From contig CAWANH010000028.1 in the NCBI GenBank assembly GCA_963783375.1, forward strand, positions 1,088,001 to 1,152,000: a stretch of DNA of 64,000 bases. The letters are read 5' to 3'. Below the pieces are notes generated by a model. That model did no database searches. It saw only the letters and a program-made list of their open reading frames with translations, and was not told where the DNA came from. Source of the stretch: Candidatus Eiseniibacteriota bacterium (lineage in GTDB: Bacteria; Eisenbacteria; RBG-16-71-46; JABDJR01). This document shows, piece by piece, positions 1 to 64,000 of the stretch. Positions within the stretch are counted from its first letter, which is position 1. Each line of letters begins with the position of its first letter. Both the position numbers and the translations under genes were made by a program.

Positions 1-1
1 G

Positions 2-847
2 GGGACCCTCGTCTTCCTCAGCCCGTGGCTGGTGTCCTTCGTTCTCTTCGGGGTGTACCCGCTCCTCTTCTCGCTCCTGGTGAGCTTCACCGACTACAAC
101 CCTCTTCGGGGGAGCATGGGCTGGCTCGGCTTCGCCAACTACCTGAAGGCGCTCCGCGATCCGCTCTTCTGGCAGTCCCTCAAGGTCACCCTGATCTTCG
201 TGGCCGGCACCATCCCCTTCACCACCAGCCTGGCCCTGGGGCTGGCCCTCCTTCTCAACCGGCCGCTCCGGGGACGCGGGATCCTCCGCGCCTCGTTCTT
301 CCTTCCCACCGTGGTGTCCCTGGTGGTGGTCTCGCTGATCTTCAAGCAGGTCTACTCGCCCTTCGGCCTCCTGAACGCGTTCCTGGGGGTTCTCGGTCTC
401 TCCGGCCGGTCCTGGCTCCAGGACCCCATGACCGCGCTCCCCGCGGTCATGGCCATGGACGTGTGGGCGGCCATCGGCTACTACATGGTGATCTACCTGG
501 CCGGCCTCCAGACCATCCCGGCCGAACTCTACGAGGCGGCCTCCCTCGACGGGGCGATCGGATGGCGCGCCCACCTCCACGTGACCCTGCCGCTTCTTCT
601 TCCCACCACGCTGTTCGTGGTGGTGATCAACACCATCCGAAGCCTCCAGGTCTTCATCGAGGTCTTCGTGATGACCCGGGGCGGTCCCCTCGACTCCACC
701 CTCACCACCGTGTACTACCTCTACGACCAGGGTTTTCGCTACTTCAGCATGGGCTACGCCAGCGCCATCGCGTATCTCCTGTTCGTGGTGATCCTGGTCT
801 TCGCGCTCCTCCAGAGCCGGTTCCTGCGCTCGAGGGTGGAGGCGTGA
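2..847 (+). CDS. Carbohydrate ABC transporter permease (UgpA/MalF-like), 5' end outside window
   Basis: Frame is open back to the window edge; multiple TM helices; EAA loop 'ELYEAASLDGA'; 'GFANY' and 'MTRGGP' motifs. Confidence 0.93.
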   Translation, partial: GTLVFLSPWLVSFVLFGVYPLLFSLLVSFTDYNPLRGSMGWLGFANYLKALRDPLFWQSLKVTLIFVAGTIPFTTSLALGLALLLNRPLRGRGILRASFFLPTVVSLVVVSLIFKQVYSPFGLLNAFLGVLGLSGRSWLQDPMTALPAVMAMDVWAAIGYYMVIYLAGLQTIPAELYEAASLDGAIGWRAHLHVTLPLLLPTTLFVVVINTIRSLQVFIEVFVMTRGGPLDSTLTTVYYLYDQGFRYFSMGYASAIAYLLFVVILVFALLQSRFLRSRVEA

Positions 848-1719
848 GCGCGCCCGCGGTGGGGTTCGGGGTGGGGGGAGCCGGCCCCTCGGGCCGGCGG
901 CTCCGAGGCCTCGGGCGGGGCGCGTTGTGGGCGGTGCTGGCGTTGAGCCTTCTCACCATGCTCTTCCCGCTCTACTGGATGGCCCTCTTGTCCTTCAAGA
1001 CCGAGGGGTTCGTTCTTTCCGGGCCGGGGGCGCTGCTCCCGACCGGCCTCACCCTGGCCAACTACCGGGACGTGTGGGCGGCGGGGCCCTTCGGCCGGTA
1101 CTTCGTGAACAGCGCGGTGGTGGCGGCGCTGGTGGTGGCGGGGAACCTCCTGTTCGCCTCGATGGTGGGCTACGCCTTCGCCCGGCGGCGCTTCGCGGGG
1201 AAGCGGGGCCTGTGGCTGGCCATCCTGGCCACCCTGATGATCCCCAAGCAGATCATCATGATCCCGCTCTACATCCTGGTGGCCAAGGCGGGGATCCTCG
1301 ACACCTACGCCGCGCTCACCCTGCCGTTCCTGGTCGACGCCTTCAACGTGTTCCTCATGCGGCAGTACATCCAGCAACTCCCGGTGGATCTCGAGGAGGC
1401 GGCGCGGGTGGACGGGGCCGGGGACTGGGCGGTGTTTTGGCGGGTGGTGCTTCCCCTGGCCCGGCCGGCCCTGGCGGTGGTGGGAATCAACACCTTCCTC
1501 GTGAACTGGAACTCGTTCCTCTATCCGTTGATCCTCACCTCGAGCGAGACGATGCGGACGATCCCGGTGGGGCTGGCCCTCTACAGCCAGGGACAGCACG
1601 CGGTGGACTGGGGGCACCTCATGGCGGGGTCGATGCTGGCCACCCTCCCGGTGCTGGCGGTGTTCCTGATCTTCCAGCGCCACATCATCGAGGGGATCAC
1701 CGCGGGGGCGGGGAAGTGA
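844..1719 (+). CDS. Carbohydrate ABC transporter permease (UgpE/MalG-like)
   Basis: GTG at 844 overlaps the upstream TGA (GTGA); 'LEEAARVDGA' EAA loop; ends 'FQRHIIEGITAGAGK'. Confidence 0.93.
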   Translation: MSAPAVGFGVGGAGPSGRRLRGLGRGALWAVLALSLLTMLFPLYWMALLSFKTEGFVLSGPGALLPTGLTLANYRDVWAAGPFGRYFVNSAVVAALVVAGNLLFASMVGYAFARRRFAGKRGLWLAILATLMIPKQIIMIPLYILVAKAGILDTYAALTLPFLVDAFNVFLMRQYIQQLPVDLEEAARVDGAGDWAVFWRVVLPLARPALAVVGINTFLVNWNSFLYPLILTSSETMRTIPVGLALYSQGQHAVDWGHLMAGSMLATLPVLAVFLIFQRHIIEGITAGAGK

Positions 1720-1750
1720 CCGGCCCCCCAGGCCCCGACGGGATCGAGCT

Positions 1751-3911
1751 TCACTGAAAAGGATTGGGAATGAGAGCGTGGAGGCCCGGGGGGAGATACC
1801 CGGCGCTGGGCGGACGGAGGACCCGGGTCACGCCGTAGTCGAAGTCCAGCACGGCATCCGGTGGGTTGGACCCCACCTCCACCGGATGGCTGAAGCGGAC
1901 CCCCGCGTAGGCCATTCCGTTCCGGAGCAGGCGCCCGGATACCGCGAAGTCGTCGGGATTCACCACGTCTCCGCCCCGGGTCAGGGTCGTTCCCACGAGT
2001 TGGCCCCGGATCTCGGTATCGGTCAGCCGGTAGGTGTTCCCGCCCAGGGTCCCGGTGTCCTCGAACCGCCAGTGCCAGATGTTTCCCCCGGGGTGAAGCC
2101 CTCGCTCTCCCAACGGAACAGCTGACGGGACTCGTCGAAGACGATCCGGCCCCCGCCCTCCAGCGTCGCCGACCCGCTCAGGGTGTCCTCCTGGTCCGGG
2201 TAGCCGCAATCCGCCACGATCCCGTGGTTCAAGAGGTCCAGGTCCACTCCTCCCACCCCGGGGAACTCGATGGAACCGGTCAACGTTCGCTCGATGCGGG
2301 CCGGGGGGTCGCAGACCACGCCCGGTTTGTACGGCCAGTTCATGGGACGGCTGTCCTGGGTCACGGCAAGAGACAGGAGCCCCGGTACCTCGACATCGAA
2401 CTCCAGGGTGCCGTAGGCCAGAAACCCGCCCCCCGGGTAGGGCGACCAGCCGGAGAGGACATCAGGCTCCCGCCATTCCATGGTGTGGACATGGACGGTC
2501 CAGATGGGGCCGGAAGAGGGTTCGATGCGGAAACGGTCGGTGGGCTCGCTCTCGTATACGAAGTCCCCGCCGCTCCGGCGCAGGGTCCCGGTCGTGGGTC
2601 CCGGCTCCCCGGAAACCGTGGCGGCCCAGCGGAGGGCGGAGGCGACCGCTCCGATCACCTGGTCGCCGACTTCGGAGAGCGCGTAACCGGATTGCGTCAT
2701 CGCGTCCAGGAAGGCCAGGGTGGCCGCATCCGGCCCGGCCACCAGACTCACCCGCACGGTCTCGGTCCGGAGCGTGTCGGCGCGGAGCACGGCCCGGATG
2801 GTCGCCTCCGGCGGGTCGGGGAGGACGGCGGGGGCGGTATAGCTTCCATCGGCGGTGATCGTGCCGTGGGCCGGTCCATCGTCCACGCTCCAGAGCACGG
2901 TGCCATCGGCGGGGCCGTCCACCCGGGCGGCGAACGCGGCGGTCCCTCCGGTGGCCAGGGTATCGCCGGGAGACGTCGACGGCGAGCCCGTACTCGGCCC
3001 GGATGGGAAGGGTCACGGTGTCGGTGCGATCGGGATGTCCGGCCAGGGCCGCCCGGATGGTGATCTCCGGAGGATCGGGGGGCGCGGCCGGGGCGGTGTA
3101 GGTCCCGTCCGGGGTGATCGCGCCTTGACCGGCGCCGCCGGCGACGCTCCAGACCACCCCGGTCTCATCCGTGGCGTAGAGGGAGGTGTGGAAGGCGTAG
3201 GTCCGGGCCGCCACCAGCTCCGACGGCGGGTCGGCGATCTCCACCACCGGCTGGGCGAGGAGGTGGATCCGGGCCTGGCCCACCGCCTGGGGGTCGGCTT
3301 CGCTCACCGCCCAGACCGCGATCCAGAGTTCGGGGTGATCCTCGGCCGGGGCGGTGTAGAGCCCGGTGGTGTCCACGGTGCCCGGGTAGGGCTCGACCGC
3401 GACGGGGAGGACGCCGGGCGCGCCGGAGGCGGGTTGGGGCGGCTCCACGCTGGTCACGTGCCACTGGACCCGCTTGTCGCCTGTCCCGACCACGACCGCC
3501 GCCAGCTGCAGGGCGTCCCCGAACCCCACCGTGGCCTCGCGTGGGGTTCACCGCCAAGCCGATCCCCATCCCCGGGTTCTCGGTGAGGACGGACAGCGCG
3601 GTGTCGGCGGCGCCGCCCCGGTTGGTGGCCACGACCTGGATCCAATGGCGCCCGTTCCTGCGGTCGGTGGTCGGGAAGCGCAGCTCGAACGGCGCGTTCC
3701 GGTCGGAGTCCACCCACTCGAAGTCCACGAACAGGGAGACGCTGTCCGCGCCCTCGGCGGTGACCGGCACCAGGGTGGTATCGCTCAGCACCGAGTACGG
3801 GACGAGCCCGACCGACTGCAGCGCGGGAGGCTCGGGAAGCGGGCGGGTGGACTCCTTGCCGCAGGCGGTGAGCATCAGGAGGACGACCGCGAGCAGCAGT
3901 CGGGATTTCAT
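1751..3911 (-). pseudogene. Ig-like repeat lipoprotein, paralog of 3908..6538, interrupted by three frameshifts (~3541, ~2968, ~2090); possibly sequence errors
   Basis: ATG at 3911 couples to the upstream stop; lipobox 'LTAC'; four ORF-track fragments (3165..4640, 2462..3529, 2023..2922, 1751..2209) align in order with the intact paralog, ending 'PNPFQ' vs 'SNPFA'. Confidence 0.8.
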
Positions 3912-6538
3912 GGCGTGGTCCCCGCGAATGGGTTGGAGACGTACGGCGGCCAGCTTTCGGGATAGTCGATCAGGCCGGGTTCCCGGACCACGACGCGCTC
4001 GCCACCGGGCACATCGAGGACTCCCCGGGGGAGCCCCGACGTCTGGGTCGGCACCCGATCGAAGTGAACCGGCGCGTAGGCCGTGCCGTCCCGGGTCAAG
4101 GTCCCGGAGGCCTCGAACGACCCGAGGTCGAGCTGGATCGTGCACAGCGCACAGGGAAGGTAGAACGCCCCCGCCACCGCCGCGGGGTTCAGGCCGTAGT
4201 GATGGCCGCCGTGCGCGCCGGAGTCGGCGAACCGCCAGTTCCAGCGCGTCCACCCCGCCCCGGTGAGGTGGTCGTGGAACGAGTACCCCGTGAACGCCTC
4301 GTCGAGCGAGATCCGATCCCCGTTTTCGAGCGTCGCCTCTCCAAGCACGCTCTCGTCGGTGCTCCACCCGTCCCGGCCGGAGGCAGTCAGCCCGGTATGG
4401 CGGAGATTCACCTCCGCCGTTCCGGCTTCGGGGAGGGATACCCGGCCGGCGACCGTGCGGTCGAAGGGGCTCCCCGAGGCGGCGCCCTGGACTCCGGGCG
4501 CGGCCGCCTGTCCCTGGGAGACGGTGAGATCGAACCCGTCCCCGTCGGTGGCGCGGAAGGCCAGCGTCCCCACGAAGTCGAAGCCGTTCGGGCTCTCCGG
4601 CTCGCGGACGTCGAGAGAACCCTGGTAGCCCGTCACCCAAACCGTCCAGGCCGGACCCGCCAGGGGTTGGATGACGAGCCGGTCGGCGGGGGCCGGCGCG
4701 TACGTGTAGGTGGAGAGGTCCTGGCGCAGGGTTCCGGTGGTCGGAGACGCGCCGCTCAGGCGGCCGGCCAGGTCCAGCGCGTAGGCCACCACCCCGGTGA
4801 CCTGGTCGCTCACCAGGCTCAGATCGTGCCCGGTCTGGACCAGGGCGTTCAGGAAGGCGCTTTCGCCGGGGGCGGAATGGGGAACCAGCCCCACCGTCGC
4901 GGTGCCGCTGGCCAGGGGGTCGAGCGCGCTGGTCGCCCGCACCACGATGGTCATGCCGGAGAACACCACCGGAGCGACGTAGTTACCATTGCTGTCGATG
5001 GTCCCGTGACCCAGGCCGCCGTCCACGCTCCAGTCGACCTGGTTGTTCGGGGCGCCCTGGACCGTGGCGTGGAACTGGACCGAGTTTCCCGAATAGAGCG
5101 CGTGCACGAATTCCGGAGCGACGTAGACCTCGTACTCCGCCCGAATGGGGATGGAGCGCTGATCGTACCGGGTCGAATCCTCCACGCTGGTGGCCCGAAC
5201 CGCGACCTGGGAGCCCGGGGGCAGGCTGTTCGGGGCCCGGTAGTTCCCGGCGTCGTCGAGGGTTCCGGTGGCCGGACCTCCGGGAAGGCTCCAGGTCACC
5301 CGCGCGTCCGAGGCCACGTCCACCCGGGCGCGGAAGGAATAGGGACGGGCGGTCACGATCTCCGTCGGGGCGCTCGTGATCACCACCTCCAGCCCCTGTT
5401 CGAGCGTGACCCGGGCGGTCCCCACCGACTGGGGATCGTAGGCGCTGGCCGCCTGGATCAACGCATCGCCGCTCGGGGGGCGGTGCTTGGGGGCGTGGTA
5501 CATCCCATCCGGAGTGATGGTCCCCATGGTGGGGCTGTTGGCCACGCTCCAGGTCACCCCGGGATCCGGCGCGCCCGGAACCACCGCGCTCATCCCCAGA
5601 GAGTCCCCGGTCACCACGGTGGTATCCGGCGGGGTAATCGCCACCTCGAAGGGCCCTCGGATGGGCACGGTGACGGTGTCGGCCATGGTGGTGTCGGCCG
5701 CGCTCACCGCCACCACCACGACTTCCGGCGGATCGGGGACGGCGCCGGGCGCCCGGTAGTTCCCCCGGTAGTCGATCGCGCCGTGCTCCGGTCCGGCGGG
5801 AAGCCTCCAGATCACCCCGCGGTCCGAACGGCCGAAGGCCTTGGCGGCGAAGGTATAGCTCCGATCGGTGATGATCATGGGCGGGTGATCGTAGATCCGG
5901 ACGTAGACCCGGGGTTGAAGCGTGATCCCGGCTCTCGCCCCGGTCTGATGGTCGAGAACCGAGACCGCCCGCACCCAGACCCGGGCGCCGGACCGGGCCT
6001 CGGAGGGTGCGGTGTAGAGCCCGTCCGGGTCCACCTGGCCGGGACCGGTGACCGCGTTTCCGCCCGCGTCGATCAACCCCCAGGTCACCGCGTGGTTGTC
6101 GTTTCCGAACACCAGGGCCTGGAACCGGAGGGTGTCACCGGCCGCCAGCTCGACCTCGGCGGGCAGCACCGCCACCGCGAGACCCTTCCCGGGATTCCCG
6201 GTAAGCACCTCCACCGTGGTGTCGGCGTATCCCGCGCGGTTCATGGCCCTCGCGGTCAGGAGATGGTAGCCGTTCTCGAGCGCGGCGGTCTGGAACCCCA
6301 GCTCGAAGGGTTCGGTGCGATCGGCGGCCAGGCGAAGGGATCCGTCATAGAGGAGCACGCTGTCCGCGCCCTCGGCGGTCACCGGGACGGTGACGCTGTC
6401 GGACAGCACGCTCCAGGGGGTGAGCCCGACCGACAGGATCACCGGCGGGTCGGCCGGACCGGGACGCGTCGGCTGGCCCTTGCCGCAGGAGAGAAGCGCC
6501 GAGACGAGGATCAGGGCGAACGGGACGAGGCGTTTCAC
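3908..6538 (-). CDS. Lipoprotein with tandem bacterial Ig-like repeats and an unassigned C-terminal domain (876 aa)
   Basis: Signal peptide with lipobox 'LLSC'; about five repeats of 'VxW...GxIdxxGxYxAP...VxAxS'. Confidence 0.85.
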   Translation of the reverse strand: MKRLVPFALILVSALLSCGKGQPTRPGPADPPVILSVGLTPWSVLSDSVTVPVTAEGADSVLLYDGSLRLAADRTEPFELGFQTAALENGYHLLTARAMNRAGYADTTVEVLTGNPGKGLAVAVLPAEVELAAGDTLRFQALVFGNDNHAVTWGLIDAGGNAVTGPGQVDPDGLYTAPSEARSGARVWVRAVSVLDHQTGARAGITLQPRVYVRIYDHPPMIITDRSYTFAAKAFGRSDRGVIWRLPAGPEHGAIDYRGNYRAPGAVPDPPEVVVVAVSAADTTMADTVTVPIRGPFEVAITPPDTTVVTGDSLGMSAVVPGAPDPGVTWSVANSPTMGTITPDGMYHAPKHRPPSGDALIQAASAYDPQSVGTARVTLEQGLEVVITSAPTEIVTARPYSFRARVDVASDARVTWSLPGGPATGTLDDAGNYRAPNSLPPGSQVAVRATSVEDSTRYDQRSIPIRAEYEVYVAPEFVHALYSGNSVQFHATVQGAPNNQVDWSVDGGLGHGTIDSNGNYVAPVVFSGMTIVVRATSALDPLASGTATVGLVPHSAPGESAFLNALVQTGHDLSLVSDQVTGVVAYALDLAGRLSGASPTTGTLRQDLSTYTYAPAPADRLVIQPLAGPAWTVWVTGYQGSLDVREPESPNGFDFVGTLAFRATDGDGFDLTVSQGQAAAPGVQGAASGSPFDRTVAGRVSLPEAGTAEVNLRHTGLTASGRDGWSTDESVLGEATLENGDRISLDEAFTGYSFHDHLTGAGWTRWNWRFADSGAHGGHHYGLNPAAVAGAFYLPCALCTIQLDLGSFEASGTLTRDGTAYAPVHFDRVPTQTSGLPRGVLDVPGGERVVVREPGLIDYPESWPPYVSNPFAGTTP

Positions 6539-6689
6539 GGTGGCCTCCGGGGGGGGGAACCGGCAAATTATACCACCGTATCGTTCACGCGCCCAACCCG
6601 GCGGGATTTCAATGAAAACGGCGGATTCTCATTGATGGAGCCTGGGCCGGGGGTTCCGTCCGCGCGGCGGAATGCCCGCGGAGCGGCGG

Positions 6690-7525
6690 TTACTTGCCGC
6701 CGGGCTCGGCGGGTCGGCCGACCGTGGAGCGATACTGCGACTCGAAGGCTTTCAGGTGCGCCTGGTGGGGCGGCGCGATGGGGGCGATGAAGGGGGCCTG
6801 GCCCCGGGGGAGAACCATGCGCTTCCCGGCGGGGACCGCCTCCAGGGCGCCGGGGTTGGGGCCGATCCGGGCCGTGCCCTCCTGGACGCACACGCAGGTG
6901 CCGGTCGAGTCGGTGACCACGGACACGATGGTTCCGGTGAGCTCGATCATCCCATCGGGGGTATGCACGACCAGCCCGCGGCCGGAGAACTCGGGGCCGG
7001 TCATCACCTGCAGTTCCCCGACCCGGACCAGGCACCGCGCGGTGGACCCCATCCAGCGGCCGGGGGAGTTGGGGATGGTCCACTCGGTGCCCGGCGAGGC
7101 CTGGAACATGAGCACGTGATCGAACATGACGTCGACGGTGGTGGTCGGGTTCAGCTTCAAGGTGGCCCCGGGTTGGAGCGCGGCGGTCAGGGCGCCGTGG
7201 ATCGGAGAGCGGGATCTCCACCGCGTTCACCCACGCCGTGCCCTCCCCGGCGGCGCGCACCAGGGTGAGGGCGGGACCGCGGTTCACCAGGACCAGCGCC
7301 ACCACCAGGATCGGCCGCCGCGGCGGGAAGCGCCACCCAGCGGGTCCACCAGCCCGGCCCGGGGGCCCCGGTGGGCACGGGCTTTCCCTCGACCCGCCCG
7401 GAGACGAAGTCGTTCCGGAGGCGGTTCCGGAAGGCGGGGTTGGCCGCGGGAGCGCCGAGGGCCCGCACCGCATCCCGCACCCGTTCCTCCTCCGGGGTGA
7501 GCGCCGGATCCCGAGGCTCGCTCAT
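6690..7525 (-). pseudogene. FecR-like anti-sigma factor, two apparent frameshifts (~7315, ~7200)
   Basis: ATG coupled to the sigma stop; N-terminal helix 'AFRNRLR', a TM segment, then FecR-type 'VHTPDGMIELTGT...VCVQEG', spread over three frames. Confidence 0.7.
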
Positions 7526-8169
7526 GCCAGCACCCCCCTCAGGAGCTCGCCCAGCCGCGAGAGCGCGCGGGAATAGCGCTTCCTCACCGCGGCATGGCTC
7601 GCCCCGACCACGCCCGCAATCTGGTCGTGGCTCATCCCCTGGTAGTCGTGCAGGAGCACGACGGCCCGGAGCGGTTCGGGGAGCTTGAGAATCGCTTCCT
7701 GCACCAGTTCCTCACGTTCCTTTCGCGCGATCTCCGGGACGCCGTCCGAGTCCCGGTGGGACGCGGCGTCCACCAGACCCGGGTGCTCGTCGATGGAGCT
7801 GGTGAGGCGGTCCATCCGATGGCGGCGGGAGCGCCATACGTCCCGGCAGGCGTTATAGGTGATGGTGGTGATCCAGGGTCCGGGGTCCCGGCTGGGATCG
7901 AGCCGGTGGGCCGCGCCGTAGATCTTCACGAACACGTCCTGGGTGGCGTCCTCGGCCGCCTCGGTGTCTCCGAGGAGGCGGTGAGCCAAGCCGTAGACCC
8001 GGTTGAAATAGGCCTCGAAGAGATCGTTCAGGGCCTGGGCGTCCCGGGCCTTCACCCGCTCCAGGACCTCCCGGGACAGATCGGGGCCGCCCGCCCTCGG
8101 GGGCGGGGACGCGGCCGGTTTCCCTGGGGTCATGGTCGGAGGCCGACCTGGATCCTTCCGGTTGTCCAT
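7522..8169 (-). CDS. ECF sigma-70 family RNA polymerase sigma factor
   Basis: 'AEDATQDVFVK', 'WITTITYNACRD', region 4 'EQIA'-like 'DQIAGVVGASHAAVRKRYSRA'; start 8169 or 8133. Confidence 0.93.
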   Translation of the reverse strand: MDNRKDPGRPPTMTPGKPAASPPPRAGGPDLSREVLERVKARDAQALNDLFEAYFNRVYGLAHRLLGDTEAAEDATQDVFVKIYGAAHRLDPSRDPGPWITTITYNACRDVWRSRRHRMDRLTSSIDEHPGLVDAASHRDSDGVPEIARKEREELVQEAILKLPEPLRAVVLLHDYQGMSHDQIAGVVGASHAAVRKRYSRALSRLGELLRGVLA

Positions 8170-8170
8170 C

Positions 8171-8563
8171 TTAAGTACGCAATTGCCCCTCAGGTGTGCC
8201 CGGGGCCGGACGACGGCGGTCCGGGATACCGGATTGCGGCGGCCGGGTCGAGGGGACGCCGGCCGGTCGGGAGCGCAGTCTATCAGACCCCGAATGGGGG
8301 GAGGGGAAGGGGCGAAGCCCGGCCTGGAGCGCCTCGGGAGCGTCACCGGGCCCCGGTGGCCGCGCCTCCGAGGCCTCGCCGGGCCGTTTGGGGATCTCGT
8401 CGGCCGGGGGCCGGGGACCGCTGGTCTGGACGATTCGAATCATGACGTAAACGCTCACGATGAGGACCAGGACGGCCCCCACCAGGATCACCCGGCGGCC
8501 GGACATCCGCCAGGTGCGCCGGCCCGGGGGGAGTTTGCCGGGAGGGCCGGGGGCGGGCGTCAT
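8171..8563 (-). CDS. Small single-TM Pro-rich hypothetical protein
   Basis: Hydrophobic helix 'VILVGAVLVLIVSVYVMIRIV'; sits directly upstream of the sigma gene on the same strand. Confidence 0.5.
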   Translation of the reverse strand: MTPAPGPPGKLPPGRRTWRMSGRRVILVGAVLVLIVSVYVMIRIVQTSGPRPPADEIPKRPGEASEARPPGPGDAPEALQAGLRPFPSPHSGSDRLRSRPAGVPSTRPPQSGIPDRRRPAPGTPEGQLRT

Positions 8564-8588
8564 CGGGCCGTCGCGCCGGATCGCACGG

Positions 8589-8798
8589 TCATCGCACCGT
8601 GGTGTCGGGAACCGAGGTGGTGTCCGGGGCCGGCACCGCTCCCGGTGGGGGCGCGGCCCGCCGCATCCAGACGAAGGCCATCATGATGACGAGCGCGGCC
8701 AGGACGACCACCCAGAAGGCGATCGAGCTCCGGCGGATGCCCGAGGCGGTCCGGGGGTCGTAGGTATCCCGTCGCTTTTCGTCGTCGGTCATGCCCAT
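8589..8798 (-). CDS. Small single-TM hypothetical protein
   Basis: 'IAFWVVVLAALVIMMAFVW' helix with a charged N-terminus. Confidence 0.55.
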   Translation of the reverse strand: MGMTDDEKRRDTYDPRTASGIRRSSIAFWVVVLAALVIMMAFVWMRRAAPPPGAVPAPDTTSVPDTTVR

Positions 8799-8981
8799 CA
8801 CTATGACCGGAGGGTCTCGCCGGCGCAACCCGGACGGCGACAAGCCGATGAAGGGGGTCGGGTTTGCGCGGCGCTCCGCGGCCGTGGAATGAGCGTGGAA
8901 TAGTCGACCGAAGCAACGTAGAATATAATCGGCTCGATCGAAGAATTCCCTCGAGCGATCGAACTCCGGGAAAGGAGTTCC

Positions 8982-11546
8982 ATGATGAAGCCCGCGGCCG
9001 GAGTCCTCTTGACCCTCGCGTTGCTCGTTGCGGTCGCCGTGCCGCCCGCGGCGGGGCAGGCCGGCGGCCAGTCCCAGGCCGTGGTGGCGCTGCACATCGC
9101 CCCCAGCGCCGACTTCAGCAACCGCTGCACCTGGTGGTACCCGGACCAGCCCTGTGGGGACTTCACGACCTCGTGGCCTCTCGGCGCGGGGGCCATGGTC
9201 TACATGATCGTCGCTCGTGCGGATTCAGCCCTTGGGGTGAGCGGTCTGAGCTGCGGAGTCCGTTACCAAAGCCCGGGGACGGTGACGGATGGCGTCGGTG
9301 TGGACGTGTTCGGCTACACCTTCTGCTCGGACTTCCAGTTTCCCCAGAGCGCGGACGGGAATCCCAATCACCTCTTCCCCTACTCGGGCGGCGGGAACCG
9401 GTTCATCTGGGATTCGACCGCGAACTGCCGTCGGCACGTCGTGGCTCCGTACGGGGTCGAGACGATCGCGTGCGCATTCTACGTCTACGCCTACAGCCCC
9501 GACGAGTTCCGGGTGACGCCGAACGAAACCGGGGCGGGCCCCCCGGAGTTCCAGGTGCTGGACTGTGATGGGGCGATGGCGTCCGAACTGGCCTTCCCCG
9601 GGTCGGCGGGAATGATCGGGTTCGACCGGGCCGGATTCAACCCCTGCACGGACGCCCTCGGGAGCCTTCCTCCACCGGTCCTGCTGAACGCCTCGGGTGC
9701 GCCGGGCCACGACGAGGTGTCGGTGCTCTTCAGCGAGGAGGTGTTCGACGGGGCGGCCGTCTCCGCGAACTATGAGGTCCATCCCACTGCGTATCCCGCG
9801 TCCCCCCTGGAGGTGAACGCGGTGTCGGTTCTGGGGCCCACGGTGACCCTGACCCTGGCGTCGAACCTGGACGGGGTGACCCAGTACTCGGTGGACGTTT
9901 CCAACGTCGGCGGCTGGGGCGGGAGCCCGATCGCCCCGAACTCGACCGTCACCTTCACGACCGCGGTGCTGGACAGCGTCCCGCCGAATCTGACCGGGGC
10001 CTCGGGGTCGGCGGGGAAGGCCCAGGTGCTGGTCGATTTCAGCGAAGCCGTGGGGGGAGGGGGCGCTACCGCTTCCAATTTCAGCGTCTATCCGGTAGCG
10101 GACCCGGCGGGGGGGATCGCCGTGTGTTCGGCGGCGGCTTCAGGCGCCCGGGTCACCCTCACCCTGGCATCGAGCCTGGCCTGGGGAACCCAGTACGAGG
10201 TGCGGGTTTCCAACGTCCAGGACAAGGCGGGGAACGTGATCGCGCCCAACTCGACCGCGACCTTCACCACCCAACCGGGGGACACCACCCCACCGACCCT
10301 GGTCGCGGTGACCGGGGCGGCGAGCAGCGACGGCGTTCTGGTGGACTTCAGCGAAACCGTGGCCGCGGGCACGGTCATCCCGGCCAACTTCGCGGTTTAC
10401 CCCGCTTTGGACCCCGCGTCACCCCTCGAGGTGATCGAGACATCGGCCTCGGGCAGCCGGGCGAGGCTCACCCTGGCCTCGAAGCTGGCCGGATTCACGC
10501 AGTACGCGGTGAGCGTCTCGAACGTCACCGATACCTGGGGGAACGTGATCGCCCCGAACGCGACCGCGACGTTCACGACCGGCGCCCCGGACCTCACCCC
10601 GCCGACCCTGACCCTGGCCTCGGGCTCGGCCGGCGACAACCGGATTACGGTGTTCTTCAGCGAAGCGGTGGGTGCCAACGCGGCGGTGGCGACGAACTAC
10701 GCCGTACACCCGTCCGACGAGCCTTCCGCGCCCCTGGCCGTCCTCGCGGCCGTCATCCCGCCCGGTTCCTCCAGCTCCGAGGTGATCCTGACCCTGGACG
10801 GGGCCCTCGACTACCGCACCTACACCGTGGTGGTCTCGGGGGTCAGGGACGTGGCCGGGAACCCCATCGCGCCCGACTCCCCGATCAACTTCACCGCCAC
10901 GAGTCTTCACGGCCTGCCGGGCGGTCAGTCCCAGTCCGTGGTGACGCTCCACGTTCAGACCCACGTGGCAAAGCAGATCATCTGCGATGGGCTGAGCAGC
11001 ACCCTGAGCTGCAATGAATTCGTTCAGACCTGGCCGGTTCACAAGGGGGCCGACGTCTACCTGGTGGTGGCCTGGGCGCGGGCGGACCTGGGGATCAGCG
11101 GGGTGAGCTGCGGGATCCGCTACGACCCGGCGCCCGGAGCGGGGTGCGACGTCCTGGGGTACTCGTCGTGCGCGGATCTCGAGTACACCAACGCCGGGGC
11201 CAATGGCGAGTGGCCGGCATCGGGGGGAGGGAACCGCCTCATCTGGCTCCGGACCACGAACTGCCAGCGGACCGAGCGGCCGGCCTGCGCGGTCCACGCG
11301 GTGGCGGCCGGGTTCTACGTGTACGCCTACGGCCCCGACCAGTTCGCGGTCATTCAGAACGAGAACCTGGAGACCGGGCCGGAGTTCCAGGTGGTGGACT
11401 GCGACGGGCCGGTGAGTTCCAGCATGGAGTTCCCGACCCACGCCGGGAAAGTCGGTTTCGGGATGGCCGGCTACAACCCCTGTACCGCGCTGGACGTGCC
11501 GACGGTTCACACGACCTGGGGGCGGCTCAAGAACCAGTATCACTGA
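8982..11546 (+). CDS. Secreted protein: Cys-rich domain, four ~103-aa Ig-like (SbsA/Big_5-like) repeats, second Cys-rich domain, C-terminal TTWGRLK tail
   Basis: RBS AAGGAG; signal peptide; four 'PPxL..ASG...VxFSExV...NY/F' repeats; ends 'TTWGRLKNQYH'. Confidence 0.88.
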   Translation: MMKPAAGVLLTLALLVAVAVPPAAGQAGGQSQAVVALHIAPSADFSNRCTWWYPDQPCGDFTTSWPLGAGAMVYMIVARADSALGVSGLSCGVRYQSPGTVTDGVGVDVFGYTFCSDFQFPQSADGNPNHLFPYSGGGNRFIWDSTANCRRHVVAPYGVETIACAFYVYAYSPDEFRVTPNETGAGPPEFQVLDCDGAMASELAFPGSAGMIGFDRAGFNPCTDALGSLPPPVLLNASGAPGHDEVSVLFSEEVFDGAAVSANYEVHPTAYPASPLEVNAVSVLGPTVTLTLASNLDGVTQYSVDVSNVGGWGGSPIAPNSTVTFTTAVLDSVPPNLTGASGSAGKAQVLVDFSEAVGGGGATASNFSVYPVADPAGGIAVCSAAASGARVTLTLASSLAWGTQYEVRVSNVQDKAGNVIAPNSTATFTTQPGDTTPPTLVAVTGAASSDGVLVDFSETVAAGTVIPANFAVYPALDPASPLEVIETSASGSRARLTLASKLAGFTQYAVSVSNVTDTWGNVIAPNATATFTTGAPDLTPPTLTLASGSAGDNRITVFFSEAVGANAAVATNYAVHPSDEPSAPLAVLAAVIPPGSSSSEVILTLDGALDYRTYTVVVSGVRDVAGNPIAPDSPINFTATSLHGLPGGQSQSVVTLHVQTHVAKQIICDGLSSTLSCNEFVQTWPVHKGADVYLVVAWARADLGISGVSCGIRYDPAPGAGCDVLGYSSCADLEYTNAGANGEWPASGGGNRLIWLRTTNCQRTERPACAVHAVAAGFYVYAYGPDQFAVIQNENLETGPEFQVVDCDGPVSSSMEFPTHAGKVGFGMAGYNPCTALDVPTVHTTWGRLKNQYH

Positions 11547-11609
11547 CCGGTCAGGGGCCGGGAAATTGTCGGTTTGCGGAAACGGCGGCATTCGCCAAGG
11601 AGGTCGAAC

Positions 11610-12335
11610 ATGAGATGGACGATCATGGCTCTCGGAATCGTCACTGTCCTGGTTGTGTGGCTCGTACCGCCGGCGGCCGCCCAGCCGGCCGGCCAGTCCC
11701 AGGCGGTGGTGGCGCTCCACACGTTTTCCGGCGGTGACTTCGGCCACTGGTGCAAATACTGGAATTACGACGAGCCTTGCAGCGAGTTCACAACCACCTG
11801 GCCCCTCGAGGCCGGAACCCGGATCTACGTCATCGTGGCCCGGGCGGATTCTGCCCTGGGAGTGAGCGGTATCAGCCTGGGGGTCACGTACCAGACTCCA
11901 GGGGGAAGTACGGACGGGGTTGGGGTGGATGTCTTCGGGTACGTCACATGCGCGGATTACGAGTTTCGGGAAGGAGGGGACGGTAGCCCCGATCAGATCT
12001 TTCCCGCTTCGGGTGGCGGGAATCGGCTTTTTTGGGAACCGACTACGAACTGCCAGCGCCACGTGGTGAGTCCCTACGGGGTCGAGACGCTCGCCTGCGT
12101 CATCTATGTCTACGCCTACGGTCCCGATCAATTCGCCGTCATTCCCAACCCCGCCGGCGCCAACGGCCCCGAGTTCCAGGTGGTGGACTGTGTCGGCCCC
12201 ACCGCCTGGGATCTGGAGTGGCCGTCGCACGCGGGGGTGGTCGGGTTCGGGATGGACGGCTACAACCCCTGCATCGCGCTGGGGGTCCCGGTCGAGGCCA
12301 CGACCTGGGGGAGGCTCAAGAGCCAGTACCACTGA
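11610..12335 (+). CDS. Secreted single-domain paralog of the Cys-rich domain, with TTWGRLK tail
   Basis: RBS AAGGAGG; signal peptide; shares 'QSQAVVALH', 'GGGNR', 'YVYAYGPDQF' and 'GPEFQVVDC' with the upstream gene. Confidence 0.88.
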   Translation: MRWTIMALGIVTVLVVWLVPPAAAQPAGQSQAVVALHTFSGGDFGHWCKYWNYDEPCSEFTTTWPLEAGTRIYVIVARADSALGVSGISLGVTYQTPGGSTDGVGVDVFGYVTCADYEFREGGDGSPDQIFPASGGGNRLFWEPTTNCQRHVVSPYGVETLACVIYVYAYGPDQFAVIPNPAGANGPEFQVVDCVGPTAWDLEWPSHAGVVGFGMDGYNPCIALGVPVEATTWGRLKSQYH

Positions 12336-12400
12336 CGATCGCCTGAAGGGAAAGACGCGCCGCCGCGAACCGGCCTGAGCCCGCGGCGGCGTCGCTTACT

Positions 12401-12691
12401 TCAGTACACCCGTTCCGCCGGCATGGCGAAGATGCGGATCTCGTCCTTGCACGGGGTGTCGCAGGCGAACTCCTTCACCGCCGCCACCAGGGCCTCGACC
12501 TGTTCGGCCGGAAGGATGGTGAGGATCATGCTCGTGGTCCCCGGGAAGGCCCGGGTCCCGAGCTTCCGCCCGCTCAACCCCGCCCCCAGCACGTTCGGGA
12601 TCTCGGTGTAGGCATGGATCTCGTGCTGCTCGATCACCGCCTGCATCTCGGCCAGGCAATCCGACGGAACCAGCACCATCATGAGCTTCAT
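12401..12691 (-). CDS. P-II-like transporter-associated protein (PG0541-like)
   Basis: 96 aa; 'AYTEIPNVLGAGLSGRKLGTRAFPG'; start overlaps the RND stop. Confidence 0.75.
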   Translation of the reverse strand: MKLMMVLVPSDCLAEMQAVIEQHEIHAYTEIPNVLGAGLSGRKLGTRAFPGTTSMILTILPAEQVEALVAAVKEFACDTPCKDEIRIFAMPAERVY

Positions 12692-15600
12692 CACGCGTCC
12701 TCCGTTGCCGCCGCCGGCGTGGCCTCGCTCCCGCGCTGCTGCAGGTAGTAGAGAATCGGAACCACCACCAGGGTGAGCACGGTGGCGGTGATCGACCCGC
12801 CGATCAGCGAGATCGCCAGGCCCTGGAAGATCGGGTCGAACAGGATGACCACCGCCCCCACGATCACCGTTCCCGCGGTGAGGACGATCGGCCGCAGCCG
12901 GACCGCGCCCGCCTCCAGGATGGCCTCCTTGAGGGGCAGCCCGCGCTCCCGGGCCAGGCCCACGAAGTCGAGGAGCAGCACGCCGTTTCGCACCATCACC
13001 CCGGCCAGGGCGATGAAGCCGATCATGGAGGTGGCGGTGAAGAAACCGTGGAAGACCCAGTGGCCGATGAGGATCCCCACCAGGCTCAGGGGAATCGACA
13101 CCATCATGATGAGCGGGGTGCGGAGATCCTGGAACCAGCCCGCGATGAGCATGTAGATGAGGATCAGGACCACCCCGAACGCGAGCCCCAGGTCCCGGAA
13201 CACCTCGCGGGTGATCTGCCACTCGCCGTCCCAGCGCACCGCGTACTGGCTCTGGCTGGACGGGTCGGCGGCGAAGAGCTGGGACACCGTCTCGCCCCGG
13301 GAGCCGGTGAGCGCGTCGATCTTGTCCTTCATCTCGAGGATGGCGTAGACCGGGCTCTCCTGCTCTCCGGCAAGCTCGCCCACCACGTACACCACCGGGA
13401 GCCCGTTCTTCCGGTAGCGGCTCACCGCGCGCTCGGTGCGGACCGGGGTCATGACCGACGCCGCGGGGACGAGATCCCCCTGGTTGGTGGGGAGGCGGAG
13501 ATCGCTCACCGCCAGGAGCGAGTTCCGCTCGTCCCGCGGCCAGCGCACCATGATCGGGACCGGTTCGAAGGTATCCGGGGGATGGAGCGCCCCCACCTGG
13601 GTGCCGGAGAGCGCCAGGTGCACCGCCTGGACCACGCTGGCCGGCGCCACCCCGGCCAGGGCGGCGCGGGTGGGATCCACCTCCAGGTTCCATTCGGCCT
13701 GGGGGGCCTCGACCATCCAGTCGACGTCCACCACGCCGGGGGTGTCCTCCATGATCTTCCGCACCTTGGTGGCCAGCTCGAGACGGCTCTCCTGGTCCGG
13801 CCCGTAGACCTCGGCCACCATGGTGGAGAGGACCGGGGGTCCCGGGGGCACCTCGATCACCTTGAGCCGCGCCCCGTAGCGCTCGGCCACCGGGAGCGCC
13901 CGCTCACGGAGCACGCCGGCCAGCTCGTGGCTCTTCCGCCGGCGCTCCTTCTTGGGCTTCAGGTTCAACTGGATGTCGGCGGCGTTGGGGGATTGGCGGA
14001 AGTCGTAGTGGCGGACCAGACCGTTGAAGGTGATGGGGCTCGCGGCGCCGGTGTAGACCTGGAGGTCCTCCACCTCCGGCACCGAGGCCACCGCCTCGGC
14101 CATGTCGTGGGCCGCGGCGTCGGTCACCTCGAGGGGCGTCCCCTCGGGCATGTCCACCATCAGCTGGATCTCGCTCTTGTTGTCGAAGGGGAGCATCTTC
14201 ACGGTGACGAGCTTCAGGGGGAGGAGTGCGAAGCTCAGGACGAGGAGCAACGCGATCCCGCCCAGGGTCATGAGTCCCTTCCGCGGCTCGTCGAGGAGCG
14301 GCCCCACCACCCGGTTGTAGAACCGGCGGATACCGTCGGGGGCGGGCTCCTCTTCCTCTTCGGGGACCGGCGCGGCGTGCTTGCCCTCCGCCTTCAGGAG
14401 CTTCTTGCTGAGCCAGGGCGCCATGGTGAGGGCCACCAGGAGCGAGAAGGTCATGGCCAGCGACGCCCCGATCGGCATGGGACGCATGTAGGGACCCATG
14501 AGGCCGCCCACGTAGGCCATGGGAAGAACCGAGGCGATCACGGTCAGGGTGGCCAGCACGGTGGGGTTCCCGACCTCGGACACCGCGGCGAGGATCGAAG
14601 CCTGGGGCCGGTGGCCCCGGTGCATGCGGAAGTGGCGGTAGATGTTCTCGACGATGATGATCGAGTCGTCCACCACGATCCCGGCGATGAAGATGAGCGC
14701 GAAGAGGGTCACCCGGTTCAGGGTGTAGCCGAAGATGTAATAGGTGAAGAGGGTGAGCGCGAAGGTGACCGGAACCGAGACGAAGACCACCACCCCGCCC
14801 CGCAATCCCAGCACCAGCCCGGTGAGCACGGTCACCAGCACGATGGCGATTCCAAGATGCAACAGGAGGTCCGACGCCTTCTCGTTCGCGGTCTCGCCGT
14901 AGTCCCGGGCCACGGTGAGGTGGACGTCGGAAGGCAGGAGCCGCCCGCGCACCGCCTCCACCCGCTGGAGCACCGCCGCGGCCACCCGGGTGGCGTCGGT
15001 GCCTTTCCGCTTGGCGATGGTGAGGGTCACCGCGGGAGCGGTGCGCCCGGTCGGGAACGCCGCCGCCACCGCGTTCACGCCGCCTTCCTCCACCCCTTGC
15101 TCGTCGGCCATGGCCGCGCCGGCGGCGAAGGCCACGTAGCTGTCGGTCTCGGGGACCTCGGTCACCGTGGCCACCGAGCCCAGGCGGACCGGCCGGCCGT
15201 CCATGACCCCGACCACCACCGAGGCCACGTCCTCCCGGGTCTTCAGGAAGGCGTTGGTCCGGACCAGGGTGGCCTGGTTGTTCGAGACCAGTTCCCCGCC
15301 GGGAGCGGCGGCGTTGGCCGCCTGGAGCCGCCCGATCACCTGCTGGGGGGGGATTCCCGCCGCGGCCAGGGCGCGGCTGTCCAGGCGCACCTCGAGGGTG
15401 CGGCGGCGCCCGCCGATCAGGTGGGTCACCGAGACGTCGGGGACCGCGCGCACCTCCTCCTCCAGGCCGGCGGCGACGTCCCGGAGGAGCATCTCGTCGC
15501 CCTCGTCCTGCCACAGGGTGAGCGCGAGGATCGGCACGTCGTCGATCAGCCGCGCCTTGACCAGGGGCGGCGTGGCCCCCGGCGGCATCTCGTCCATGCT

Positions 15601-15966
15601 TCCGGCCAGGGCGTCGTAGAGCTTCACCATGCTCCGCTCCTGGTCGTCGCCGACCTTGAAGCGGACGGTGATCATGGCCATGTCGGGGAGCGAGGTGGAG
15701 TAGACGTACTCGACCCCGGGAAGCTCCATCAGGAGCCGCTCGGTGGGGCGGGTCACCCGGTCCTCGACTTCCTTGGGGGAGGCGCCGGGAAGGCCCACCA
15801 TGACGTCGGCGAAGGGAACCACGATCTGGGGCTCCTCCTCGCGCGGGGTCTGGACGATGGCCAGGGCGCCGAGGAGGATGGCCGCCATCATGAGAAGCGG
15901 GGTGATCTTGGAGTCGAGGAACATCGAGGCCAGGCGCCCCGCAATCCCGTAGCCGCCCGGCTTCAT
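12691..15966 (-). CDS. RND efflux permease (AcrB/AcrD/AcrF family)
   Basis: 1091 aa; 'GIVVDDSIIIVENIYRH' and 'RLRPIVLT' motifs. Confidence 0.96.
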   Translation of the reverse strand: MKPGGYGIAGRLASMFLDSKITPLLMMAAILLGALAIVQTPREEEPQIVVPFADVMVGLPGASPKEVEDRVTRPTERLLMELPGVEYVYSTSLPDMAMITVRFKVGDDQERSMVKLYDALAGSMDEMPPGATPPLVKARLIDDVPILALTLWQDEGDEMLLRDVAAGLEEEVRAVPDVSVTHLIGGRRRTLEVRLDSRALAAAGIPPQQVIGRLQAANAAAPGGELVSNNQATLVRTNAFLKTREDVASVVVGVMDGRPVRLGSVATVTEVPETDSYVAFAAGAAMADEQGVEEGGVNAVAAAFPTGRTAPAVTLTIAKRKGTDATRVAAAVLQRVEAVRGRLLPSDVHLTVARDYGETANEKASDLLLHLGIAIVLVTVLTGLVLGLRGGVVVFVSVPVTFALTLFTYYIFGYTLNRVTLFALIFIAGIVVDDSIIIVENIYRHFRMHRGHRPQASILAAVSEVGNPTVLATLTVIASVLPMAYVGGLMGPYMRPMPIGASLAMTFSLLVALTMAPWLSKKLLKAEGKHAAPVPEEEEEPAPDGIRRFYNRVVGPLLDEPRKGLMTLGGIALLLVLSFALLPLKLVTVKMLPFDNKSEIQLMVDMPEGTPLEVTDAAAHDMAEAVASVPEVEDLQVYTGAASPITFNGLVRHYDFRQSPNAADIQLNLKPKKERRRKSHELAGVLRERALPVAERYGARLKVIEVPPGPPVLSTMVAEVYGPDQESRLELATKVRKIMEDTPGVVDVDWMVEAPQAEWNLEVDPTRAALAGVAPASVVQAVHLALSGTQVGALHPPDTFEPVPIMVRWPRDERNSLLAVSDLRLPTNQGDLVPAASVMTPVRTERAVSRYRKNGLPVVYVVGELAGEQESPVYAILEMKDKIDALTGSRGETVSQLFAADPSSQSQYAVRWDGEWQITREVFRDLGLAFGVVLILIYMLIAGWFQDLRTPLIMMVSIPLSLVGILIGHWVFHGFFTATSMIGFIALAGVMVRNGVLLLDFVGLARERGLPLKEAILEAGAVRLRPIVLTAGTVIVGAVVILFDPIFQGLAISLIGGSITATVLTLVVVPILYYLQQRGSEATPAAATEDA

Positions 15967-17030
15967 CGGGTCACCTCGACCGGGTCGCCGTCCTCGAGCG
16001 TGGCCGGGGGGGCGGCGATCACGGTGTCGCCGGGGGAGAGGCCGGCTTCCACCCGGCCCTCGGGGCCGAGGCGAAGCCAGCGCAACGACGCATGTCCGTC
16101 ATGGACCAGGAAGGCTCCGGTCAGGGGGCCGCGGCGGACCAGGGCGCCGTCGGGAAGACGGAGCGCGTCCACCGAATCCGCGGCGAAGAGCGTGGCCCGG
16201 ACGAAGCTCCCGCTGGGGGCTTCGAGCCCTTCGGGACGGAGATAGATCTCGATGGTGTGGCGGTCGGCGCCGGGAGTGACCCGGTTCACCGTGGCCGGGC
16301 GGGCGTTGCCGTCGTCGAGGGCGCTACGCACCTCGGCCCGGTCGCCGGGATGGACCGGCCAGGCCATCTCGGCGGGAAGGGTCACCCGCACTTCCAGATC
16401 CGCGGGGTTCTCGAGCACCACCAGGGGCCGCCCCGGGGTGGCGAGATCGCCGGCCCGGGCCAGCCGCCGGACCACCACGCCCCGCGCCGGCGCGCGAAGC
16501 ACCGCGTAGTCCAGGTTCCGCCGGCTCATGTCGACCATGGCCTTGGCCCGCTCGTGGGCGGCGACGGCTCCGGCCGCCGCACCCTCCGCCATCTCCACAT
16601 CGTGGGGGGTCACCACCTGGCCCGCCACCAGCCGGCGCATGCGCGCGGCCTGGCGCTGGGCGTTGTCGGCGTTCACCCGGGCCGCCTCCTCGGCGGCCTG
16701 GGCCTGGACCAGCCCCGAAGCCAGCTCGGGGGAGTCGAGCCGGGCCAGGACGTCGCCGGCCTGGACCACGGTGCCCTCGGTCACCGGGATCCCGGTGATC
16801 CGCCCGGCGATCTTCGACGCGATCTCCATCCGGTTCTGGGCCACCAGCTCGCCGGAAAGATCCAGGCGGGAGGGTTCGGCCCGGTCGGCCATCACCACCG
16901 CGGCCACCGCCACCGGTGGGCCGTCGTCGTGGGCGGGCGTGCTGTTCCCCCGGCCGCAGGCGGAGAGACCGATCGCGGCGGCGACGGTGACCAATAGGAA
17001 CGAAAACGTGGAGAGGGGACGGGTCGTCAT
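15963..17030 (-). CDS. RND periplasmic adaptor (membrane fusion lipoprotein)
   Basis: Lipobox 'LSAC'; lipoyl-like 'IASKIAGRI..IPVTEG..V..GDVL'; ATGA coupling on both sides. Confidence 0.93.
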   Translation of the reverse strand: MTTRPLSTFSFLLVTVAAAIGLSACGRGNSTPAHDDGPPVAVAAVVMADRAEPSRLDLSGELVAQNRMEIASKIAGRITGIPVTEGTVVQAGDVLARLDSPELASGLVQAQAAEEAARVNADNAQRQAARMRRLVAGQVVTPHDVEMAEGAAAGAVAAHERAKAMVDMSRRNLDYAVLRAPARGVVVRRLARAGDLATPGRPLVVLENPADLEVRVTLPAEMAWPVHPGDRAEVRSALDDGNARPATVNRVTPGADRHTIEIYLRPEGLEAPSGSFVRATLFAADSVDALRLPDGALVRRGPLTGAFLVHDGHASLRWLRLGPEGRVEAGLSPGDTVIAAPPATLEDGDPVEVTR

Positions 17031-18424
17031 CGCGATTCCTCCGGAAGCTCCAGGGTTCCCGCGGCCAGGCGCAGGGCGGTCCGGGCCAGCGCGCGCTCGT
17101 GGCGCGCCGAGGCCGCCGCCAGCTCGGTCCGGGTCAGGTTGTTCTGGGATTGGGTGAGGTCCAGGGTGGTCACCAGGCCTTCGGTGTGGCGCTCCTCCAT
17201 GAGACGGAACGACTCGCGGGCCGAGACCACGGCGGCCTCGAGCGCGGTCGCGCGCAGTTCCGCCGCCTTCAGGCGATCGAAGGCCACCCGCGCCTCGTGG
17301 CGGGCGTTTTCCCGGGCGGCGTCCGCCATGTCCCGGGCGGCCCGGGATTGGGCCTGGGCCGCGCGGACCCGGCCGGCCACCCCGGCGTCGAGGCTCATGC
17401 GCGCTCCCAACGCCACCATCCACTGATTCCCGCCCTCGCCGAGGAAGTCCTTGCTGTTGTGCTCGGTCTGGGCCATGACCTCGAAGGCGGGGAAGAGCTG
17501 GGAGCGGGCCAGGCCCACTCCCGCCGAGGCCGCGCGCAGGTTCTGGCGCGCCGCCCGGACGTCGCGGCGATCGGACGAGGCCTCGACCGCGGCGGAAAGA
17601 GAGGGGACCGACACACCCGGTTGGTCGTCGGGTTGGACCAGGGTCTCTGCGATCGGGCCGTCCGCCCCCAAGACGAGTCCCAACATGCTCCGGGCCTCGG
17701 CGCTGTCCGCCTCGGCCGAAGCCACCGACGCCTGCATTTCCAGGACGTGGGCGTTCAGCGCCTGGCGGTCCGACTGCAGCGCCAGGCCCTCGGCCCAGAG
17801 GCTTTCCACCCGAACCGCCTCGAGCCGGGCGGTGGCCAGGGACTCGCGGAGCAGCGCGGCCTTCTCATCGGCCAGGAGCGAGTAGCGGAACGCCTTCTCC
17901 GTGTTGTAGGCGGTCTCCATGGCCGCGCGCTCCCCCCGGTCCCGGGCGGCCTCGGCCTGGGCCCGGCTGGCGGTCAAACCCGAGGTGATCGCCCCCCCGG
18001 TCCACAGCGGCTGGTGCACGCTCACCGCGGCCCGGACGTTGGTGACCGGATCGGGGGTGTTGAGGATGGAGAGATCGAAGGCGCCGGCCTGGGGATCGAA
18101 GGTGCCGAAGTTCGCGGGCCCGAAGCGTTCCTGGGCGAGGAGGCTTCCGAACACGTAGACCGGGTGATCGGTGCGCGAGGCCCCGAGCTCCCCCTCCACC
18201 CGGGGGAGCCGCCCCCACGAGGCCGCCCCCGCCGCGGATCCGGCGGCGTCGGCCTGGGCCCGAGCCGCGCCGAGCCGCGGGTTCTCGCGAAGCGCCCGGC
18301 GGATCGCCTCGTCCAGGGTGAGACCCCCGTCCGCCCGCGCCGCCCCGGCCACCATCAAAGCGGCCACCAACGCCCCGAGGGCGTAACTCCACCGTCTCCT
18401 TGGGGTCACAGAATGGGTTATCAT
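17027..18424 (-). CDS. TolC family outer-membrane efflux protein
   Basis: 'LTLDEAIRRALRENP' and 'EGLVTTLDLTQSQ'; first gene of the efflux operon. Confidence 0.92.
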   Translation of the reverse strand: MITHSVTPRRRWSYALGALVAALMVAGAARADGGLTLDEAIRRALRENPRLGAARAQADAAGSAAGAASWGRLPRVEGELGASRTDHPVYVFGSLLAQERFGPANFGTFDPQAGAFDLSILNTPDPVTNVRAAVSVHQPLWTGGAITSGLTASRAQAEAARDRGERAAMETAYNTEKAFRYSLLADEKAALLRESLATARLEAVRVESLWAEGLALQSDRQALNAHVLEMQASVASAEADSAEARSMLGLVLGADGPIAETLVQPDDQPGVSVPSLSAAVEASSDRRDVRAARQNLRAASAGVGLARSQLFPAFEVMAQTEHNSKDFLGEGGNQWMVALGARMSLDAGVAGRVRAAQAQSRAARDMADAARENARHEARVAFDRLKAAELRATALEAAVVSARESFRLMEERHTEGLVTTLDLTQSQNNLTRTELAAASARHERALARTALRLAAGTLELPEESR

Positions 18425-18466
18425 GCCTTCTCTACTTCGGTTGGGGTTTGTGCGTCACAGGGTAAG

Positions 18467-18492
18467 GACGCAGGGGTCTCCGATCGGTCACA
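18467..18492 (-). promoter_or_regulatory. Candidate ECF-type promoter for the efflux operon (TGTGAC-N16-CGTC)
   Basis: ECF-like -35/-10 spacing just upstream of tolC; a similar CGTGAC-N16-TATC lies at 19421-19446 before the DUF2892 gene. Confidence 0.4.
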
Positions 18493-18519
18493 TGACCGCT
18501 GGGGAGAGGAACTGCAGCG

Positions 18520-19146
18520 ATGATCAAACGGGAGATCGAGCCGGCGACGGCCCGGGACCGGGTTGCGGACGAGGAGGTCCTCCGGGCGGTTCAGGCCCGG
18601 GAGCCCGACGCCTTCGACCGGTTCGTGGAGCGGTTCGGCAACCGGATCTACGCCTTCGGGGTCCGCATGTGCGGGCACCGGGAGGACGCCGAGGACGTTT
18701 TTCAGGAGACGCTCCTCACCGTGTTCCAGAAGATCCAGACTCTCAGAGAGCCCGGGGCCCTCACCACCTGGCTCTACCGGATCGTGGCCAACGCCTGTCT
18801 CACCCGGCGCCGGAAGTCCAAGTTCGCTCCGAACCACGAGTTATCCCTGGACGAGCTCCTCCCCCAGGGCGGCGTGGTCGAGGCCGGACCGGTTCTGCCG
18901 GACTCCGACGGTCCCTCCGGGGAGCTCTACCGTCGCGAGATTCTCGAGGCCATGGACGCGGCCATGCGTGACCTCCCCCCCGATTATCGCGTCGTATGGT
19001 TGATGAGGGACGTGGAAGGTCTGGACACGGCGGAGACCGCGGAGGCTCTGGGGATCAGCATCCCGAACGTCAAGATGCGCCTCCACCGGGCGCGTCTCGC
19101 CCTCCGCAAGCGCCTGGCCCGATTCCACCCCGGAGCAAACTCATGA
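18520..19146 (+). CDS. ECF sigma-70 family RNA polymerase sigma factor
   Basis: 'DAEDVFQETLL', 'TWLYRIVANAC', 'VKMRLHRAR'. Confidence 0.95.
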   Translation: MIKREIEPATARDRVADEEVLRAVQAREPDAFDRFVERFGNRIYAFGVRMCGHREDAEDVFQETLLTVFQKIQTLREPGALTTWLYRIVANACLTRRRKSKFAPNHELSLDELLPQGGVVEAGPVLPDSDGPSGELYRREILEAMDAAMRDLPPDYRVVWLMRDVEGLDTAETAEALGISIPNVKMRLHRARLALRKRLARFHPGANS

Positions 19147-19406
19147 ACGAACACGACGACCACCCGCACGATCGAAAGCTCTGCAAGGACCTGGCCGAGC
19201 GGATATCCGAGTACCTGGACGGGGAGCTGCCGGCCGATCTCCGCATGGAAGTGGCGGAGCACGTCGATCACTGCTCGACCTGCGAGACCTTCGTGGATTC
19301 GGTCCGGCGGACCCGGGACCTGGCGCATCTTCTCCCGCCGCTGGAACTCCCCCAGGACCGCCTGCGATCGCTGTCCGAGGCCGTGAAGCGGCGCCTGGAA
19401 GACTGA
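19143..19406 (+). CDS. Zinc-binding anti-sigma factor (zf-HC2/ZAS)
   Basis: ATGA overlap with the sigma gene; 'C...ISEYLDGEL...HVDHCSTC' (HxxxCxxC). Confidence 0.9.
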   Translation: MNEHDDHPHDRKLCKDLAERISEYLDGELPADLRMEVAEHVDHCSTCETFVDSVRRTRDLAHLLPPLELPQDRLRSLSEAVKRRLED

Positions 19407-19511
19407 GCGGGCGCCTCCTCCGTGACCTTTCCCCTCGTTCGGTATCCCTCCCATGAAAGCCGGAATTCGACTTCCGGACAACGTTTATCCTCATTTCGAA
19501 GGGAAGGGATC

Positions 19512-19727
19512 ATGACGGTTGAAAACGCGGTGCGGCTCCTGGCCGGGACCCTGGTGCTTGTGGGACTCGGCCTCGGTATCCTGGTCAGCCCCTGGTTCTT
19601 CATCCTGGTCGGGTTCGTGGGCGTGAACCTGGCCCAGTCGTCGATGACCGGAATCTGTCCGGCGGCCACGATCTTCAAGAAGGCGGGACTCCGGTGCGTG
19701 GCCGAGGCCCGGGTCGACGCCGAGTAG
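19512..19727 (+). CDS. DUF2892 (YgaP-like) membrane protein
   Basis: 'VRLLAG...GVNLAQSSMTGICP' signature; two TM helices. Confidence 0.88.
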   Translation: MTVENAVRLLAGTLVLVGLGLGILVSPWFFILVGFVGVNLAQSSMTGICPAATIFKKAGLRCVAEARVDAE

Positions 19728-19843
19728 GACGGAACCGCCCGCCTGAGCGCGACCGGCCCTGGGGCGGACTGCTAGCATGATCCCCCGTCCGGGGGATCTC
19801 CCCCCGGAAGCGGCGCGGCTTCCCCCCTCGCGCGGGACGGACG

Positions 19844-20860
19844 GTGAACACACTCTGGACCTGGGTCGGCTTCAACCTCTTCGTGCTTCTCTGCCTGGCC
19901 GTGGATCTCTGGAGCTTTCGGGGAAACCAGCACGCCGAAAAGCTCCACGAGGCGGCGCTTCGGAGCCTCGGGTGGATCGCGCTCGGCCTCCTGGTGGGCG
20001 GTGCGGTCTGGTGGCGGCGGGGGAGCGGGGACGGGGTGGACTACTTCGCTGCCTACCTCATCGAAGAATCCCTGAGCGTCGACAACCTCTTCGTATTCCT
20101 CACCCTGTTCACCTACTTCGCGGTCCGGCCCGAGCATCGCCACAAGGTCCTCTTCTGGGGGATCCTGGGGGCGCTGGTCTTTCGGGGGCTCTTCATCGGG
20201 GTCGGGATGGCGGTGATCCGGCGGTTCGGCTGGGTGATCTACCCCCTGGGAGCGTTCCTGGTGTGGACCGGGGTGCGGATGGCTATCCATCGCGAGCGGG
20301 AAATGGAGCCGGGCCGAAACCCCCTGGTGCGCGCGGTGCGCCGGGTGTTCCCGGTGACCCGGAGGTACCATGGGGCGTCGTTCTTCGTGCGGAAGCGCGG
20401 CCGGCTCTTCGCCACGCCCCTCTTGCTCGTGCTGGTGGCGGTGGAAACCACCGACATCCTCTTCGCGGTGGATTCGGTTCCCGCGGTGTTCGCGGTGACC
20501 CGTGATCCCTTCGTGGCCTACAGCTCCAACGTCATGGCGGTTCTGGGCCTCCGGGCGCTCTTCTTCGTGGTGGCGGGGGCGATCGAACGCTTCCGCTACC
20601 TCCACCTGGGGCTCTCCGCGGTCCTGGTCTTCGTGGGGCTCAAGATGCTGGCCGAGGTGTGGATCGATCTCCCGACTCCGGTTTCCCTGGTGGTGGTGGC
20701 GGGGATCCTCACCGCCTCGGTCCTGGCCTCGATGTTGGCCCTCCACCGGGAGGGTGCGAGCCTGGGGGACGTGCTCCGGGGTTCGGTGGAGAAGAGCCTG
20801 GAGGAGCCGGAGAGGATCCCGCCGGACGCTCCGCCGCCCGCCCCCGAATCCCGCCCCTGA
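19844..20860 (+). CDS. TerC/Alx family membrane protein
   Basis: 'YLIEESLSVDNLFVF' and 'ETTDILFAVDSVPA'. Confidence 0.95.
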   Translation: MNTLWTWVGFNLFVLLCLAVDLWSFRGNQHAEKLHEAALRSLGWIALGLLVGGAVWWRRGSGDGVDYFAAYLIEESLSVDNLFVFLTLFTYFAVRPEHRHKVLFWGILGALVFRGLFIGVGMAVIRRFGWVIYPLGAFLVWTGVRMAIHREREMEPGRNPLVRAVRRVFPVTRRYHGASFFVRKRGRLFATPLLLVLVAVETTDILFAVDSVPAVFAVTRDPFVAYSSNVMAVLGLRALFFVVAGAIERFRYLHLGLSAVLVFVGLKMLAEVWIDLPTPVSLVVVAGILTASVLASMLALHREGASLGDVLRGSVEKSLEEPERIPPDAPPPAPESRP

Positions 20861-21073
20861 GCGGATCGCGACGCCGGCGTCGGGCTGATTCCGGTCGAAG
20901 TCGCGCGGCCCGGTTCGCGTTGTGTTCCCTCCGTCCCCGGGCTACCCTTGTTCGACCATGACGTCGACCCACCCTCGCCGGCATCTTCCCGGCCCCCGCG
21001 TTTCGTTCCCGGCCCCGGTGCGCGCCGTGTTGCGGCCTCGGATGGCCGGGCGCGAAGGACCCGGGGGTTTGCG

Positions 21074-22348
21074 ATGAAGTCGATCACCCGGCTCCTGAAC
21101 AAGCGCCGGCGGCGGATCGTGGGGCTCATGTCCGGCACCTCCGCCGACGGGGTGGACGCGGCCCTGGTCGAGGTGGAGAGCATCCACGGTCCGGGAGGCA
21201 GCGTACTCACCTGGGAGCTGCTCGATTTCCAGGGCACCCCGTTTCCGGCGGCGGTGCGGGCGGAGATCCTCGCCGTCCAGGCCGGCGCACCGCATCTCCT
21301 GGAGCGGTTGACCCGGCTCCACTTCATTTTGGGGCACCTCTTCGCCGACGCGGTGGAGGCGGTGGCCGCCGAAGCCGGCCTGGGGCTGGCGGAGGTCGAC
21401 GCGGTGGCGAGCCACGGCCAGACCGTCTGCCACTTCCCGGTGTTTGCGGAGAGCCTGCCCGACCGCGAGGGGGCGGGGGCGGTCTCGTGGGGGCGCCCGG
21501 CCCGGGGGCGTACGGACTGGGTCTCGGCGTCCACCCTCCAGATCGGCGAGCCCGCGGTGATCGCGGAGCGGACCGGGCTCCCGGTGATCTCCGACTTCCG
21601 GGCCCGGGACGTGGCCGCGGGGGGAACCGGCGCGCCCCTGGTCCCGATCGTGGACCACGCCCTCTTCACCCACCCCGAGCGGGGGCGGCTGGTCCTGAAC
21701 GTCGGGGGGATCGCCAACTTCACCGCCATTCCCGCCGGGGCGGCTCCGGCCGGGGTGATCGCGCTCGACGCCGGTCCCGGGGTGATGGTGCTGGACGCCC
21801 TCATGGACGCGCTCACCGGGGGCGAGAAGCAGGTGGACGAGGGGGGCGCCCTGGCCGCCAAGGGCGCGGCGGACCCCGAGGTGGTGGCGGAGGCGCTCGC
21901 CGATCCCTACTTCGCCAAGGCGCCGCCCAAGGCGGCGGGGCGGGGGGAGTTCGGGGACGGGTTCGCGCGCGGGTTTCTGGAGGCGTGCCGGAACCGGAAG
22001 CTCTCCGAGGCCTCGACCCTGGCCAGCGCGGCGGAGCTCACCGCGAGGGCGGTTCACGACGCCTACCGGCGCTTCGTCGCCCCCGGCTTCACCGTGGACG
22101 AGGTCATCGTGAGCGGCGGGGGCGCCCACAACGTGGCGCTTCTCCGGCGGCTCGCCGATCTTTTCACCGGAATTTCCCTGGTAACTTCGGATTACTATGG
22201 GTTGGACGTGGATGCCAAGGAGGCCGCCGCCTTCGCGCTTCTCGCGCAGATGAGCCTGGAGGGGGAGCCGGGGAACCTACCCGAGGTGACCGGGGCCGCG
22301 CATCCGGTGATCCTGGGGGACATCACCCCGGGGGGCGGGCGGTCCTGA
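21074..22348 (+). CDS. anmK: Anhydro-N-acetylmuramic acid kinase
   Basis: 'GLMSGTSADGVDA', 'SHGQT', 'DFRARDVAAGGTGAPLVP', 'NVGGIAN'. Confidence 0.96.
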   Translation: MKSITRLLNKRRRRIVGLMSGTSADGVDAALVEVESIHGPGGSVLTWELLDFQGTPFPAAVRAEILAVQAGAPHLLERLTRLHFILGHLFADAVEAVAAEAGLGLAEVDAVASHGQTVCHFPVFAESLPDREGAGAVSWGRPARGRTDWVSASTLQIGEPAVIAERTGLPVISDFRARDVAAGGTGAPLVPIVDHALFTHPERGRLVLNVGGIANFTAIPAGAAPAGVIALDAGPGVMVLDALMDALTGGEKQVDEGGALAAKGAADPEVVAEALADPYFAKAPPKAAGRGEFGDGFARGFLEACRNRKLSEASTLASAAELTARAVHDAYRRFVAPGFTVDEVIVSGGGAHNVALLRRLADLFTGISLVTSDYYGLDVDAKEAAAFALLAQMSLEGEPGNLPEVTGAAHPVILGDITPGGGRS

Positions 22349-23685
22349 TGGGATTCATGCCGGCGCGGGCGGTCCGGTCGCTCCCGACGAGGGTGGGGAC
22401 GATCCCGGTGCGCCGGGCTCCCGGCCGGGCGGCCGTTCTGGTCGCGGCGCTCGCGGTCCTGGCCGGTTGCGCGGGGACCCGGCCTCCCATGCCCGCTCCC
22501 GAGGGGGGCGCGGCGCCGGAGGTCCGGGTGGGGATCCTCCTCCACGCGGACGAGGCGAAGGTGGGGGCGGCCGATCCCTATACCCTCTCCGACCCCAAGG
22601 GCGTGCTCACGGTGGGCCGGAAGGGGGAGACCTATCGCGTCCGGCGGGACGGGGACCGGCTCCTGGTCTACGGCAAGGGGAGCGAGTTCATCGCGGCCAC
22701 CGCGGGGCCGATCCGGGTCGAGCCGGATTCCCGGCAGGGGGATGTCGTGGCGGTGGGGAAGCGATACCCGGGGAGGCTCGAGATCCTGGCCAGCCCCACC
22801 GGGGGAATGAACGTGGTCAACGTCACCGACGTGGAGAGCTATCTCCGGGCGGTGGTGCCGCTCGAGATCGGGCACGCGGGGAACGACTACCGGGAGGCGG
22901 CCCGGGCCCAGGCGGTGGCCGCCCGGACCTATGCCGCCGGCCACATGGGGCGCCATCCGGCCGAGGGATACGACATGGAGGCCGGGATCAACGACCAGGT
23001 CTACGGGTCGGTGGACCGGCGCGACCCCGACGCCGACCGGGCGGTGGTCGAGACCCGGGGGCTGATCCTGGTCCACGACGGGAAGCCCATCCGCGCCAAC
23101 TACTCGTCGACCTGCGGGGGGCGGACGGCGGCGGTGGAGGAGAGCTTCGACTCGCCGCCGGTTTCGTACCTCAAGTCGCATGAGGACAAGCTGGGCGGGG
23201 AAATCGCCTGCCGCACCTCCAAGTACTATCGCTGGGAGGAGACCTGGAGCGGGGAGGACCTGGCCCGGATCTTCGCGCGCACGGTGCCCGCGGCGCTCGG
23301 GAAACCCTGGAAGGGGACCTCGGTCCGGGACGTGAAGGCGGTGGAGCGGGGAAAAAGCGGACGCGTCACCCGACTCCGCATCCGGACCGACCAAACGGAG
23401 TACGATGTGCGGAAGGGGGCCATCCGCCGGGTCCTGGAGCGGGCGGACGGCGGGGCCCTGTGGAGCACGTGGTTCGACTTGAAAGTGAAGCGCTCGGGGG
23501 ATAAGGTGCGTCGCCTTACCGCCGAGGGCCGCGGATGGGGGCACGGGGTGGGGATGTGCCAGTGGGGGGCGATGCAGCTCTCCAAGGACGGCATCGGCTA
23601 CCGGCGGATCCTGGAGCACTACTATCCGGGAACCCGACTCAAACAGTGGTACCAGGGGATGCAGGCGTCCCGGGAGGCATCATGA
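22348..23685 (+). CDS. SpoIID/LytB domain lipoprotein (lytic transglycosylase-like)
   Basis: Lipobox 'LAGC'; 'ESYLRAVVPLE', 'AQAVAARTY', 'GWGHGVGMCQWGA'. Confidence 0.93.
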   Translation: MGFMPARAVRSLPTRVGTIPVRRAPGRAAVLVAALAVLAGCAGTRPPMPAPEGGAAPEVRVGILLHADEAKVGAADPYTLSDPKGVLTVGRKGETYRVRRDGDRLLVYGKGSEFIAATAGPIRVEPDSRQGDVVAVGKRYPGRLEILASPTGGMNVVNVTDVESYLRAVVPLEIGHAGNDYREAARAQAVAARTYAAGHMGRHPAEGYDMEAGINDQVYGSVDRRDPDADRAVVETRGLILVHDGKPIRANYSSTCGGRTAAVEESFDSPPVSYLKSHEDKLGGEIACRTSKYYRWEETWSGEDLARIFARTVPAALGKPWKGTSVRDVKAVERGKSGRVTRLRIRTDQTEYDVRKGAIRRVLERADGGALWSTWFDLKVKRSGDKVRRLTAEGRGWGHGVGMCQWGAMQLSKDGIGYRRILEHYYPGTRLKQWYQGMQASREAS

Positions 23686-25253
23686 GCGCGATGTTCAAGA
23701 AAGGCGAGGCGGCGGCGCCCAAGACCCGGGTCTCCCGAACGCTTTCCCTGGAGGAGATGGTCGGCCAGCTCTTCGTGGTGAAGGTGGAAGCGCACGGAAA
23801 GATCAGCGAGACCCTCCAGGGCCACGAGACCAACCACTACGGCGGGCTCTTCCTGCGCCGGGAAAACCTGAACTCGGTGGACCGGACCCGGCGGTTCACC
23901 CACCGCTTCCGGCGCCCCACCCGGAAGATCCCAATTCCGGTGGTGGCGGTGGATGAGGAAGGTGGGTTGGTGAGCGACCTCATGCACCTCACGACCCCCG
24001 CGCCGTCGGCGGCGGCTCTCGGCATGGTGGACGACGAGGACGTGACCCGGGACGTCTACCAGGGGATCGGGGAGAAGGCCCGCGCCCTGGGGTTCAACAC
24101 CGTCTTCGCCCCGGTCCTGGACGTGAACGTCGAGGCCGCGAACCCGGTGATCGGAACCCGGGCCTTCGGCGCGGTGCCGTCGTTGGTGTTGAAGCACGCG
24201 ATGGCCGCCATCGACGGACTCCACCAGGCCAAGGTCACCGCCTGCGCGAAGCACTTTCCGGGGCACGGGGCTACGTCCCTGGACTCGCACCTGACCCTGC
24301 CCGAGGTGAAGGCGGACATGGCCACCCTGCGGGAGCGGGAGCTGTTGCCGTACATCGAGGCGTTCCGGCGGAGCGATCCCCCCGAGATGCTGATGACCGC
24401 CCACGTGGCCTACCCGGCCCTGGACCGCTCGGGAACTCCGGCCACGTTGTCCAAGGCGATTCTCCAGGACCTGTTGCGGAAGGATCTGGGCTTCCAGGGG
24501 GTGGTGATCACCGACGCCATGGAGATGAAGGGGATCACCGAGCGGATGTCCCCGGAGAAGGCGGCGGTGGCCGCGATCGAGGCGGGAGCGGACCTGTTGC
24601 TCTACGCCCTGGACGGCGCCATGGCCGCCGCGGCCTACAAGGGGGTGCTGGACGCGGTGCGGGCGGGGAAGATCACCGAGGAGCGGATCGGCAAGTCGGT
24701 GGACCGGGTCCATGTCCTGAGGCGGAAGTTCCGGGCCCGAACCTGGGTCAAGATGGATGAGGCGGACGAGATCCTGGACGTGGACCACGAGCAGGCGTTC
24801 TTCGAGGCCGCCCAGAAAGGGTTGGTGCTCGAGGGAAACGCCGGCGTCCTGGCCGAGATCCCGGCCGCGCGCGGGCCCAAGCTGATCATCCTGCCTCACG
24901 ACCTGGACGAGTGGCGGCGGGTTCCGCTGGAGGTGGTGCGCGAGCAGCTGGAGCCGGCGGGGTTCACGGTGCTCGAAATGTCGCCGCGGCCGAGCGCGGA
25001 GGAGATCGGCATGGCCGAGGGCCGGGCCGCCGAGGCGTCGGTAGTCGTGGTGGGGACGGCATCCCGCGGCGCCATGGCCGAGGAGAACCGGAAGCTGGTG
25101 GAGGCGTTGACCCGTCGCGACGTGATCAAGGTGGGGGTGGCCCTGCTCGATCCCCGGGACGTCGAGCACATGATGTCCGCCAATTGCCGGATCAAGACCT
25201 TCGGTTTCACCACGCCCCAGCTCTGGGCGATGTGCCAGGAGCTGTTGGGGTAG
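23682..25253 (+). CDS. nagZ: Beta-N-acetylhexosaminidase, GH3
   Basis: 'DEEGG', 'KHFPGHG...DSH', 'ITDAMEM'; in an operon with anmK. Confidence 0.9.
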   Translation: MSAMFKKGEAAAPKTRVSRTLSLEEMVGQLFVVKVEAHGKISETLQGHETNHYGGLFLRRENLNSVDRTRRFTHRFRRPTRKIPIPVVAVDEEGGLVSDLMHLTTPAPSAAALGMVDDEDVTRDVYQGIGEKARALGFNTVFAPVLDVNVEAANPVIGTRAFGAVPSLVLKHAMAAIDGLHQAKVTACAKHFPGHGATSLDSHLTLPEVKADMATLRERELLPYIEAFRRSDPPEMLMTAHVAYPALDRSGTPATLSKAILQDLLRKDLGFQGVVITDAMEMKGITERMSPEKAAVAAIEAGADLLLYALDGAMAAAAYKGVLDAVRAGKITEERIGKSVDRVHVLRRKFRARTWVKMDEADEILDVDHEQAFFEAAQKGLVLEGNAGVLAEIPAARGPKLIILPHDLDEWRRVPLEVVREQLEPAGFTVLEMSPRPSAEEIGMAEGRAAEASVVVVGTASRGAMAEENRKLVEALTRRDVIKVGVALLDPRDVEHMMSANCRIKTFGFTTPQLWAMCQELLG

Positions 25254-25353
25254 GGGCGGTGTACCCGGGTAACTTTCGGTGCGGTGGAGGGTTGTCAGGG
25301 GGCTCCGCCGGGCCTGCGCTCGGCGTTCGAGGCGGACGGCGCGCAAATCCCGT

Positions 25354-25382
25354 TTGACAGCCGCGGGGGCGCTTGCTAGCCT
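25354..25382 (+). promoter_or_regulatory. Sigma70-type promoter for tRNA-Asp
   Basis: TTGACA (25354-25359), 17-bp spacer, TAGCCT (25377-25382) with extended -10 TG. Confidence 0.7.
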
Positions 25383-25501
25383 AATGCGCCCGCGGGCGGA
25401 CTCGATTCCGGCCGCGTGAATTTTGGGGTTGTCGGACGGTCGGAGCCGGTCTCGCGCTCCGGCCATGCTCTCGCAAGTGATTGTGTTCTGTCGATTTGCG
25501 C

Positions 25502-25578
25502 GGGGTCGTAGTTCAGCTGGTTAGAACGCCGGCCTGTCACGCCGGAGGTCGCGAGTTCGAATCTCGTCGGCCCCGCCA
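25502..25578 (+). tRNA. tRNA-Asp (GTC)
   Basis: 77 nt; acceptor stem GGGGTCG/CGGCCCC, anticodon loop CTGTCAC, GTTCGAAT T-loop, encoded CCA. Confidence 0.98.
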
Positions 25579-25586
25579 TCCATGAA

Positions 25587-25622
25587 AAGGAGCCCTTCGG
25601 CCAGCTGGTCGAAGGGCTTCTT
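25587..25622 (+). terminator. Intrinsic terminator hairpin after the tRNA
   Basis: AGCCCTTCGGCCA-GC-TGGTCGAAGGGCT stem followed by a T-rich tract. Confidence 0.7.
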
Positions 25623-25707
25623 GTATATGGGGGCCAGGACGGCACGCTCGGCCGGGGACGGGGGACCGGTCCGGCTTCCGGGAAACGCCGGGGCGCCCCC
25701 CCCCCGG

Positions 25708-27402
25708 CTACTTCAGGATCACCATCCGCCGGGTGAGGCTCCTGGAGCCCCAGTTGAGCCGATAGAAGTAGACGCCGGCGCTCACCCTCGAACCATTCCG
25801 GTCCCGTCCGTTCCAGGTCACCGCGTAGTCGCCGCGGGGCTGGGGCTCGTCGACCAGGCGCCTGACCAGGCGCCCGCTGGCGTCGAACACGCTCAGATCC
25901 ACCGTCGAGGCCGGAGACCCCTCCGGAATCGCGTAGGTGATGATGGTCGTTGGCTTGAAGGGGTTGGGATGATTGGAACCCAGGACCAGCCCCGGCCGTC
26001 CGGGAGCCGTCTCTTCGTCGACCCCGGTGGCCTGAAGGTCCTGCAGCTTGCTCACGAAGATGGCGGCGGGGACGCCCACCGTCCCGGTGAAGTAGACGCC
26101 GCCCGCGTCGTCCACGACAATGCCGTTCCCGCGATTGGCCGAGCCGGAGTCGAGGCTGTGGGTGAAGTTCAGGATGCCGCCGTTCCCGCTCAGCTCACAA
26201 ACGACGATTTCCGCGCCGAAATCGATGTTCCCCGGGGGAAAATCGCCCGAGGTGGTGTATCCGGCCACGAAGGCGTTTCCCTGGCCATCGATGGCCACGC
26301 TCCGGGCCTCGTCCACGGTGGAACCGCCGATGAAGGTGCTCCAGATCAGCCCGGCCCCGGTGGTCGAGAGCTTGCTGACAAAGAAGTCCTCACAGTTGTA
26401 GTCGGCACCGAACGGCACCTCGCACCCGTTGACGGCGCCCACGAAGCCCTCCTGGAAGGCGCCCGGGGTGGTGGGAAAGTCCTCCGAGCGCGTGGGGCCG
26501 GCCAGGTAGACGTTCCCGGCCGCGTCCGCAACCATGTCGCCCAGCCGATCGATGTCCGAGCCTCCGACGTAGCTGCTGAAGAGCAACGTTCCTCCGTCCG
26601 CGGACAGCTTGCTGATGAAGAGGTCGTTCGGGGCGGTGTCGACGGCGTTCACCAGGGGAAAGTCCTGGGCGGTGGTATGACCGGCGACGATGATATTGCC
26701 GTCGGCATCCAGGGCGATGCGGTCGCCCCAGTCGTCCTCGGTCCCGCCAAAGTAGGTGCTGTAGAGGATTTCGTTCCCGCCGGCGGAGAGCTTGGTGATG
26801 AATGCGTCATGGTAGAAATACAGCGGAAAGCCGGGCCCGGGCTGATAGGCGTCCTCGGTCGTGGGAAAGTCGGTCGATCCGGCGACGCCGGTGAGGTAGA
26901 TCGCATCGGCGTCGTCGATGGCGATGCCGGATCCGGAATCGGAGTAGTCGCCGCCCAGGAACGTGCTGTAGAGGATGGTTCCGTCCGAGGAAGCGAGCTT
27001 CGTCAGAAAGACGTCCCGGAAGCCGGTGAGGGTACCATCCATGGGGTTCACGACCGGAAAGTCCGGGGAGTCCGTCCAGCCGGTCACCCAGAGATCCCCC
27101 TTGGAATCGAGGGCCAGGTCGGTGGCGTAGTCGTGGTCACTGCCCTCGATGTAGCGGTTCCAGAGCTCGTCGCCGGAGGCGTCCAGCTTGATGATCACCA
27201 CGTCCAGATGGACGCCGTCCGCATACGCGGAGCCGATGAGAAAGGCCGCACCTTCGTCGTCGACGACGAGCTTGCCGGCGTGGGGAAGCGTATATCCGGA
27301 AAGGAAGGTCTCGTACTCCACGCCCGGCGCCTGGGCGGAGGCGAGCCGGCTGAATGAAGACAATCCAAGAACGAGAGCGAGCAGGAGAATTTGGCGGCGC
27401 AT
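25708..27402 (-). CDS. Secreted SBBP beta-propeller repeat protein with C-terminal FlgD-Ig domain
   Basis: Repeats 'YSTFLGG..D....IA.D..G..Y..G.T.S.DFP'; C-terminal 'NHPNPF...FDASGRLVR...WNG...GVYFYRL'. Confidence 0.92.
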   Translation of the reverse strand: MRRQILLLALVLGLSSFSRLASAQAPGVEYETFLSGYTLPHAGKLVVDDEGAAFLIGSAYADGVHLDVVIIKLDASGDELWNRYIEGSDHDYATDLALDSKGDLWVTGWTDSPDFPVVNPMDGTLTGFRDVFLTKLASSDGTILYSTFLGGDYSDSGSGIAIDDADAIYLTGVAGSTDFPTTEDAYQPGPGFPLYFYHDAFITKLSAGGNEILYSTYFGGTEDDWGDRIALDADGNIIVAGHTTAQDFPLVNAVDTAPNDLFISKLSADGGTLLFSSYVGGSDIDRLGDMVADAAGNVYLAGPTRSEDFPTTPGAFQEGFVGAVNGCEVPFGADYNCEDFFVSKLSTTGAGLIWSTFIGGSTVDEARSVAIDGQGNAFVAGYTTSGDFPPGNIDFGAEIVVCELSGNGGILNFTHSLDSGSANRGNGIVVDDAGGVYFTGTVGVPAAIFVSKLQDLQATGVDEETAPGRPGLVLGSNHPNPFKPTTIITYAIPEGSPASTVDLSVFDASGRLVRRLVDEPQPRGDYAVTWNGRDRNGSRVSAGVYFYRLNWGSRSLTRRMVILK

Positions 27403-27660
27403 TTCCGCCTCCTTTCGCGATCCGGATGGTCGGGAACCCGGCCCATTCTGCCGAAGCGCGGTTCACGCGCCGGAGCCCGGCCTTCGAGGCTTCGCCCAGA
27501 GTACGCCCCCCTGGATCGGATGTGACCGGACTCTCCCCGGGGCCCGGAGAGACCGCGCCTGCCCATGTGATAGAATTCCCCGCCTCCCAGGAAACGATGC
27601 CGTTCGGCGTCGTCGACCGCCCCCGAACCGGCCTTGGGCCCCACCGGCCCGGCCGACGTC

Positions 27661-28494
27661 ATGAAGGTAGCGATGACCCCAGAATCCACGTCCGGAAACG
27701 TCCGGGAAACCCTCTCCGGCCCGGGCCTTCACGCCCAATGGCGGGACGACTACCGGACCGCGGCCAGCGACCGGTTCTACGACGCGGCGGTGGACCGGAT
27801 CGTGGGGATGATCGAGCCGCCGCCCGGCTCCACCCTCCTGGACGCCGGCTGCGGGGTGGGCATGGACACGATCCGACTGGCCCGCCGGGGCTACCGGGTG
27901 GTCGGCATGGATTTTTCGGAGAGCGCCCTGGGCATCGCGCGGCAGAACATCCTGTCGGCCGGAATGGCCGACCGGGTCGAGCTTCGGGCCGAGGACCTCA
28001 CCGCCCTCTCGTTCCCCGACGCCTCCTTCTCCTACATCCTCTGCTGGGGGGTGCTCATGCACATCCCCGAGGTGGAGAAGGCGCTGTCCGAGCTGGTCCG
28101 GGTGCTCAAACCGGGCGGGGCGCTGGTCCTGAGCGAGATCAACGTCCGCTCGGCCCAGCGGGTCGTCTTCCGGGCGATCCAGCGGCTCCGGGGAAAGGGC
28201 GGTGCGGGAATCCGCAAGACGCCGGCGGGAGTGGAGCACTGGTTCACCACCCCGGACGGAGAGCTGGTGGTGCGCCACACCGACATGGACTGGCTGGTCT
28301 CCGCGCTCGAACAGAGGGGGCTTGCCCTCCGAAAGCGCACCGCGGGGGAGTTCACCGAACTCTATTTGAAGACATCGTCCCCCCTCATGAAGCGGTTCAT
28401 CCACGGCTTCAACCTCTTCTGGTTCCGCGCCGTCCGCAATCCCCACCTGGCGTTCGGGAACATCCTGGTCTTCGAGAAGCCCGTCCAGGGCTGA
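27661..28494 (+). CDS. Class I SAM-dependent methyltransferase
   Basis: 'LLDAGCGVG', 'FPDASF', 'RVLKPGG'. Confidence 0.9.
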   Translation: MKVAMTPESTSGNVRETLSGPGLHAQWRDDYRTAASDRFYDAAVDRIVGMIEPPPGSTLLDAGCGVGMDTIRLARRGYRVVGMDFSESALGIARQNILSAGMADRVELRAEDLTALSFPDASFSYILCWGVLMHIPEVEKALSELVRVLKPGGALVLSEINVRSAQRVVFRAIQRLRGKGGAGIRKTPAGVEHWFTTPDGELVVRHTDMDWLVSALEQRGLALRKRTAGEFTELYLKTSSPLMKRFIHGFNLFWFRAVRNPHLAFGNILVFEKPVQG

Positions 28495-29013
28495 GCCGCC
28501 GCCCTCCCAGGAGGGCGAGTAACCGGATAAAGATTATCGTTTGTTTGCCGGAACTTTCGGGGCCATCGCCGGAGTTTCTGGAACCCCCGCCATCTTGTGC
28601 GGTATCTTCAACGTACGAGGTGGGTCAAACTGCCCAGTGGGACTTGACCCGGCCCTCGAAGCTCGATCCAACGCCTCGCGGGATCGATGTGACCCATCCC
28701 CCTGACCCGGGGGCAAGAAGATCCCAGTACGCCTTCTGCTTTCCGGATACCAGGTTCGGGCGTTTTGGCCGCCTGATGAGACCCCGGATCGTCGTTGGTG
28801 GAAAGAGGGGTCAAATGGTCGCCGATACATGAGATTGGACTGGAGAACATCGGGATCCAACCACCCCCGCCGACTGGCCGGCGGTCGCGGGTAGGCCGGA
28901 GATCCTCATTCCATCTCGGAGACGTTGGCAACGGCGTCCGCATGCCGTTCCGTTGGACTTTCCGGCGGCGCGGAGGCGGACCGGGACGAGCACCTCGAGG
29001 GGCAGGTCTCAGG

Positions 29014-29871
29014 ATGAAGCGTCCTCTGATCATCATTTTCGGTGTCCTGGCCGTGGGCACCGCCCTCGCTTCGCCCTACTACGCCCTCCCCCTGGCCGGC
29101 CGGGTCCGTAGCCCCTTCCACCCCTGGCTCCGCCCCTCGGGCTACGTGGGGCAGTCCCTGGGCATCCTGGCCTTCCTGCTCTTTGCCTTCCTCTGGCTCT
29201 ATCCGATCCGGAAGCGCTTTCGCCGGCTGGCGTTCACCGGCACCATCCCCAGGTGGCTCAAGGTGCACGTGGTGGCGGGGCTGGTCGTTCCCTTCGTGGT
29301 GGCGATCCACGCGGGATGGCGCTTCAACGGGCTGGCCGGTCTGGCCTTCGCGGCCATGGTCATCGTGTGGTTGAGCGGCATCGTCGGACGCTACATCTAC
29401 GTTCGCATCCCCCGTGGGAAGTCCGGCCTCTCCCTCAGCGCGGAGGAGATCGGCGCCCACCGGGAGAGCCTGGTCGGGCGGATCTCCGCGGCGACCCGCC
29501 TCACCCCGGATCGGGTGCGCGAGCTCCTGGCCGTGGACAGCGGCTCCTACCGGGGCCTCGGGCTGGCGGGCACCTTGCGCCGCATGGTGGCCGACGATCT
29601 CACCCGGCGTCGCGCCGTCCGCACCCTTCGCCGTGAGCTGGCCAAGGGCTCGGGCGGCGGCCCCCAACTGGATCCCTCCACCCTGGGCGAGGTCCTCCGT
29701 TGCGTGCGGCAGGAGATCGCCCTCGGCCAGCAGATCCGCCTCCTCGAAGGCACCCAGCGCATCTTTCGGTTCTGGCACGCCGCCCACAAGCCGGTGGCGG
29801 TGACCGCGCTCCTGGCGGTGCTGATTCACGTCGCGGTGGTCGTGGCGGTGGGCAGCACCTGGTTCCGATAG
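29014..29871 (+). CDS. His-rich polytopic membrane protein, cytochrome b / ferric-reductase-like TM domain
   Basis: TM His residues in 'WLKVHVVAG', 'AIHAG', 'FWHAAHKP' and 'LIHV'; first gene of the cytochrome operon. Confidence 0.75.
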   Translation: MKRPLIIIFGVLAVGTALASPYYALPLAGRVRSPFHPWLRPSGYVGQSLGILAFLLFAFLWLYPIRKRFRRLAFTGTIPRWLKVHVVAGLVVPFVVAIHAGWRFNGLAGLAFAAMVIVWLSGIVGRYIYVRIPRGKSGLSLSAEEIGAHRESLVGRISAATRLTPDRVRELLAVDSGSYRGLGLAGTLRRMVADDLTRRRAVRTLRRELAKGSGGGPQLDPSTLGEVLRCVRQEIALGQQIRLLEGTQRIFRFWHAAHKPVAVTALLAVLIHVAVVVAVGSTWFR

Positions 29872-29880
29872 GGAACGACG

Positions 29881-31320
29881 ATGGAAGCACTTCTCACCGC
29901 CGTGGCGTTCCTGGTCGTGACTGCGGCCTCGGTGATCTGGCATCTCCGGCGGACGGGGGTGGCGGCGGGTCCCGCCGCCCCACCGGCCGGGCCCCCGTGC
30001 CCGCGCTGCCACGCCGCGGTGCCCGCCGAGGCCACGTTCTGCCCGGCCTGCGGCGTGCCCCGGCAGATCTTCGAGGTCGTCACCGCGCAGACCGTGGACC
30101 CCTCCGCCCCGAAGTCCAACCGCGGCGTTGACGGGCCTCTCCACGCCCTGGTGCGCGCGGACCGGTGCGTGGGGTGCGGGACCTGCGTGGCCGCCTGCCC
30201 GGAACCGGGAGCGATCGCTCTCAAGGGGAAGGTGGCGGTGGTGGACAAGAACGTCTGCGTGGGCCACGGGGAGTGCGTCCAGGCCTGCCCGGTCGGCGCG
30301 GTCTCCATGGCCGGAGGGGAGGCGGTCCAGCGGGTCGAGGTTCCGGAGGTCGACGCGGGTTTCCAGTCCAACGTGCGCGGTCTCTACATCGTGGGGGAGC
30401 TGGGGGGGCGCGGCCTCATCAAGAACGCGATCAACGAGGGGAAGATCGCCGCCGAGGACGTGGTGCGGGCGCTTCCTCCCGGGGAATCGCGCGCCGACGG
30501 CCGGGACGACGTCCTTGATCTGGTGGTGGTGGGGTCCGGTCCGGCCGGCCTCAGCGCCGGGTTGGAGGCCCACCGCACCGGTCTTCGCTACGCCGTGCTC
30601 GAACAGGGCACCCTGGCCGACACCATCCGCAAGTATCCGCGGCGAAAGCTCCTCCTGGCCGAACCGGTTCGTGTCCCGCTCTACGGCGATCTGTGGGTCT
30701 CGGATGCCTCCAAGGAGACCCTGCTCCAGGTCTGGGAAACCATCATCGCCAACACCGGCCTGAGCGTGCTCACCGAGCACCGCGTGGGGAACGTGCTTCG
30801 CGAGGGCGAACTCTTCCGCGTCACCACCGACCGGGGCGACTTCCTGACCCGGCGCGTGGTGCTCGCCCTCGGCCGTCGCGGCACGCCCCGGCGGCTCGGC
30901 GTTCCCGGCGAGGAGCTGGCCAAGGTGACCTACGACATCGTGGAGATGGAGGTGTTCGCGGGGCGGCGGGTCCTGGTGGTGGGTGGGGGAGACAGCGCGG
31001 TGGAGTCCGCGCTGGGTCTGGCCAACCAGCCGGGGACCGAGGTGTACCTCTCCTACCGGGGCGCTGAGCTTTCCCGCGTCAAGGAACGGAACCTGACGAA
31101 GCTGGACAAGGCGCTGGCCGCGGGCAAGGTGACCATGCTCTACGAAAGCCGGATCGTGGAGATCGGCGAGGGGGAGGTGATCCTGGACGTCGCGGGGGAG
31201 ACACGCCGACTCCCCAACGACCACGTCATCATCCGGATCGGGGGCGATCCCCCGTTCAGGTTTCTCGAGCGCATCGGGGTGCGGTTGGTCCAGAAGGACG
31301 TGCCGCTGGTCTCGGCTTGA
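29881..31320 (+). CDS. Membrane-anchored 2x[4Fe-4S] ferredoxin / FAD-NAD(P)H oxidoreductase (TrxR/YpdA-like)
   Basis: N-terminal TM helix; Zn ribbon; CVGCGTCVAACP and CVGHGECVQACP; GSGPAG; VGGGDSA. Confidence 0.88.
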   Translation: MEALLTAVAFLVVTAASVIWHLRRTGVAAGPAAPPAGPPCPRCHAAVPAEATFCPACGVPRQIFEVVTAQTVDPSAPKSNRGVDGPLHALVRADRCVGCGTCVAACPEPGAIALKGKVAVVDKNVCVGHGECVQACPVGAVSMAGGEAVQRVEVPEVDAGFQSNVRGLYIVGELGGRGLIKNAINEGKIAAEDVVRALPPGESRADGRDDVLDLVVVGSGPAGLSAGLEAHRTGLRYAVLEQGTLADTIRKYPRRKLLLAEPVRVPLYGDLWVSDASKETLLQVWETIIANTGLSVLTEHRVGNVLREGELFRVTTDRGDFLTRRVVLALGRRGTPRRLGVPGEELAKVTYDIVEMEVFAGRRVLVVGGGDSAVESALGLANQPGTEVYLSYRGAELSRVKERNLTKLDKALAAGKVTMLYESRIVEIGEGEVILDVAGETRRLPNDHVIIRIGGDPPFRFLERIGVRLVQKDVPLVSA

Positions 31321-33392
31321 CCGCGGGTCGATCGCGGACGCCCGCCGGTTTCGCGGCGGCCATTACCCTCATGGGGGTCTTGATGCTCCTGGGTTCGACA
31401 GTCCGGGTTTCGGCCCAGATCTCTCCCGGCGACCTCTCCCGGGAGCACCAGGATCTGAGCGGCCCGCTCAACTGCCTGAAGTGCCACGCCGGGAAGTCCG
31501 ACGCGATGGACGCGAACTGCCTCGCCTGTCACGCCGGGATCGCGCAGTTGAAGGAGAAGAACCTCGGGCTCCACTCCCGGACCGGCAAGGACCGGTGCGC
31601 TACCTGCCATCCCGAACATGCGGGCCGGGACTTCAAGCTCGTCGCGTGGGAGGGCGGATCGCCCGAGAAGTTCGACCACGGACGCACCGGCTGGACGCTC
31701 CAGGGCAAGCACGCGACCAAGGTTTGCCGGGATTGCCATCAGGCCAAGTACCGGACCTCACCGGTGACCCGGGTGATGAAACGGAAGGATCTCTCGGGGA
31801 GCTGGTTGGGTCTTGAGACCGCCTGCGCTTCGTGCCACGAGGACCTTCATCGCGGCGCCCTCGGAGGGGACTGCGCCCGGTGCCACGGCTTCGAGGCCTG
31901 GAAGCCGGCCGCCGCCTTCGACCACGCCGCCACCGCCTACCCCCTGACCGGAAAGCACGCGACCCTCGAGTGCGCCAAGTGCCACCTGGCCCCGGGTCTC
32001 GATCTGGCCCGGGACGGGAAGGGCCGGCCCATTCCCCTCTACAAACCGCTTCGCCACGACGAGTGCAGCGCCTGCCACCGCGATCCCCACGAGAACCGGC
32101 TCGGGCCCGCCTGCGGCAAATGCCACGTCACCGAGGGGTTCAAGAAAACGGCCGCGGGGGGGTTCGATCACGGGGTCACCCGGTACCCCCTGGCCGGCCG
32201 CCACGTCGGGCTGGAGTGCGCGAAGTGCCACGATCCGGTGAAGGCGTGGGGCAAGCGCCCGGCCTTTGCCCGCTGCGACGATTGCCACCGGGATCCCCAC
32301 GCCGGTGAGACCCGCCTGGCCGGAAAACCCGCGGATTGCGCGGCCTGCCACGCCGTCTCGGGGTTCCGCCCCTCGACCTACACCGTGGACCGCCATCGCG
32401 AAGCGGCCTACCCCCTGGAGGGAAAGCATCGCGGCGTGGAGTGTCGCGGGTGCCATCTCCTCAAGCCGGCGAAGGTGCCGGCGGAGAAGCTGGGAGCGGC
32501 GGGGATCCTCATGCGCCCCCGCTTCGCCACCTGCCGCGACTGCCACGCCGAAGCGCACGACGGCCAGCTCACCGGCCGCGCCGACGGCGGCGCCTGCCGG
32601 ACCTGCCACGCTCCCTCGGGCTGGAAACCGAGCCTCTTCACCGTATCGGACCACGCGACGCTCAAACTTGCGTTGGAAGGCAGGCACGAGGAGATCGCCT
32701 GCGCCGCGTGCCACGGCCCCCGCCGCCGCGATCTTCCGGTTCTTCCCGGCCCCGACACCACCGGGACCGCCGGCGTGATGTTGGCGTTGGGGAGCGGCGC
32801 GTGCGTGACCTGCCACGTCGACCCCCATTTCGGCCGCTATGATCGCCCCGCCGAGGCCTCGCCGCCGGGCGGTTGCCGCGCCTGCCATGCCGCCTCGACG
32901 TTCCGCCCCGCGACCGTCGGCGTGGAAACCCACCGGGAGTATTCCTTCCCCCTGGAAGGGGCGCATCGCGCGGTGCCGTGCACCGGTTGCCACCGGGAAC
33001 TCATGCGGCCGCCCCTGTCCTCGACCTTGGTCGGCGCGGGGGTGAAGCTCGTCCCCCTCCGGTTCAACCAGCACCGAAGCGCCTGCCGGGATTGCCACGA
33101 CGGGCCCCACGGGACGCAGTTCGCGGTTAGGGCGGACAAGGGGGCCTGCGGGACTTGCCACGGGGTCGACGCCTTCGCTCCCGCGGACCACTTCGACCAT
33201 GACCGGGACACGGCGTTCGGCCTCCGAGGCGCCCACGCGAAGGTGGCCTGCGCCGAATGCCATCCCTCACGGAAAGACGCGGACGGAGTGGAGCGGATCC
33301 GCTACCGCCCTACTCCCACCGAGTGCGAGAGCTGTCACCGGGGCGGTCGGCCCGGGACGGGGTCCCGCCGGAACGGGGGGGGCGGATCATGA
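31317..33392 (+). CDS. Multiheme cytochrome c, 23 CxxCH
   Basis: Signal peptide then 'QISPGDLS..H'; 23 CxxCH counted; repeated 'FDH...PL.G.H' His spacers. Confidence 0.95.
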   Translation: MTAGRSRTPAGFAAAITLMGVLMLLGSTVRVSAQISPGDLSREHQDLSGPLNCLKCHAGKSDAMDANCLACHAGIAQLKEKNLGLHSRTGKDRCATCHPEHAGRDFKLVAWEGGSPEKFDHGRTGWTLQGKHATKVCRDCHQAKYRTSPVTRVMKRKDLSGSWLGLETACASCHEDLHRGALGGDCARCHGFEAWKPAAAFDHAATAYPLTGKHATLECAKCHLAPGLDLARDGKGRPIPLYKPLRHDECSACHRDPHENRLGPACGKCHVTEGFKKTAAGGFDHGVTRYPLAGRHVGLECAKCHDPVKAWGKRPAFARCDDCHRDPHAGETRLAGKPADCAACHAVSGFRPSTYTVDRHREAAYPLEGKHRGVECRGCHLLKPAKVPAEKLGAAGILMRPRFATCRDCHAEAHDGQLTGRADGGACRTCHAPSGWKPSLFTVSDHATLKLALEGRHEEIACAACHGPRRRDLPVLPGPDTTGTAGVMLALGSGACVTCHVDPHFGRYDRPAEASPPGGCRACHAASTFRPATVGVETHREYSFPLEGAHRAVPCTGCHRELMRPPLSSTLVGAGVKLVPLRFNQHRSACRDCHDGPHGTQFAVRADKGACGTCHGVDAFAPADHFDHDRDTAFGLRGAHAKVACAECHPSRKDADGVERIRYRPTPTECESCHRGGRPGTGSRRNGGGGS

Positions 33393-36300
33393 GAGGGTGG
33401 AACGGGTTCCTGGCTCGTCTGTGGTCCCGGCGTCCTGGTTGGCGGCTCATCCGCCCGGGGTTTGTGCTGGTCGGCGTGTTCATCGTCTTCGGGGGAGGGA
33501 TGATCTGGGATGCGGTCGGAGCGGGGGCGGACGATGACGAGCCCAAGTACCCGCACGGGTCGTTCCAGGCGGAGTGCAGCATGTGCCACTCCTCGGAGGG
33601 ATGGAAACCGGCACAGATCGGCAAGCAGTTCAAACACGAGAAATACGGGATGCCTCTCGACGGGGCGCACGCCGAGACGCCGTGCCTGTCCTGTCACCGG
33701 TCCCTGGAATTCGCGGACAGCGGCACGCAGTGCGCCGAGTGCCACCAGGACGTGCACAACAGCGAGTTGGGAACGGAGTGCGCGGATTGCCACACCACCC
33801 GGAGCTTCGGGGATCGATCCCGGATGGAGGACCTCCATCAGCTCACCCGGCTGCCCCTGACCGGCGCGCATGCCACGCTGGACTGCGCGGATTGCCACGT
33901 GTCGCAGGCGAAAGGGAAGGGGACCTTCGCCGGGGTGGCGGCGGAATGCGCGTCGTGCCACCTGGCCCGCTACGAGGCCGTGGAGGATCCTCCCCATGAG
34001 GCAGACCACTTCTCAACGGAATGCTCCCTCTGCCACGGCACGTCGAGCTGGAACGGCGGCGCCTTCGAGGCGGCCGGCCTGACGGAGTTCGATCACGGGG
34101 CGACGCTGTTTCCCCTGACCGGGGCGCACACCCGAACGGAGTGCATGACGTGCCATGGGGGTGGGGTATACCGGGGGTTGAGCACGGAGTGCGCAACCTG
34201 CCACCAGTCCGACTACGACGGGACCACGGACCCGGATCATCAGGCCGCCGGGTATCCCTTGGAGTGTGCGAATTGTCACGGCACTGAGAGCTGGTCGGGA
34301 GCGGACTTCAATCACGATGAGACCGGGTTCCCGCTCACCGGGGCTCATGTGGTCCAGCAGTGCCAGAGCTGTCACGGGGGTGGGGTGTACCAGGGGCTGG
34401 GCACGAAGTGCGCGACCTGCCACCAGACCGACTACAATGGGACGACCGAACCGGTGCATAGCGCGGCCGGGTTCCCGGTCACCTGCCAGGACTGCCACAA
34501 CACGACCAACTGGGACGGCGCGACGTTCGACCACAGCACCCAGACCCAGTTCCCCCTCACCGGCGCGCACGTCGCCCAGCAGTGCCAGAGCTGCCACGGG
34601 GGTGGGGTGTACCAGGGGCTGGGCACGGAGTGCGCAACGTGCCACCAGGCGGACTACGATGGGACGACCGAGCCGGTTCACAGCGCGGCCGGGTTCCCGG
34701 TGACCTGCCAGGACTGCCACAACACGACGAACTGGGACGGGGCGACGTTCGATCACGACAGCCAGACCCAGTTCCCGTTGACCGGGGCGCACATCACCCA
34801 GCAGTGCCAGAGCTGTCACGGGGGTGGGGTGTACCAGGGGCTGGGCACGGAGTGCGCAACGTGCCACCAGGCGGACTACGATGGGACGACCGAGCCGGTG
34901 CACAGCGCGGCCGGGTTCCCGGTGACGTGCCAGAACTGCCACAACACGACCAGCTGGGACGGGGCGGTTTTCGATCACGATAGCCAGACCCAGTTCCCGC
35001 TCACCGGCGCGCACGTCGCCCAGCAGTGCCAGAGCTGCCACGGGGGTGGGGTGTACCAGGGGCTGGGCACGGAGTGCGCAACCTGCCACCAGGCGGACTA
35101 CGATGGGACGACCGAGCCGGTTCACAGCGCGGCCGGGTTCCCGGTGACCTGCCAGGACTGCCACAACACGACGAACTGGGACGGGGCGACGTTCGATCAC
35201 GACAGCCAGACCCAGTTCCCGTTGACCGGGGCGCACATCACCCAGCAGTGCCAGAGCTGTCACGGGGGTGGGGTGTACCAGGGGCTGGGCACGGAGTGCG
35301 CAACCTGCCACCAGGCGGACTACGATGGGACGACCGAGCCGGTGCACAGCGCGGCCGGGTTCCCGGTGACGTGCCAGAACTGCCACAACACGACCAGCTG
35401 GGACGGGGCGACGTTCGATCACGACAGCCAGACCCAGTTCCCGTTCACCGGGGCGCACATCGCCCAGCAGTGCCAGAGCTGCCACGGGGGTGGGGTGTAC
35501 CAGGGGCTGGGCACGGAGTGCGCAACCTGCCACCAGGCGGACTACGATGGGACGACCGAGCCGGTTCACAGCGCGGCCGGGTTCCCGGTGACCTGCCAGG
35601 ACTGCCACAACACGACGAACTGGGACGGGGCGACGTTCGATCACGACAGCCAGACCCAGTTCCCCCTCACCGGGGCGCATATCGCGGCTCAATGCCAGAG
35701 CTGCCACGGCGGCGGGGTGTACCAGGGGCTGGGCACGGAGTGCGCGACCTGCCACCAGGCCGACTACGACGGGACCACGGATCCACCTCACGACCCGGCC
35801 GGGTTCCCGGTGACCTGCCAGGACTGCCACAACACGACGAACTGGGACGGGGCGACGTTCGATCACGACAGCCAGACCCAGTTCCCGTTGACCGGGGCGC
35901 ACATCACCCAGCAGTGCCAGAGCTGTCACGGGGGTGGGGTGTACCAGGGGCTGGGCACGGAGTGCGCAACGTGCCACCAGGCGGACTACGATGGGACGAC
36001 CGAGCCGGTGCACAGCGCGGCCGGGTTCCCGGTGACGTGCCAGAACTGCCACAACACGACCAGCTGGGACGGGGCGGTTTTCGATCACGATAGCCAGACC
36101 CAGTTCCCGCTCACCGGCGCGCACGTCGCCCAGCAGTGCCAGAGCTGCCACGGGGGTGGGGTGTACCAGGGGCTGGGCACGGAGTGCGCAACCTGCCACC
36201 AGGCGGACTACGATGGGACGACCGAGCCGGTTCACAGCGCGGCCGGGTTCCCGGTGACCTGCCAGGACTGCCACAACACGACGAACTGGGACGGGGCGAC

Positions 36301-39193
36301 GTTCGATCACGACAGCCAGACCCAGTTCCCCCTCACCGGGGCGCATATCGCGGCTCAATGCCAGAGCTGCCACGGCGGCGGGGTGTACCAGGGGCTGGGC
36401 ACGGAGTGCGCAACCTGCCACCAGACCGACTACGACGGGACGACCGACCCGCCCCACGATCCGGCCGGGTTCCCGGTGACCTGCCAGGACTGCCACAACA
36501 CGACGAACTGGGACGGGGCGACGTTCGACCACGACACCCAGACCCAGTTCCCCCTCACCGGGGCGCACGTCGCCCAGCAGTGCCAGAGCTGCCACGGGGG
36601 TGGGGTGTACCAGGGGCTGGGCACGGAGTGCGCGACCTGCCACCAGTCCGACTACGACGGGACGACCGAGCCGGTTCACAGCGCGGCCGGGTTCCCGGTG
36701 ACCTGCCAGGACTGCCACAACACCACGACCTGGGACGGGGCGACGTTCGACCACAGCACCCAGACCCAGTTCCCCCTCACCGGCGCGCATGTCGCCCAGC
36801 AGTGCCAGAGCTGCCACGGGGGTGGGGTGTACCAGGGGCTGGGCACGGAGTGCGCAACCTGCCACCAGACCGACTACGACGGGACGACCGAACCGGTGCA
36901 CAGCGCGGCCGGGTTCCCGGTGACCTGCCAGGACTGTCACAACACCTCGGCCTGGGACGGCGCGACGTTCGACCACGATACCCAGACCCAGTTCCCGTTG
37001 ACCGGGGCGCACATCACCCAGCAGTGCCAGAGCTGTCACGGGGGTGGGGTGTACCAGGGGCTGAGCACCGAGTGCGCGACCTGCCACCAGACCGACTACG
37101 ACGGGACCACGGACCCGCCCCACGACCCGGCCGGGTTCCCGGTGACCTGCCAGGACTGCCACAACACGACGAACTGGGACGGGGCGACGTTCGACCACAG
37201 CACCCAGACCCAGTTCCCCCTCACCGGGGCGCACATCACCCAGCAGTGCCAGAGCTGCCACGGGGGTGGGGTGTACCAGGGGCTGGGCACCGAGTGCGCG
37301 ACCTGCCACCAGTCCGACTACGACGGGACCACGGACCCGCCTCACGACCCGGCCGGGTTCCCGGTGACCTGCCAGACTGCCACAACACGACGAACTGGGA
37401 CGGGGCGGACTTCGATCACGATACCCAGACCCAGTTCCCGTTGACCGGGGCGCACATCACCCAGCAGTGCCAGAGCTGCCACGGCGGCGGGGTGTACCAG
37501 GGGCTGGGCACGGAGTGCGCGACCTGCCACCAGACCGACTACGACGGGACGACCGACCCGGCCCACGATCCGGCTGGGTTCCCGGTGACCTGCCAGTCGT
37601 GCCACAACACGACGAACTGGGACGGGGCGACGTTCGACCACAGCACCCAGACCCAGTTCCCCCTCACCGGCGCGCACGTCGCCCAGCAGTGCCAGAGCTG
37701 CCACGGGGGTGGGGTGTACCAGGGGCTGGGCACGGAGTGCGCGACCTGCCACCAGTCCGACTACGACGGGACGACCGAGCCGGTTCACAGCGCGGCCGGG
37801 TTCCCGGTGACCTGTCAGGACTGCCACAACACGACGACCTGGGACGGGGCGGTTTTCGATCACGACAGCCAGACCCAGTTCCCGCTGACCGGGGCGCACA
37901 TCACCCAGCAGTGCCAGAGCTGCCACGGCGGCGGGGTGTACCAGGGGCTGGGCACGGAGTGCGCGACCTGCCACCAGGCCGACTACGACGGGACCACGGA
38001 CCCGGCCCACGACCCGGCCGGGTTCCCGGTGACCTGCCAGGACTGCCACAACACGACGAACTGGGACGGCGCGACGTTCGACCACAGCACCCAGACCCAG
38101 TTCCCGCTCACCGGGGCGCATCATCGCGGTCCAATGCCTGAGCTGCCACGGCGGCGGGGTGTACCAGGGGCTGGGCACCGAGTGCGCAACCTGCCACCAG
38201 ACCGACTACGACGGGACCACCGACCCGGTGCACAGCGCGGCCGGGTTCCCGGTGACCTGCCAGGACTGCCACAACACGACGACCTGGGACGGCGCGACGT
38301 TCGACCACAGCACCCAGACCCAGTTCCCGCTCACCGGGGCGCATCTCGCGGTCCAATGTCTGAGTTGCCACGGCGGCGGGGTGTACCAGGGGCTGGGCAC
38401 CGAGTGCGCAACCTGCCACCAGGCCGACTACGACGGGACGACCGAACCGGTCCACAGCGCGGCCGGGTTCCCGGTGACCTGCCAGAACTGCCACAACACC
38501 ACGACCTGGGACGGCGCGACGTTCGACCACAGCACCCAGACCCAGTTCCCGCTCACCGGGGCGCATCTCGCGGTCCAATGTCTGAGCTGCCACGGCGGCG
38601 GGGTGTACCAGGGGCTGGGCACCGAGTGCGCGACCTGCCACCAGACCGACTACAATGGGACGACCGAACCGGTGCATAGCGCGGCCGGGTTCCCGGTGAC
38701 CTGCCAGAACTGTCACAACACCTCGGCCTGGGACGGCGCGACGTTCGACCACAGCACCCAGACCCAGTTCCCCCTCACCGGCGCGCACGTCGCCCAGCAG
38801 TGCCAGAGTTGCCACGGGGGTGGGGTGTACCAGGGGCTGGGCACGGAGTGCGCGACCTGCCACCAGTCCGACTACGACGGGACGACCGAGCCGGTTCACA
38901 GCGCGGCCGGGTTCCCGGTCACCTGCCAGAACTGTCACAACACGACGACCTGGGACGGGGCCACCTTCGACCATGACGCATCGTTCTTCCCGATCTACTC
39001 GGGGAGTCATAGTGGACGATGGAGCGATTGCACCGACTGTCACACCAACAACACGAATTACACCGATTTCACCTGCCTGAGCTGCCATCCGCACGATGAC
39101 AAATCCAAGACCGATGGGGACCATCGGGGCAGATCCGGATACCAATACGACAGCCAGGCTTGTTATTCATGCCATCCCCGGGGGAGCCACTAA
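33389..39193 (+). CDS. Giant tandem-repeat multiheme cytochrome c (~1934 aa, 76 CxxCH after correcting a -1 at ~37375 and a +1 at ~38122)
   Basis: ATG at 33389 overlaps the upstream stop; ORF pieces 33257..37444, 36136..38679 (middle part) and 38159..39193 join into one repeat protein; stop overlaps the next ATG (TAATG). Confidence 0.9.
34325..38975 (+). repeat. Coding tandem repeat, 21 x 222 bp (74 aa, 3 CxxCH per unit)
   Basis: First Cys codon of each unit recurs at 34361+222n up to 38801 (offset by -1 between the two indels). Confidence 0.95.
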
Positions 39194-40821
39194 TGACTCG
39201 GTGGGCGAGCGCGGCGCTTACCGTGATCGCGACCGTGCTGGCCTGCCTGGGGGCGCCGTCCCCCGCCCCGGCTGCCGTCGACAACACCTCCATGGCCGAT
39301 AGCAGTGCCCACGTCACCTACGTCACCGGCGACTTGATCTATGTGGACGCGGGACGGCAGAGCGGCCTGGGGGAGGGTCTGGAGCTACAGGTCGAGCGGG
39401 ATGGGAAGGCGGTGGCCACGCTCAAGGTGGAGCACCTCTCCTCCCATCAGGCCTCGTGCTCCGTGATCGGAGATCCGGTCGAGGTGAAGATCGGGGATGT
39501 CGTCCGGTTCCGACCGGTTCCTGCCAAGACGACCGGCGAGAATCCGTCGCCGGCGGCGAGCCGGGCAAATCCCGGCCGGACCGGCTCGGTATCGACGATG
39601 CAGGCGCTCCGGGCCCTGGGTTTCCGGGGACGGGTCGGGGTCCGGTACCTCACCCTGATGGATCAGACCGGGTCCGGCGCCGGCTTCTCCCAGCCCGCGC
39701 TGGACCTCCGGGTGTCCGGGACCCGGATCAACGGGAGCGACCTGGACCTCTTGGTCGATGCCCGGGCGCGCCGTACCTACCGGACGGACGCGAACGGGGG
39801 GCAATCCAACGACGGACGGACCCGCTTCTATCGGCTGAGCCTCTCCCGCCGGGCCGAGGGCTCACCCCTGCGGCTGTCCCTGGGTCGGCAGGTATCCCCC
39901 GACCTGGCCTCGGTGAGCCTCTTCGACGGCCTCCTGGGGGAATACGCAAGACGATCCGTGGCCTTCGGGGTCTTCACCGGTACCCAACCCGATCCCAAGA
40001 CCTACGGCGCCTCGAGCGAAGTGTTCGAATATGGGGGCTATGCCCGGGTGCAGGGCGCGCAGGCCGGAGTGGGCCGTTGGGCGCTCACCGGAGGAGCCAT
40101 CCAATCGCTGGTGAGGGGAGCGGTGAACCGGGACTATCTCTTCCTACGCGGCCGGTACATGAACCGCCGGATGTTCGGGTACCTGACCCAGGAGATCGAC
40201 ATCAATCGCGGCTGGAAGGCGAAGGCCGGCGAACCCCTGCTGACCCCGACCAGCACCTACCTGAACCTCCGCTATCAGCCGGCACCGGCATTGAGTTTCA
40301 CCGCCGGCTTCGACAACCGCCGGAACGTCCGGCTCTATCGGGACCGCGATACGCCGGAGACGGTGTTCGACGACAGCTATCGCCGAGGGCTCCGGGGCGG
40401 GGTGAGCGTGCGCTTTCTGGACCGGTTCCGGGTTGGGGGAGACGCCGGGATCCGCGGCGGGGGCGGGAGCGGCGATTCGAAATCCTTCACCTTCACCACC
40501 CGCATCTCCCGGCTGTCTCCGCTGGCCGTCGATCTGAGCACCCGGCACACGCGCTACACCGGCCCACTCGCCGACGGCTGGCTGCACACGGTTCGGGCGG
40601 GCGGTTCGATCGGCAGGCGGAACCGACTGGAACTGCACGCGGGGGGGAAGCGGGAAGACCGGTTCACCGGACCCGAGACCTCGGCGCAGACGACGTGGCT
40701 CGGTGCCGACCTGGACCTCGGCATCGTGACCGGCTGGTACCTCCTTCTCTCGGGAGAGTCCACCCGGGGAGACGTCGAAAAGAACGACCAGGTCTACACC
40801 AGCTTGTCCTACCGGTTCTGA
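39193..40821 (+). CDS. Predicted outer-membrane beta-barrel protein with N-terminal FlgT-C-like domain
   Basis: Signal peptide; 'IYVDAGRQSGL..G'; alternating amphipathic strands; C-terminal beta-signal 'YTSLSYRF'. Confidence 0.8.
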   Translation: MTRWASAALTVIATVLACLGAPSPAPAAVDNTSMADSSAHVTYVTGDLIYVDAGRQSGLGEGLELQVERDGKAVATLKVEHLSSHQASCSVIGDPVEVKIGDVVRFRPVPAKTTGENPSPAASRANPGRTGSVSTMQALRALGFRGRVGVRYLTLMDQTGSGAGFSQPALDLRVSGTRINGSDLDLLVDARARRTYRTDANGGQSNDGRTRFYRLSLSRRAEGSPLRLSLGRQVSPDLASVSLFDGLLGEYARRSVAFGVFTGTQPDPKTYGASSEVFEYGGYARVQGAQAGVGRWALTGGAIQSLVRGAVNRDYLFLRGRYMNRRMFGYLTQEIDINRGWKAKAGEPLLTPTSTYLNLRYQPAPALSFTAGFDNRRNVRLYRDRDTPETVFDDSYRRGLRGGVSVRFLDRFRVGGDAGIRGGGGSGDSKSFTFTTRISRLSPLAVDLSTRHTRYTGPLADGWLHTVRAGGSIGRRNRLELHAGGKREDRFTGPETSAQTTWLGADLDLGIVTGWYLLLSGESTRGDVEKNDQVYTSLSYRF

Positions 40822-40845
40822 GGCCGGATTCGCTACGGCTCCCGG

Positions 40846-41337
40846 TCAGCGCACCTCGATGAGGACGGTTTCCCCGTCCACGCGCACCGGGTAGGGATGA
40901 ATGGGCCCGCCGGCGGGGCCGTCGAGCACCCTCCCCTCGTAATCGAAGAGGGACTTTCCCACGCTGCAGCACTGGAGGACCGGACCGTTCACGCAAGGGT
41001 CCAGCTTTCGCCCCCCGTGCGCGCAGCGGTTCTCGAATGCGTGATACCCGCCGTCGATCCCGTGGATGAGGAGCACCGGCGCCGGGAGCATCGGGCCCTC
41101 GATCCGGACCGCCCCGGCCCTCCGGTTCAGCTCCGAAATCCGGGTCACGTCCACCCGGATCGTGCCGTCGGCGAAGGCCCAGGAATCGGCATCGGCCGGG
41201 GGCTCGGTGGCGGGGATGCCGAAGATGCGCTGGAAGAGGTTTCTCCGGACGCAACTGATGGCGACGGGAGAGGGCGGATCGGCATTCGGCCCCTTGTCCG
41301 TCGCGCGTCGCTCAGCGATCAGGGGTTCCTTCATCAT
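40846..41337 (-). CDS. Rieske-fold [2Fe-2S] protein with atypical second ligand box
   Basis: 'NRCAHGG...QCCSVGKSLFDYEG.V..GPA...YPV'. Confidence 0.8.
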   Translation of the reverse strand: MMKEPLIAERRATDKGPNADPPSPVAISCVRRNLFQRIFGIPATEPPADADSWAFADGTIRVDVTRISELNRRAGAVRIEGPMLPAPVLLIHGIDGGYHAFENRCAHGGRKLDPCVNGPVLQCCSVGKSLFDYEGRVLDGPAGGPIHPYPVRVDGETVLIEVR

Positions 41338-41572
41338 CGTCCCATCCTCCGTGCCATGGGGGTTTCGGGGGTGGCGGACCATGACCGTCAACCGCGGGAC
41401 GCCGGTGATCCGGGCGTGAACCCGCGCGTCGAAGGTACTCCACCACCGACGCCGGCGCAAAACGAATTCGATAACAAAGTTGTTTTGCGATCGTGTTTGT
41501 CCGATGAGCTGATCCAGGATCACCGACCGCGCCGCCGCCGAACAACCGGTCCCCGGGGAAACCGCGCGGCGA

Positions 41573-43129
41573 TCAGGAGGTGGGAAACACAACCCGACAG
41601 AGGCGGCTTCCCGACGCCCTCCGGATCAGGGTGAGGGCGGCGCCATCCTCCTCCAGACGGCGAATCAGCCATCGGGGCCGGGTCTCGTAGGTCCAGAAGC
41701 TCCGGTGGGCAAGGATGAAGGGCCGGTAGTCGGGGACGTCCAGGTCGACCACTTCCCCGACGATGCTGAGATTTCGCTCCGCAGTGTCGTCACCGGTGTA
41801 CTGAAGCGCCGCCTCGGGATCGTTGAGGTAGACCAAGCGATCGGCGATCGCCCGGGGCAGGTAGTGGCGGGCCTGGATGAACGCGTGCGGGTCGCCGACG
41901 GCGACCGGCGTTGGAGTCTCGGGGAGTGTGAGCAGAAGCGGATGCATGGCCAGCACGGCCGCCCGGGGGTCCTTGGGCGCCGCGACCGCCCTTCCCGCAT
42001 CCTTCAGCACCGCGAGGGAGATCATGAGGAGCAAGAGGACCGCCGTGGTCGTGCCTCCGCGCGAGAGCCGGCGGACCGCGATGGTGAAGAACACCGACAG
42101 TCCGATGATTGCCGGGATCCCGTACCGGAAGGTGTAGGTGCCGGTTTCGGCCATGGCGGTGAGTACCGCCGCCGCCGGGATGAGGACGAATCCACCGAGC
42201 GCGGCCAGCTCATGCGGGTTAAACCCGCCGCGCTTCGTTCGGGAGGGGATCGGCGGGTCGGAGCGGGTGAGCCGCAGGACGCCCACCACGATCGTCACCG
42301 CGACGAGGGTGACCAGGGCGGGACGGAGGAGCATTCCGTAGGTGCCGAGGATCTGCTCGGGGTGCGGGGGGGCCCAGGAGTGGGCGAAGAGCCGGGTCCG
42401 AACCGCCCGGATCACCGGAAGGAGCGGGATGAACGCGGCGAAGGGAAGAACCAGGGCCGCCGCGATCGCGCCGTCGAGCCGGCGCCGCTCCATCGTCCGC
42501 GCGAGTTCGCCCGACCCCAGGGCCACGATCGCGAAGACCGCGTAGTAGTGATTGGCTATGCCCAGAAAGAGGCCCAGGAAGAGCCCGGCCAGGCCGAGGC
42601 GCCGATGCCTGCCGGTGGCCGCTTCCTGCCAGGACAGGAGGGCGAGCCCGGCCAGGCCGAGCAGGATGCCATAGGGACGGGCCTCGTAGGCGTAGGGGTA
42701 GGCGCCGGTCTTGAGCAGGAAGAGAACCGTGATGAACCCGTAGATCGTTCCCAGGCGGCGGCGCGTGAAGGCGAAGAGGGCGAGCAGAAACGTGCCGAAG
42801 CCGAGCCATGCCGGGACCCGGACCGCGACCTCGCCGTCGCCGAGGGTCGCGTGAACGGCGTGGAGCAGGAACGCATGGAGCGGGGGGGCTCCGTCGACCC
42901 CGGCCAGAGACGCGCGCCACACCGCGGAGATGGAGGGGAGGCCGGCCACATAGAGAGCAATGATCTCGTCGTTCCAGAAGGGCTTCGCCGCCGCCCGAAG
43001 GACGGTGGTCAGCGTGTAGAGGAGGAGAAGCGCCGCCACCAGGGCCCCGGCGTGCCGCTCGACGAAGTCCGCCACCCGGTCCGCGGCGCGATTCAGGGTT
43101 CCGGTCCGACCGGGCGGGATTGCGTGCAT
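41573..43129 (-). CDS. GT-C fold (family 39-like) membrane glycosyltransferase
   Basis: 'FWNDE', 'PPLH', 'EARPYG', 'HYY'; many TM helices. Confidence 0.85.
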   Translation of the reverse strand: MHAIPPGRTGTLNRAADRVADFVERHAGALVAALLLLYTLTTVLRAAAKPFWNDEIIALYVAGLPSISAVWRASLAGVDGAPPLHAFLLHAVHATLGDGEVAVRVPAWLGFGTFLLALFAFTRRRLGTIYGFITVLFLLKTGAYPYAYEARPYGILLGLAGLALLSWQEAATGRHRRLGLAGLFLGLFLGIANHYYAVFAIVALGSGELARTMERRRLDGAIAAALVLPFAAFIPLLPVIRAVRTRLFAHSWAPPHPEQILGTYGMLLRPALVTLVAVTIVVGVLRLTRSDPPIPSRTKRGGFNPHELAALGGFVLIPAAAVLTAMAETGTYTFRYGIPAIIGLSVFFTIAVRRLSRGGTTTAVLLLLMISLAVLKDAGRAVAAPKDPRAAVLAMHPLLLTLPETPTPVAVGDPHAFIQARHYLPRAIADRLVYLNDPEAALQYTGDDTAERNLSIVGEVVDLDVPDYRPFILAHRSFWTYETRPRWLIRRLEEDGAALTLIRRASGSRLCRVVFPTS

Positions 43130-43135
43130 CGTGGC

Positions 43136-44236
43136 TCACCGTCCCAGGTAATCGGCCACCATGTCTCCCCACTCCGGGGCCTGGATCGTCCGCAGGAGGG
43201 CGCGGTTGATCGGCTCGCGGAGCGGGCTTCCCTCGGGGAGCACGATGGCGTAGTCCTGGCGCTCGAAGGTTCCGGGGAGAACCCGGATCCGGCCCGGCCA
43301 GTTCCTCTGGGAGAGATATTTGAGGAGCGGGACATCGTACACCACCGCGTCCATCTCGCCGCGGGCCAGGGCGCCCAGGGCATCCTCCACCGTGGGGTAC
43401 CCGTGAAATCGCACGTGATGGCCCTCCAGGTACCGGGCGCTGGTGGTGGCGGGGACCGTTCCCACCGCGACATGGACGAGATCCTCGGGGCCCCGGATGC
43501 GCGATTCGAGATGAGAGACGGTCAGCGACGACGCGATGGCCGCGGTGAAGCTCGAGATCACGATGATGGCCACGAACATCCAGATCAAGCCCACGATTCG
43601 CCCGCCGACGGTAGCCGGCGCCTTGTCGCCGTAGCCCACCGTGGTCATGGTGACCGCGGCCCACCAGAAACCCGAGGCCAGGCCGGACCGCGCGCCGCCC
43701 CCGAAGTGGTCCGGGTTCCGGCGCCGCTCGAAGAGCCAGGCCAGGAATCCCGCGACGAAGAGCAGGAGCGCCAGGAGCCCCACGACCTTCAGGAAGTTCA
43801 GGGAGAGAATCCCGCGGGCCGCGCTCAGGAAACCGCCCGGCCTTTCGGGGACCGCGATGCCGAGGCCGGTGGTGAAGTAGGGGTGGCTGAAGTCCAGGGT
43901 GTCTTCGCGTCCGGCGGTCACCGTGACCGCGGCGATCGCCACGTCGAGGCTCCCCGACGACACCCCCTGGAGGAGTCCCTGGAGATCCTTCTGCTCCCGG
44001 ATGGTGCTGGTGAAGCCCAGATCGGCCTCGATCTTCCGCCACAGGTCGAAGCTGATCCCCGTCCACGTTCCGTCCGCGCTCTTCATGGAGAAGGGTGGGG
44101 TCGCCTTGGTGCCCACCACGAGCCGCGACGGGACGCGGGAATCGCCGGCGGAAGGGGCGGCGGCGGCCGCGCCGGCCAGGAGCAGCGATGCCGCCAGCCC
44201 GAGGATCGTGGCGCGCGCGTAGCGTGAATGTTCCAT
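43136..44236 (-). CDS. GluR0-like ligand-gated K+ channel (split substrate-binding domain around a 2TM pore)
   Basis: Signal peptide; 'PPFSM', 'DFSHPYF'; filter 'TMTTVGYGD'; S2 segment 'DAVVYDVPLLKY'. Confidence 0.92.
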   Translation of the reverse strand: MEHSRYARATILGLAASLLLAGAAAAAPSAGDSRVPSRLVVGTKATPPFSMKSADGTWTGISFDLWRKIEADLGFTSTIREQKDLQGLLQGVSSGSLDVAIAAVTVTAGREDTLDFSHPYFTTGLGIAVPERPGGFLSAARGILSLNFLKVVGLLALLLFVAGFLAWLFERRRNPDHFGGGARSGLASGFWWAAVTMTTVGYGDKAPATVGGRIVGLIWMFVAIIVISSFTAAIASSLTVSHLESRIRGPEDLVHVAVGTVPATTSARYLEGHHVRFHGYPTVEDALGALARGEMDAVVYDVPLLKYLSQRNWPGRIRVLPGTFERQDYAIVLPEGSPLREPINRALLRTIQAPEWGDMVADYLGR

Positions 44237-44442
44237 ACTGTCCTTCTCCCCGGGGGGCTGTGGGCGGTCCGGCCGCAAGCTAACCCTTTGGATCAAAGCG
44301 AGCTAGAGAGTTCTTGCACCCTAGGGAACGCGACGGGTGACGTCAACGACCGGGCTGGGTCATCCTGTCCGGGCGCCCGGTCCGCCCTCCGAGGTCCCGG
44401 AGGGGGGCCGGGCCCCGGGAGAAAGGCACGGAGGCGAGCCCC

Positions 44443-44628
44443 ATGGACGACGAGACCACCTATACCTGTCCGAGTTGCGGGGAGTCCATTACCATCGCCG
44501 TGGATCCCTCCGCGGGCCTTCGCCAGGATTACGTCGAGGACTGCCAGGTCTGCTGCCGGCCCAACATGATCCATCTCCGGTTGGACGAAGAGGGCAATGT
44601 TTCGAGCATCGTGGTGATGCAGGAGTAG
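44443..44628 (+). CDS. CPXCG-motif cysteine-rich protein
   Basis: 'CPSCGE...QDYVEDCQVCCRP'. Confidence 0.9.
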   Translation: MDDETTYTCPSCGESITIAVDPSAGLRQDYVEDCQVCCRPNMIHLRLDEEGNVSSIVVMQE

Positions 44629-44634
44629 GGGACG

Positions 44635-45765
44635 ATGGGGAAGAAACCCGACGCCAAGCGCTACCGGGACAATCTGCAGTCGGAGGTGGACAGCGCCGCG
44701 CTCTATCGCGCGCTGGCCGAGGTGGAGAAGCGGCCGGAGATGGCTTCGGTGTACGAGCGCCTGGCCGAGGTGGAGCAGCGCCACGTCCGGTTCTGGGAGG
44801 TTCAGCTCAAGACCTCGGGCGCGCCGGTGCCGCGGCTCAAGCCCTCCTGGAGAAGCCGCGTGCTGACCGGAATGGCCCGGCGGTTCGGCCCGGAAATGGT
44901 GCTTCCCACGGTGATCGGCCGGGAAAGGGGCGCGACCGCGGACTACATCGCCCAGCCCGAGTCGCGCACCTCGGCCCTTCCCGCGGAGGAGGGTTGGCAC
45001 CGCCGGGTGCTCACCACCGCGCTCGGCGCATCGGGGGGAGGGATCGAGGGCTCGTCGGTGGCGCGGCTGGAGGGCCGGCACCGCGCGGTGGGGGGGAACA
45101 TGCTCCGCGCCGGGGTGCTGGGGATCAACGACGGCCTTCTCTCCACCTTGAGCCTGGTCATGGGCGTGGCCGGCGCCGCGCTCACCAACCAGCAGATCCT
45201 GATCACCGGGCTGGCCGGACTTCTCGCCGGTTCGATCTCGATGGCGCTCGGCGAGTGGCTGTCGGTGCAGAACTCGCGGGAGCTCTACAGCCACCAGCTC
45301 CAGATCGAGGCCGACGAGCTGGAGACGACCCCCAAGGAGGAAGAGGCGGAGCTCGCGCTCATCTACCAGGCCAAGGGCATTCCCGAGGACGAGGCGCGCG
45401 CCCTGGCCGCCCGGCTCATCTCCGATCCGGAGACCGCCCTCGACACCCTGGCTCGCGAGGAGCTGGGAATCGATCCCGCGGATCTCGGGGGGTCGCCCTG
45501 GCAGGCCGCGCTCACCTCCTTCGTCCTCTTCGCCTGTGGCGCGGTGGTCCCGATCATCCCCTTCCTCCTGAACGCCGGCCACGCCGCCCCGGCCTGGAGC
45601 GCGGGCCTGAGCATCCTGGCGCTGTTCGGCATCGGGGCCCTCACCACCATCATGACCGGTCGAAGCCTCTGGTTCTCGGGGCTTCGCCAGATGATCTTCG
45701 GCGCGGTGGCGGCGGCGGTCACCTACGGGATCGGTTGGCTACTGGGTGTCCAGGTGATGGGGTGA
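44635..45765 (+). CDS. Rubrerythrin-VIT1/CCC1 fusion (MbfA-like iron exporter)
   Basis: N-terminal ExxH motifs; 'LRAGVLGINDGLLS', 'SMALGEWLSV'. Confidence 0.9.
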   Translation: MGKKPDAKRYRDNLQSEVDSAALYRALAEVEKRPEMASVYERLAEVEQRHVRFWEVQLKTSGAPVPRLKPSWRSRVLTGMARRFGPEMVLPTVIGRERGATADYIAQPESRTSALPAEEGWHRRVLTTALGASGGGIEGSSVARLEGRHRAVGGNMLRAGVLGINDGLLSTLSLVMGVAGAALTNQQILITGLAGLLAGSISMALGEWLSVQNSRELYSHQLQIEADELETTPKEEEAELALIYQAKGIPEDEARALAARLISDPETALDTLAREELGIDPADLGGSPWQAALTSFVLFACGAVVPIIPFLLNAGHAAPAWSAGLSILALFGIGALTTIMTGRSLWFSGLRQMIFGAVAAAVTYGIGWLLGVQVMG

Positions 45766-47975
45766 ACCCCGGCCCGCAACCGCCCGCCCGCCCGCTTCGG
45801 TTCGCCGCCCGAGCCCTCGCCGCGGGTTGCCTGGCCCTGGCCGGGCTCCTGGTCCTCGCGCCCGGCGCGCCGGCCCTTCCCGCCGGAGCGGCCGGCGGCC
45901 CGGTGGCGGAGTCGATCGGGGAGGGCATCGTTCGGTTCTATCCCTCCCCCGCGGCCCGGGACGCGGCGCTTCCCTCCCTGGCGCTCGAGTCCCCCCGGCC
46001 CGCGACCGGCCCCGCCCCGGCCGGTTTCCCGGTCCGCCCCGAGTTCGAAATCCTCTACGGGCGGAACGGGGCCCGGGTCGCGATCGCGCCCGGTACGAGC
46101 CTCTACGGAACCGGCGAGGTTCCGGGGCCGCTGCTCCGGAACGGTCGCGCGACCACCCTCTGGAACACCGACGCCTTCGGCTACGACCGCTCGACCGAGG
46201 CCCTCTACCAGTCCCATCCCTGGGTGCTCGCGGTCCGCGCGGACGGAACCGCGTTCGGGGTGCTCTTCGACACCAGCTACCAGGGACGGCTGGATCTCCG
46301 CGACGGAATCGTCTTCTTCGCCGACGGCCCGGAGTTCCCGGCGATCGTGATCGAGCGCGACTCGCCCCAGGAGGTGGTGCGGGCCCTGGCCGATCTCACC
46401 GGGCACATGCCGATGCCGCCGCTGTGGGCCCTGGGCTACCACCAGTGCCGCTGGTCCTACACCCCGGCCTCGCGCGTCCGCGAGGTGGCGCGGGGGTTCC
46501 GGGAGCGGAAGATCCCCTGCGACGTCATCTGGATGGACATCGACTACATGGACGGGTTTCGCTCGTTCACCTTCAACCCCACGACCTTCCCCGACCCCGC
46601 CGCCCTCAACCGCGACCTTCACGACGAAGGCTTCCACACCGTCTGGATGATCGACCCGGGCATCAAGAAGGATCCCGGCTACTTCGTCTACCACCAGGGG
46701 ACCGCGCTCGACGCCTGGGTGAAACGGGGGGACGGGGAGACCTACGTGGGGGATGTCTGGCCGGGGGCGTGCGTCTTTCCCGACTTCACCCAGGCCAAGA
46801 TACGCACCTGGTGGGCCGGGCTCTACAAGGGATTCCTGGCCCCGGGGATCGACGGGGTCTGGAACGACATGAACGAGCCCTCGATCTTCCACGTCGAGAC
46901 CAAGACCATGCCCCTCGACAACCTTCACCGGGGGGATCCCGAGCTGGGGGGGCCGGGGAACCACCAGCGCTACCACAACGTCTACGGCATGGAGATGGTT
47001 CGCGCCACCCGCGACGGGGTGGCGGCGGCGCGTCCGGAGCGCCGGCCCTTCGTCCTCACCCGCTCGAGCCATCTCGGCGGACAGCGCTACGCCGCCACCT
47101 GGACCGGAGACAACACCGCGGACTGGGAGCACCTCGCCGACTCCATCCCCATGATCCTGAACTTCGGCCTCTCCGGGCAGCCCTTCTCCGGCCCGGACAT
47201 CGGGGGGTTCGCGGGGAACGGGGACGGCGCCCTCTTCGCGCGCTGGATGGGGATCGGGGCGCTCCTCCCCTTCGCCCGGGGCCACGCCGCCAAGGGGACC
47301 GTGGACAAGGAGCCGTGGGCGTTCGGGCCGGAGGTGGAGGCGGTCTGCCGGCGGGCGCTGGAACGGCGCTATCGCCTGCTCCCCTATCTCTACACCGTGT
47401 TCCACGAGGCCTCGACCACCGGGCTTCCGGTGGCCCGGCCCCTCTTCTTCGCCGATCCCGCCGATCCCGCCCTCCGGGACGTGGACGACGCGTTCCTGCT
47501 CGGGGGCGACCTGTTGGTGGCCGCGCGGACGGTTCCCGGGGGCGGCCCGCGGGCGGCGGCTCCGGCCCACGGGTGGCGCCGCTTCGACTTCGGCCCCGGG
47601 GACGGCGCCGATCCCGACCTCCCCTCGCTGTGGTTGCGCGAGGGCGCGGTGGTGGCCACCGGACCGGTGGAGCAATACGTGGGCGAGAAGCCGCCCGATC
47701 CGGTGACCCTCCTGATCTGCCTGGACGCGGACGGCCGGGCCGAGGGCACCCTCTACGAGGATGCGGGGGACGGCTACGGGTATCGCGACGGCGAATATCG
47801 GGTGATCAGCTACCGGGCGGAGGCGGTGGGGGACTCGGTCCGGGTCACTTCCTCGGTGGTGGACGGCCGGTGGTCTCTTCCCGCGCGGACGCTCGTCGCG
47901 CGCGTCCTGTTCGCCCGCTCCGAGGCCTCGGGGGAGGGGCCCGAAGGCGGACCGGTCACGGTGGCGGGCCCCTGA
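45762..47975 (+). CDS. Glycoside hydrolase family 31 (alpha-glucosidase), secreted
   Basis: GTG overlaps the upstream stop; 'WMDIDYMDG', 'WNDMNE', 'WTGDN', 'GPDIGGF'. Confidence 0.95.
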   Translation: MNPGPQPPARPLRFAARALAAGCLALAGLLVLAPGAPALPAGAAGGPVAESIGEGIVRFYPSPAARDAALPSLALESPRPATGPAPAGFPVRPEFEILYGRNGARVAIAPGTSLYGTGEVPGPLLRNGRATTLWNTDAFGYDRSTEALYQSHPWVLAVRADGTAFGVLFDTSYQGRLDLRDGIVFFADGPEFPAIVIERDSPQEVVRALADLTGHMPMPPLWALGYHQCRWSYTPASRVREVARGFRERKIPCDVIWMDIDYMDGFRSFTFNPTTFPDPAALNRDLHDEGFHTVWMIDPGIKKDPGYFVYHQGTALDAWVKRGDGETYVGDVWPGACVFPDFTQAKIRTWWAGLYKGFLAPGIDGVWNDMNEPSIFHVETKTMPLDNLHRGDPELGGPGNHQRYHNVYGMEMVRATRDGVAAARPERRPFVLTRSSHLGGQRYAATWTGDNTADWEHLADSIPMILNFGLSGQPFSGPDIGGFAGNGDGALFARWMGIGALLPFARGHAAKGTVDKEPWAFGPEVEAVCRRALERRYRLLPYLYTVFHEASTTGLPVARPLFFADPADPALRDVDDAFLLGGDLLVAARTVPGGGPRAAAPAHGWRRFDFGPGDGADPDLPSLWLREGAVVATGPVEQYVGEKPPDPVTLLICLDADGRAEGTLYEDAGDGYGYRDGEYRVISYRAEAVGDSVRVTSSVVDGRWSLPARTLVARVLFARSEASGEGPEGGPVTVAGP

Positions 47976-48122
47976 CCGCTCACCGGAGCCGTTCCGCGCG
48001 ATCCCGCCGCCCTTGCCGCCAACCGCCGGGTCGTGGGACCATGAACGTCCGGTCTTGGCGGATTTGCTCATCGCAACCAATCTGCGGCCTTCGGGTCGCC
48101 CACACCCACGAGGAGGTCATTC

Positions 48123-48551
48123 ATGCCGGTACGCAACGCCGAAGCCCGTTGGGACGGAAAGCTCCGGGACGGTAAGGGGACGATGAAGTTCGGGAGCGGG
48201 GCCTACGAGGGGCAGTATTCCTTCGCGTCGCGGTTCGAGAACGGCACCGGCACCAACCCCGAGGAACTGGTCGGGGCGGCCCACGCCGGCTGCTTCTCCA
48301 TGGCGTTCTCCAGCGCCCTGGACAAGGCGGGATTTCCCCCCGAGAGCATCCAGACCAAGGCGCAGGTCCACCTGGAGAAGGTGGGGGAGGGATTCAAGAT
48401 CACCCTCATCGAGCTGTCGACCGAAGCCCGGGTCCCCAAGATCGACGAGAAGACCTTCCAGGAGACGGCCGAGGGCGCCAAGAAGGGGTGCCCGGTGTCC
48501 CAGGCCCTGGCCGCGACGGAGATTTCTCTCAAGGCCAAGCTCTTGAGCTGA
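48123..48551 (+). CDS. osmC: OsmC family peroxiredoxin
   Basis: 'GTNPEELVGAAHAGCFSMA' and 'AKKGCPVS'; RBS AGGAGG. Confidence 0.95.
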   Translation: MPVRNAEARWDGKLRDGKGTMKFGSGAYEGQYSFASRFENGTGTNPEELVGAAHAGCFSMAFSSALDKAGFPPESIQTKAQVHLEKVGEGFKITLIELSTEARVPKIDEKTFQETAEGAKKGCPVSQALAATEISLKAKLLS

Positions 48552-48708
48552 TCGGCCGGGACCGGTTCGGAGCGGGCCCGGTTCGGCGGCCCGCTCCGGG
48601 TCGGCCGGATTTGGCGACCCGGCGGGATAAGGGTTGGGGAGAGATCTTCAAGAACGGCAAGCTCCACCGGTGGGTGAGCGACTTGATCCCGTGCGAGGAG
48701 GAATCGCG

Positions 48709-49716
48709 TTGAATTCGCCGATGCTGATCCTGCCCTTCTTGACCGCAATGATTCTCGCAGCCGCTCCCGCGCCCTCGCGCGCCGTGGCGGCTCCGGCCCC
48801 GGACCGGCCGTTTCCCCTCCTGGTCGGGGATCCCGCCCCGCCTCTCACCGTGAGCGGGTGGGTGAAGGGGGAGCCGGTGGAGCACTTCGAGCCCGGTCAC
48901 GTCTACGTGGTGGATCTCTGGGCGAGCTGGTGCGGCCCCTGCATCGCCGCGTTTCCGCATCTCTCCGCCCTCCAGGAGAAGTTCTCCAGGAGCGTCACCC
49001 TGGTGAGCGTGAACGTGCTGGAGGTCCATCCGGAGGCGGTGCCCGACTTCGTCCGGAAGCAGGGTGAGAAGATGGCGTTCGCGGTGGCGACGGACTCCAT
49101 CCCCGACGGGAAGGAACCCAACCAGGGCCTCACGGCCACGCGATGGCTCTACGGGGCGGGGGAGGAGGGCATCCCCACCACCTACATCATCGACCGGGAC
49201 GGCCGGCTGGCCTGGGAAGGCCATCCTGACTTCATGGACGGCGTCCTGGCCTCGGTGGTGGGCGGGACCTGGAACCTGGCGAGCTGGACGACGAAGTCGA
49301 TCGAGGAGAAGCGGCAGCTGGCCCCGGGCTTCTACCTCAAGCGACACCTGGAGGACGCGGTCGACGGAGCCGACTGGGACCGGGCCTGGGCCGCGGCCGA
49401 GAGCCTCGCCGTCCTCGACGGAGGGATGCACGCCCCCGACGTGGCGAATCTTCTGGCCTTGGCCGCCTCCAAGCTCCTGAACCGGGAGACGCTCTCCGCC
49501 GACGACGGGAAGCTGGCGCTCCGCTTCGCCGCCCGGGGAAACGATCTCACCGGCGGGGCGAATCCCTGGAACCTCGGCGTCCTGGGACGGGTTCATGCCC
49601 GGCTCGGTCACGCGGACCAGGCGGACTCCCTGATTCAGCGGGCTCTCGCCGCCGCGCCGGTCCAGCAGAAGGACTACTACCGGAAGCTCCTCGACGAGGT
49701 GAAGGCCGGGAACTGA
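48709..49716 (+). CDS. TlpA-like thiol-disulfide oxidoreductase with helical C-terminal extension
   Basis: Signal peptide; 'WASWCGPC', 'GIPTTYIIDRDG'; start TTG 48709 or ATG 48721. Confidence 0.88.
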   Translation: MNSPMLILPFLTAMILAAAPAPSRAVAAPAPDRPFPLLVGDPAPPLTVSGWVKGEPVEHFEPGHVYVVDLWASWCGPCIAAFPHLSALQEKFSRSVTLVSVNVLEVHPEAVPDFVRKQGEKMAFAVATDSIPDGKEPNQGLTATRWLYGAGEEGIPTTYIIDRDGRLAWEGHPDFMDGVLASVVGGTWNLASWTTKSIEEKRQLAPGFYLKRHLEDAVDGADWDRAWAAAESLAVLDGGMHAPDVANLLALAASKLLNRETLSADDGKLALRFAARGNDLTGGANPWNLGVLGRVHARLGHADQADSLIQRALAAAPVQQKDYYRKLLDEVKAGN

Positions 49717-49750
49717 GAGCGGGGCGGGCGGGGCTCCCGGGTTCGAGCGC

Positions 49751-49998
49751 GAAGTTCACCCGGGTGAACTCGCGCGGTTGTGGGTTCGGAGCTGGGCCCG
49801 AAGTTCACCCGGAGGCGCAAACAGCGCCGCGAGTTCTTTATTGCGAACATGTTGCACTCGGGTGCAAGTGGGCCCGCGGCCGATGGATACCCGGGTACAC
49901 CTTCCGCCGTCGCGCGCAGGTGGCCGTCCCGGAATTCACCCGGGTGAACACGCGCGGTTGTGGGTACGGAACCCATCCCGAAGTTCACCCGGGTGAAC
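49751..49998. repeat. REP-like palindrome cluster (TTCACCCGGGTGAA) inside a ~62-bp direct repeat of period 180
   Basis: Palindromes at 49753-49770, 49935-49948 and 49983-49998; half copy at 49802; lies between convergent genes. Confidence 0.8.
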
Positions 49999-50099
49999 GC
50001 GGTTCGCAGTGAATCGGCGGACACTCCGGCCGGCGGCGCGTGGATAGGGGCGCGAGCGACCGCCCGGGCGCTCACCCCGGCTTCGTGGCTGCCTGAGGG

Positions 50100-52208
50100 T
50101 TACCGGAGCCGGACGATCCGCGCGGTCCCCGTCCGGTCCCCGTCCCGGACCAGGGCAAAGTAGACGCCCTGGGCGGCGGGGAGCCCCTGAAGGTCGGTGC
50201 CGCCCCATTCCACCGACGCACTGCGGCCTCCTGTGGGTGGGAGCGTGCGTTCCCACACCAAGCGCCCGTCTACCGAGAACACCCGCACCTCGGCGGGGAA
50301 GACCCCTGATGACTCCCAGGTGATCCGGCTCGGACCGGCGGTGGGGTTGGGTCCCACCGTGAGCGCCAACCCGTGCCGCGTCCCCGACCGGGCCGCGATC
50401 GCCAGGCCGGCGGCCAGCGCGCCCTGGATGTCCAGCCGGCCCGCCCCCCAGAGATCGCGGTCGGTGGTGGTGCTGTCCCGACCGGCGCCCTTGGTGAGCA
50501 GGGTGCGGAAGAGGCCGGAGTCCATGTCTGGGAAGGCCTGCTTGAGAAGCGCGGCCGCGCCGCCCACGAATGGGACCGAGGCGCTGGTGCCGCTGAAGGG
50601 GGCGAAGGCGACTTGGTGGGCGGAATCGGGAGGCGCGGCGGGGGCCAGAATCCGGATCCCCGGGGCGGCGATGTCCAGCACCGGGTAGCCGTCGATCCGG
50701 GGCCCGGACCCGCTGAACCACGCCACGTCGTCGTTGAGATCGCTGTCCCAGTCAGCCACGGTGATGGCGGAGTCGGCCAGGCCCAGACCTTGCACGGTGT
50801 ACCTGCCGTCGTCGTCCGGCCATCCGAGCGTATCGGTGGGCAGCTCCACGAAGGCGTACCCGTGGATCGTGCGCGCTTCGCCGGGGAAAGAGAAGACCCA
50901 CCGCGCTCCGTTCCGTCCGGACTGTGGGACGGCCAGTGGAATGAGATTGAGCCAAGTCCCTCCTCGGAAGGCATCGTACACACTCACCAGGAAATCAAAA
51001 CCGTCCCGATCGTACTCGCCGTCCACGATCGGCAGAGTCATTTCCCTTCCGAGCGGGTTTTCGAGGTGAAGCAACCGAGGAGGGTCCCCGATCCAGGTGA
51101 ATCTGGGAAGGGATCCGTCCGAGAGGTACACGCGGGGCTCTCCACCAGCCAGCAAGACGTGCTGCAGCCTACCGCGACCGTTGCCGGCGGCGGCGATGAA
51201 GATCAGACCTTCCCGGGAGCGCTCATCGATGAGGGACTCGTCCCAGCCGGAGCCGTTCCCGGGCAAACCGCCCCCGTATTCATCGATGACGATGCCGGCT
51301 CCCTCGCTCCGGGCCCATGGGAGATCCTGGATCCGGTGTTCCATGAAGATCACCAGGTCCGCATCCGGGGCAATCCCGGTCAGCTTGTGCCTTCCCGGCC
51401 AGCCCCCGGCGAGGATCCCGCAGACCGGTGTGCAGTGCCATCTCCCGGGTCCCGGCATGTGTCCCACCAGGTTCTCACCCCGGCGGTACACCGTAGCTTC
51501 CCTGCGAATGGCCCGGACCTTGGATGTTCCCAGCCCGATGAGCACCTCACCCGGGTCGAGCCGGTCGTTCTCGTCGGCGTCGTCCATGATGAAGAGGCGT
51601 TCCCCGTAGGACGGATCCTGTTCCCCGAACCGCGGGGGCCCGTACTCGCGCGCCCCATCGCCGTCCTGGTCCTGGAACAGGAAGTCGTAGCCCGCCTGGA
51701 ACCTCGTAGTGTCACGGTCGGGAGCGGTGATGCCCTCGCTCTGGATCCAGCCCAGGGTCTCGTCCGGGTCCTTGACCCCGTTCCCGTTCAGATCGACCGC
51801 GTCGCCGGGGCTGAAATCACCGCTCCGGTCCACGTCCAGCCAAACGAAGGTGCCCCCGTCGTCCTTCAAGAGCATGGGTTGGTAGACGTCGACGTCGCCG
51901 TCGAACACGGCGACAACGACGCCCTTTCCGGTGAGCGGAGTCCCGTGCGCATCGAGAGCCTTCCATACGGACTCCGCCCCAACCCGCTCACGGGCGCGGT
52001 AGAGGTTCCGCTGGAGTTCCGGGGGATCGCCCCGTCGGTCGGCGCCCGCGGCGTCCGGCCCCGACCGCCGCCAGGGACTGGGCGGGAACCCGTGGAACGC
52101 GCCGGGAGAGGCCCGGAAGCCGACGGACGCGGCGCGGATGGGCTGCGACCGCGTCGATCCCGGGAAAAGGATCAGCAGCGCGGCCGCGAGGCTCGCGGCC
52201 ACGTGCAT
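50100..52208 (-). CDS. Secreted S8 (subtilase) peptidase with DxDxDG-rich insertion and FlgD-Ig C-terminal domain
   Basis: 'VAVFDGD', 'HCTPVCGILAG', 'AAAGN', 'FSGTSASVP'; C-terminal 'GPNP...DGRLV...WGG...GVYF'. Confidence 0.85.
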   Translation of the reverse strand: MHVAASLAAALLILFPGSTRSQPIRAASVGFRASPGAFHGFPPSPWRRSGPDAAGADRRGDPPELQRNLYRARERVGAESVWKALDAHGTPLTGKGVVVAVFDGDVDVYQPMLLKDDGGTFVWLDVDRSGDFSPGDAVDLNGNGVKDPDETLGWIQSEGITAPDRDTTRFQAGYDFLFQDQDGDGAREYGPPRFGEQDPSYGERLFIMDDADENDRLDPGEVLIGLGTSKVRAIRREATVYRRGENLVGHMPGPGRWHCTPVCGILAGGWPGRHKLTGIAPDADLVIFMEHRIQDLPWARSEGAGIVIDEYGGGLPGNGSGWDESLIDERSREGLIFIAAAGNGRGRLQHVLLAGGEPRVYLSDGSLPRFTWIGDPPRLLHLENPLGREMTLPIVDGEYDRDGFDFLVSVYDAFRGGTWLNLIPLAVPQSGRNGARWVFSFPGEARTIHGYAFVELPTDTLGWPDDDGRYTVQGLGLADSAITVADWDSDLNDDVAWFSGSGPRIDGYPVLDIAAPGIRILAPAAPPDSAHQVAFAPFSGTSASVPFVGGAAALLKQAFPDMDSGLFRTLLTKGAGRDSTTTDRDLWGAGRLDIQGALAAGLAIAARSGTRHGLALTVGPNPTAGPSRITWESSGVFPAEVRVFSVDGRLVWERTLPPTGGRSASVEWGGTDLQGLPAAQGVYFALVRDGDRTGTARIVRLR

Positions 52209-52345
52209 GCGGCTTGCCCTGTTCACGGCATGGGTTCCCCTTCGCGCCGTGACCCGCGCCGGGGCCTCGAACCGGTGCGGCGACCCCGAAACAGCCCGCA
52301 GCCCCGGGGCCCCCGCAAGGAGCCCCGGACTCACGACGATCCCTG

Positions 52346-53944
52346 CTACGCCGTCGCGGCCGGCGGCGGACTCTTCCTCACCATCGCGAAGATCCACCGC
52401 CCGTACAGGTAGATCCCCAGCGCGGAGAGGATCCCGATCACCCCCATGATATCCCACACCATACCGACGTTGTGCGAGTCGTGGAGGATCCGGGTCAGTT
52501 GCTCCGGGCTCTGTCCGGTGAAGTCCACCAGCTTCTGGAAGGCCTCCCCCTGGGGGATCTTGCTCACCAGATCGGGGACCATTCCCTTCTGGAGCAGGAG
52601 CTCCCGGGCGAATCGGTCCTTGGAGGCGAAGACGTCGTAGAGCTGGGGCCCGAGCTTCCCCTCCAGGGTCCAGCCGACGGCGAGGGGGATCTGGGAGAAG
52701 CCCAGGTACATGGCCTTCTTGTCCGCGGGGGCGAAGTTTCCGATGAACTCGCTGAACTTGGGGCTCGAGAGCATCTCGCCCACGGAGAAGATGGCGATCC
52801 CGAAGAGCGTGACCCAGCCCGAGGTGGAATGGCCGGAGACGAACAGCGCGGTGGCCGCGAAGAGCGTCCCGATGGTCATGCTGGTGGTGGCGCGGAGCTT
52901 TCCCCCCAGGTAGGCGAAGAGGAAGGCGGTGGTCATGATGAGCCCGGCGTTCAGGTTCACCATGCCCTCGGGCTGGATGGCCGTCCCCGAGGGGTTCATG
53001 ACCACGAAGAACTTGATGAACGGGTTGGTGGTCCCCCCCGAGCCGAAGAGCGAGTGGACGATGTCCGAGGTGTTGACCCAGTCGTCGATGTGGGCGGGGA
53101 GAACGTCGAAGAGGGCGTTGAACATGAACCAGAACCCGGAGAAGATGGCGAGGTAGCTCCAGACGTGGGGCTTCTTGAGCTCGTGGAGGGACTCGACGAA
53201 CAGGCTGGCCCGCTTCACCTCCCCGCTCTTCACCCGCCGGTTCCGCTCCAGCCGCTCTTCCTTCCCCACCTCCTTGTAGGTGAGGAGCAACAGGAAGTTG
53301 AGGCAGATGATCGCCGCGCAGGCGAAGAACACGTTGTGCCAGGCCATCTTTCGCATGAGCCCGGCCACCAGGGGGCCGATGAACCCGCCGATGTTCACGG
53401 TCTGATAGAAGACCCCCCAGGCCACCGAGCTGTTCGTGCGGTCCGTGGTCTTGACCAGGGTCCCCTGGATGCCCGGCTTGAAGATCGCGGTGCCGGTGGC
53501 CAGGAGCAGGGCGCCGGCGAAGAAGCCCTGGTAGGTCCCGAAAAAGCCCATCACCAGGTAGCCCGAGATCTTCACGATGGTGGAGACGAAGATCGTCTCC
53601 TTGTATCCGTAGCGATCGGAAAGGCCCCCGGTGAAGACGGGGACGATGGTCTGGACCAGGGCCCAGGTCATGAGGATGGTGCCGAAGGCGGACATGGTGA
53701 TCCCGAGCCCGCCCGCCGATTTGGGATCCTTGGCGTAGAGGGTGGCCACCGCCTTCACCCCGTAGTAAGCCAGCCGCTCCACCATCTCCATCGCCCCGAC
53801 GATCCAGAAGACGTAGCCGAGGCTGGCCAGAGCCGCGGCCAGGCCGAGCTGCTTGACGTCGGCGAGCTGGGAGAACTCCTCGGCCTGAGCGGGAATCTTG
53901 GGGTAGACGTCGACGGTCTTCGGCTTGGACGTTGCCTTTTTCAC
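52346..53944 (-). CDS. MFS transporter (POT/PTR-like)
   Basis: 'EMVERLAYYG', 'GGLSDRYG', 'IFKPG', 'FYQTVNIG'. Confidence 0.9.
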   Translation of the reverse strand: MKKATSKPKTVDVYPKIPAQAEEFSQLADVKQLGLAAALASLGYVFWIVGAMEMVERLAYYGVKAVATLYAKDPKSAGGLGITMSAFGTILMTWALVQTIVPVFTGGLSDRYGYKETIFVSTIVKISGYLVMGFFGTYQGFFAGALLLATGTAIFKPGIQGTLVKTTDRTNSSVAWGVFYQTVNIGGFIGPLVAGLMRKMAWHNVFFACAAIICLNFLLLLTYKEVGKEERLERNRRVKSGEVKRASLFVESLHELKKPHVWSYLAIFSGFWFMFNALFDVLPAHIDDWVNTSDIVHSLFGSGGTTNPFIKFFVVMNPSGTAIQPEGMVNLNAGLIMTTAFLFAYLGGKLRATTSMTIGTLFAATALFVSGHSTSGWVTLFGIAIFSVGEMLSSPKFSEFIGNFAPADKKAMYLGFSQIPLAVGWTLEGKLGPQLYDVFASKDRFARELLLQKGMVPDLVSKIPQGEAFQKLVDFTGQSPEQLTRILHDSHNVGMVWDIMGVIGILSALGIYLYGRWIFAMVRKSPPPAATA

Positions 53945-54207
53945 CTGGGTCCCCTTCCCGGCGGGAGGTGGAGTTTTCGGTTGTCGGCGAGAGGGACCGA
54001 GGGGGGTTCAAGCGGCCAGGAGAATGCCACAAGTCGCCCCCGGTTTGGAAGCTGAATCGGCCCGCCCCTGCCGGGAAACGGCCCGGGAAGCGGTCCCGTC
54101 CGGGTGAACGTGCAAGAATGGAGGAGAGCCGGCCGGCGGCGCGGCGCGCCCCGGATCGGAGTAGGACTCATTGAGAGACAATCACTTCGACGGAAAGGAG
54201 TCTGTTC

Positions 54208-54990
54208 ATGGAGATCCGGCTTGCCGGAAAGCGCGCCCTGGTCACGGGGGCCAACTCCGGAATCGGGAAGGCCATCGCCCTGGCCCTGGGCGAAGCCGGG
54301 GCCGATGTGGCGGTGAACTACGTCGTCCACCCCGGGGACGCGGAGTCCGTGGCCGAGGCGGTTCGGAAGTCCGGCCCCCGCGCCCTGGCGGTGAAGGCGG
54401 ACGTCTCCGACCCCGCCCAGGTCGAGGCCATGTTCGCCCGAGTGGAAGAGGAATGGGGCGGGGTGGACATCCTGGTGAACAACGCGGGGGTCGATGGGAA
54501 GCGGGCGCTCACGTGGGAGATCGAGGTGGACGACTGGCGGAAGGTGATCGAGATCGATCTCCTGGGGCCGTTCCACTGCGCCCGCCGGGCCCTGGGACCG
54601 ATGGTGGAGCGGAAGAGCGGCGTGGTGCTCAACATGACCTCGGTGCACGAGGTCATCCCCTGGGAAGGCTACGGCGCCTACGCCGCGGCCAAGGCGGGGC
54701 TCGGGATGCTCACCAAGACCATGGCCCAGGAGGCGGCCCAGCACGGGGTGCGCGTGCTGGCCCTGGCCCCGGGGGCGATCAAGACCGCCATCAACCGGAA
54801 CGTGTGGGACGACAAGGAGGGACTGAAGGACCTCCTGACCAAGATTCCCCTGGAGCGGATGGGGGAAACCGCGGAGATCGCCCGGATGGCCGTCGTCCTC
54901 TGCTCCGAGGCCGCGTCCTATCTCCTGGGGACCACGGTCGTGGTGGACGGGGGCATGACCCTCTACCCGAGTTTCGAGCACGGGGGCTGA
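54208..54990 (+). CDS. SDR oxidoreductase (glucose 1-dehydrogenase-like)
   Basis: 'TGANSGIG', 'NNAG', 'SVHEVIPW', YxxxK. Confidence 0.92.
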   Translation: MEIRLAGKRALVTGANSGIGKAIALALGEAGADVAVNYVVHPGDAESVAEAVRKSGPRALAVKADVSDPAQVEAMFARVEEEWGGVDILVNNAGVDGKRALTWEIEVDDWRKVIEIDLLGPFHCARRALGPMVERKSGVVLNMTSVHEVIPWEGYGAYAAAKAGLGMLTKTMAQEAAQHGVRVLALAPGAIKTAINRNVWDDKEGLKDLLTKIPLERMGETAEIARMAVVLCSEAASYLLGTTVVVDGGMTLYPSFEHGG

Positions 54991-55124
54991 GAGCGGCGAT
55001 CGCGGGGTCGACGGCCCCGCCCCGGTCCGGCGAACCCCCGCCGCCGCCCGGAGCGCCGAAACGCGGGGCGGTCCGCGACGCTTCCGCCGCGGACCGCCCC
55101 TATTCCGTCGCCGCCGGGTGAACT

Positions 55125-55676
55125 TCAGCCCTTGGTGGGCACGAAATAGACGTCGGTCGGCTTGAGCTTGCTGTTTCGAAGGAAGCGCGGCTTCACCGCC
55201 ATCCCGATCCAGTCCAGGGAGGCCTTGTCGGGGTCCATGCCCAGGATCCGGGTGAGAAGCAGGGTGTCCACGCCATCGAACTCCACCAGGGCCAGGACGA
55301 ACGGCGTCTCGGGGAGGAACTCCTCGGATCCGAAGTGACACACGGTGAACGCGTGCACCTTGGCCGCCCGCTCGGTGATGTCGATCCACTCGGTCTCCGC
55401 GCCGGTCTGCATGTCGTTTCCACGCGGGTTGGCGTAGGTGTAGCCGGTCTCCGGGTCCCGGGAGGCCAGGAGGTGCTTGTTGGTGAGCCCGGCGAACCAG
55501 GGGCTGTCCTGACCGTAGGAGTGGAGATAGGCGATCTTGTACTCCTGCTCGATCTGGATGGGACTCATCCGCTTCAGGAAGGCGAGGCTTTCCGGGTCGG
55601 TTTCGACCGGAAAGGGAATGCCGTGGACGATGTAGCCACCCAGGGTCTCGTCGCGGCGATTCGGTTGTTTGGCCAT
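55125..55676 (-). CDS. DUF35 (Zn-ribbon/OB-fold) protein lacking the zinc cysteines
   Basis: OB part 'FTVCH...PFVLALVEFDG'; directly downstream of the thiolase-fold gene. Confidence 0.85.
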   Translation of the reverse strand: MAKQPNRRDETLGGYIVHGIPFPVETDPESLAFLKRMSPIQIEQEYKIAYLHSYGQDSPWFAGLTNKHLLASRDPETGYTYANPRGNDMQTGAETEWIDITERAAKVHAFTVCHFGSEEFLPETPFVLALVEFDGVDTLLLTRILGMDPDKASLDWIGMAVKPRFLRNSKLKPTDVYFVPTKG

Positions 55677-55741
55677 GGAGAACTCCTTTCAATCACCCCG
55701 CGGCGCGTGGCCGGCGGGGCTCCGAACCTGGTCGCGCGAGA

Positions 55742-57106
55742 TCAGGCCTCGCGTTCGAGAATGCTCACCGAGACGTAGGTGCCGGTGCCGGCGTGGGAAT
55801 GGATGGCTCCCTTCTTCGCGTCCTTCACCTGCAGGGTGCCGTCGCCGAAGTGCTTGGCGATCGATCCCTGGAGCTGCCAGGTCGCGAAGACCGCCTGCAT
55901 GAGCCCGGTGGCTCCCACCGGATGGCCGCAGGCGATCAGCCCGCCGGAAGGGTTCACCGGGCAGACCGGCTTCTCCTTCAGGTTCAGCCCGTACTCCACG
56001 CCGGGCATGAACGCCTTCCCCGAGGCGGCGAAGGGGCCGCCCTCACCGTAGCGGCAGAGGCCCATGTCCTCGTAGGTCTGGATCTCGCTCGACGTGTAGG
56101 CGTCGTGGAGCTCCACGAAGTCCAGCTCGGCCAGCGGGTCGGCGATCTTCGCCGTCTTGTAGGCCATGTTTCCCGCGGTGCGCCCGGCCCGGAAGGAATG
56201 CACTCCCGGATAGCGGGTTCCCTTCTCCCACAGCTGGGCGTAGTAGGCCCGGGTTTCGTCCGAGTCCTTCTCCATGGGGGTGGCGTAGTCCCGCATGAAG
56301 GTGTCGTAGTCCACGTGGGGCCGGTCGGCCATGCGCATGGCGTCGGTGCCCCGGCCGATTCCCGTGACCTTGACCAGCGGTCGCGGAACCTTGGCTCCCG
56401 CCGCCTCGAGCTTCTTGATCCCCTCCTCGGACGCGAGGATGGTGGCGGCGGCGCCGTCCGACATCACGCAGATGTCGAGCCGGGTCATCGGCCAGGCCAC
56501 CATGGGCGAGTTCCGGACGTCGGCCACCGAGTAGCGGTTCCGCTTCTGGGCGTAGGGATTGTGGTAGGCGTTCAGGTGGTTCTTCACGCTGACGTGGGCC
56601 ATCTGCTCCACGGTGGTTCCGAACTCCTTCATGTGGCGGGTCACCATCATGGCGTAGTAGCCGGAGTAGAAGCCTCCCACCGGGTAATCGAAGGACACGT
56701 CCGAGGCCAGGGCGATGAACTCGTTTCCCTTCCAGGTCTCGACGTGGCTCATGTTCTCGAAGCCGTAGGCCACGCAGACGTCCATATGCCCGCTGGCCAC
56801 CGACTTCCAGGCCTCCTGGAAGCAGAGCCCCCCGGTCGCCCCGCCGCCCTCGACCCGGTGGCCGGGTTTGGGGCAGAGGCCGAGGTAGTCCTGGACCATG
56901 ATCCCGGCCATGAGCTGGCGGCTGAAGTGGTCGGAGAAGTACGAGGCCACCGAACCGTCGACGACCTCGGTGAACGTGGGGAAGTCGGTGCCGAGGTCCT
57001 CGATCGCGTAGTCGTAGGCCTCCTTCACCACGGCTTGGAACGTCTTGTCGGGACGAGCCTTCGCGAACTTGGAGACTCCTCCCGAAACGGCATAGACGGG
57101 TCGCAT
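55742..57106 (-). CDS. Thiolase-fold protein (SCP2/Ltp2-like) lacking the nucleophilic Cys
   Basis: 'RVEGGGATGG', 'SDGAAA', 'ELHDAY', 'VNPSGGL..GHPVGATG'. Confidence 0.9.
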   Translation of the reverse strand: MRPVYAVSGGVSKFAKARPDKTFQAVVKEAYDYAIEDLGTDFPTFTEVVDGSVASYFSDHFSRQLMAGIMVQDYLGLCPKPGHRVEGGGATGGLCFQEAWKSVASGHMDVCVAYGFENMSHVETWKGNEFIALASDVSFDYPVGGFYSGYYAMMVTRHMKEFGTTVEQMAHVSVKNHLNAYHNPYAQKRNRYSVADVRNSPMVAWPMTRLDICVMSDGAAATILASEEGIKKLEAAGAKVPRPLVKVTGIGRGTDAMRMADRPHVDYDTFMRDYATPMEKDSDETRAYYAQLWEKGTRYPGVHSFRAGRTAGNMAYKTAKIADPLAELDFVELHDAYTSSEIQTYEDMGLCRYGEGGPFAASGKAFMPGVEYGLNLKEKPVCPVNPSGGLIACGHPVGATGLMQAVFATWQLQGSIAKHFGDGTLQVKDAKKGAIHSHAGTGTYVSVSILEREA

Positions 57107-57241
57107 GCTGGGTCCCTTTCCTTGGAAAAGACGGGCGGAAGGGTTTGGATAATCGGGTTGGATTCTACGGAACCGGCGCCGGCCGCGAAAGCGGACAACT
57201 GGAGTTCGAGATTCGGTATAGGCGACAAATTCACTACGAAA

Positions 57242-57270
57242 GCGGTCGGGTTCCGGCGGAATCCGACCGC
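57242..57270. repeat. Near-perfect inverted repeat in a divergent promoter region
   Basis: GCGGTCGGGTTCCG-G-CGGAATCCGACCGC (14-bp arms, one mismatch). Confidence 0.75.
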
Positions 57271-57448
57271 AAGGGTACTGTGAATTTTGACCCAAATCGA
57301 ATAGATAAAACAGTTATCCATGAACGGGATGCAGGATGGGAGCCCGGGCCAACTAGAATTACCGGAGCAACTTGGGTTCGCAACGAGCTCCAGCCCCCGG
57401 GTCTGATCGGGGACGGGTGAGGGGGGTTCGTCACCAGGAGGTTCCGGA

Positions 57449-58594
57449 ATGGCCCGCCGCTCCCGCCTTGTCCTCTCCGTGTTCGCCTTGTCGCTCGTCT
57501 TCTGCGCCGCATCCGCCCTTGCCGATGACGGGCCGGGCGCGTTCTCCACCTCTTCCATTCACTCCGGGGGGCGCATGCGCTCCACCCACGGGGTTTTCTC
57601 CATCGCCGGCGGCGCCTATCCCGACGCCGAGCCCCGCTATCACAACGGGAGCGAGCTGGTGTGTGGGGACTGCCACGTCATGCACGCTTCCCAGACCCAT
57701 CCCTACGATCCGGCGGGCGCGAGGCCGGGGGAGGAGGTCCCCTACGCCGGAGGGCCCAACCCGAAGCTCCTGAAGGTCCCCGACCCTCTCGATCTCTGTC
57801 TCAACTGCCACGACGGCCGCACCTTCGCCCCCGACGTTCTCGGGGCGGACGTGAACGGCCTCGTCCAGCGCTCGGCGGGACACTTCGACGAGCCGGAGCT
57901 GGCCAACCCCCGCGGACACGACCTGGGCCGGGGCCTCCCCGACGCCGAGGGATTCGGCCTCTGCACGCGGTGCCACTTCTCGAGCGGCGAGGACGCCAAG
58001 GTCACCTGCATCGACTGCCACAACCCGCACGGGAACGGGGTGGCCCGGAACCTCCAGTGGGCGAGCGATCCCACGTCCACCCCGGACCTGGGGCTCTTCG
58101 TGAACCCGGGGGCGAGCGGGCTGGCCCGCTACGAGGCTTCGAACGTTTCCTTCGGGACCCTGAACACCGACCAGCTCCGCGAGGTCACCAACATCTGCCT
58201 CGACTGCCACCACATCTTCTCGGGGGAATCCTACATCGACCCCGACGGCAACGGGTTCCACAACCGCCATCCCACCTACGACAGCGAGCGCGGGTCGATC
58301 AACTCCATCAGCCAGGGGGACGCCGACGGGCGGACCAATTCCCCCCACTGGCTGGGAGGGACCGGGTCGGGGTTCATGGGGACGCCGCGGCTCCGCTTCG
58401 TGGCCTCCGGGGCCACCGACTTCGCCTCCGGGACGGTCGTGGACGCGGACAACGACGGGGTGTTCTGTTTGAGCTGCCACACCGCCCATGGAAGCGATCA
58501 GGCCTTCGCCCTGACCTGGACGCTCCAGGACGGATACGGCGCCCCCGGCTGCGACCAGTGTCACTACGTGGCCCAGGTGGACGCGGCCCCCTAG
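57449..58594 (+). CDS. OmcS-like multiheme cytochrome c, 7 CxxCH
   Basis: Signal peptide; 'YHNGSELVCGDCHVMH', 'CLNCH', 'GH', 'CIDCHNPHG', 'RHP', 'VFCLSCHTAH', terminal 'CDQCH'. Confidence 0.85.
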   Translation: MARRSRLVLSVFALSLVFCAASALADDGPGAFSTSSIHSGGRMRSTHGVFSIAGGAYPDAEPRYHNGSELVCGDCHVMHASQTHPYDPAGARPGEEVPYAGGPNPKLLKVPDPLDLCLNCHDGRTFAPDVLGADVNGLVQRSAGHFDEPELANPRGHDLGRGLPDAEGFGLCTRCHFSSGEDAKVTCIDCHNPHGNGVARNLQWASDPTSTPDLGLFVNPGASGLARYEASNVSFGTLNTDQLREVTNICLDCHHIFSGESYIDPDGNGFHNRHPTYDSERGSINSISQGDADGRTNSPHWLGGTGSGFMGTPRLRFVASGATDFASGTVVDADNDGVFCLSCHTAHGSDQAFALTWTLQDGYGAPGCDQCHYVAQVDAAP

Positions 58595-58629
58595 CCTTAC
58601 CGGAAGCCGAAGCACCTCCGGGCAAGGAC

Positions 58630-58660
58630 GAGCGCCCCGCGGGAGATCCGCGGGGCGCTC
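58630..58660. terminator. GC-rich hairpin between convergent genes
   Basis: GAGCGCCCCGCGG-GAGAT-CCGCGGGGCGCTC; no U tract. Confidence 0.55.
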
Positions 58661-58687
58661 TCATGCCTTGCCCGATGGACGGACCGG

Positions 58688-61054
58688 CTACACCTTCACC
58701 TTCTCGTCCAGGTAGCGGCGGATGCCCCGGTACTGGCCCTCGCCGTCCAGACCGGCCTCGGCCAGGACCATCTCCGCCTGGCCGCTCCCCAGGAAGTGCC
58801 CCTTCTTGAAGGGGTACATGGAGAGCTCGCGTCCGCGCTCCGAGCGCACCCACCGGTACAGGGTGGGGAGGGTGAACCCGCTGATCCCCACCGCCTCCTG
58901 GGCCCAGGCCTCGGGGAAGACGCGCTCCCGCTCCTGGACCGGCAGGAGGTCGAAGAGCTCCGCCGAGGCCACGTAGACCACGTTCATGTCCACCCCGTCG
59001 GCCAGCAGGCGGGGCAGGGTCTCGTTCACGAACGCCATGGTCACCCCGCTCCCCTGGAGCACCAGGACCCCGTCTCCCGGCCCCTTGGCCCGGCGCAGCA
59101 CGTAGACCCCGGTCCGGCAGGCCACCGCCGGGGCCAGCCCCAGCTTCTCCCGATCGGGGATCGTCTCGTTGGGGCGGGTCACGAAGGGCGCGATCACCGC
59201 GGGGCGGCGGGCCAGGGCCGCGCTCACCAGCGGCCACATCTCCTGGGGATCCCAGGGGGTGAGGGTGATCGCGGTGCCGGCGGGGAAGTTCTCCTGGAGG
59301 AGCTGCAGGGCCTGGGGATCGGCGTGGGTGGGGCCGTCTTCCCCGGTCTTGAGTCCGGCGTGGGCGCAGACCAGGAACATGGGCTTGTAGGGATCGTCGG
59401 CGATGGCCCGGCGGGCCTGGTTCCCGATGGCGTGGAGCCGGGCCGAGATGTGGCCGAGAGGGGCGATGAAGGCGGCGTAGGACGAGGCCGCCCCGATGTG
59501 CCGGCCGTAGGACCCGATCCCCGAGACCACCCCGGACATGGCGTCCTCGCAGATGCCGCCGATCGAGAGCAGCCGGGTGTCCGGGTTCCCCGAGGCGTTG
59601 AAGTAGCCCTCGCCGAATCCCTTGCCGATGGTGTTCACGCTGGTGGAGCCGAGCAGGTCCGCCGCCGTCACCAGGATCGCTCCGCCGCTCTCCTGGTTGT
59701 AGTGATTCAGCACCCGCCCCAGCTCCCCGCGAAGGGTGGTGGCGGTTCCGGGCTTCAGGGTCAGCGCCTCGGGGACGTTCTCTCCGTCCCGCTCGGCCAT
59801 GGCGTAGATCGCGTCCACCCGCGGCGCGCCCTCCCGGGGCCGGCGCTCCAGGCGCTCCAGGCGCGCCCGGGCCTCGACCAGGCGGTCGGCCAGGTGGTCG
59901 ACCATCCCCGCCCGCCGCTGGATCTCGTCGCGGACGATCTCGAGGGAGGCCCAGAAGCACTCCTCCATGACCCCGGGCCCCCCCGGGCCCTGGCACCGGA
60001 GGGCGTCGAGCCCGTGGCAGGTGGGAAGCTCCACCTTGCGATCCCCGAGGAGCGGGTTCAGCGCCTGGTAGAAGCCGTCGGTGCAGAGCTTGTGTCCCGC
60101 GCCGTGGGAAGCCCGGCCCTCGATCCCGTACTGCCAGCCCTTCACCGTGCGATAGACGACGGCGGTGGGCTGGCCGTTCTCGAGCCCGGCGGCCAGGCGC
60201 TGGGCGGCCAGCACCTGCTGGAAGTCCTTGCCGTCGGGCACGTAGATCACGTTCCAGTCGTGGAGGTAGGCCAGCTCCATCGGGGTCCACTGGACGTAGT
60301 CCCCGGGCTCGGCCCCGTCGCGACAGACCCGGTTGCTGTCGATCGACGCCTGGTTCCAGTCCACGTGCATCACCACGTTGTCGAGAGAGGCGGTGCCGGC
60401 GGCGGCCATGGTCTCGACGACGCGCCCCGGGGTCATGCCCCCCTCGCCCTCGATGATGTGAATGCGCGGGGCGTTCTTGCCGTAGTAGTCGCGGGCCCCG
60501 AAAGCGAGCCCCACCGAGGTGGAGATCCCCACTCCGGAAGCCCCGGTGGAGAGCTTGAGGAACGGCGTGGCCGGGGTGGGATGCCCGTCCAGGGGCTTGG
60601 CGCGGAGCTTCCTGAACAGGGGTCCGTCGGTCACCGGGTTCCGCCGGAAGCCCAGAAGATCCTCCAGGCGGAGCTGGAGCCGCTCGTCGGCGGGAAGGAG
60701 ATCGGGCGCCCCCACCCGGATCACCTCGTTCCGCATGGCCCACATGGCGTAGAGGCCCAGGGCCTTGTGCCCGGCGGCATAGGAGATGAGATCGGCGTCG
60801 GGACGGTCGGGGTCGCTCACGTCGTAGGCCATGGCGTCGTAGAGGACGCCGGTCACGATCCTTCCCGAGGAGATGGAGCCCCCGGGATGACCCGAGGTCG
60901 GGACGTAGTTGTAGAGGACCGCACACAGGGAGCGGTAGATGAGGTCGTAATCCTCGAAGATCGCCAGCTCCGCGGGAGGCAGGGGCGACTGTCCCTTCAT
61001 CTCCTCGGTGACGTCGAGATAGACCCCGCGTCGGGGACCGAACGTGAACGACAT
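58688..61054 (-). CDS. Transketolase family protein (divergent)
   Basis: 'SGHPGGS', 'GHPT', 'GEG...DWNQASID', 'ADL', 'GEDGPTH'; RBS AAGGAG. Confidence 0.88.
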   Translation of the reverse strand: MSFTFGPRRGVYLDVTEEMKGQSPLPPAELAIFEDYDLIYRSLCAVLYNYVPTSGHPGGSISSGRIVTGVLYDAMAYDVSDPDRPDADLISYAAGHKALGLYAMWAMRNEVIRVGAPDLLPADERLQLRLEDLLGFRRNPVTDGPLFRKLRAKPLDGHPTPATPFLKLSTGASGVGISTSVGLAFGARDYYGKNAPRIHIIEGEGGMTPGRVVETMAAAGTASLDNVVMHVDWNQASIDSNRVCRDGAEPGDYVQWTPMELAYLHDWNVIYVPDGKDFQQVLAAQRLAAGLENGQPTAVVYRTVKGWQYGIEGRASHGAGHKLCTDGFYQALNPLLGDRKVELPTCHGLDALRCQGPGGPGVMEECFWASLEIVRDEIQRRAGMVDHLADRLVEARARLERLERRPREGAPRVDAIYAMAERDGENVPEALTLKPGTATTLRGELGRVLNHYNQESGGAILVTAADLLGSTSVNTIGKGFGEGYFNASGNPDTRLLSIGGICEDAMSGVVSGIGSYGRHIGAASSYAAFIAPLGHISARLHAIGNQARRAIADDPYKPMFLVCAHAGLKTGEDGPTHADPQALQLLQENFPAGTAITLTPWDPQEMWPLVSAALARRPAVIAPFVTRPNETIPDREKLGLAPAVACRTGVYVLRRAKGPGDGVLVLQGSGVTMAFVNETLPRLLADGVDMNVVYVASAELFDLLPVQERERVFPEAWAQEAVGISGFTLPTLYRWVRSERGRELSMYPFKKGHFLGSGQAEMVLAEAGLDGEGQYRGIRRYLDEKVKV

Positions 61055-61361
61055 GGTCGTCTCCTTTCGGGAGCAGAGACCGCCCGTGTACGCGGATGCG
61101 CGGCCGTCCCGGGCGCGGGCGTCCCGGCGCCGGCCGAAAAACAGGACCAATTCAGTACATTTTGACCGATGCCTACCCCTCGGATCCGGGAGGGTGGACC
61201 GGTAGCGCCTCAACCGTATTCAAAAAGGGGTGCCCAGTGCCAGGGGTGAAGTCGGAATTCGGATTTCTAGAGCGGTCCCGCGCCCCCGGTCCGGAGCGGC
61301 AGGGCGGCCGGGTCGGGCGAAGCCGGAGCCCGTCGCCGCCGCGGACCGTGGATTTCCTGGA

Positions 61362-62138
61362 TCAGGCCTCGAAATCCTCCCGGCGCACCCACCAGCGGGC
61401 CCCGCACCGGGGGCAGAAGGTCTCGACCTCGGCATCCCCCCGGAAGAGATCCTCGGGATCGTCGGTGAAGATCTGGCGGAGCGCGGTGAGGATCTTCTCC
61501 GGGTTGCACCCGCACCGGAACCGGAAAACCCGCTCCTCGAGCGGGGTCAAGCCGCCCTCCAGGAGGGCCCGGGTCTTCTCCCGGTCCAGGCTTTCGACCC
61601 GGCCGGGATCGGCGTCGGGGAGCGCCACCACCATGGCGTACCGGGCCTCCGTCTCGTCCAACTCGAAGAGCCCGGCCGGGTTCTGCTCCGACCTCGCGTA
61701 GTACTCCTCGAACATGCCCAGCACGTCGAGCCCGCGGACGTCGATGGTGCTCTGGCTGACCCGTTCCGGGGGGCGATAGGCCTGGACGAACATCCGACCG
61801 GTGTCGGCGGTCTTGACCGCCTCGGTGAAGACGCGTCCGGCAACCGAGCCCGAGGCGGCATCCCCGGTGAGGAAGAGGTTCAGGGGAGGGCTGGGCACGT
61901 TGATGGTGATCCCCAGGGACTCGTCGGGGGGCCGGCCGGCCAAGTGCAGGGTCGTCGCGGCCAGGCCCTCGCGCATCATGGTGACGGAGAGGCCGTCCAG
62001 GGGCAGCTCCCAGCGCCCGACGTGCTCCCGGTAGGCGTCGAACAGGGAGGAGAATCGTCCCTCGGCGATGGCCATGGTTCGCTCCGAATCCAGGAACCGG
62101 CGCACCGTGACCTCGCCGAGCCGATCGTCTTCGCTCAC
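61362..62138 (-). CDS. hslO: Hsp33 family redox-regulated chaperone
   Basis: 'YYARSEQ'; zinc motif 'CGC...CPRC'. Confidence 0.82.
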   Translation of the reverse strand: MSEDDRLGEVTVRRFLDSERTMAIAEGRFSSLFDAYREHVGRWELPLDGLSVTMMREGLAATTLHLAGRPPDESLGITINVPSPPLNLFLTGDAASGSVAGRVFTEAVKTADTGRMFVQAYRPPERVSQSTIDVRGLDVLGMFEEYYARSEQNPAGLFELDETEARYAMVVALPDADPGRVESLDREKTRALLEGGLTPLEERVFRFRCGCNPEKILTALRQIFTDDPEDLFRGDAEVETFCPRCGARWWVRREDFEA

Positions 62139-62247
62139 TCCATCTCCTTGCTCTTGGGGGACGCGCCGGAAAGTCGACGCCCACGATCATGTTAGAATAT
62201 CGGTACCCGGGACCGAAGCCAAGAACCCGAACGCACCCGCTCAAACC

Positions 62248-62457
62248 ATGAATGCACGCTGGACCGATCAGGAAATCGACGTCGCGGTGAGGATTTCCGT
62301 GGAGGAGACCCGCCTGCATCCCGCGTTCACCCCCATGGTGCGCCGGTTCGCCCTGGATGAGACCGACGGCTGGCGGGTATGTTGCGGCATGGACTGCAGT
62401 CCGTGCGTGAACGAGCTGGCGCCGGCCGTCGAGCGCGTCCGGGAACTCCTGGGCTAG
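62248..62457 (+). CDS. Small Cys-cluster protein (CCGxxCxPCV)
   Basis: 69 aa; 'VCCGMDCSPCV', similar to the 'oxidoreductase-like N-terminal' motif. Confidence 0.65.
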   Translation: MNARWTDQEIDVAVRISVEETRLHPAFTPMVRRFALDETDGWRVCCGMDCSPCVNELAPAVERVRELLG

Positions 62458-62511
62458 GCCGGGGTTTGACCGATTGGGAACGTACCAAAGCGGCCGCGAA
62501 GGAGAATCGCC

Positions 62512-62955
62512 ATGAAGCGTACCTATTTTCTGCACTTGGCCTGGATCTTCTTCCTGACTCTCCTTCTGGCCGGCTGCACCCAGAACCGGTCGGTGACCAC
62601 ACCGACCGCCCCACTTTCGGTAAAGCTGGGCGAACCGATCGTCCTGGCTCCGGGACAGTCGGTCACGGTTGGGGACGAGGGGCTGGTGATCCGGTTCGTC
62701 GAGGTGTCCGAGGATTCGCGGTGCCCCCAGGGGGTGGAGTGCTTCTGGGAGGGGGACGCCGCCGCGCTTCTGACCGCGAAGCTGCCGCAGGACTTCATTG
62801 ACAACTTCATCCTGCACACGTCCCAGATGTTCCGAACCTTCCAGGACTACGGGGACTACCGGATCCGCCTGACCGCGGTGGCTCCCTTCCCGGTCTACCC
62901 GGACGAGATTCCGTCCGGCGACTACCGGGTGAACCTCGAAGTCACCATGCCCTGA
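62512..62955 (+). CDS. Lipoprotein of unknown function
   Basis: Lipobox 'LAGC'; 'EDSRCPQGVECFWEG' motif; RBS AAGGAG. Confidence 0.85.
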   Translation: MKRTYFLHLAWIFFLTLLLAGCTQNRSVTTPTAPLSVKLGEPIVLAPGQSVTVGDEGLVIRFVEVSEDSRCPQGVECFWEGDAAALLTAKLPQDFIDNFILHTSQMFRTFQDYGDYRIRLTAVAPFPVYPDEIPSGDYRVNLEVTMP

Positions 62956-63154
62956 GTCGCGTCGACCGGAAACTCCAGGAACAGCGATTGCGGATCCGGA
63001 TCACGCGGGCACGGCGGCCCGTCGTCGTCATCCGGAGGCCGGTCGCCTGCTGTGTTACGCTCCGACGACTATCCGATCGGGGCCCCCGGGTCCCGGGTTC
63101 GCAGGCCGGCGGTTTGTCGGCGCCGCCGCCCCGATCGACGAACCGGAGGGACTC

Positions 63155-63865
63155 ATGCGGACACCGGCTTCGGCCCCGAAAGGTCTGGTCGCGCTCACGG
63201 CCCTGCTCGTTCTCTTCGGCGGCTGCGGAGGATCCTCGTCGCCCCGCGCGGTGGCCACCGCGATCAACCCCTTCTTCACCCCGTACAAGCACGCGCTGCT
63301 CCTCACCGGCCAGGGGGACGCCGGAGCCTCGGAAGCCGCGCTCGACTCCGCCCGCGCGGCCTGGCGCCGCGCGGCTTCGCGTCCCCCGGTCTCATACCGT
63401 GAGGACGCGGGATGGGTGGAGCGCCGGGACGCGGTGACCGCTTCACTCACCGACGCCACGGACTTCCTGAAAGCCGGACGTCTCCCCGACGCCCACGAGG
63501 CCCTGGAAGCGGTGCGCTACCGGCTCCAGGCCCAGAACCAGGCGGTCGGGGTGAAGGGCTGGCCCGATCTCCTTCTGGAGTTCCACGACCCCATGGAGGA
63601 CCTGGTCACCTCCGACGACCCCGACGTGATGGAGGACCAGGTTCCCGTCCTCCGGGAGAGCCTCGCGGACCTCGAAGCCTTCAGCGACTCCACCTGGAGC
63701 CCGACCCGGCTCGCGACCAAGGCCGCCCAGGTGGAACGCCTCGCCGCCGCCCTGGATTCGGTGGCGGCGCCCCTTCGAAACGGCGCGTCCCTGGACGAGG
63801 TCCGTCCCCGGGCCAAGGCCCTGAAGCAGGTGTTCGTCGCGATCTACATGAAGTCGGAGTACTGA
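63155..63865 (+). CDS. Helical lipoprotein of unknown function
   Basis: RBS GGAGG; lipobox-like 'FGGC'; 'AHEALE...FHDPME'. Confidence 0.7.
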   Translation: MRTPASAPKGLVALTALLVLFGGCGGSSSPRAVATAINPFFTPYKHALLLTGQGDAGASEAALDSARAAWRRAASRPPVSYREDAGWVERRDAVTASLTDATDFLKAGRLPDAHEALEAVRYRLQAQNQAVGVKGWPDLLLEFHDPMEDLVTSDDPDVMEDQVPVLRESLADLEAFSDSTWSPTRLATKAAQVERLAAALDSVAAPLRNGASLDEVRPRAKALKQVFVAIYMKSEY

Positions 63866-63881
63866 TCGGGGAGAGCCGCGG

Positions 63882-64000
63882 TCACGAGCGGGGGATCTTC
63901 ACCCCCAGGCGCTCGGCTTCGGCGCGTAACGTCTCGGCCAGCCCCGTCGCCAGCGGGCGGGGATCGAAACCCAGATCCCGCCTCGCCTTCGCATCGCTTC
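63882..64000 (-). CDS. 3' end of a probable NAD-dependent epimerase/dehydratase (partial)
   Basis: Minus-strand translation 'SDAKARRDLGFDPRPLATGLAETL...RS*' matches typical extended-SDR C-termini. Confidence 0.6.
   Translation of the reverse strand, partial: SDAKARRDLGFDPRPLATGLAETLRAEAERLGVKIPRS

What the first reader, a model, noticed from the sequence alone, without database searches (positions are those of the whole stretch)
29014..40821. Candidate self-contained NAD(P)H-to-cell-surface electron conduit operon (~99 c-type hemes)
Seen: five co-oriented genes, three junctions overlapping (TTGA, ATGA, TAATG) and one with a 9-bp gap. They encode a His-rich membrane protein, a TM-anchored FeS/FAD/NAD(P)H reductase, a 23-CxxCH cytochrome, a 76-CxxCH cytochrome and a protein ending in the beta-signal YRF. 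Established: porin-cytochrome conduits such as MtrCAB draw electrons from quinol through NapC/NirT-type or similar quinol oxidases. Inference: this operon has no NapC/NirT, NrfD or bc-type gene and instead carries a cytoplasmic pyridine-nucleotide module, so it may link NAD(P)H directly to an extracellular acceptor or donor. Direction of flow cannot be read from sequence.
Basis: partly seen in the sequence, partly recalled or inferred. Interest (0 to 1): 0.93.

Follow-up and report, generated by a model that had tools for sequence, protein, structure and literature searches.

The report
NAD(P)H-fed giant heme wire operon
Five tightly packed genes, found together in many soil and sediment bacteria, encode what is likely a wire of up to 99 hemes that would carry electrons from cytoplasmic NAD(P)H across both cell membranes; it is a variant of the predicted but untested "PCC3" conduits, and its largest gene is broken by two frameshifts in this assembly.

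Summary
The operon is real and conserved. One correction: the "76-heme" gene lies in three reading frames (51+9+15 motifs, one more destroyed at a break) because of two one-base indels, probably assembly errors (not proven). The membrane protein has four invariant His in two W-x3-H-x13-H helices plus SGxxG, the exact signature of the PCC3/PCC4 inner-membrane protein (He 2017). So the operon does have a cytochrome-b-like gene, and its layout is known. The last gene folds as a 22-strand barrel (pLDDT 89). The added part is a membrane-anchored, circularly permuted YpdA/TrxR-like FAD/Fe-S enzyme with an NADPH-type motif and no CxxC. It co-occurs with the membrane protein in 69 of 72 carrier genomes of the phylum sample, but at least two acidobacterial clusters lack it. 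The first cytochrome is fixed at 20 or 23 hemes; the second varies from 13 to 85 in steps of three. Best reading: an outward NAD(P)H-to-surface conduit that bypasses quinone and would spend, not make, membrane potential (0.5). A cultured carrier exists (Emticicia oligotrophica DSM 17448 plasmid). The scan noted this system before in at least eight other genomes.

The parts
29014..29871 (+). Inner-membrane protein, 285 aa, five hydrophobic helices, predicted di-heme b (W81-H85/H99, S121-G-x-x-G125, W254-H258/H272), 125-aa cytoplasmic loop
   Evidence: weak sub-threshold hits to DUF4405, Ferric_reduct, Ni_hydr_CYTB in 31, 24, 22 of 72 homologues
29881..31320 (+). Membrane-anchored flavoprotein, 479 aa: N-terminal helix, Zn ribbon, two Fe-S motifs (second with His129 for Cys), circularly permuted YpdA/TrxR-like FAD/NAD(P)H domains, no redox CxxC, NADPH-type GGGDSA and YR..R.K.R
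31317..33392 (+). 23-heme c-type cytochrome, cleavable signal peptide (A-Q-ISPG), 26 further His, net basic; likely periplasm-spanning
33389..39193 (+). Repeat cytochrome of 74-aa tri-heme units; broken in the assembly into 51+9+15 CxxCH; 76 motifs and about 1934 aa if read through; signal peptide, no lipobox, strongly acidic
37372..37378 (+). One-base loss (repeat unit of 221 instead of 222 nt) inside a CxxCH codon run; leads to the stop at 37442
38119..38125 (+). One-base gain (repeat unit of 223 nt) that restores the original frame
39193..40821 (+). Outer-membrane protein: signal peptide, small N-terminal beta domain (weakly FlgT_C-like), 22-strand beta-barrel ending YRF

Best explanation
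The operon encodes a PCC3-like porin-cytochrome conduit that is likely fed from cytoplasmic NAD(P)H: the anchored flavoprotein would pass electrons through FAD and its Fe-S clusters to the two predicted b hemes of the membrane protein, then along the 23-heme cytochrome and the variable-length repeat cytochrome, which is predicted to reach the outside through the 22-strand barrel. Shown: gene set, motifs, barrel model, tight linkage. Inferred: cofactor binding, NADPH preference, contact between flavoprotein and membrane protein, contact of cytochromes with the barrel, surface exposure, direction. Flow is most likely outward. Electrons leaving the negative side of the membrane are helped by the membrane potential and use it up (own reasoning, as for NOX), so the system would be a low-potential reductase or redox valve for insoluble acceptors (Fe/Mn oxides, humics, partner cells) and not an energy-conserving respiratory step.
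For: Four His invariant in all rows that cover them (72/72, 72/72, 72/72, 64/64), spaced H-x13-H on helices 3 and 5; loop charges put H85/H258 at the cytoplasmic and H99/H272 at the periplasmic face. FRD proteins with this His pattern couple a cytosolic reductase to an outside acceptor, and MsrQ takes electrons from NADH via Fre, not from ubiquinone (PMC12525009). Flavoprotein is closest to YpdA/Bdr (E 3e-45) and TrxR-type FNRs, has no CxxC, and has invariant G368-G-G-D-x-A373 and R393. Membrane gene lies directly upstream in 76 of 76 loci with room for it. In an independent phylum sample 72 of 201 genomes have the membrane protein, 70 the flavoprotein, 69 both, 66 of these within 12 kb (hand count). 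Linkage survives gene-order shuffling and holds in Bacteroidota. A distant membrane-protein subfamily sits beside a different YpdA-like Fe-S flavoprotein in 4 loci. Barrel model pLDDT 88.9, 22 strands. First cytochrome fixed at 23 (39) or 20 (8) hemes; second 13-61, 42 of 47 of the form 3n+1. Genome has two CcmC/F-family loci and PntB.
Against: At least two acidobacterial genomes (G339, G370) carry membrane protein + cytochromes + barrel on long contigs with no flavoprotein orthologue; 5 of 22 strong acidobacterial carriers lack one, so the wire can exist without it. He 2017 proposed the same membrane-protein type to be quinone-active, and MsrQ also binds quinone. Neither cytochrome has a lipobox, so surface location is unproven. 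No genuine fusion of the two proteins was found. The genome has other candidate quinol oxidases that could act in trans. No flanking gene points to an acceptor. No member has been tested.
Confidence: 0.5

Rival explanations
1. Classical PCC3 model: the membrane protein is a quinol oxidase or quinone reductase linking the wire to the menaquinone pool; the flavoprotein is an add-on that feeds the same b hemes or the quinone pool, or has a side role.
For: Proposed for this protein type by He 2017; four-gene PCC3 in Sideroxydans has no flavoprotein listed; flavoprotein-less clusters exist among homologues; H-x13-H pairs also occur in bc1 cytochrome b; weak Ni_hydr_CYTB hits.
Against: Near-obligate linkage to the flavoprotein in the phylum sample and a second pairing with another NAD(P)H flavoprotein; in MsrQ ubiquinone was found not to be the donor.
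Confidence: 0.27
2. The cytochromes stay in the periplasm as an electron store or as a reductase for solutes that enter through the barrel; there is no true extracellular wire.
For: Both cytochromes have cleavable signal peptides and no lipid anchor; barrel resembles generic 22-strand transporters more than MtrB (Z 18.5 vs 14.2); a carrier is Emticicia, recalled as an aerobe with no known metal respiration; free change of heme number (13-85) suits a capacitor.
Against: At about 1 nm per heme (MtrA figure quoted) 76 hemes make 60-75 nm, far more than a periplasm is wide (recalled about 20-25 nm); the fixed 20/23-heme partner fits that width; the barrel gene is always kept (57 of 57 loci long enough).
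Confidence: 0.15
3. The conduit takes electrons in from an extracellular donor and reduces NAD(P)+ directly.
For: PCC3 was described in Fe(II) oxidisers and is transcribed in Sideroxydans CL21; TrxR-type FNRs can run toward NADP+ (recalled).
Against: Electrons would have to enter against the membrane potential and reach about -320 mV, needing a donor below roughly -0.45 V (own estimate from recalled values); Fe(II) and reduced humics do not reach that.
Confidence: 0.06

Closest known systems
PCC3 predicted porin-cytochrome complex (He et al. 2017, PMC5566968; Hoover et al. 2023, PMC10734462; PMC12442390)
   Same: Barrel (22 strands, as in L. cholodnii), about 21-24-heme periplasmic cytochrome, repeat cytochrome of variable and very high heme number (10-85 reported), about 25-27 residues per heme, about 300-aa five-helix membrane protein with SGXXG and two WX3HX13H motifs; function untested.
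   Different: Extra membrane-anchored Fe-S/FAD NAD(P)H enzyme; found here in Ca. Eisenbacteria, Gemmatimonadota, Acidobacteriota, Krumholzibacteria and Bacteroidota records rather than Proteobacteria; sequence homology to the Sideroxydans/Leptothrix proteins could not be tested.
PCC4 and porin-less MHC-IMP clusters (He 2017, Suppl. Table 6); PCC group 1 of PMC13264449 (2026)
   Same: H-x13-H membrane protein next to another redox protein; the 2026 paper reports a ferredoxin-NADP+ reductase gene beside 7 of 11 porin-cytochrome clusters and suggests functional coupling.
   Different: Those have 4-10-heme or large decaheme cytochromes; the redox partner is unnamed (2017) or only a Prokka label (2026); no mechanism is given. 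They probably correspond to the sister family seen here in L121-L124 (inferred from sizes, not tested).
Ferric-reductase-domain systems NOX, STEAP, MsrQ-Fre
   Same: Cytosolic NAD(P)H reductase passing electrons across the membrane through His-ligated b hemes to an outside acceptor.
   Different: Five helices instead of six; below the Ferric_reduct cut-off; TrxR-type instead of FNR-fold reductase; acceptor would be a multiheme wire.
YpdA/Bdr and TrxR-type ferredoxin-NADP+ reductases (PDB 7A7B, 7A76, 3AB1)
   Same: FAD and NADPH domains, no CxxC.
   Different: Circularly permuted, fused to TM anchor, Zn ribbon and ferredoxin; 164 bits against a 339.9 cut-off for TIGR04018.
MtrCAB (PDB 6R2Q)
   Same: Barrel plus two multiheme cytochromes as a general design.
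   Different: No decaheme MtrA/MtrC orthologues, smaller barrel, no lipoprotein cytochrome, no CymA in the cluster.

Membership tests
PCC3 | Outer-membrane beta-barrel of about 20-42 strands in the cluster | tested here: met
   22 strands, pLDDT 88.9; definition
PCC3 | Periplasmic multiheme cytochrome with about 21 hemes and low residue-to-heme ratio | tested here: met
   23 CxxCH, cleavable signal peptide, median 27 aa per heme in homologues
PCC3 | Second, repeat-built cytochrome with variable, high heme number | tested here: met
   74-aa repeats; 51 hemes in frame, 76 read through; 13-85 in homologues
PCC3 | Second cytochrome is extracellular | not testable with these tools
   Signal peptide without lipobox; no localisation tool
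PCC3 | About 300-aa five-helix membrane protein with SGXXG on helix 4 and WX3HX13H on helices 3 and 5 | tested here: met
   285 aa; all motifs present and conserved; 89 of 103 full-length distant representatives have both WX3HX13H
PCC3 | Sequence homology to the Sideroxydans/Leptothrix PCC3 proteins | tested here: inconclusive
   Those sequences could not be fetched; no proteobacterial name appeared among listed hits, which show only the top of a family of 3523 clusters
MtrCAB/MtoAB | DmsE/MtrA decaheme | tested here: not met
   TIGR03508 82.7 bits against cut-off 192.2; 23 and 51+ hemes
MtrCAB/MtoAB | MtrB/PioB family porin | tested here: inconclusive
   PF11854 only weak in 2 of 55 homologues; MtrB rank 29, Z 14.2, rmsd 5.4, 341 aligned, among generic barrels
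Ferric reductase domain (NOX/MsrQ) | Two bis-His pairs, one per membrane face | tested here: met
   (sequence and charge topology; no structure model)
Ferric reductase domain (NOX/MsrQ) | Six helices and PF01794 above cut-off | tested here: not met
   Five hydrophobic segments; 13.2 bits against 28
YpdA/Bdr bacillithiol disulfide reductase | TIGR04018 above cut-off, unpermuted stand-alone enzyme | tested here: not met
   164.1 against 339.9; permuted
Thioredoxin reductase | Redox CxxC before the NADPH-binding motif | tested here: not met
   D352-I-V-E355 at that place; position of the motif recalled

The most novel reading that the evidence does not exclude
A widespread, quinone-independent class of extracellular electron transfer: a NOX-like module driven by the membrane potential exports NADPH electrons at very low potential into a single-polypeptide heme nanowire whose length (13-85 hemes, here 76, about 60-75 nm) is tuned by tandem triheme repeats and which threads out through its own barrel, letting ordinary heterotrophs, aerobes included, reduce crystalline oxides, humics or partner cells.
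Probability: 0.3. Interest if true: 0.85.

Novelty: new variant of a known kind. Interest (0 to 1): 0.57.

Why it matters
Known Gram-negative porin-cytochrome conduits are fed from quinol. A conduit fed from NAD(P)H would reach acceptors of lower potential and would mean that about a third of the sampled genomes of this uncultured phylum (72 of 201), plus many Gemmatimonadota, Acidobacteriota and some Bacteroidota, can exchange electrons with minerals or cells by a route that current marker sets do not name. It also bears on the open question of what the PCC3 membrane protein does. The intact copy on a plasmid of a cultured strain makes both questions testable.

Tried and rejected
Single-sequence fold of the barrel failed (pLDDT 32); the alignment-based one worked. 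Complex prediction of membrane protein with flavoprotein gave no answer (score 0.10); it is not evidence either way. No structure model of the membrane protein was made; PDB sequence search found no relative, nor for the repeat unit. Proof that the two indels are errors was not obtained: no contig bridged 37375; two X1 contigs crossing 38122 both lack one base but carry 3-4 other differences and may come from other repeat copies; the G020 comparison was too distant (94% identity; 26 clean one-base indels in 215 kb, 15 in homopolymers). No RNA holder listed. Fusion of the two proteins: the two longer hits and P0268, P0335 look like N-terminal extensions or frameshift read-throughs; rejected. 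A sixth conserved gene: none; the largest flank family is in 10 of 81 loci. No sigma-70 promoter match upstream. The CPRCH motif in the flavoprotein is part of the Zn ribbon, not counted as heme. Acidity of the repeat cytochrome is not general (median -0.15 per heme), so not used. Paper searches that found no description of this five-gene set; subscription journals and most figure content are outside them, and He 2017 Tables 3-5 and Fig. S4 and the supplements of PMC13264449 could not be read, so a prior mention is not excluded.

Full report
Observation. The fourth gene is not one frame. Its 21 intervals between FP[LF]TGAH anchors are 222 nt in 18 cases, 219 in the first, and 221 and 223 once each. 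The 221 and 223 units hold a one-base loss near 37375 and a one-base gain near 38122. As assembled there are 51 motifs up to a stop at 37442, 9 in another frame and 15 back in the first frame. Read through with X at the breaks, the protein has about 1934 residues, 76 motifs and 79 further His, which fits bis-His hemes. The breaks are probably assembly errors: they are single bases in a near-perfect repeat, 47 of 55 homologous loci have two intact cytochrome genes, and a COX1 gene on the same contig is also split. Short-read contigs did not settle it, nor did a 94%-identical relative.

Host. The genome is 4.73 Mb, 69% GC, 97% complete. The closest named relatives of the flavoprotein are records titled Candidatus Eisenbacteria (73% and 68% identity). 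Runs holding near-identical DNA are soil and salt-marsh metagenomes. The genome has 41 frames with two or more CxxCH, cytochrome c assembly genes, a NapC-like protein, four NrfD matches, heme-copper oxidases and transhydrogenase PntB.

Membrane protein. It has no Pfam or NCBIfam hit. In 72 homologues H85, H99 and H258 are invariant, and H272 is present in all 64 rows that reach it; W81 (71 of 72), W254 and S121-G-x-x-G125 are conserved. Hydropathy gives five segments; the 64-82 loop carries six K/R and the long 128-253 loop follows helix 4, which puts H85/H258 near the cytoplasm and H99/H272 near the periplasm (positive-inside rule recalled). Weak hits go to DUF4405, Ferric_reduct and Ni_hydr_CYTB. 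He et al. 2017 (PMC5566968; passages, section 16, supplements 1, 5, 7 read) define the PCC3/PCC4 inner-membrane protein by exactly these features and propose a quinone-active di-heme b protein. The family is large: 373 clusters at E<=1e-30 and 3523 at 1e-3.

Flavoprotein. Domains are an N-terminal helix, Zn ribbon, two Fe-S motifs and Pyr_redox_3. The second Fe-S motif has His129 in 69 of 72 rows. Closest solved relatives are YpdA/Bdr, then TrxR and TrxR-type FNR. The fold is circularly permuted: profile positions 151-193 match the C-terminal end (291-333) of an unpermuted relative whose start matches 202-465. There is no CxxC; GGGDSA and R393/R399/K401/R403 are conserved, which by recalled motif rules points to NADPH. 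This is the build of a one-electron NAD(P)H:ferredoxin-type reductase tethered to the membrane.

Cytochromes and barrel. Both cytochromes have cleavable signal peptides and no lipobox in the window and in the homologues shown. Among 47 loci with two intact genes (8 of 55 set aside as broken or ambiguous), the first has 23 hemes in 39 and 20 in 8; the second has 13-61, and 42 of 47 are 3n+1. More distant loci reach 68 and 85; He 2017 also reports 85, so 76 is not a record. With MtrA at about 10 nm for ten hemes, 20-23 hemes would span a periplasm and 76 would not fit across one. The last protein folds with pLDDT 88.9 as a small N-terminal beta domain plus 22 strands. Fold searches return only generic outer-membrane barrels.

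Co-occurrence. Of 80 loci found with the flavoprotein (best 80 of 83), 76 have the membrane gene directly upstream and the other 4 end within 70 bases; 57 reach the barrel gene, the other 23 end within 5.4 kb; 55 of 57 keep the order. Titles include Gemmatimonadota, Eisenbacteria, Acidobacteriota and Krumholzibacteria. In a sample of 201 genomes of the own phylum, 72 have the membrane protein and 70 the flavoprotein; 69 have both, 66 within 12 kb and 3 on separate contigs (hand count; kin are not independent). Presence is patchy: a 98%-complete genome of the same genus has no match. The pair stays together when gene order changes (a few of these loci overlap the first set). In 201 genomes of the phylum of G204 (its locus is titled Acidobacteriota), 17 of 22 strong carriers have the flavoprotein; G339 and G370 have membrane protein, cytochromes and barrel without it. 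A distant subfamily sits beside an unpermuted YpdA-like, cNMP-binding, Fe-S protein of about 800 aa and two decahemes (4 loci). No sixth gene is conserved. The whole set, preceded by ccsA, lies on plasmid pEMTOL02 of Emticicia oligotrophica DSM 17448 (23 and 40 hemes; all five proteins match).

Mechanism. The simplest chain is NAD(P)H, FAD, Fe-S, inner heme b, outer heme b, 23-heme cytochrome, repeat cytochrome in or through the barrel. MsrQ is the precedent for a separate cytosolic reductase feeding such a membrane protein; PMC12525009 (abstract and introduction read) reports NADH/Fre as donor and ubiquinone as not the donor. Energetics, from my own knowledge: electrons moved outward leave the negative side, so the potential helps and is spent; inward reduction of NAD(P)+ would need a donor below about -0.45 V. 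I therefore favour outward, non-conserving flow (0.5). The quinol model (0.27) is kept alive by the flavoprotein-less clusters and by He 2017; a periplasmic store (0.15) by the missing lipid anchors. The complex prediction gave no answer.

Relation to what is known. It meets the four published architectural features of PCC3 that could be tested; homology to the proteobacterial type proteins was not testable. PCC3 is described with four genes and remains functionally unverified (PMC12442390 and PMC10734462, passages). He 2017 notes unnamed redox partners for PCC4 and porin-less clusters, and PMC13264449 (passages) notes a ferredoxin-NADP+ reductase gene beside 7 of 11 decaheme porin-cytochrome clusters, so a pyridine-nucleotide link has been hinted at in print for a sister type. 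I found no paper on this five-gene set (searches listed under Tried and rejected). PMC7399161, PMC8258643, PMC2825233 (passages) and PMC6295460 (one part) gave nothing specific. The scan's notes show the same system in eight other genomes with the same reading; my PCC3 search and my recorded reading came before I saw them.

Verdict. A real, widespread, untested variant of PCC3 with a conserved NAD(P)H input module; this copy has an unusually long, assembly-broken repeat cytochrome. New variant of a known kind, interest 0.57.

Noticed in passing
L098:9564-12020 (own genome, C28:1529563-1532019, +): Paralogue with the same permuted FAD/NAD(P)H module fused to a multi-helix membrane domain with Fer4_5 and a C-terminal ferredoxin: a natural fusion of this module to a membrane partner.
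   Followed up: partly
L099/L100 (own genome, C29:1455490-1481909): Second large multiheme cluster (11, 6, 10, 42, 6, 6, 4, 6 CxxCH) with a NapC-like protein, next to thioredoxin reductase and pntB.
   Followed up: partly
own genome C1:131513-148389 and C13:483-20395: Two near-identical NrfD + multiheme clusters (same scores), possibly an assembly duplicate.
   Followed up: no
L121-L124: Sister system: distant H-x13-H membrane protein between a Pyr_redox_3/two cNMP/Fe-S protein and an FHA-bearing decaheme, with a 1200-1400 aa LVIVD decaheme nearby; suggests a regulated NAD(P)H-linked conduit.
   Followed up: partly
L084:10762-16977 and L089:3955-8946: Homologous repeat cytochromes with 85 and 68 CxxCH in one open frame.
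   Followed up: no
L081:11767-23565: Complete cluster with ccsA on a plasmid of cultured Emticicia oligotrophica DSM 17448; the only match among 72,556 plasmid records.
   Followed up: yes
window 33389-39193 and 31317-33392: Repeat cytochrome is very acidic (208 D+E, 28 K+R), the 23-heme one basic (95 K+R, 72 D+E); the basic charge is general, the acidity is not.
   Followed up: partly
window 40846-45765: Downstream: Rieske-domain protein (40846-41592, -), PMT-type glycosyltransferase, glutamate-receptor-like ion channel (43136-44296, -), and 44635-45765 (+), which looks like a VIT1/CCC1 iron transporter (recalled motif, not tested).
   Followed up: no
window 57449-58594 (+): Separate 7-CxxCH frame of 381 aa.
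   Followed up: no
window 20948-28494: Upstream: AnmK, GH3 and a SpoIID-like frame (label recalled), an SBBP/FlgD-Ig protein and a SAM methyltransferase; none recurs beside homologues.
   Followed up: partly

What the first reader, a model, noticed from the sequence alone, without database searches (positions are those of the whole stretch)
33389..39193. Single-chain 76-heme cytochrome built from 21 near-identical tri-heme modules
Seen: 10 N-terminal CxxCH, 21 units x 3 CxxCH and 3 C-terminal CxxCH give 76 in ~1934 aa, about 25 aa per heme. Each 74-aa unit has exactly three extra His (FDH, GAH, PxH), matching all-bis-His ligation. Established: the Geobacter 12-heme polymer GSU1996 is about 12 nm long. 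Inference: an extended chain here could reach several tens of nm, longer than a typical periplasm, making it a covalent nanowire or a large electron capacitor rather than a polymerised filament. The His order (H,H,CxxCH,CxxCH,H,CxxCH) differs from PpcA-type c7.
Basis: partly seen in the sequence, partly recalled or inferred. Interest (0 to 1): 0.9.

Follow-up and report, generated by a model that had tools for sequence, protein, structure and literature searches.

The report
Giant variable-length single-chain cytochrome wire
Apart from two likely sequencing errors, this gene encodes one protein with about 70-76 heme-binding sites in 22 repeats; it is a large but not record-sized member of a widespread, untested family that likely carries electrons across the bacterial cell envelope.

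Summary
Observation holds: 76 CxxCH (7 N-terminal, 22 repeats x 3, 3 C-terminal) in 1,934 aa, each repeat with three extra His. As assembled, the gene has two one-base indels, probably long-read errors. A second assembly seems two repeats shorter, so 70-76 hemes. The repeats are real diverged copies (pN/pS 0.22).

It is not unique. 7 of the 120 best long homologs have 76 or more motifs, a same-class genome has 85, and papers report 85, 112 and 113. It lies in a conserved five-gene operon: cytochrome-b-like membrane protein, FeS/FAD oxidoreductase, 23-heme cytochrome, this protein, beta-barrel. That matches the predicted, untested PCC3 conduit (He et al. 2017), which already proposed the 'molecular wire' idea; sequence homology to PCC3 could not be tested.

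The partner stays at 17-23 hemes while this subunit varies from 10 to 85, and natural partner-plus-array fusions exist, suggesting a head-to-tail wire with a tunable distal length. Length and location were not measured; no solved fold matched. This scan noted the family twice before on other DNA.

The parts
29014..29871 (+). Inner-membrane protein, 285 aa from the likely start, five hydrophobic helices, with SGxxG and two W-x3-H-x13-H motifs (predicted di-heme b, ferric-reductase-like)
   Evidence: Motifs conserved in 22 homologs; hydropathy; near-identical database proteins are 285 aa; no Pfam or NCBIfam match
29881..31320 (+). Membrane-anchored 4Fe-4S dicluster plus FAD/NAD(P)H pyridine nucleotide-disulphide oxidoreductase, 479 aa
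   Evidence: Pfam Pyr_redox_3 E 2.7e-41, Fer4_10, zinc ribbon; N-terminal hydrophobic helix; present in 16 of 18 loci found with the membrane protein
31317..33392 (+). 23-heme cytochrome c, 691 aa, N-terminal signal-like segment, net basic; fixed-length partner
   Evidence: 23 CxxCH; 17-23 motifs in relatives; start overlaps the previous stop
33389..39193 (+). Giant cytochrome gene, 1,934 aa and 76 CxxCH when read across two one-base indels
33389..34087 (+). Signal-like hydrophobic segment (residues 25-43, no lipobox Cys) and N-terminal head with 7 CxxCH and 8 extra His
34088..38965 (+). Array of 22 tri-heme units (219, 219, then 222 bp); T/G/Q/A/D-rich, about 7.8 acidic and no basic residues per unit in units 3-14
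37374..37377 (+). One base missing in unit 15; probable long-read error
   Evidence: indirect support only (see full report)
38119..38124 (+). One extra base in unit 19; probable long-read error
   Evidence: the second assembly reads this unit in frame (P0122)
38966..39193 (+). C-terminal cap with 3 CxxCH; its stop overlaps the barrel start
   Evidence: matched in 67 of 201 genomes of the phylum, own genome included
39193..40821 (+). Predicted outer-membrane beta-barrel, 542 aa: signal-like segment, small N-terminal domain, about 18 or more amphipathic strands, terminal Phe
   Evidence: crude strand count; 109 of 129 long homologs end in Phe; 871 representatives at E <= 1e-10; nearest Pfam-bearing Atlas clusters include barrels at 0.85-0.86, a lead only

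Best explanation
The gene encodes, across two likely sequencing errors, a single-chain cytochrome of 70-76 heme-binding sites that likely forms the distal, length-variable segment of a PCC3-like electron conduit through the cell envelope. Electrons would pass from cytoplasmic NAD(P)H through the FeS/FAD oxidoreductase and the di-heme-b membrane protein into the 17-23-heme partner, which would span the periplasm. They would then run head-to-tail along this chain of bis-His hemes, which would dock in or pass through the beta-barrel and reach outside. Its length is set by gain and loss of a 73-74-aa tri-heme unit, and this lineage has recently expanded or homogenised the array. Shown: motifs, repeats, gene order and coupling, conservation, length series, fusions. 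Inferred: ligation, extended shape, location, direction of flow and the acceptor.
For: Operon: starts and stops overlap at three junctions. The barrel lies directly downstream in 13 of 14 same-phylum loci cut around the cytochrome. Membrane protein, partner, large cytochrome and barrel are all present in 10 of 18 loci found with the membrane protein; the other 8 reach a contig or locus end first. The cultured Emticicia oligotrophica plasmid has the same five genes plus ccsA, with 23 and 40 hemes. The membrane-protein motifs are those He et al. give for PCC3. The partner is nearly fixed (17-23 hemes) while this subunit ranges 10-85, and 138 of 157 complete-looking homologs have 3n+1 motifs: whole units are added, and the varying part is not held to one periplasmic width. 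3 of 240 homologs fuse the partner's head and repeats to the array and cap in one chain, which supports a series connection. The partner's head is homologous to a small cytochrome encoded next to an FeS protein and an 'iron reductase' on a Bradyrhizobium plasmid stretch with no annotated porin, placing that end at the inner membrane. pN/pS is 0.22 between 18 units. 19 of 20 in-frame window units form one clade (95/94) apart from the same-genus ortholog's units. The genome has cytochrome c maturation genes.
Against: No member has been tested; PCC3 itself is called functionally unverified. Export is unexplained: there is no lipobox (7 of 154 homologs have a lipobox-like motif) and no secretin passes the GspD cut-off. 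The fusions fit a wholly periplasmic chain equally well. The cap is no more conserved than a repeat unit (0.58 against 0.58-0.62), so conservation does not mark it as a docking module. One same-phylum locus (L014, 49 hemes) has no barrel or membrane protein in 18 kb. Shape was not measured: pLDDT 58.6 for four units, pTM 0.42 for a 22-heme homolog. The second assembly also has a one-base loss in unit 15, about 30 bases upstream of the window's (P0084), so that break is not directly shown to be an error.
Confidence: 0.55

Rival explanations
1. The chain stays in the periplasm, coiled or lying along the membrane, as an electron store (capacitor) between the membrane module and the barrel, with at most its C-terminal cap in the barrel.
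For: Sec-type N-terminus without lipobox; no clear type II secretin; fused partner-plus-array proteins; periplasmic heme polymers such as GSU1996 are proposed capacitors; the same idea is offered in print for very large cytochromes.
Against: Free variation from 10 to 85 hemes beside a fixed-length partner; a 99-heme series far exceeds the 17-nm periplasm quoted in PMC11492766; the PCC3 papers predict the repeat-rich subunit to be extracellular.
Confidence: 0.27
2. In this organism the gene is really broken or shorter: a true frameshift in unit 15 leaves a 51-heme protein without the cap, or the assembly overstates the array.
For: Both assemblies lose a base in unit 15, though at different places; units 4-5 equal units 9-10 exactly; the second assembly looks two units shorter; no short-read contig meets the 31-base bridging rule at the first break.
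Against: The second assembly has its own breaks, including the same kind of one-base loss at the same codon of another unit, and reads unit 19 in frame. All 8 listed contig pieces that cross the first break carry the extra base (26 of 111 pieces listed). The same-genus ortholog is intact with 61 hemes. Downstream units and the cap are conserved and coupled to the barrel. Units differ mostly at silent sites, so at most about two units can be artefact.
Confidence: 0.1
3. The system is not respiratory: it is an NAD(P)H-driven ferric-reductase or oxidase-like machine for assimilatory metal reduction, detoxification or redox signalling at the surface, and the long chain only extends reach.
For: The membrane protein has ferric-reductase-type His motifs and its partner is an NAD(P)H flavoprotein; a shorter three-gene version is annotated 'iron reductase' on a plasmid; the operon sits on a plasmid in Emticicia.
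Against: About 99 hemes per conduit is a large cost for an assimilatory task (inference); the genome is rich in multiheme cytochromes, 36 frames with 3 or more motifs, as in respiring electroactive bacteria.
Confidence: 0.15

Closest known systems
PCC3 porin-cytochrome cluster (He et al. 2017, PMC5566968; modelled in PMC9900912)
   Same: Gene set and order: membrane protein with five helices, SGxxG and two WX3HX13H; periplasmic cytochrome of about 21 hemes; larger repeat-rich, Thr/Ala/Gly-rich cytochrome at 22-39 aa per heme; porin. Large cytochrome variable in size, up to 85 motifs; 'molecular wire' proposed; predicted long and mostly linear.
   Different: Described only in Proteobacteria in those papers; here inferred Ca. 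Eisenbacteria, with relatives in Gemmatimonadota, Acidobacteriota and Bacteroidota. An FeS/FAD oxidoreductase gene is part of this operon and is not among the four PCC3 genes. Sequence homology to reference PCC3 proteins was not testable, and the paper says the same membrane-protein motifs occur in non-homologous families.
GSU1996 (PDB 3OV0) and other c7-domain polymers of Geobacter
   Same: One polypeptide built of tri-heme modules with hemes in a line; proposed wire or capacitor (PMC10138318).
   Different: 12 hemes against 70-76; each GSU1996 domain has one His-Met heme, whereas units 2-22 here have no Met; no PDB hit to 3OV0 or PpcA by sequence or profile; not shown to be encoded with a porin.
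Very large predicted multiheme cytochromes: 113-motif S-layer fusion of Methanoperedenaceae (PMC7082337), 112-motif protein of a Paludibaculum MAG and many Saprospiraceae proteins (PMC11495043), up to 116 in peat metagenomes (10.64898/2026.05.27.727921)
   Same: Single-chain proteins with as many or more heme motifs; wire or capacitor roles suggested.
   Different: The archaeal one is an S-layer fusion. Whether the Paludibaculum, Saprospiraceae and peat proteins belong to this repeat family was not checked; their sequences lie in supplements I did not see.
Polymerised cytochrome filaments OmcS, OmcE, OmcZ
   Same: Long heme chains proposed for electron transfer beyond the cell.
   Different: They are non-covalent polymers of 4-8-heme subunits reaching micrometres; this is one chain whose length is fixed by the gene; no sequence or fold match.

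Membership tests
PCC3 | Inner-membrane protein of about 300 aa with five helices, SGxxG on helix 4, WX3HX13H on helices 3 and 5 | tested here: met
   against PMC5566968 section 17; the motifs are also shared with PCC4, so they are not family-specific
PCC3 | Periplasmic multiheme cytochrome of about 21-27 hemes | tested here: met
   23 CxxCH with a signal-like N-terminus; 17-23 in relatives; location is predicted only
PCC3 | Second, larger cytochrome: repeat-built, rich in small residues, 22-39 aa per heme, variable heme number | tested here: met
   25.4 aa per heme; Thr 14.5%, Gly 12%, Ala 8.6%; 10-85 hemes in relatives
PCC3 | That cytochrome is extracellular | not testable with these tools
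   no localisation predictor or experiment; no lipobox, secretins below the GspD cut-off
PCC3 | Adjacent outer-membrane beta-barrel (porin) | tested here: met
   alternating strands, terminal Phe, signal-like segment; pattern-level evidence, the protein was not folded
PCC3 | Conserved order membrane protein - periplasmic cytochrome - large cytochrome - porin | tested here: met
   window and relatives, with an oxidoreductase gene inserted or adjacent
PCC3 | Sequence homology to reference PCC3 proteins (Sideroxydans lithotrophicus ES-1, Leptothrix cholodnii, Agromonas oligotrophica S58) | not testable with these tools
   the paper's sequence figure and table are images; no proteobacterial PCC3 locus came up
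PCC3 | Cytochrome binds inside the barrel | not tested
c7 / GSU1996-type tri-heme polymers | Tandem tri-heme domains in one chain | tested here: met
   22 units of three CxxCH
c7 / GSU1996-type tri-heme polymers | One His-Met heme per domain (GSU1996) | tested here: not met
   no Met in units 2-22, three spare His in each; GSU1996 ligation from PMC10138318
c7 / GSU1996-type tri-heme polymers | Homology to the c7 domain over its length | tested here: inconclusive
   PF14522 and TIGR04257 score above cut-off only as sums over repeats; best stretches start at profile position 13 of 67 and 24 of 75, and no TIGR04257 stretch passes alone; no PpcA or 3OV0 hit in PDB searches; no fold match. The PpcA His order is recalled, not from a call
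OmcS/OmcE/OmcZ filaments | Small 4-8-heme subunits that polymerise | tested here: not met
   single 70-76-motif chain; no sequence hit to these structures

The most novel reading that the evidence does not exclude
The operon makes a self-threading, genetically length-tuned nanowire. A thin bis-His heme rod with an unsolved 73-74-aa repeat fold is matured in the periplasm and pushed C-terminus first through its own barrel. It joins cytoplasmic NAD(P)H to acceptors up to about 70 nm outside in one covalent chain, and lineages retune its reach by unequal crossing-over of a 222-bp unit. This would be a third kind of bacterial wire beside Mtr-type conduits and polymerised filaments, spread through soil phyla not known as electroactive.
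Probability: 0.2. Interest if true: 0.8.

Novelty: new variant of a known kind. Interest (0 to 1): 0.42.

Why it matters
The largest single-chain multiheme structure solved has 16 hemes (PMC11492766), so how chains of 70 or more hemes fold, mature and leave the cell is open. This family is common (67 of 201 genomes of the phylum), has no solved relative, and varies in length by whole units. The window's units are the most homogeneous of the 110 proteins compared (mean identity 0.87-0.93 against a median of 0.64). One or a few units are therefore an unusually clean module for measuring rise per unit, heme spacing and conductance, and for building wires of chosen length. A cultured strain with the operon (Emticicia oligotrophica DSM 17448) makes function testable. 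The gene itself is not a record and the wire idea is in print, which limits the surprise.

Tried and rejected
Assembly expansion of the whole array: rejected. Units are diverged with pN/pS 0.22 and the longest exact repeat is 535 bp, and 41 short-read contigs of run X1 lie on a single 201-bp unit, nearly all at 90-100% likeness. Summed depth on that unit was far above the flanks, but the tool says it is no copy number, so I did not use it as a count.

Record size: rejected. c7-type identity: not supported.

Fold searches with both models found nothing in the PDB (Foldseek; VIA-align). This shows neither a new fold nor a different one. Rise per unit could not be measured because no coordinates were returned.

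Barrel plus C-terminal cap complex prediction: tool not available, no verdict. Cap as a specially conserved docking module: not supported. Barrel fused to a cytochrome: 0 of 150 barrel homologs carry CxxCH. His invariance in alignment A1 is circular, since rows were picked by a His pattern; I rely on A2 instead. Strong acidity is lineage-specific, not a family trait (12 of 224 homologs as acidic; median -1 per unit).

No RNA holder listed. No promoter-like site and no + strand terminator found. Rfam gave only a tRNA. Reaching named PCC3 proteins failed.

Papers opened without bearing on the claim, passages only: PMC13013709, PMC8258643, PMC6344600, PMC5317091, 10.1101/2025.05.29.656830, PMC11475568. 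No description of this five-gene operon or repeat family turned up in nine searches; the library lacks most subscription journals.
Full report
OBSERVATION. The region 33389-39193 holds 66 CxxCH in one frame, 9 in a second frame between two one-base indels and one motif broken by the first indel: 76 in all. It divides into a 233-aa N-terminal part (signal-like segment, 7 motifs, 8 spare His), 22 tandem units (73, 73, then 74 aa; each 3 motifs and exactly 3 spare His) and a 75-aa cap (3 motifs, 5 spare His), 1,934 aa in total. Shuffles give at most 4 motifs where 51 are seen.

IS THE GENE INTACT AND IS THE ARRAY REAL? The genome has two contigs of 1.7-2.0 Mb, which suggests long reads. Outside the array it is clean: a 95%-identical relative aligns over 6.8 kb with 2 gap openings. 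A second assembly, on a 2.39-Mb contig, holds fragments of the same gene; whether it is independent of the first is unknown. It reads unit 19 in frame and breaks elsewhere, once by the same kind of one-base loss at the same codon of a later unit (P0122). That points to systematic read errors in a repeat. Against this, it also loses a base in unit 15, about 30 bases before the window's break (P0084). In short-read contigs of four runs, all 8 listed pieces that cross the first break carry the extra base. However, only 26 of 111 pieces were listed, none has 31 bases on both sides, and they may come from other units, so this is weak. The same-genus ortholog is one intact frame with 61 motifs. I put the chance that the gene is truly broken at about 0.1. 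The array is not an assembly echo: units 3-22 differ by 0-38 bases, mostly at third positions, and pN/pS is 0.22 over 18 units (crude count). Units 4-5 and 9-10 are exact copies (535 bp), and P0084 has one mixed-looking unit where the window has 9-11 (mapped by eye), so the count is 70-76.

FAMILY. The C-terminal 344 aa hit 5,532 of 7,997 scored candidates of 603-2,000 aa and 6,275 of 8,000 of 189-602 aa at E <= 0.001. These totals may include unrelated multiheme proteins; I inspected only the best 240. Of the best 120 long ones, 7 have 76 or more motifs and 57 have 60 or more; that search stopped at 2,000 aa. A same-class genome has 85 motifs in a 2,071-aa frame. 138 of 157 complete-looking proteins have 3n+1 motifs, and 1,294 of 1,581 units have exactly six His. 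In 65 full-length 22-heme homologs chosen by heme count, the three spare His of every internal unit are invariant, the best evidence for bis-His ligation. The cap was found in 67 of 201 genomes of the phylum. The closest named locus is titled Ca. Eisenbacteria, so that taxon is inferred for the window. What sets this copy apart is homogeneity: mean unit identity 0.87-0.93 against a median of 0.64 in 110 proteins. 19 of 20 in-frame units form one clade (95/94, bootstrap not fully settled) apart from the same-genus ortholog (broken units 15 and 19 left out). The array was expanded or homogenised recently.

CONTEXT. Upstream on the same strand lie a five-helix membrane protein with SGxxG and two WX3HX13H motifs, a membrane-anchored 4Fe-4S/FAD oxidoreductase and a 23-heme cytochrome; downstream is a predicted beta-barrel. 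Three junctions overlap stop and start. The barrel follows the cytochrome in 13 of 14 same-phylum loci. Membrane protein, partner, large cytochrome and barrel are all present in 10 of 18 loci found with the membrane protein, the rest ending early, and the oxidoreductase is present in 16 of 18. Named carriers include Gemmatimonadota, Acidobacteriota, Ca. Binatia and a plasmid of the cultured Emticicia oligotrophica (23 and 40 hemes, with ccsA). The partner keeps 17-23 hemes while the large subunit ranges 10-85. Three of 240 homologs carry the partner's head and repeats fused to the array and cap. The partner's head matches a small cytochrome that sits with an FeS protein and an 'iron reductase' on a Bradyrhizobium plasmid (E 8e-13).

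STRUCTURE. There is no close solved relative by sequence or profile. Four window units folded at pLDDT 58.6; a full 22-heme homolog folded at pLDDT 80.5, pTM 0.42, as short helices and loops repeating with the unit. Neither matched the PDB, which proves nothing about novelty. No coordinates were returned, so rise per unit was not measured. At GSU1996's 1 nm per heme (reference title) a straight chain would be about 70-76 nm; that is an extrapolation. The barrel-cap complex test was not available.

MECHANISM. Most likely (0.55) this is the distal segment of a series wire: NAD(P)H, flavoprotein, di-heme b, partner across the periplasm, this chain at or through the barrel, then an outside acceptor. 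The fixed partner and freely varying distal chain favour an outside reach; the fusions favour head-to-tail connection. Export is the weak point: no lipobox and no clear type II secretin. The rivals are a periplasmic capacitor (0.27), a non-respiratory reductase (0.15) and a broken gene (0.1); the last two can overlap with the others. Direction and acceptor are inferred from the flavoprotein alone.

COMPARISON WITH WHAT IS KNOWN. He et al. 2017 (PMC5566968; I read passages and sections 15, 17, 18; the supplementary figure and table gave only legends) describe PCC3: the same four-gene layout, the same membrane-protein motifs, repeat-built cytochromes at 22-39 aa per heme, up to 85 motifs, proposed as molecular wires. 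PMC9900912 (passages) models them as long and mostly linear and mentions capacitor use. PMC7399161 (passages) notes heme-number variation by domain gain and loss. 10.1101/2025.02.27.639646 (passages) calls PCC3 expressed but untested. Larger counts are in PMC7082337 (113, passages), PMC11495043 (112, section 10) and 10.64898/2026.05.27.727921 (abstract and sections 8, 9, 12). The supplements of these three were not seen and may contain this family. So this works like PCC3 and meets every feature I could test, but membership by homology is untested, and the oxidoreductase gene and the phyla differ. It is not a GSU1996-type c7 polymer: that protein has a His-Met heme per domain (PMC10138318, passages), and units 2-22 here have no Met. 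The PpcA His order is recalled only.

EARLIER NOTES. After I had stated my reading, the scan's notes showed the same family in two other genomes: a 55-heme member and a five-gene PCC3-like set with flavoprotein input. They agree with my reading and are not independent support.

VERDICT. A real, near-upper-tail member of a widespread, untested family in a PCC3-like operon. New variant of a known kind; interest 0.42. Its value is as a clean, testable module, not as a record.

Noticed in passing
G000:C29:1459100-1466169 (outside the window): A 42-motif cytochrome of a different repeat type (many CxxCHxPH) lies next to a 10-motif and a 6-motif cytochrome, with a 540-aa frame between them that may be a barrel; possibly a second conduit.
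   Followed up: no
whole genome G000: 36 stop-to-stop frames carry 3 or more CxxCH, four of them from this operon.
   Followed up: no
window 57407-58591 (+): A separate 7-motif cytochrome with a signal-like N-terminus.
   Followed up: no
proteins P0042, P0090, P0091: Natural fusions of the partner's head and repeats with the tri-heme array and cap, 59-74 motifs in one chain; their neighbourhoods were not seen.
   Followed up: partly
window 34526-37189: Units 3-14 have about 7.8 acidic residues each and no Lys or Arg, while the 23-heme partner is net basic; only 12 of 224 homologs are as acidic.
   Followed up: partly
L038:12198-23996 (Emticicia oligotrophica plasmid pEMTOL02): The whole operon with ccsA sits on a 100-kb plasmid of a cultured strain, with a Rieske gene and two other barrel genes upstream.
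   Followed up: partly
L039:7451-10723 (Bradyrhizobium sp. BTAi1 plasmid): A three-gene short version (FeS protein, 'iron reductase', small cytochrome) with no annotated porin in the stretch; similar small cytochromes occur on 46 other plasmid records.
   Followed up: partly
barrel homologs P0402, P0406, P0426 and others: Some barrels have long N-terminal extensions or a duplicated N-terminal domain; an AMIN-bearing Atlas cluster scores 0.89, hinting at a periplasmic anchor. Not tested with Pfam.
   Followed up: no
window 25502-25575 and 40846-41592: A tRNA gene 3.4 kb upstream and a convergent Rieske-domain gene just downstream flank the operon.
   Followed up: no
L014 (G024:C23:92000-110000): A 49-motif family member with no membrane protein or barrel match in the 18-kb stretch.
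   Followed up: no

Follow-up and report, generated by a model that had tools for sequence, protein, structure and literature searches.

In OmcS (Geobacter sulfurreducens GSU2504; PDB 6EF8/6NEF), the hexaheme subunit of a cytochrome nanowire, 11 of the 12 heme ligands are described as internal and one as coming from the neighbouring subunit, with a repeat of about 4.8 nm and a heme stack that runs in motif order (PMC6584659). Section 6 of PMC12977616 places a maturation/secretion gene block next to omcS and describes the OmcS paralogues OmcT, OmcJ and GSU2501, whose function is unknown and which accompany the wire-type gene, often in tandem. OmcZ is described as a 'leaky' nanowire with eight hemes, all ligated within the subunit, and a branch heme off the main chain (PMC9473688). 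Section 9 of PMC13712944 predicts a five-heme OmcE-like family of uncultured bacteria from many phyla, in which an insulated-wire fold carries one added CxxCH motif. The Discussion of that paper treats how cytochrome nanowires start, stop and hand over their electrons as an open question and reports no tip candidate in OmcE operons; in its view, an ideal anchor would resemble the ordinary subunit but carry an additional histidine, and a possible tip would have more exposed hemes.

The window analysed here, 64,000 nucleotides of a contig from the Eisenbacteria, contains a gene for a seven-motif cytochrome c with the OmcS fold (P0001), encoded in a single reading frame of 381 aa (Table 1). The gene stands alone, with a divergent thiolase/OB-fold pair on one side and a convergent transketolase gene on the other, and, unlike omcS, lies outside any export-gene operon of the source genome, where no export genes adjoin it. 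A sigma-70-like promoter was looked for at the gene and none was found, and the terminator scan made no call on its 3′ side. The likely signal peptide, whose cleavage site after Ala25 was judged by eye, contains a helix over residues 4-23 in the structural model, and a lipobox-like pattern occurs in only 6 of the 121 family proteins. About 5 kb from the gene, at about 50100-52100 (−) of the window, lies a peptidase frame that we take to be subtilase-like from its catalytic-serine motif.

An earlier note on this DNA had listed the heme motifs of P0001, counted CTRCH as a seventh motif and described an N-terminal extension of ~40 aa. All the quoted motifs occur in the order given there (CxxCH at C72, C117, C172, C187, C250, C340 and C368; GH; RHP), and the extension measures 38 aa between the likely cleavage at Ala25 and Tyr64. 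Seven motifs were found in 117 of 121 proteins (P0001 and its 120 closest homologues) and the other four begin after the first motif or motifs, so the seventh motif is not a chance occurrence; all seven are invariant across the 111-row alignment of close homologues. The note's 106 heme motifs for the window stood as a count of CxxCH matches (106 on the + strand, 0 on the −) and not as a count of heme sites, of which there are at most 105, because the CxxCH at 29998 falls in the zinc-ribbon part of a FAD/4Fe-4S oxidoreductase. That oxidoreductase (29881-31320) and a 23-motif cytochrome (31317-33392) lie upstream of a giant repeat cytochrome at 33257-39193 (+), whose 51 + 9 + 14-15 motifs are broken by two frameshifts inside near-identical repeats. 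The frameshifts are likely assembly errors, and the intact protein would hold about 75 motifs. Downstream is a 553-aa gene without a family match (39160-40821).

Table 1. Features of the P0001 gene and its flanks (window coordinates).
Feature	Position	Strand	Basis or remark
Ribosome-binding site AGGAGG	57436..57441	+	7 nt ahead of ATG, from sequence
Seven-motif OmcS-fold cytochrome c gene (P0001)	57449..58594	+	Profile and fold matches
Likely Sec signal peptide, residues 1-25	57449..57523	+	Basic start, hydrophobic helix, Ala-x-Ala end; by eye
N-terminal arm, residues 26-63 (38 aa), variable tether	57524..57637	+	Not in six-heme relatives
His38, sole near-invariant arm residue (110/111)	57560..57562	+	Alignment; candidate self-capping ligand
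His65 (OmcS His2), motif 1 C72-H76 and His79 (OmcS His16 equivalent)	57641..57685	+	His79 is candidate inter-subunit donor
Motif 2, C117-H121	57797..57811	+	Alignment with OmcS
His157 (OmcS His110 equivalent; GH at 156-157), invariant	57917..57919	+	Alignment
Extra (seventh) motif C172-H176, CTRCH	57962..57976	+	Loop is APGG stretch in OmcS and six-heme relatives
OmcS motif 3 equivalent C187-H191 and His194 (OmcS His147)	58007..58030	+	Alignment
OmcS motif 4 equivalent C250-H254, then His255 (Thr in OmcS)	58196..58213	+	His255 likely distal ligand of extra heme
His274 of RHP motif (273-275; OmcS His257 equivalent), invariant	58268..58270	+	Alignment
OmcS motif 5 equivalent C340-H344 and His347 (OmcS His335)	58466..58489	+	Alignment
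Last motif C368-H372	58550..58564	+	Alignment
12-bp G+C-rich hairpin, possible terminator without T-run	58631..58659	.	By eye; between P0001 gene and convergent transketolase gene

Since single-sequence searches of solved structures missed OmcS, both with P0001 (no direct phmmer match) and with its six-heme paralogue P0122, OmcS is within reach only of profiles and folds. It was the best match of a profile built from 111 close homologues (6ef8_A, E 2.3e-6), and a mixed profile that included six-heme relatives covered nearly its whole chain (E 4.7e-14), at an identity of 17-23% between OmcS and P0001. An AlphaFold2 model of P0001 (pLDDT 86.6) had OmcS as its top Foldseek match (E 9.8e-4, TM 0.33), and VIA-align against 48,161 chains returned OmcS at Z 13.0 with an rmsd of 3.6 Å over 244 aligned residues, the runner-up reaching Z 5.3. 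The alignment ran end to end, from residues 64-375 of the model onto residues 1-407 of OmcS, with F1/H2/C9/H16 of OmcS on Y64/H65/C72/H79 of P0001. The homology to OmcS proposed in the earlier note, for which it had suggested an alignment as the check, was thus borne out by significant matches of both profile and structure, and the start of mature OmcS that it had given from recall agrees with residues 1-18 of PDB 6ef8_A.

All six OmcS motifs are present in P0001 in the same order, and His2, His16, His110, His147, His257 and His335 of OmcS correspond to His65, His79, His157, His194, His274 and His347. Five of these six are invariant among the close homologues and His79, the counterpart of His16 that was expected to be kept, is present in 110 of 111 rows; in all, 11 histidines outside the motifs are conserved in this alignment. 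We take the six matched OmcS histidines to be distal ligands and His16 to be the one that acts between subunits, a label reportedly used by Wang and colleagues. P0001 thus shares with OmcS the fold, six motifs, six histidines and a likely signal peptide, but differs in having a seventh motif, His255, a 38-aa arm with His38 and a shorter last spacing, the last two motifs being 28 residues apart in P0001, 38 in most six-heme relatives and 72 in OmcS. Mature OmcS starts one residue before His2, whereas P0001 keeps its arm there. Because strict features of OmcS are absent (six hemes, an N-terminus at Phe1 and a position beside the secretion block), P0001 is an OmcS variant and not OmcS itself. The descriptions of OmcT, OmcJ and GSU2501 in section 6 of PMC12977616, as hexaheme proteins, set these paralogues apart from the seven-motif P0001, which likewise accompanies a wire-type gene. 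An identity as a decaheme MtrA/DmsE protein was ruled out by seven motifs instead of ten, a TIGR03508 score of 43.3 bits against a cut-off of 192.2 and a VIA-align Z of 5.3 to 6r2q_A. The five-heme OmcE-like family is built on the OmcE scaffold (Z 4.2 to the P0001 model), and section 9 of PMC13712944 describes no tethered histidine arm for it.

The extra motif sits mid-protein, between His157 and motif 3, where it replaces the APGG loop; as the six OmcS motifs and matching histidines are untouched, an extra heme would most simply lie off the main chain. His255 directly follows the proximal histidine of the OmcS motif 4 equivalent, at a place where OmcS has threonine and where none of the 99 six-motif representatives outside the clade has histidine. 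Across 94 rows of the clade, counted after removal of 12 fragmentary or garbled rows (P0248, P0250, P0254, P0279, P0283, P0297, P0330, P0338, P0341, P0348, P0366 and L050), the seventh motif and His255 were both present in 79, both missing in 13 and present as the motif only in two, and His255 never occurred by itself. On the tree the motif changed 8 times and His255 7 times, with three well-supported independent pairs (seven on all branches), of which His255 followed in 2.9 of 3, a sample in which p<0.05 is unreachable. The mid-protein loop position and the tracking with His255 suggest that the extra heme is a side branch on His176 and His255, and a side heme near hemes 3-4, held by these two residues, is quite probable from the alignments. 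The earlier note had given this heme neither a ligand nor a place. In cytochrome c3, a second histidine right after CxxCH binds another heme; our literature search found no source for a CxxCHH precedent.

His38, His79, His271 and His300 fitted worse than His255 as ligands of the seventh heme and were rejected, being absent in 13 of 78 (one cut by a contig end), 7 of 78, 21 of 81 and 12 of 81 motif-bearing members, respectively. As 13 of the 78 motif-bearers lack His38, this residue is not needed for the seventh heme. Two proteins nearer the six-heme family, P0278 and P0351, carry a CxxCH of their own in the same loop without His255, which may mark a hot-spot where such motifs were gained independently. 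Like OmcZ as described in PMC9473688, P0001 would have a heme that branches from the main chain, but all eight hemes of OmcZ are ligated within the subunit, whereas P0001 folds like OmcS and retains the position that donates to a neighbour; neither Foldseek nor VIA-align listed OmcZ among the matches of the P0001 model.

Within residues 30-63, only [ILV]37-His38 is strongly conserved (histidine in 110 of 111 rows). Between His38 and His65 the sequence varies, as does the length: 19-33 residues across 110 close homologues, 16-29 across 67 members of the clade, and no shorter case. With a spacing that never falls below 16 residues, the tether would reach across the 4.8-nm OmcS repeat, and the conservation of the arm is the pattern of a putative ligand on a tether. 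The arm ends where mature OmcS starts, and the residues ahead of the first motif have a median of 67 in the seven-motif family versus 34 in six-heme relatives. Once His255 is assigned, a single heme still lacks a distal ligand from its own subunit, namely the heme completed in OmcS by the neighbour, and His38 is a candidate ligand for this open heme. A surplus histidine alone is no mark of a cap, as conserved surplus histidines occur in both families, those of the six-heme family being H50, H208, H238 and H273, with roles unassigned. When residues 1-262 were modelled alone, with 263-381 removed, the confidence of residues 31-70 fell from 69/68/76/88 to 61/56/57/69, a drop of 8-19, while residues 71-120 and the extra-motif loop at 151-190 were barely altered, which may mean that the arm packs against the C-terminal third; since residues 121-150 and 191-250 also fell, by 7-18 points, this result stays a hint. 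A joint metal site of His38, His271 and His300 was rejected because the joint patterns disagree, His38 tracking neither of the other two. The 111-row tree had suggested that the arm arose after the seventh heme, and the later tree holding 94 clade rows did not.

The homologue search returned 298 matches among 7,996 candidates scored, and a scan of species genomes found 73 loci of the seven-heme type. Seven-heme genes formed one clade of 69 rows in the 111-row tree (SH-aLRT 100, quick search), and with representatives added 94 rows fell on one side and 8 six-heme outgroup rows on the other, again with support of 100. On these trees the seven-heme type is a single clade, present in about a dozen lineages of uncultured bacteria; the locus titles name Eisenbacteria, Zixibacteria, Ignavibacteria, Planctomycetota, Armatimonadota, Gemmatimonadota, Acidobacteriota, Spirochaetota, Poribacteria, Nitrospinota, Fibrobacterota, Glassbacteria and others. 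Likeness to the six-heme family is highest over residues 64-145 (44%) and at the C-end (39%), and 19-28% mid-protein. Among the 88 clade rows with a full N-terminus, 63 have both His38 and His79, 11 only His79, 4 only His38 and 10 neither. Derived members without His79 (L046, L054, L056, L057, L069 and representatives such as P0246, P0249, P0256 and P0262), some of which also lack the seventh motif, His255 or His38, would by their sequence be unable to donate to a neighbour. One Planctomycetales record (L037:9998-12404) carries two seven-heme genes in tandem.

The source genome contains 41 reading frames with at least two CxxCH motifs, 403 motifs in total, and only one other OmcS-like gene: that of P0122 (contig C29:1470775-1471845), a six-heme, armless protein 32% identical to P0001, whose family profile matches OmcS (E 1.3e-7). 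Its cluster (G000:C29:1455490-1475702) comprises a NapC/TorC-like cytochrome, a tetraheme cytochrome, an NHL beta-propeller, a second six-heme cytochrome, a lipoprotein, a 42-motif cytochrome, a decaheme cytochrome and an apparently split gene (1468772-1469485 and 1467888-1468895) without a family match, for which 'barrel-like' is our inferred label. By its gene content the cluster resembles the secretion block beside omcS as outlined in PMC12977616 and PMC13712944; the P0001 gene lies on a different contig, far from it. On contig C28 of the same genome, near 1857984 and 1859614, are two tryptophan-rich motifs that we take to be of the CcmC/CcmF kind, and with them cytochrome c maturation is likely present.

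Elsewhere, another OmcS-like gene was found in the fetched DNA at 31 of 71 loci, within 400 bp at 19, at 16 of which it lies directly upstream on the same strand, and the neighbours at the 73 loci include the beta-propeller family (30), the lipoprotein (25), a giant cytochrome (24) and the barrel-like gene (22). Five loci also encode proteins of ~700 aa with 12 motifs whose first half scores as OmcS-like (L010:1441-3537, L011:1410-3518, L012:501-2789, L013:1061-3211 and L016:835-2988), which may be fused adaptors belonging to these clusters. The 38 draft genomes that contain the 40 loci lacking an OmcS-like neighbour have a strong six-heme match elsewhere in 28 cases, a split one in 1, a weak or fragmentary one in 4 and none in 5. 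A survey of the phylum, in which 9 candidates were scored per genome and the genomes are drafts and related, hence not independent, found an OmcS-like match in 74 of 206 genomes: a clade member in 18, only another strong match in 47 and only a weak one in 9. The seven-heme type thus mostly accompanies the six-heme type but the reverse does not hold, which makes it an optional companion, and with 47 genomes having the six-heme type without it, no wire system in the phylum needs a P0001-type gene.

Taking the fold, the tracking of motif and His255, the arm pattern, the companion pattern and the likeness of the N-terminal part to the six-heme family together, we tentatively read P0001 as an optional end-piece, tip or base, of the wire predicted from its six-heme paralogue. 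P0001 would be exported and loaded with seven hemes, six of which would retain the OmcS chain while the seventh, more exposed, would hang off mid-chain on His176 and His255. His79 would bind the open end heme of a six-heme wire in the way that His16 links OmcS subunits, and the tethered His38 would fold back along the subunit onto the open heme of P0001 itself; with that heme closed, no further subunit could add, and the last piece of the wire would offer electrons a way out at its side. Against this stand the 13 of 78 seventh-motif members without His38, the 5 of 38 genomes without a six-heme partner and the 4 with only a weak or fragmentary one, the surplus histidines of the six-heme family, the distance between the P0001 gene and the export-like cluster, and covariation that rests on few pairs. 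The broader proposal that the whole clade is a widespread family of self-capping end-pieces, with His79 joined to the wire, His38 sealing the last heme and the side heme contacting minerals, electrodes or cells, and with derived copies lacking His79 and/or His38 serving as opposite-end pieces or free carriers, is more doubtful.

Rather unlikely, yet the most serious competitor, is the filament variant proposed in the earlier note, here as an in-line 'leaky' subunit that would stack head-to-tail through His79, either with its own kind or interspersed with the six-heme paralogue, and add one side heme per copy, its arm lying along the surface with His38 on a neighbour's heme or a metal, so that an insulated OmcS-type wire would turn OmcZ-like. 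The near-universal His79 of the close homologues would suit such a subunit, as would the likeness of both protein ends to the six-heme family; in addition, 8 of 88 clade members, with the seventh motif and His79 present and His38 missing, look as an ordinary subunit should. A lone gene behind a divergent intergenic stretch could moreover be a separately regulated second wire, and section 9 of PMC13712944 predicts the same design for the five-heme OmcE-like proteins. It would, however, leave a near-invariant tethered His38 without a target, and 14 of 88 clade members have lost His79, versus 2 of 97 representatives outside; the six-heme family has 10 residues more in the loop ahead of the last motif, and the clade is seldom found without a six-heme relative.

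A carrier that does not polymerise, acting as a monomer or small oligomer in the periplasm or at the cell surface, with all hemes satisfied internally and electrons shuttled to or from a conduit or wire, appears improbable. The 11 conserved histidines outside the motifs would suffice for seven hemes internally, His38 is kept while His79 is lost in 4 of 88 clade members, the gene has no export genes beside it, and section 6 of PMC12977616 gives no known part in wires for three of the four OmcS-like proteins in G. sulfurreducens. However, the strong conservation of His79 and of the first module, where the protein most resembles the six-heme family, suggests that an interface has been retained, and of the genes in the export-like cluster the beta-propeller gene adjoins 30 of the 73 loci and the barrel-like gene 22.

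Very improbable is a removable propeptide, in which His38 would block the open heme during export against early polymerisation until a protease cut the arm and an OmcS-like N-terminus polymerised: OmcZ is processed by a protease, and the arm stops exactly at the mature OmcS start and is variable except for His38, but the 22 most frequent neighbour families of the 73 loci include no protease family as judged from representative sequences, no conserved cleavage motif precedes Tyr64 across the family, and six-heme relatives do without an arm.

In print, what comes closest is the predicted five-heme OmcE-like family, together with the plea for anchor and tip proteins in the Discussion of PMC13712944. 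Our literature search found no description of a seven-heme OmcS relative; Wang et al. 2019 and Shen et al. 2025, with their supplements, lie outside it, and Shen et al. could list such homologues. If P0001 is an end-piece, it would define by sequence a family of tips or terminators for cytochrome wires of the OmcS type, of which we found none described, and the clade is a concrete candidate for the ends of such wires, with residue-level predictions at His38, His79 and His176/His255. Should it instead be an in-line subunit, a 'leaky' OmcS would exist in nature and could help both to understand side access to the wire and to engineer it. In uncultured Eisenbacteria, Zixibacteria, Ignavibacteria, Planctomycetota and other lineages, the presence of the family is a pointer to electron transfer of the wire type.
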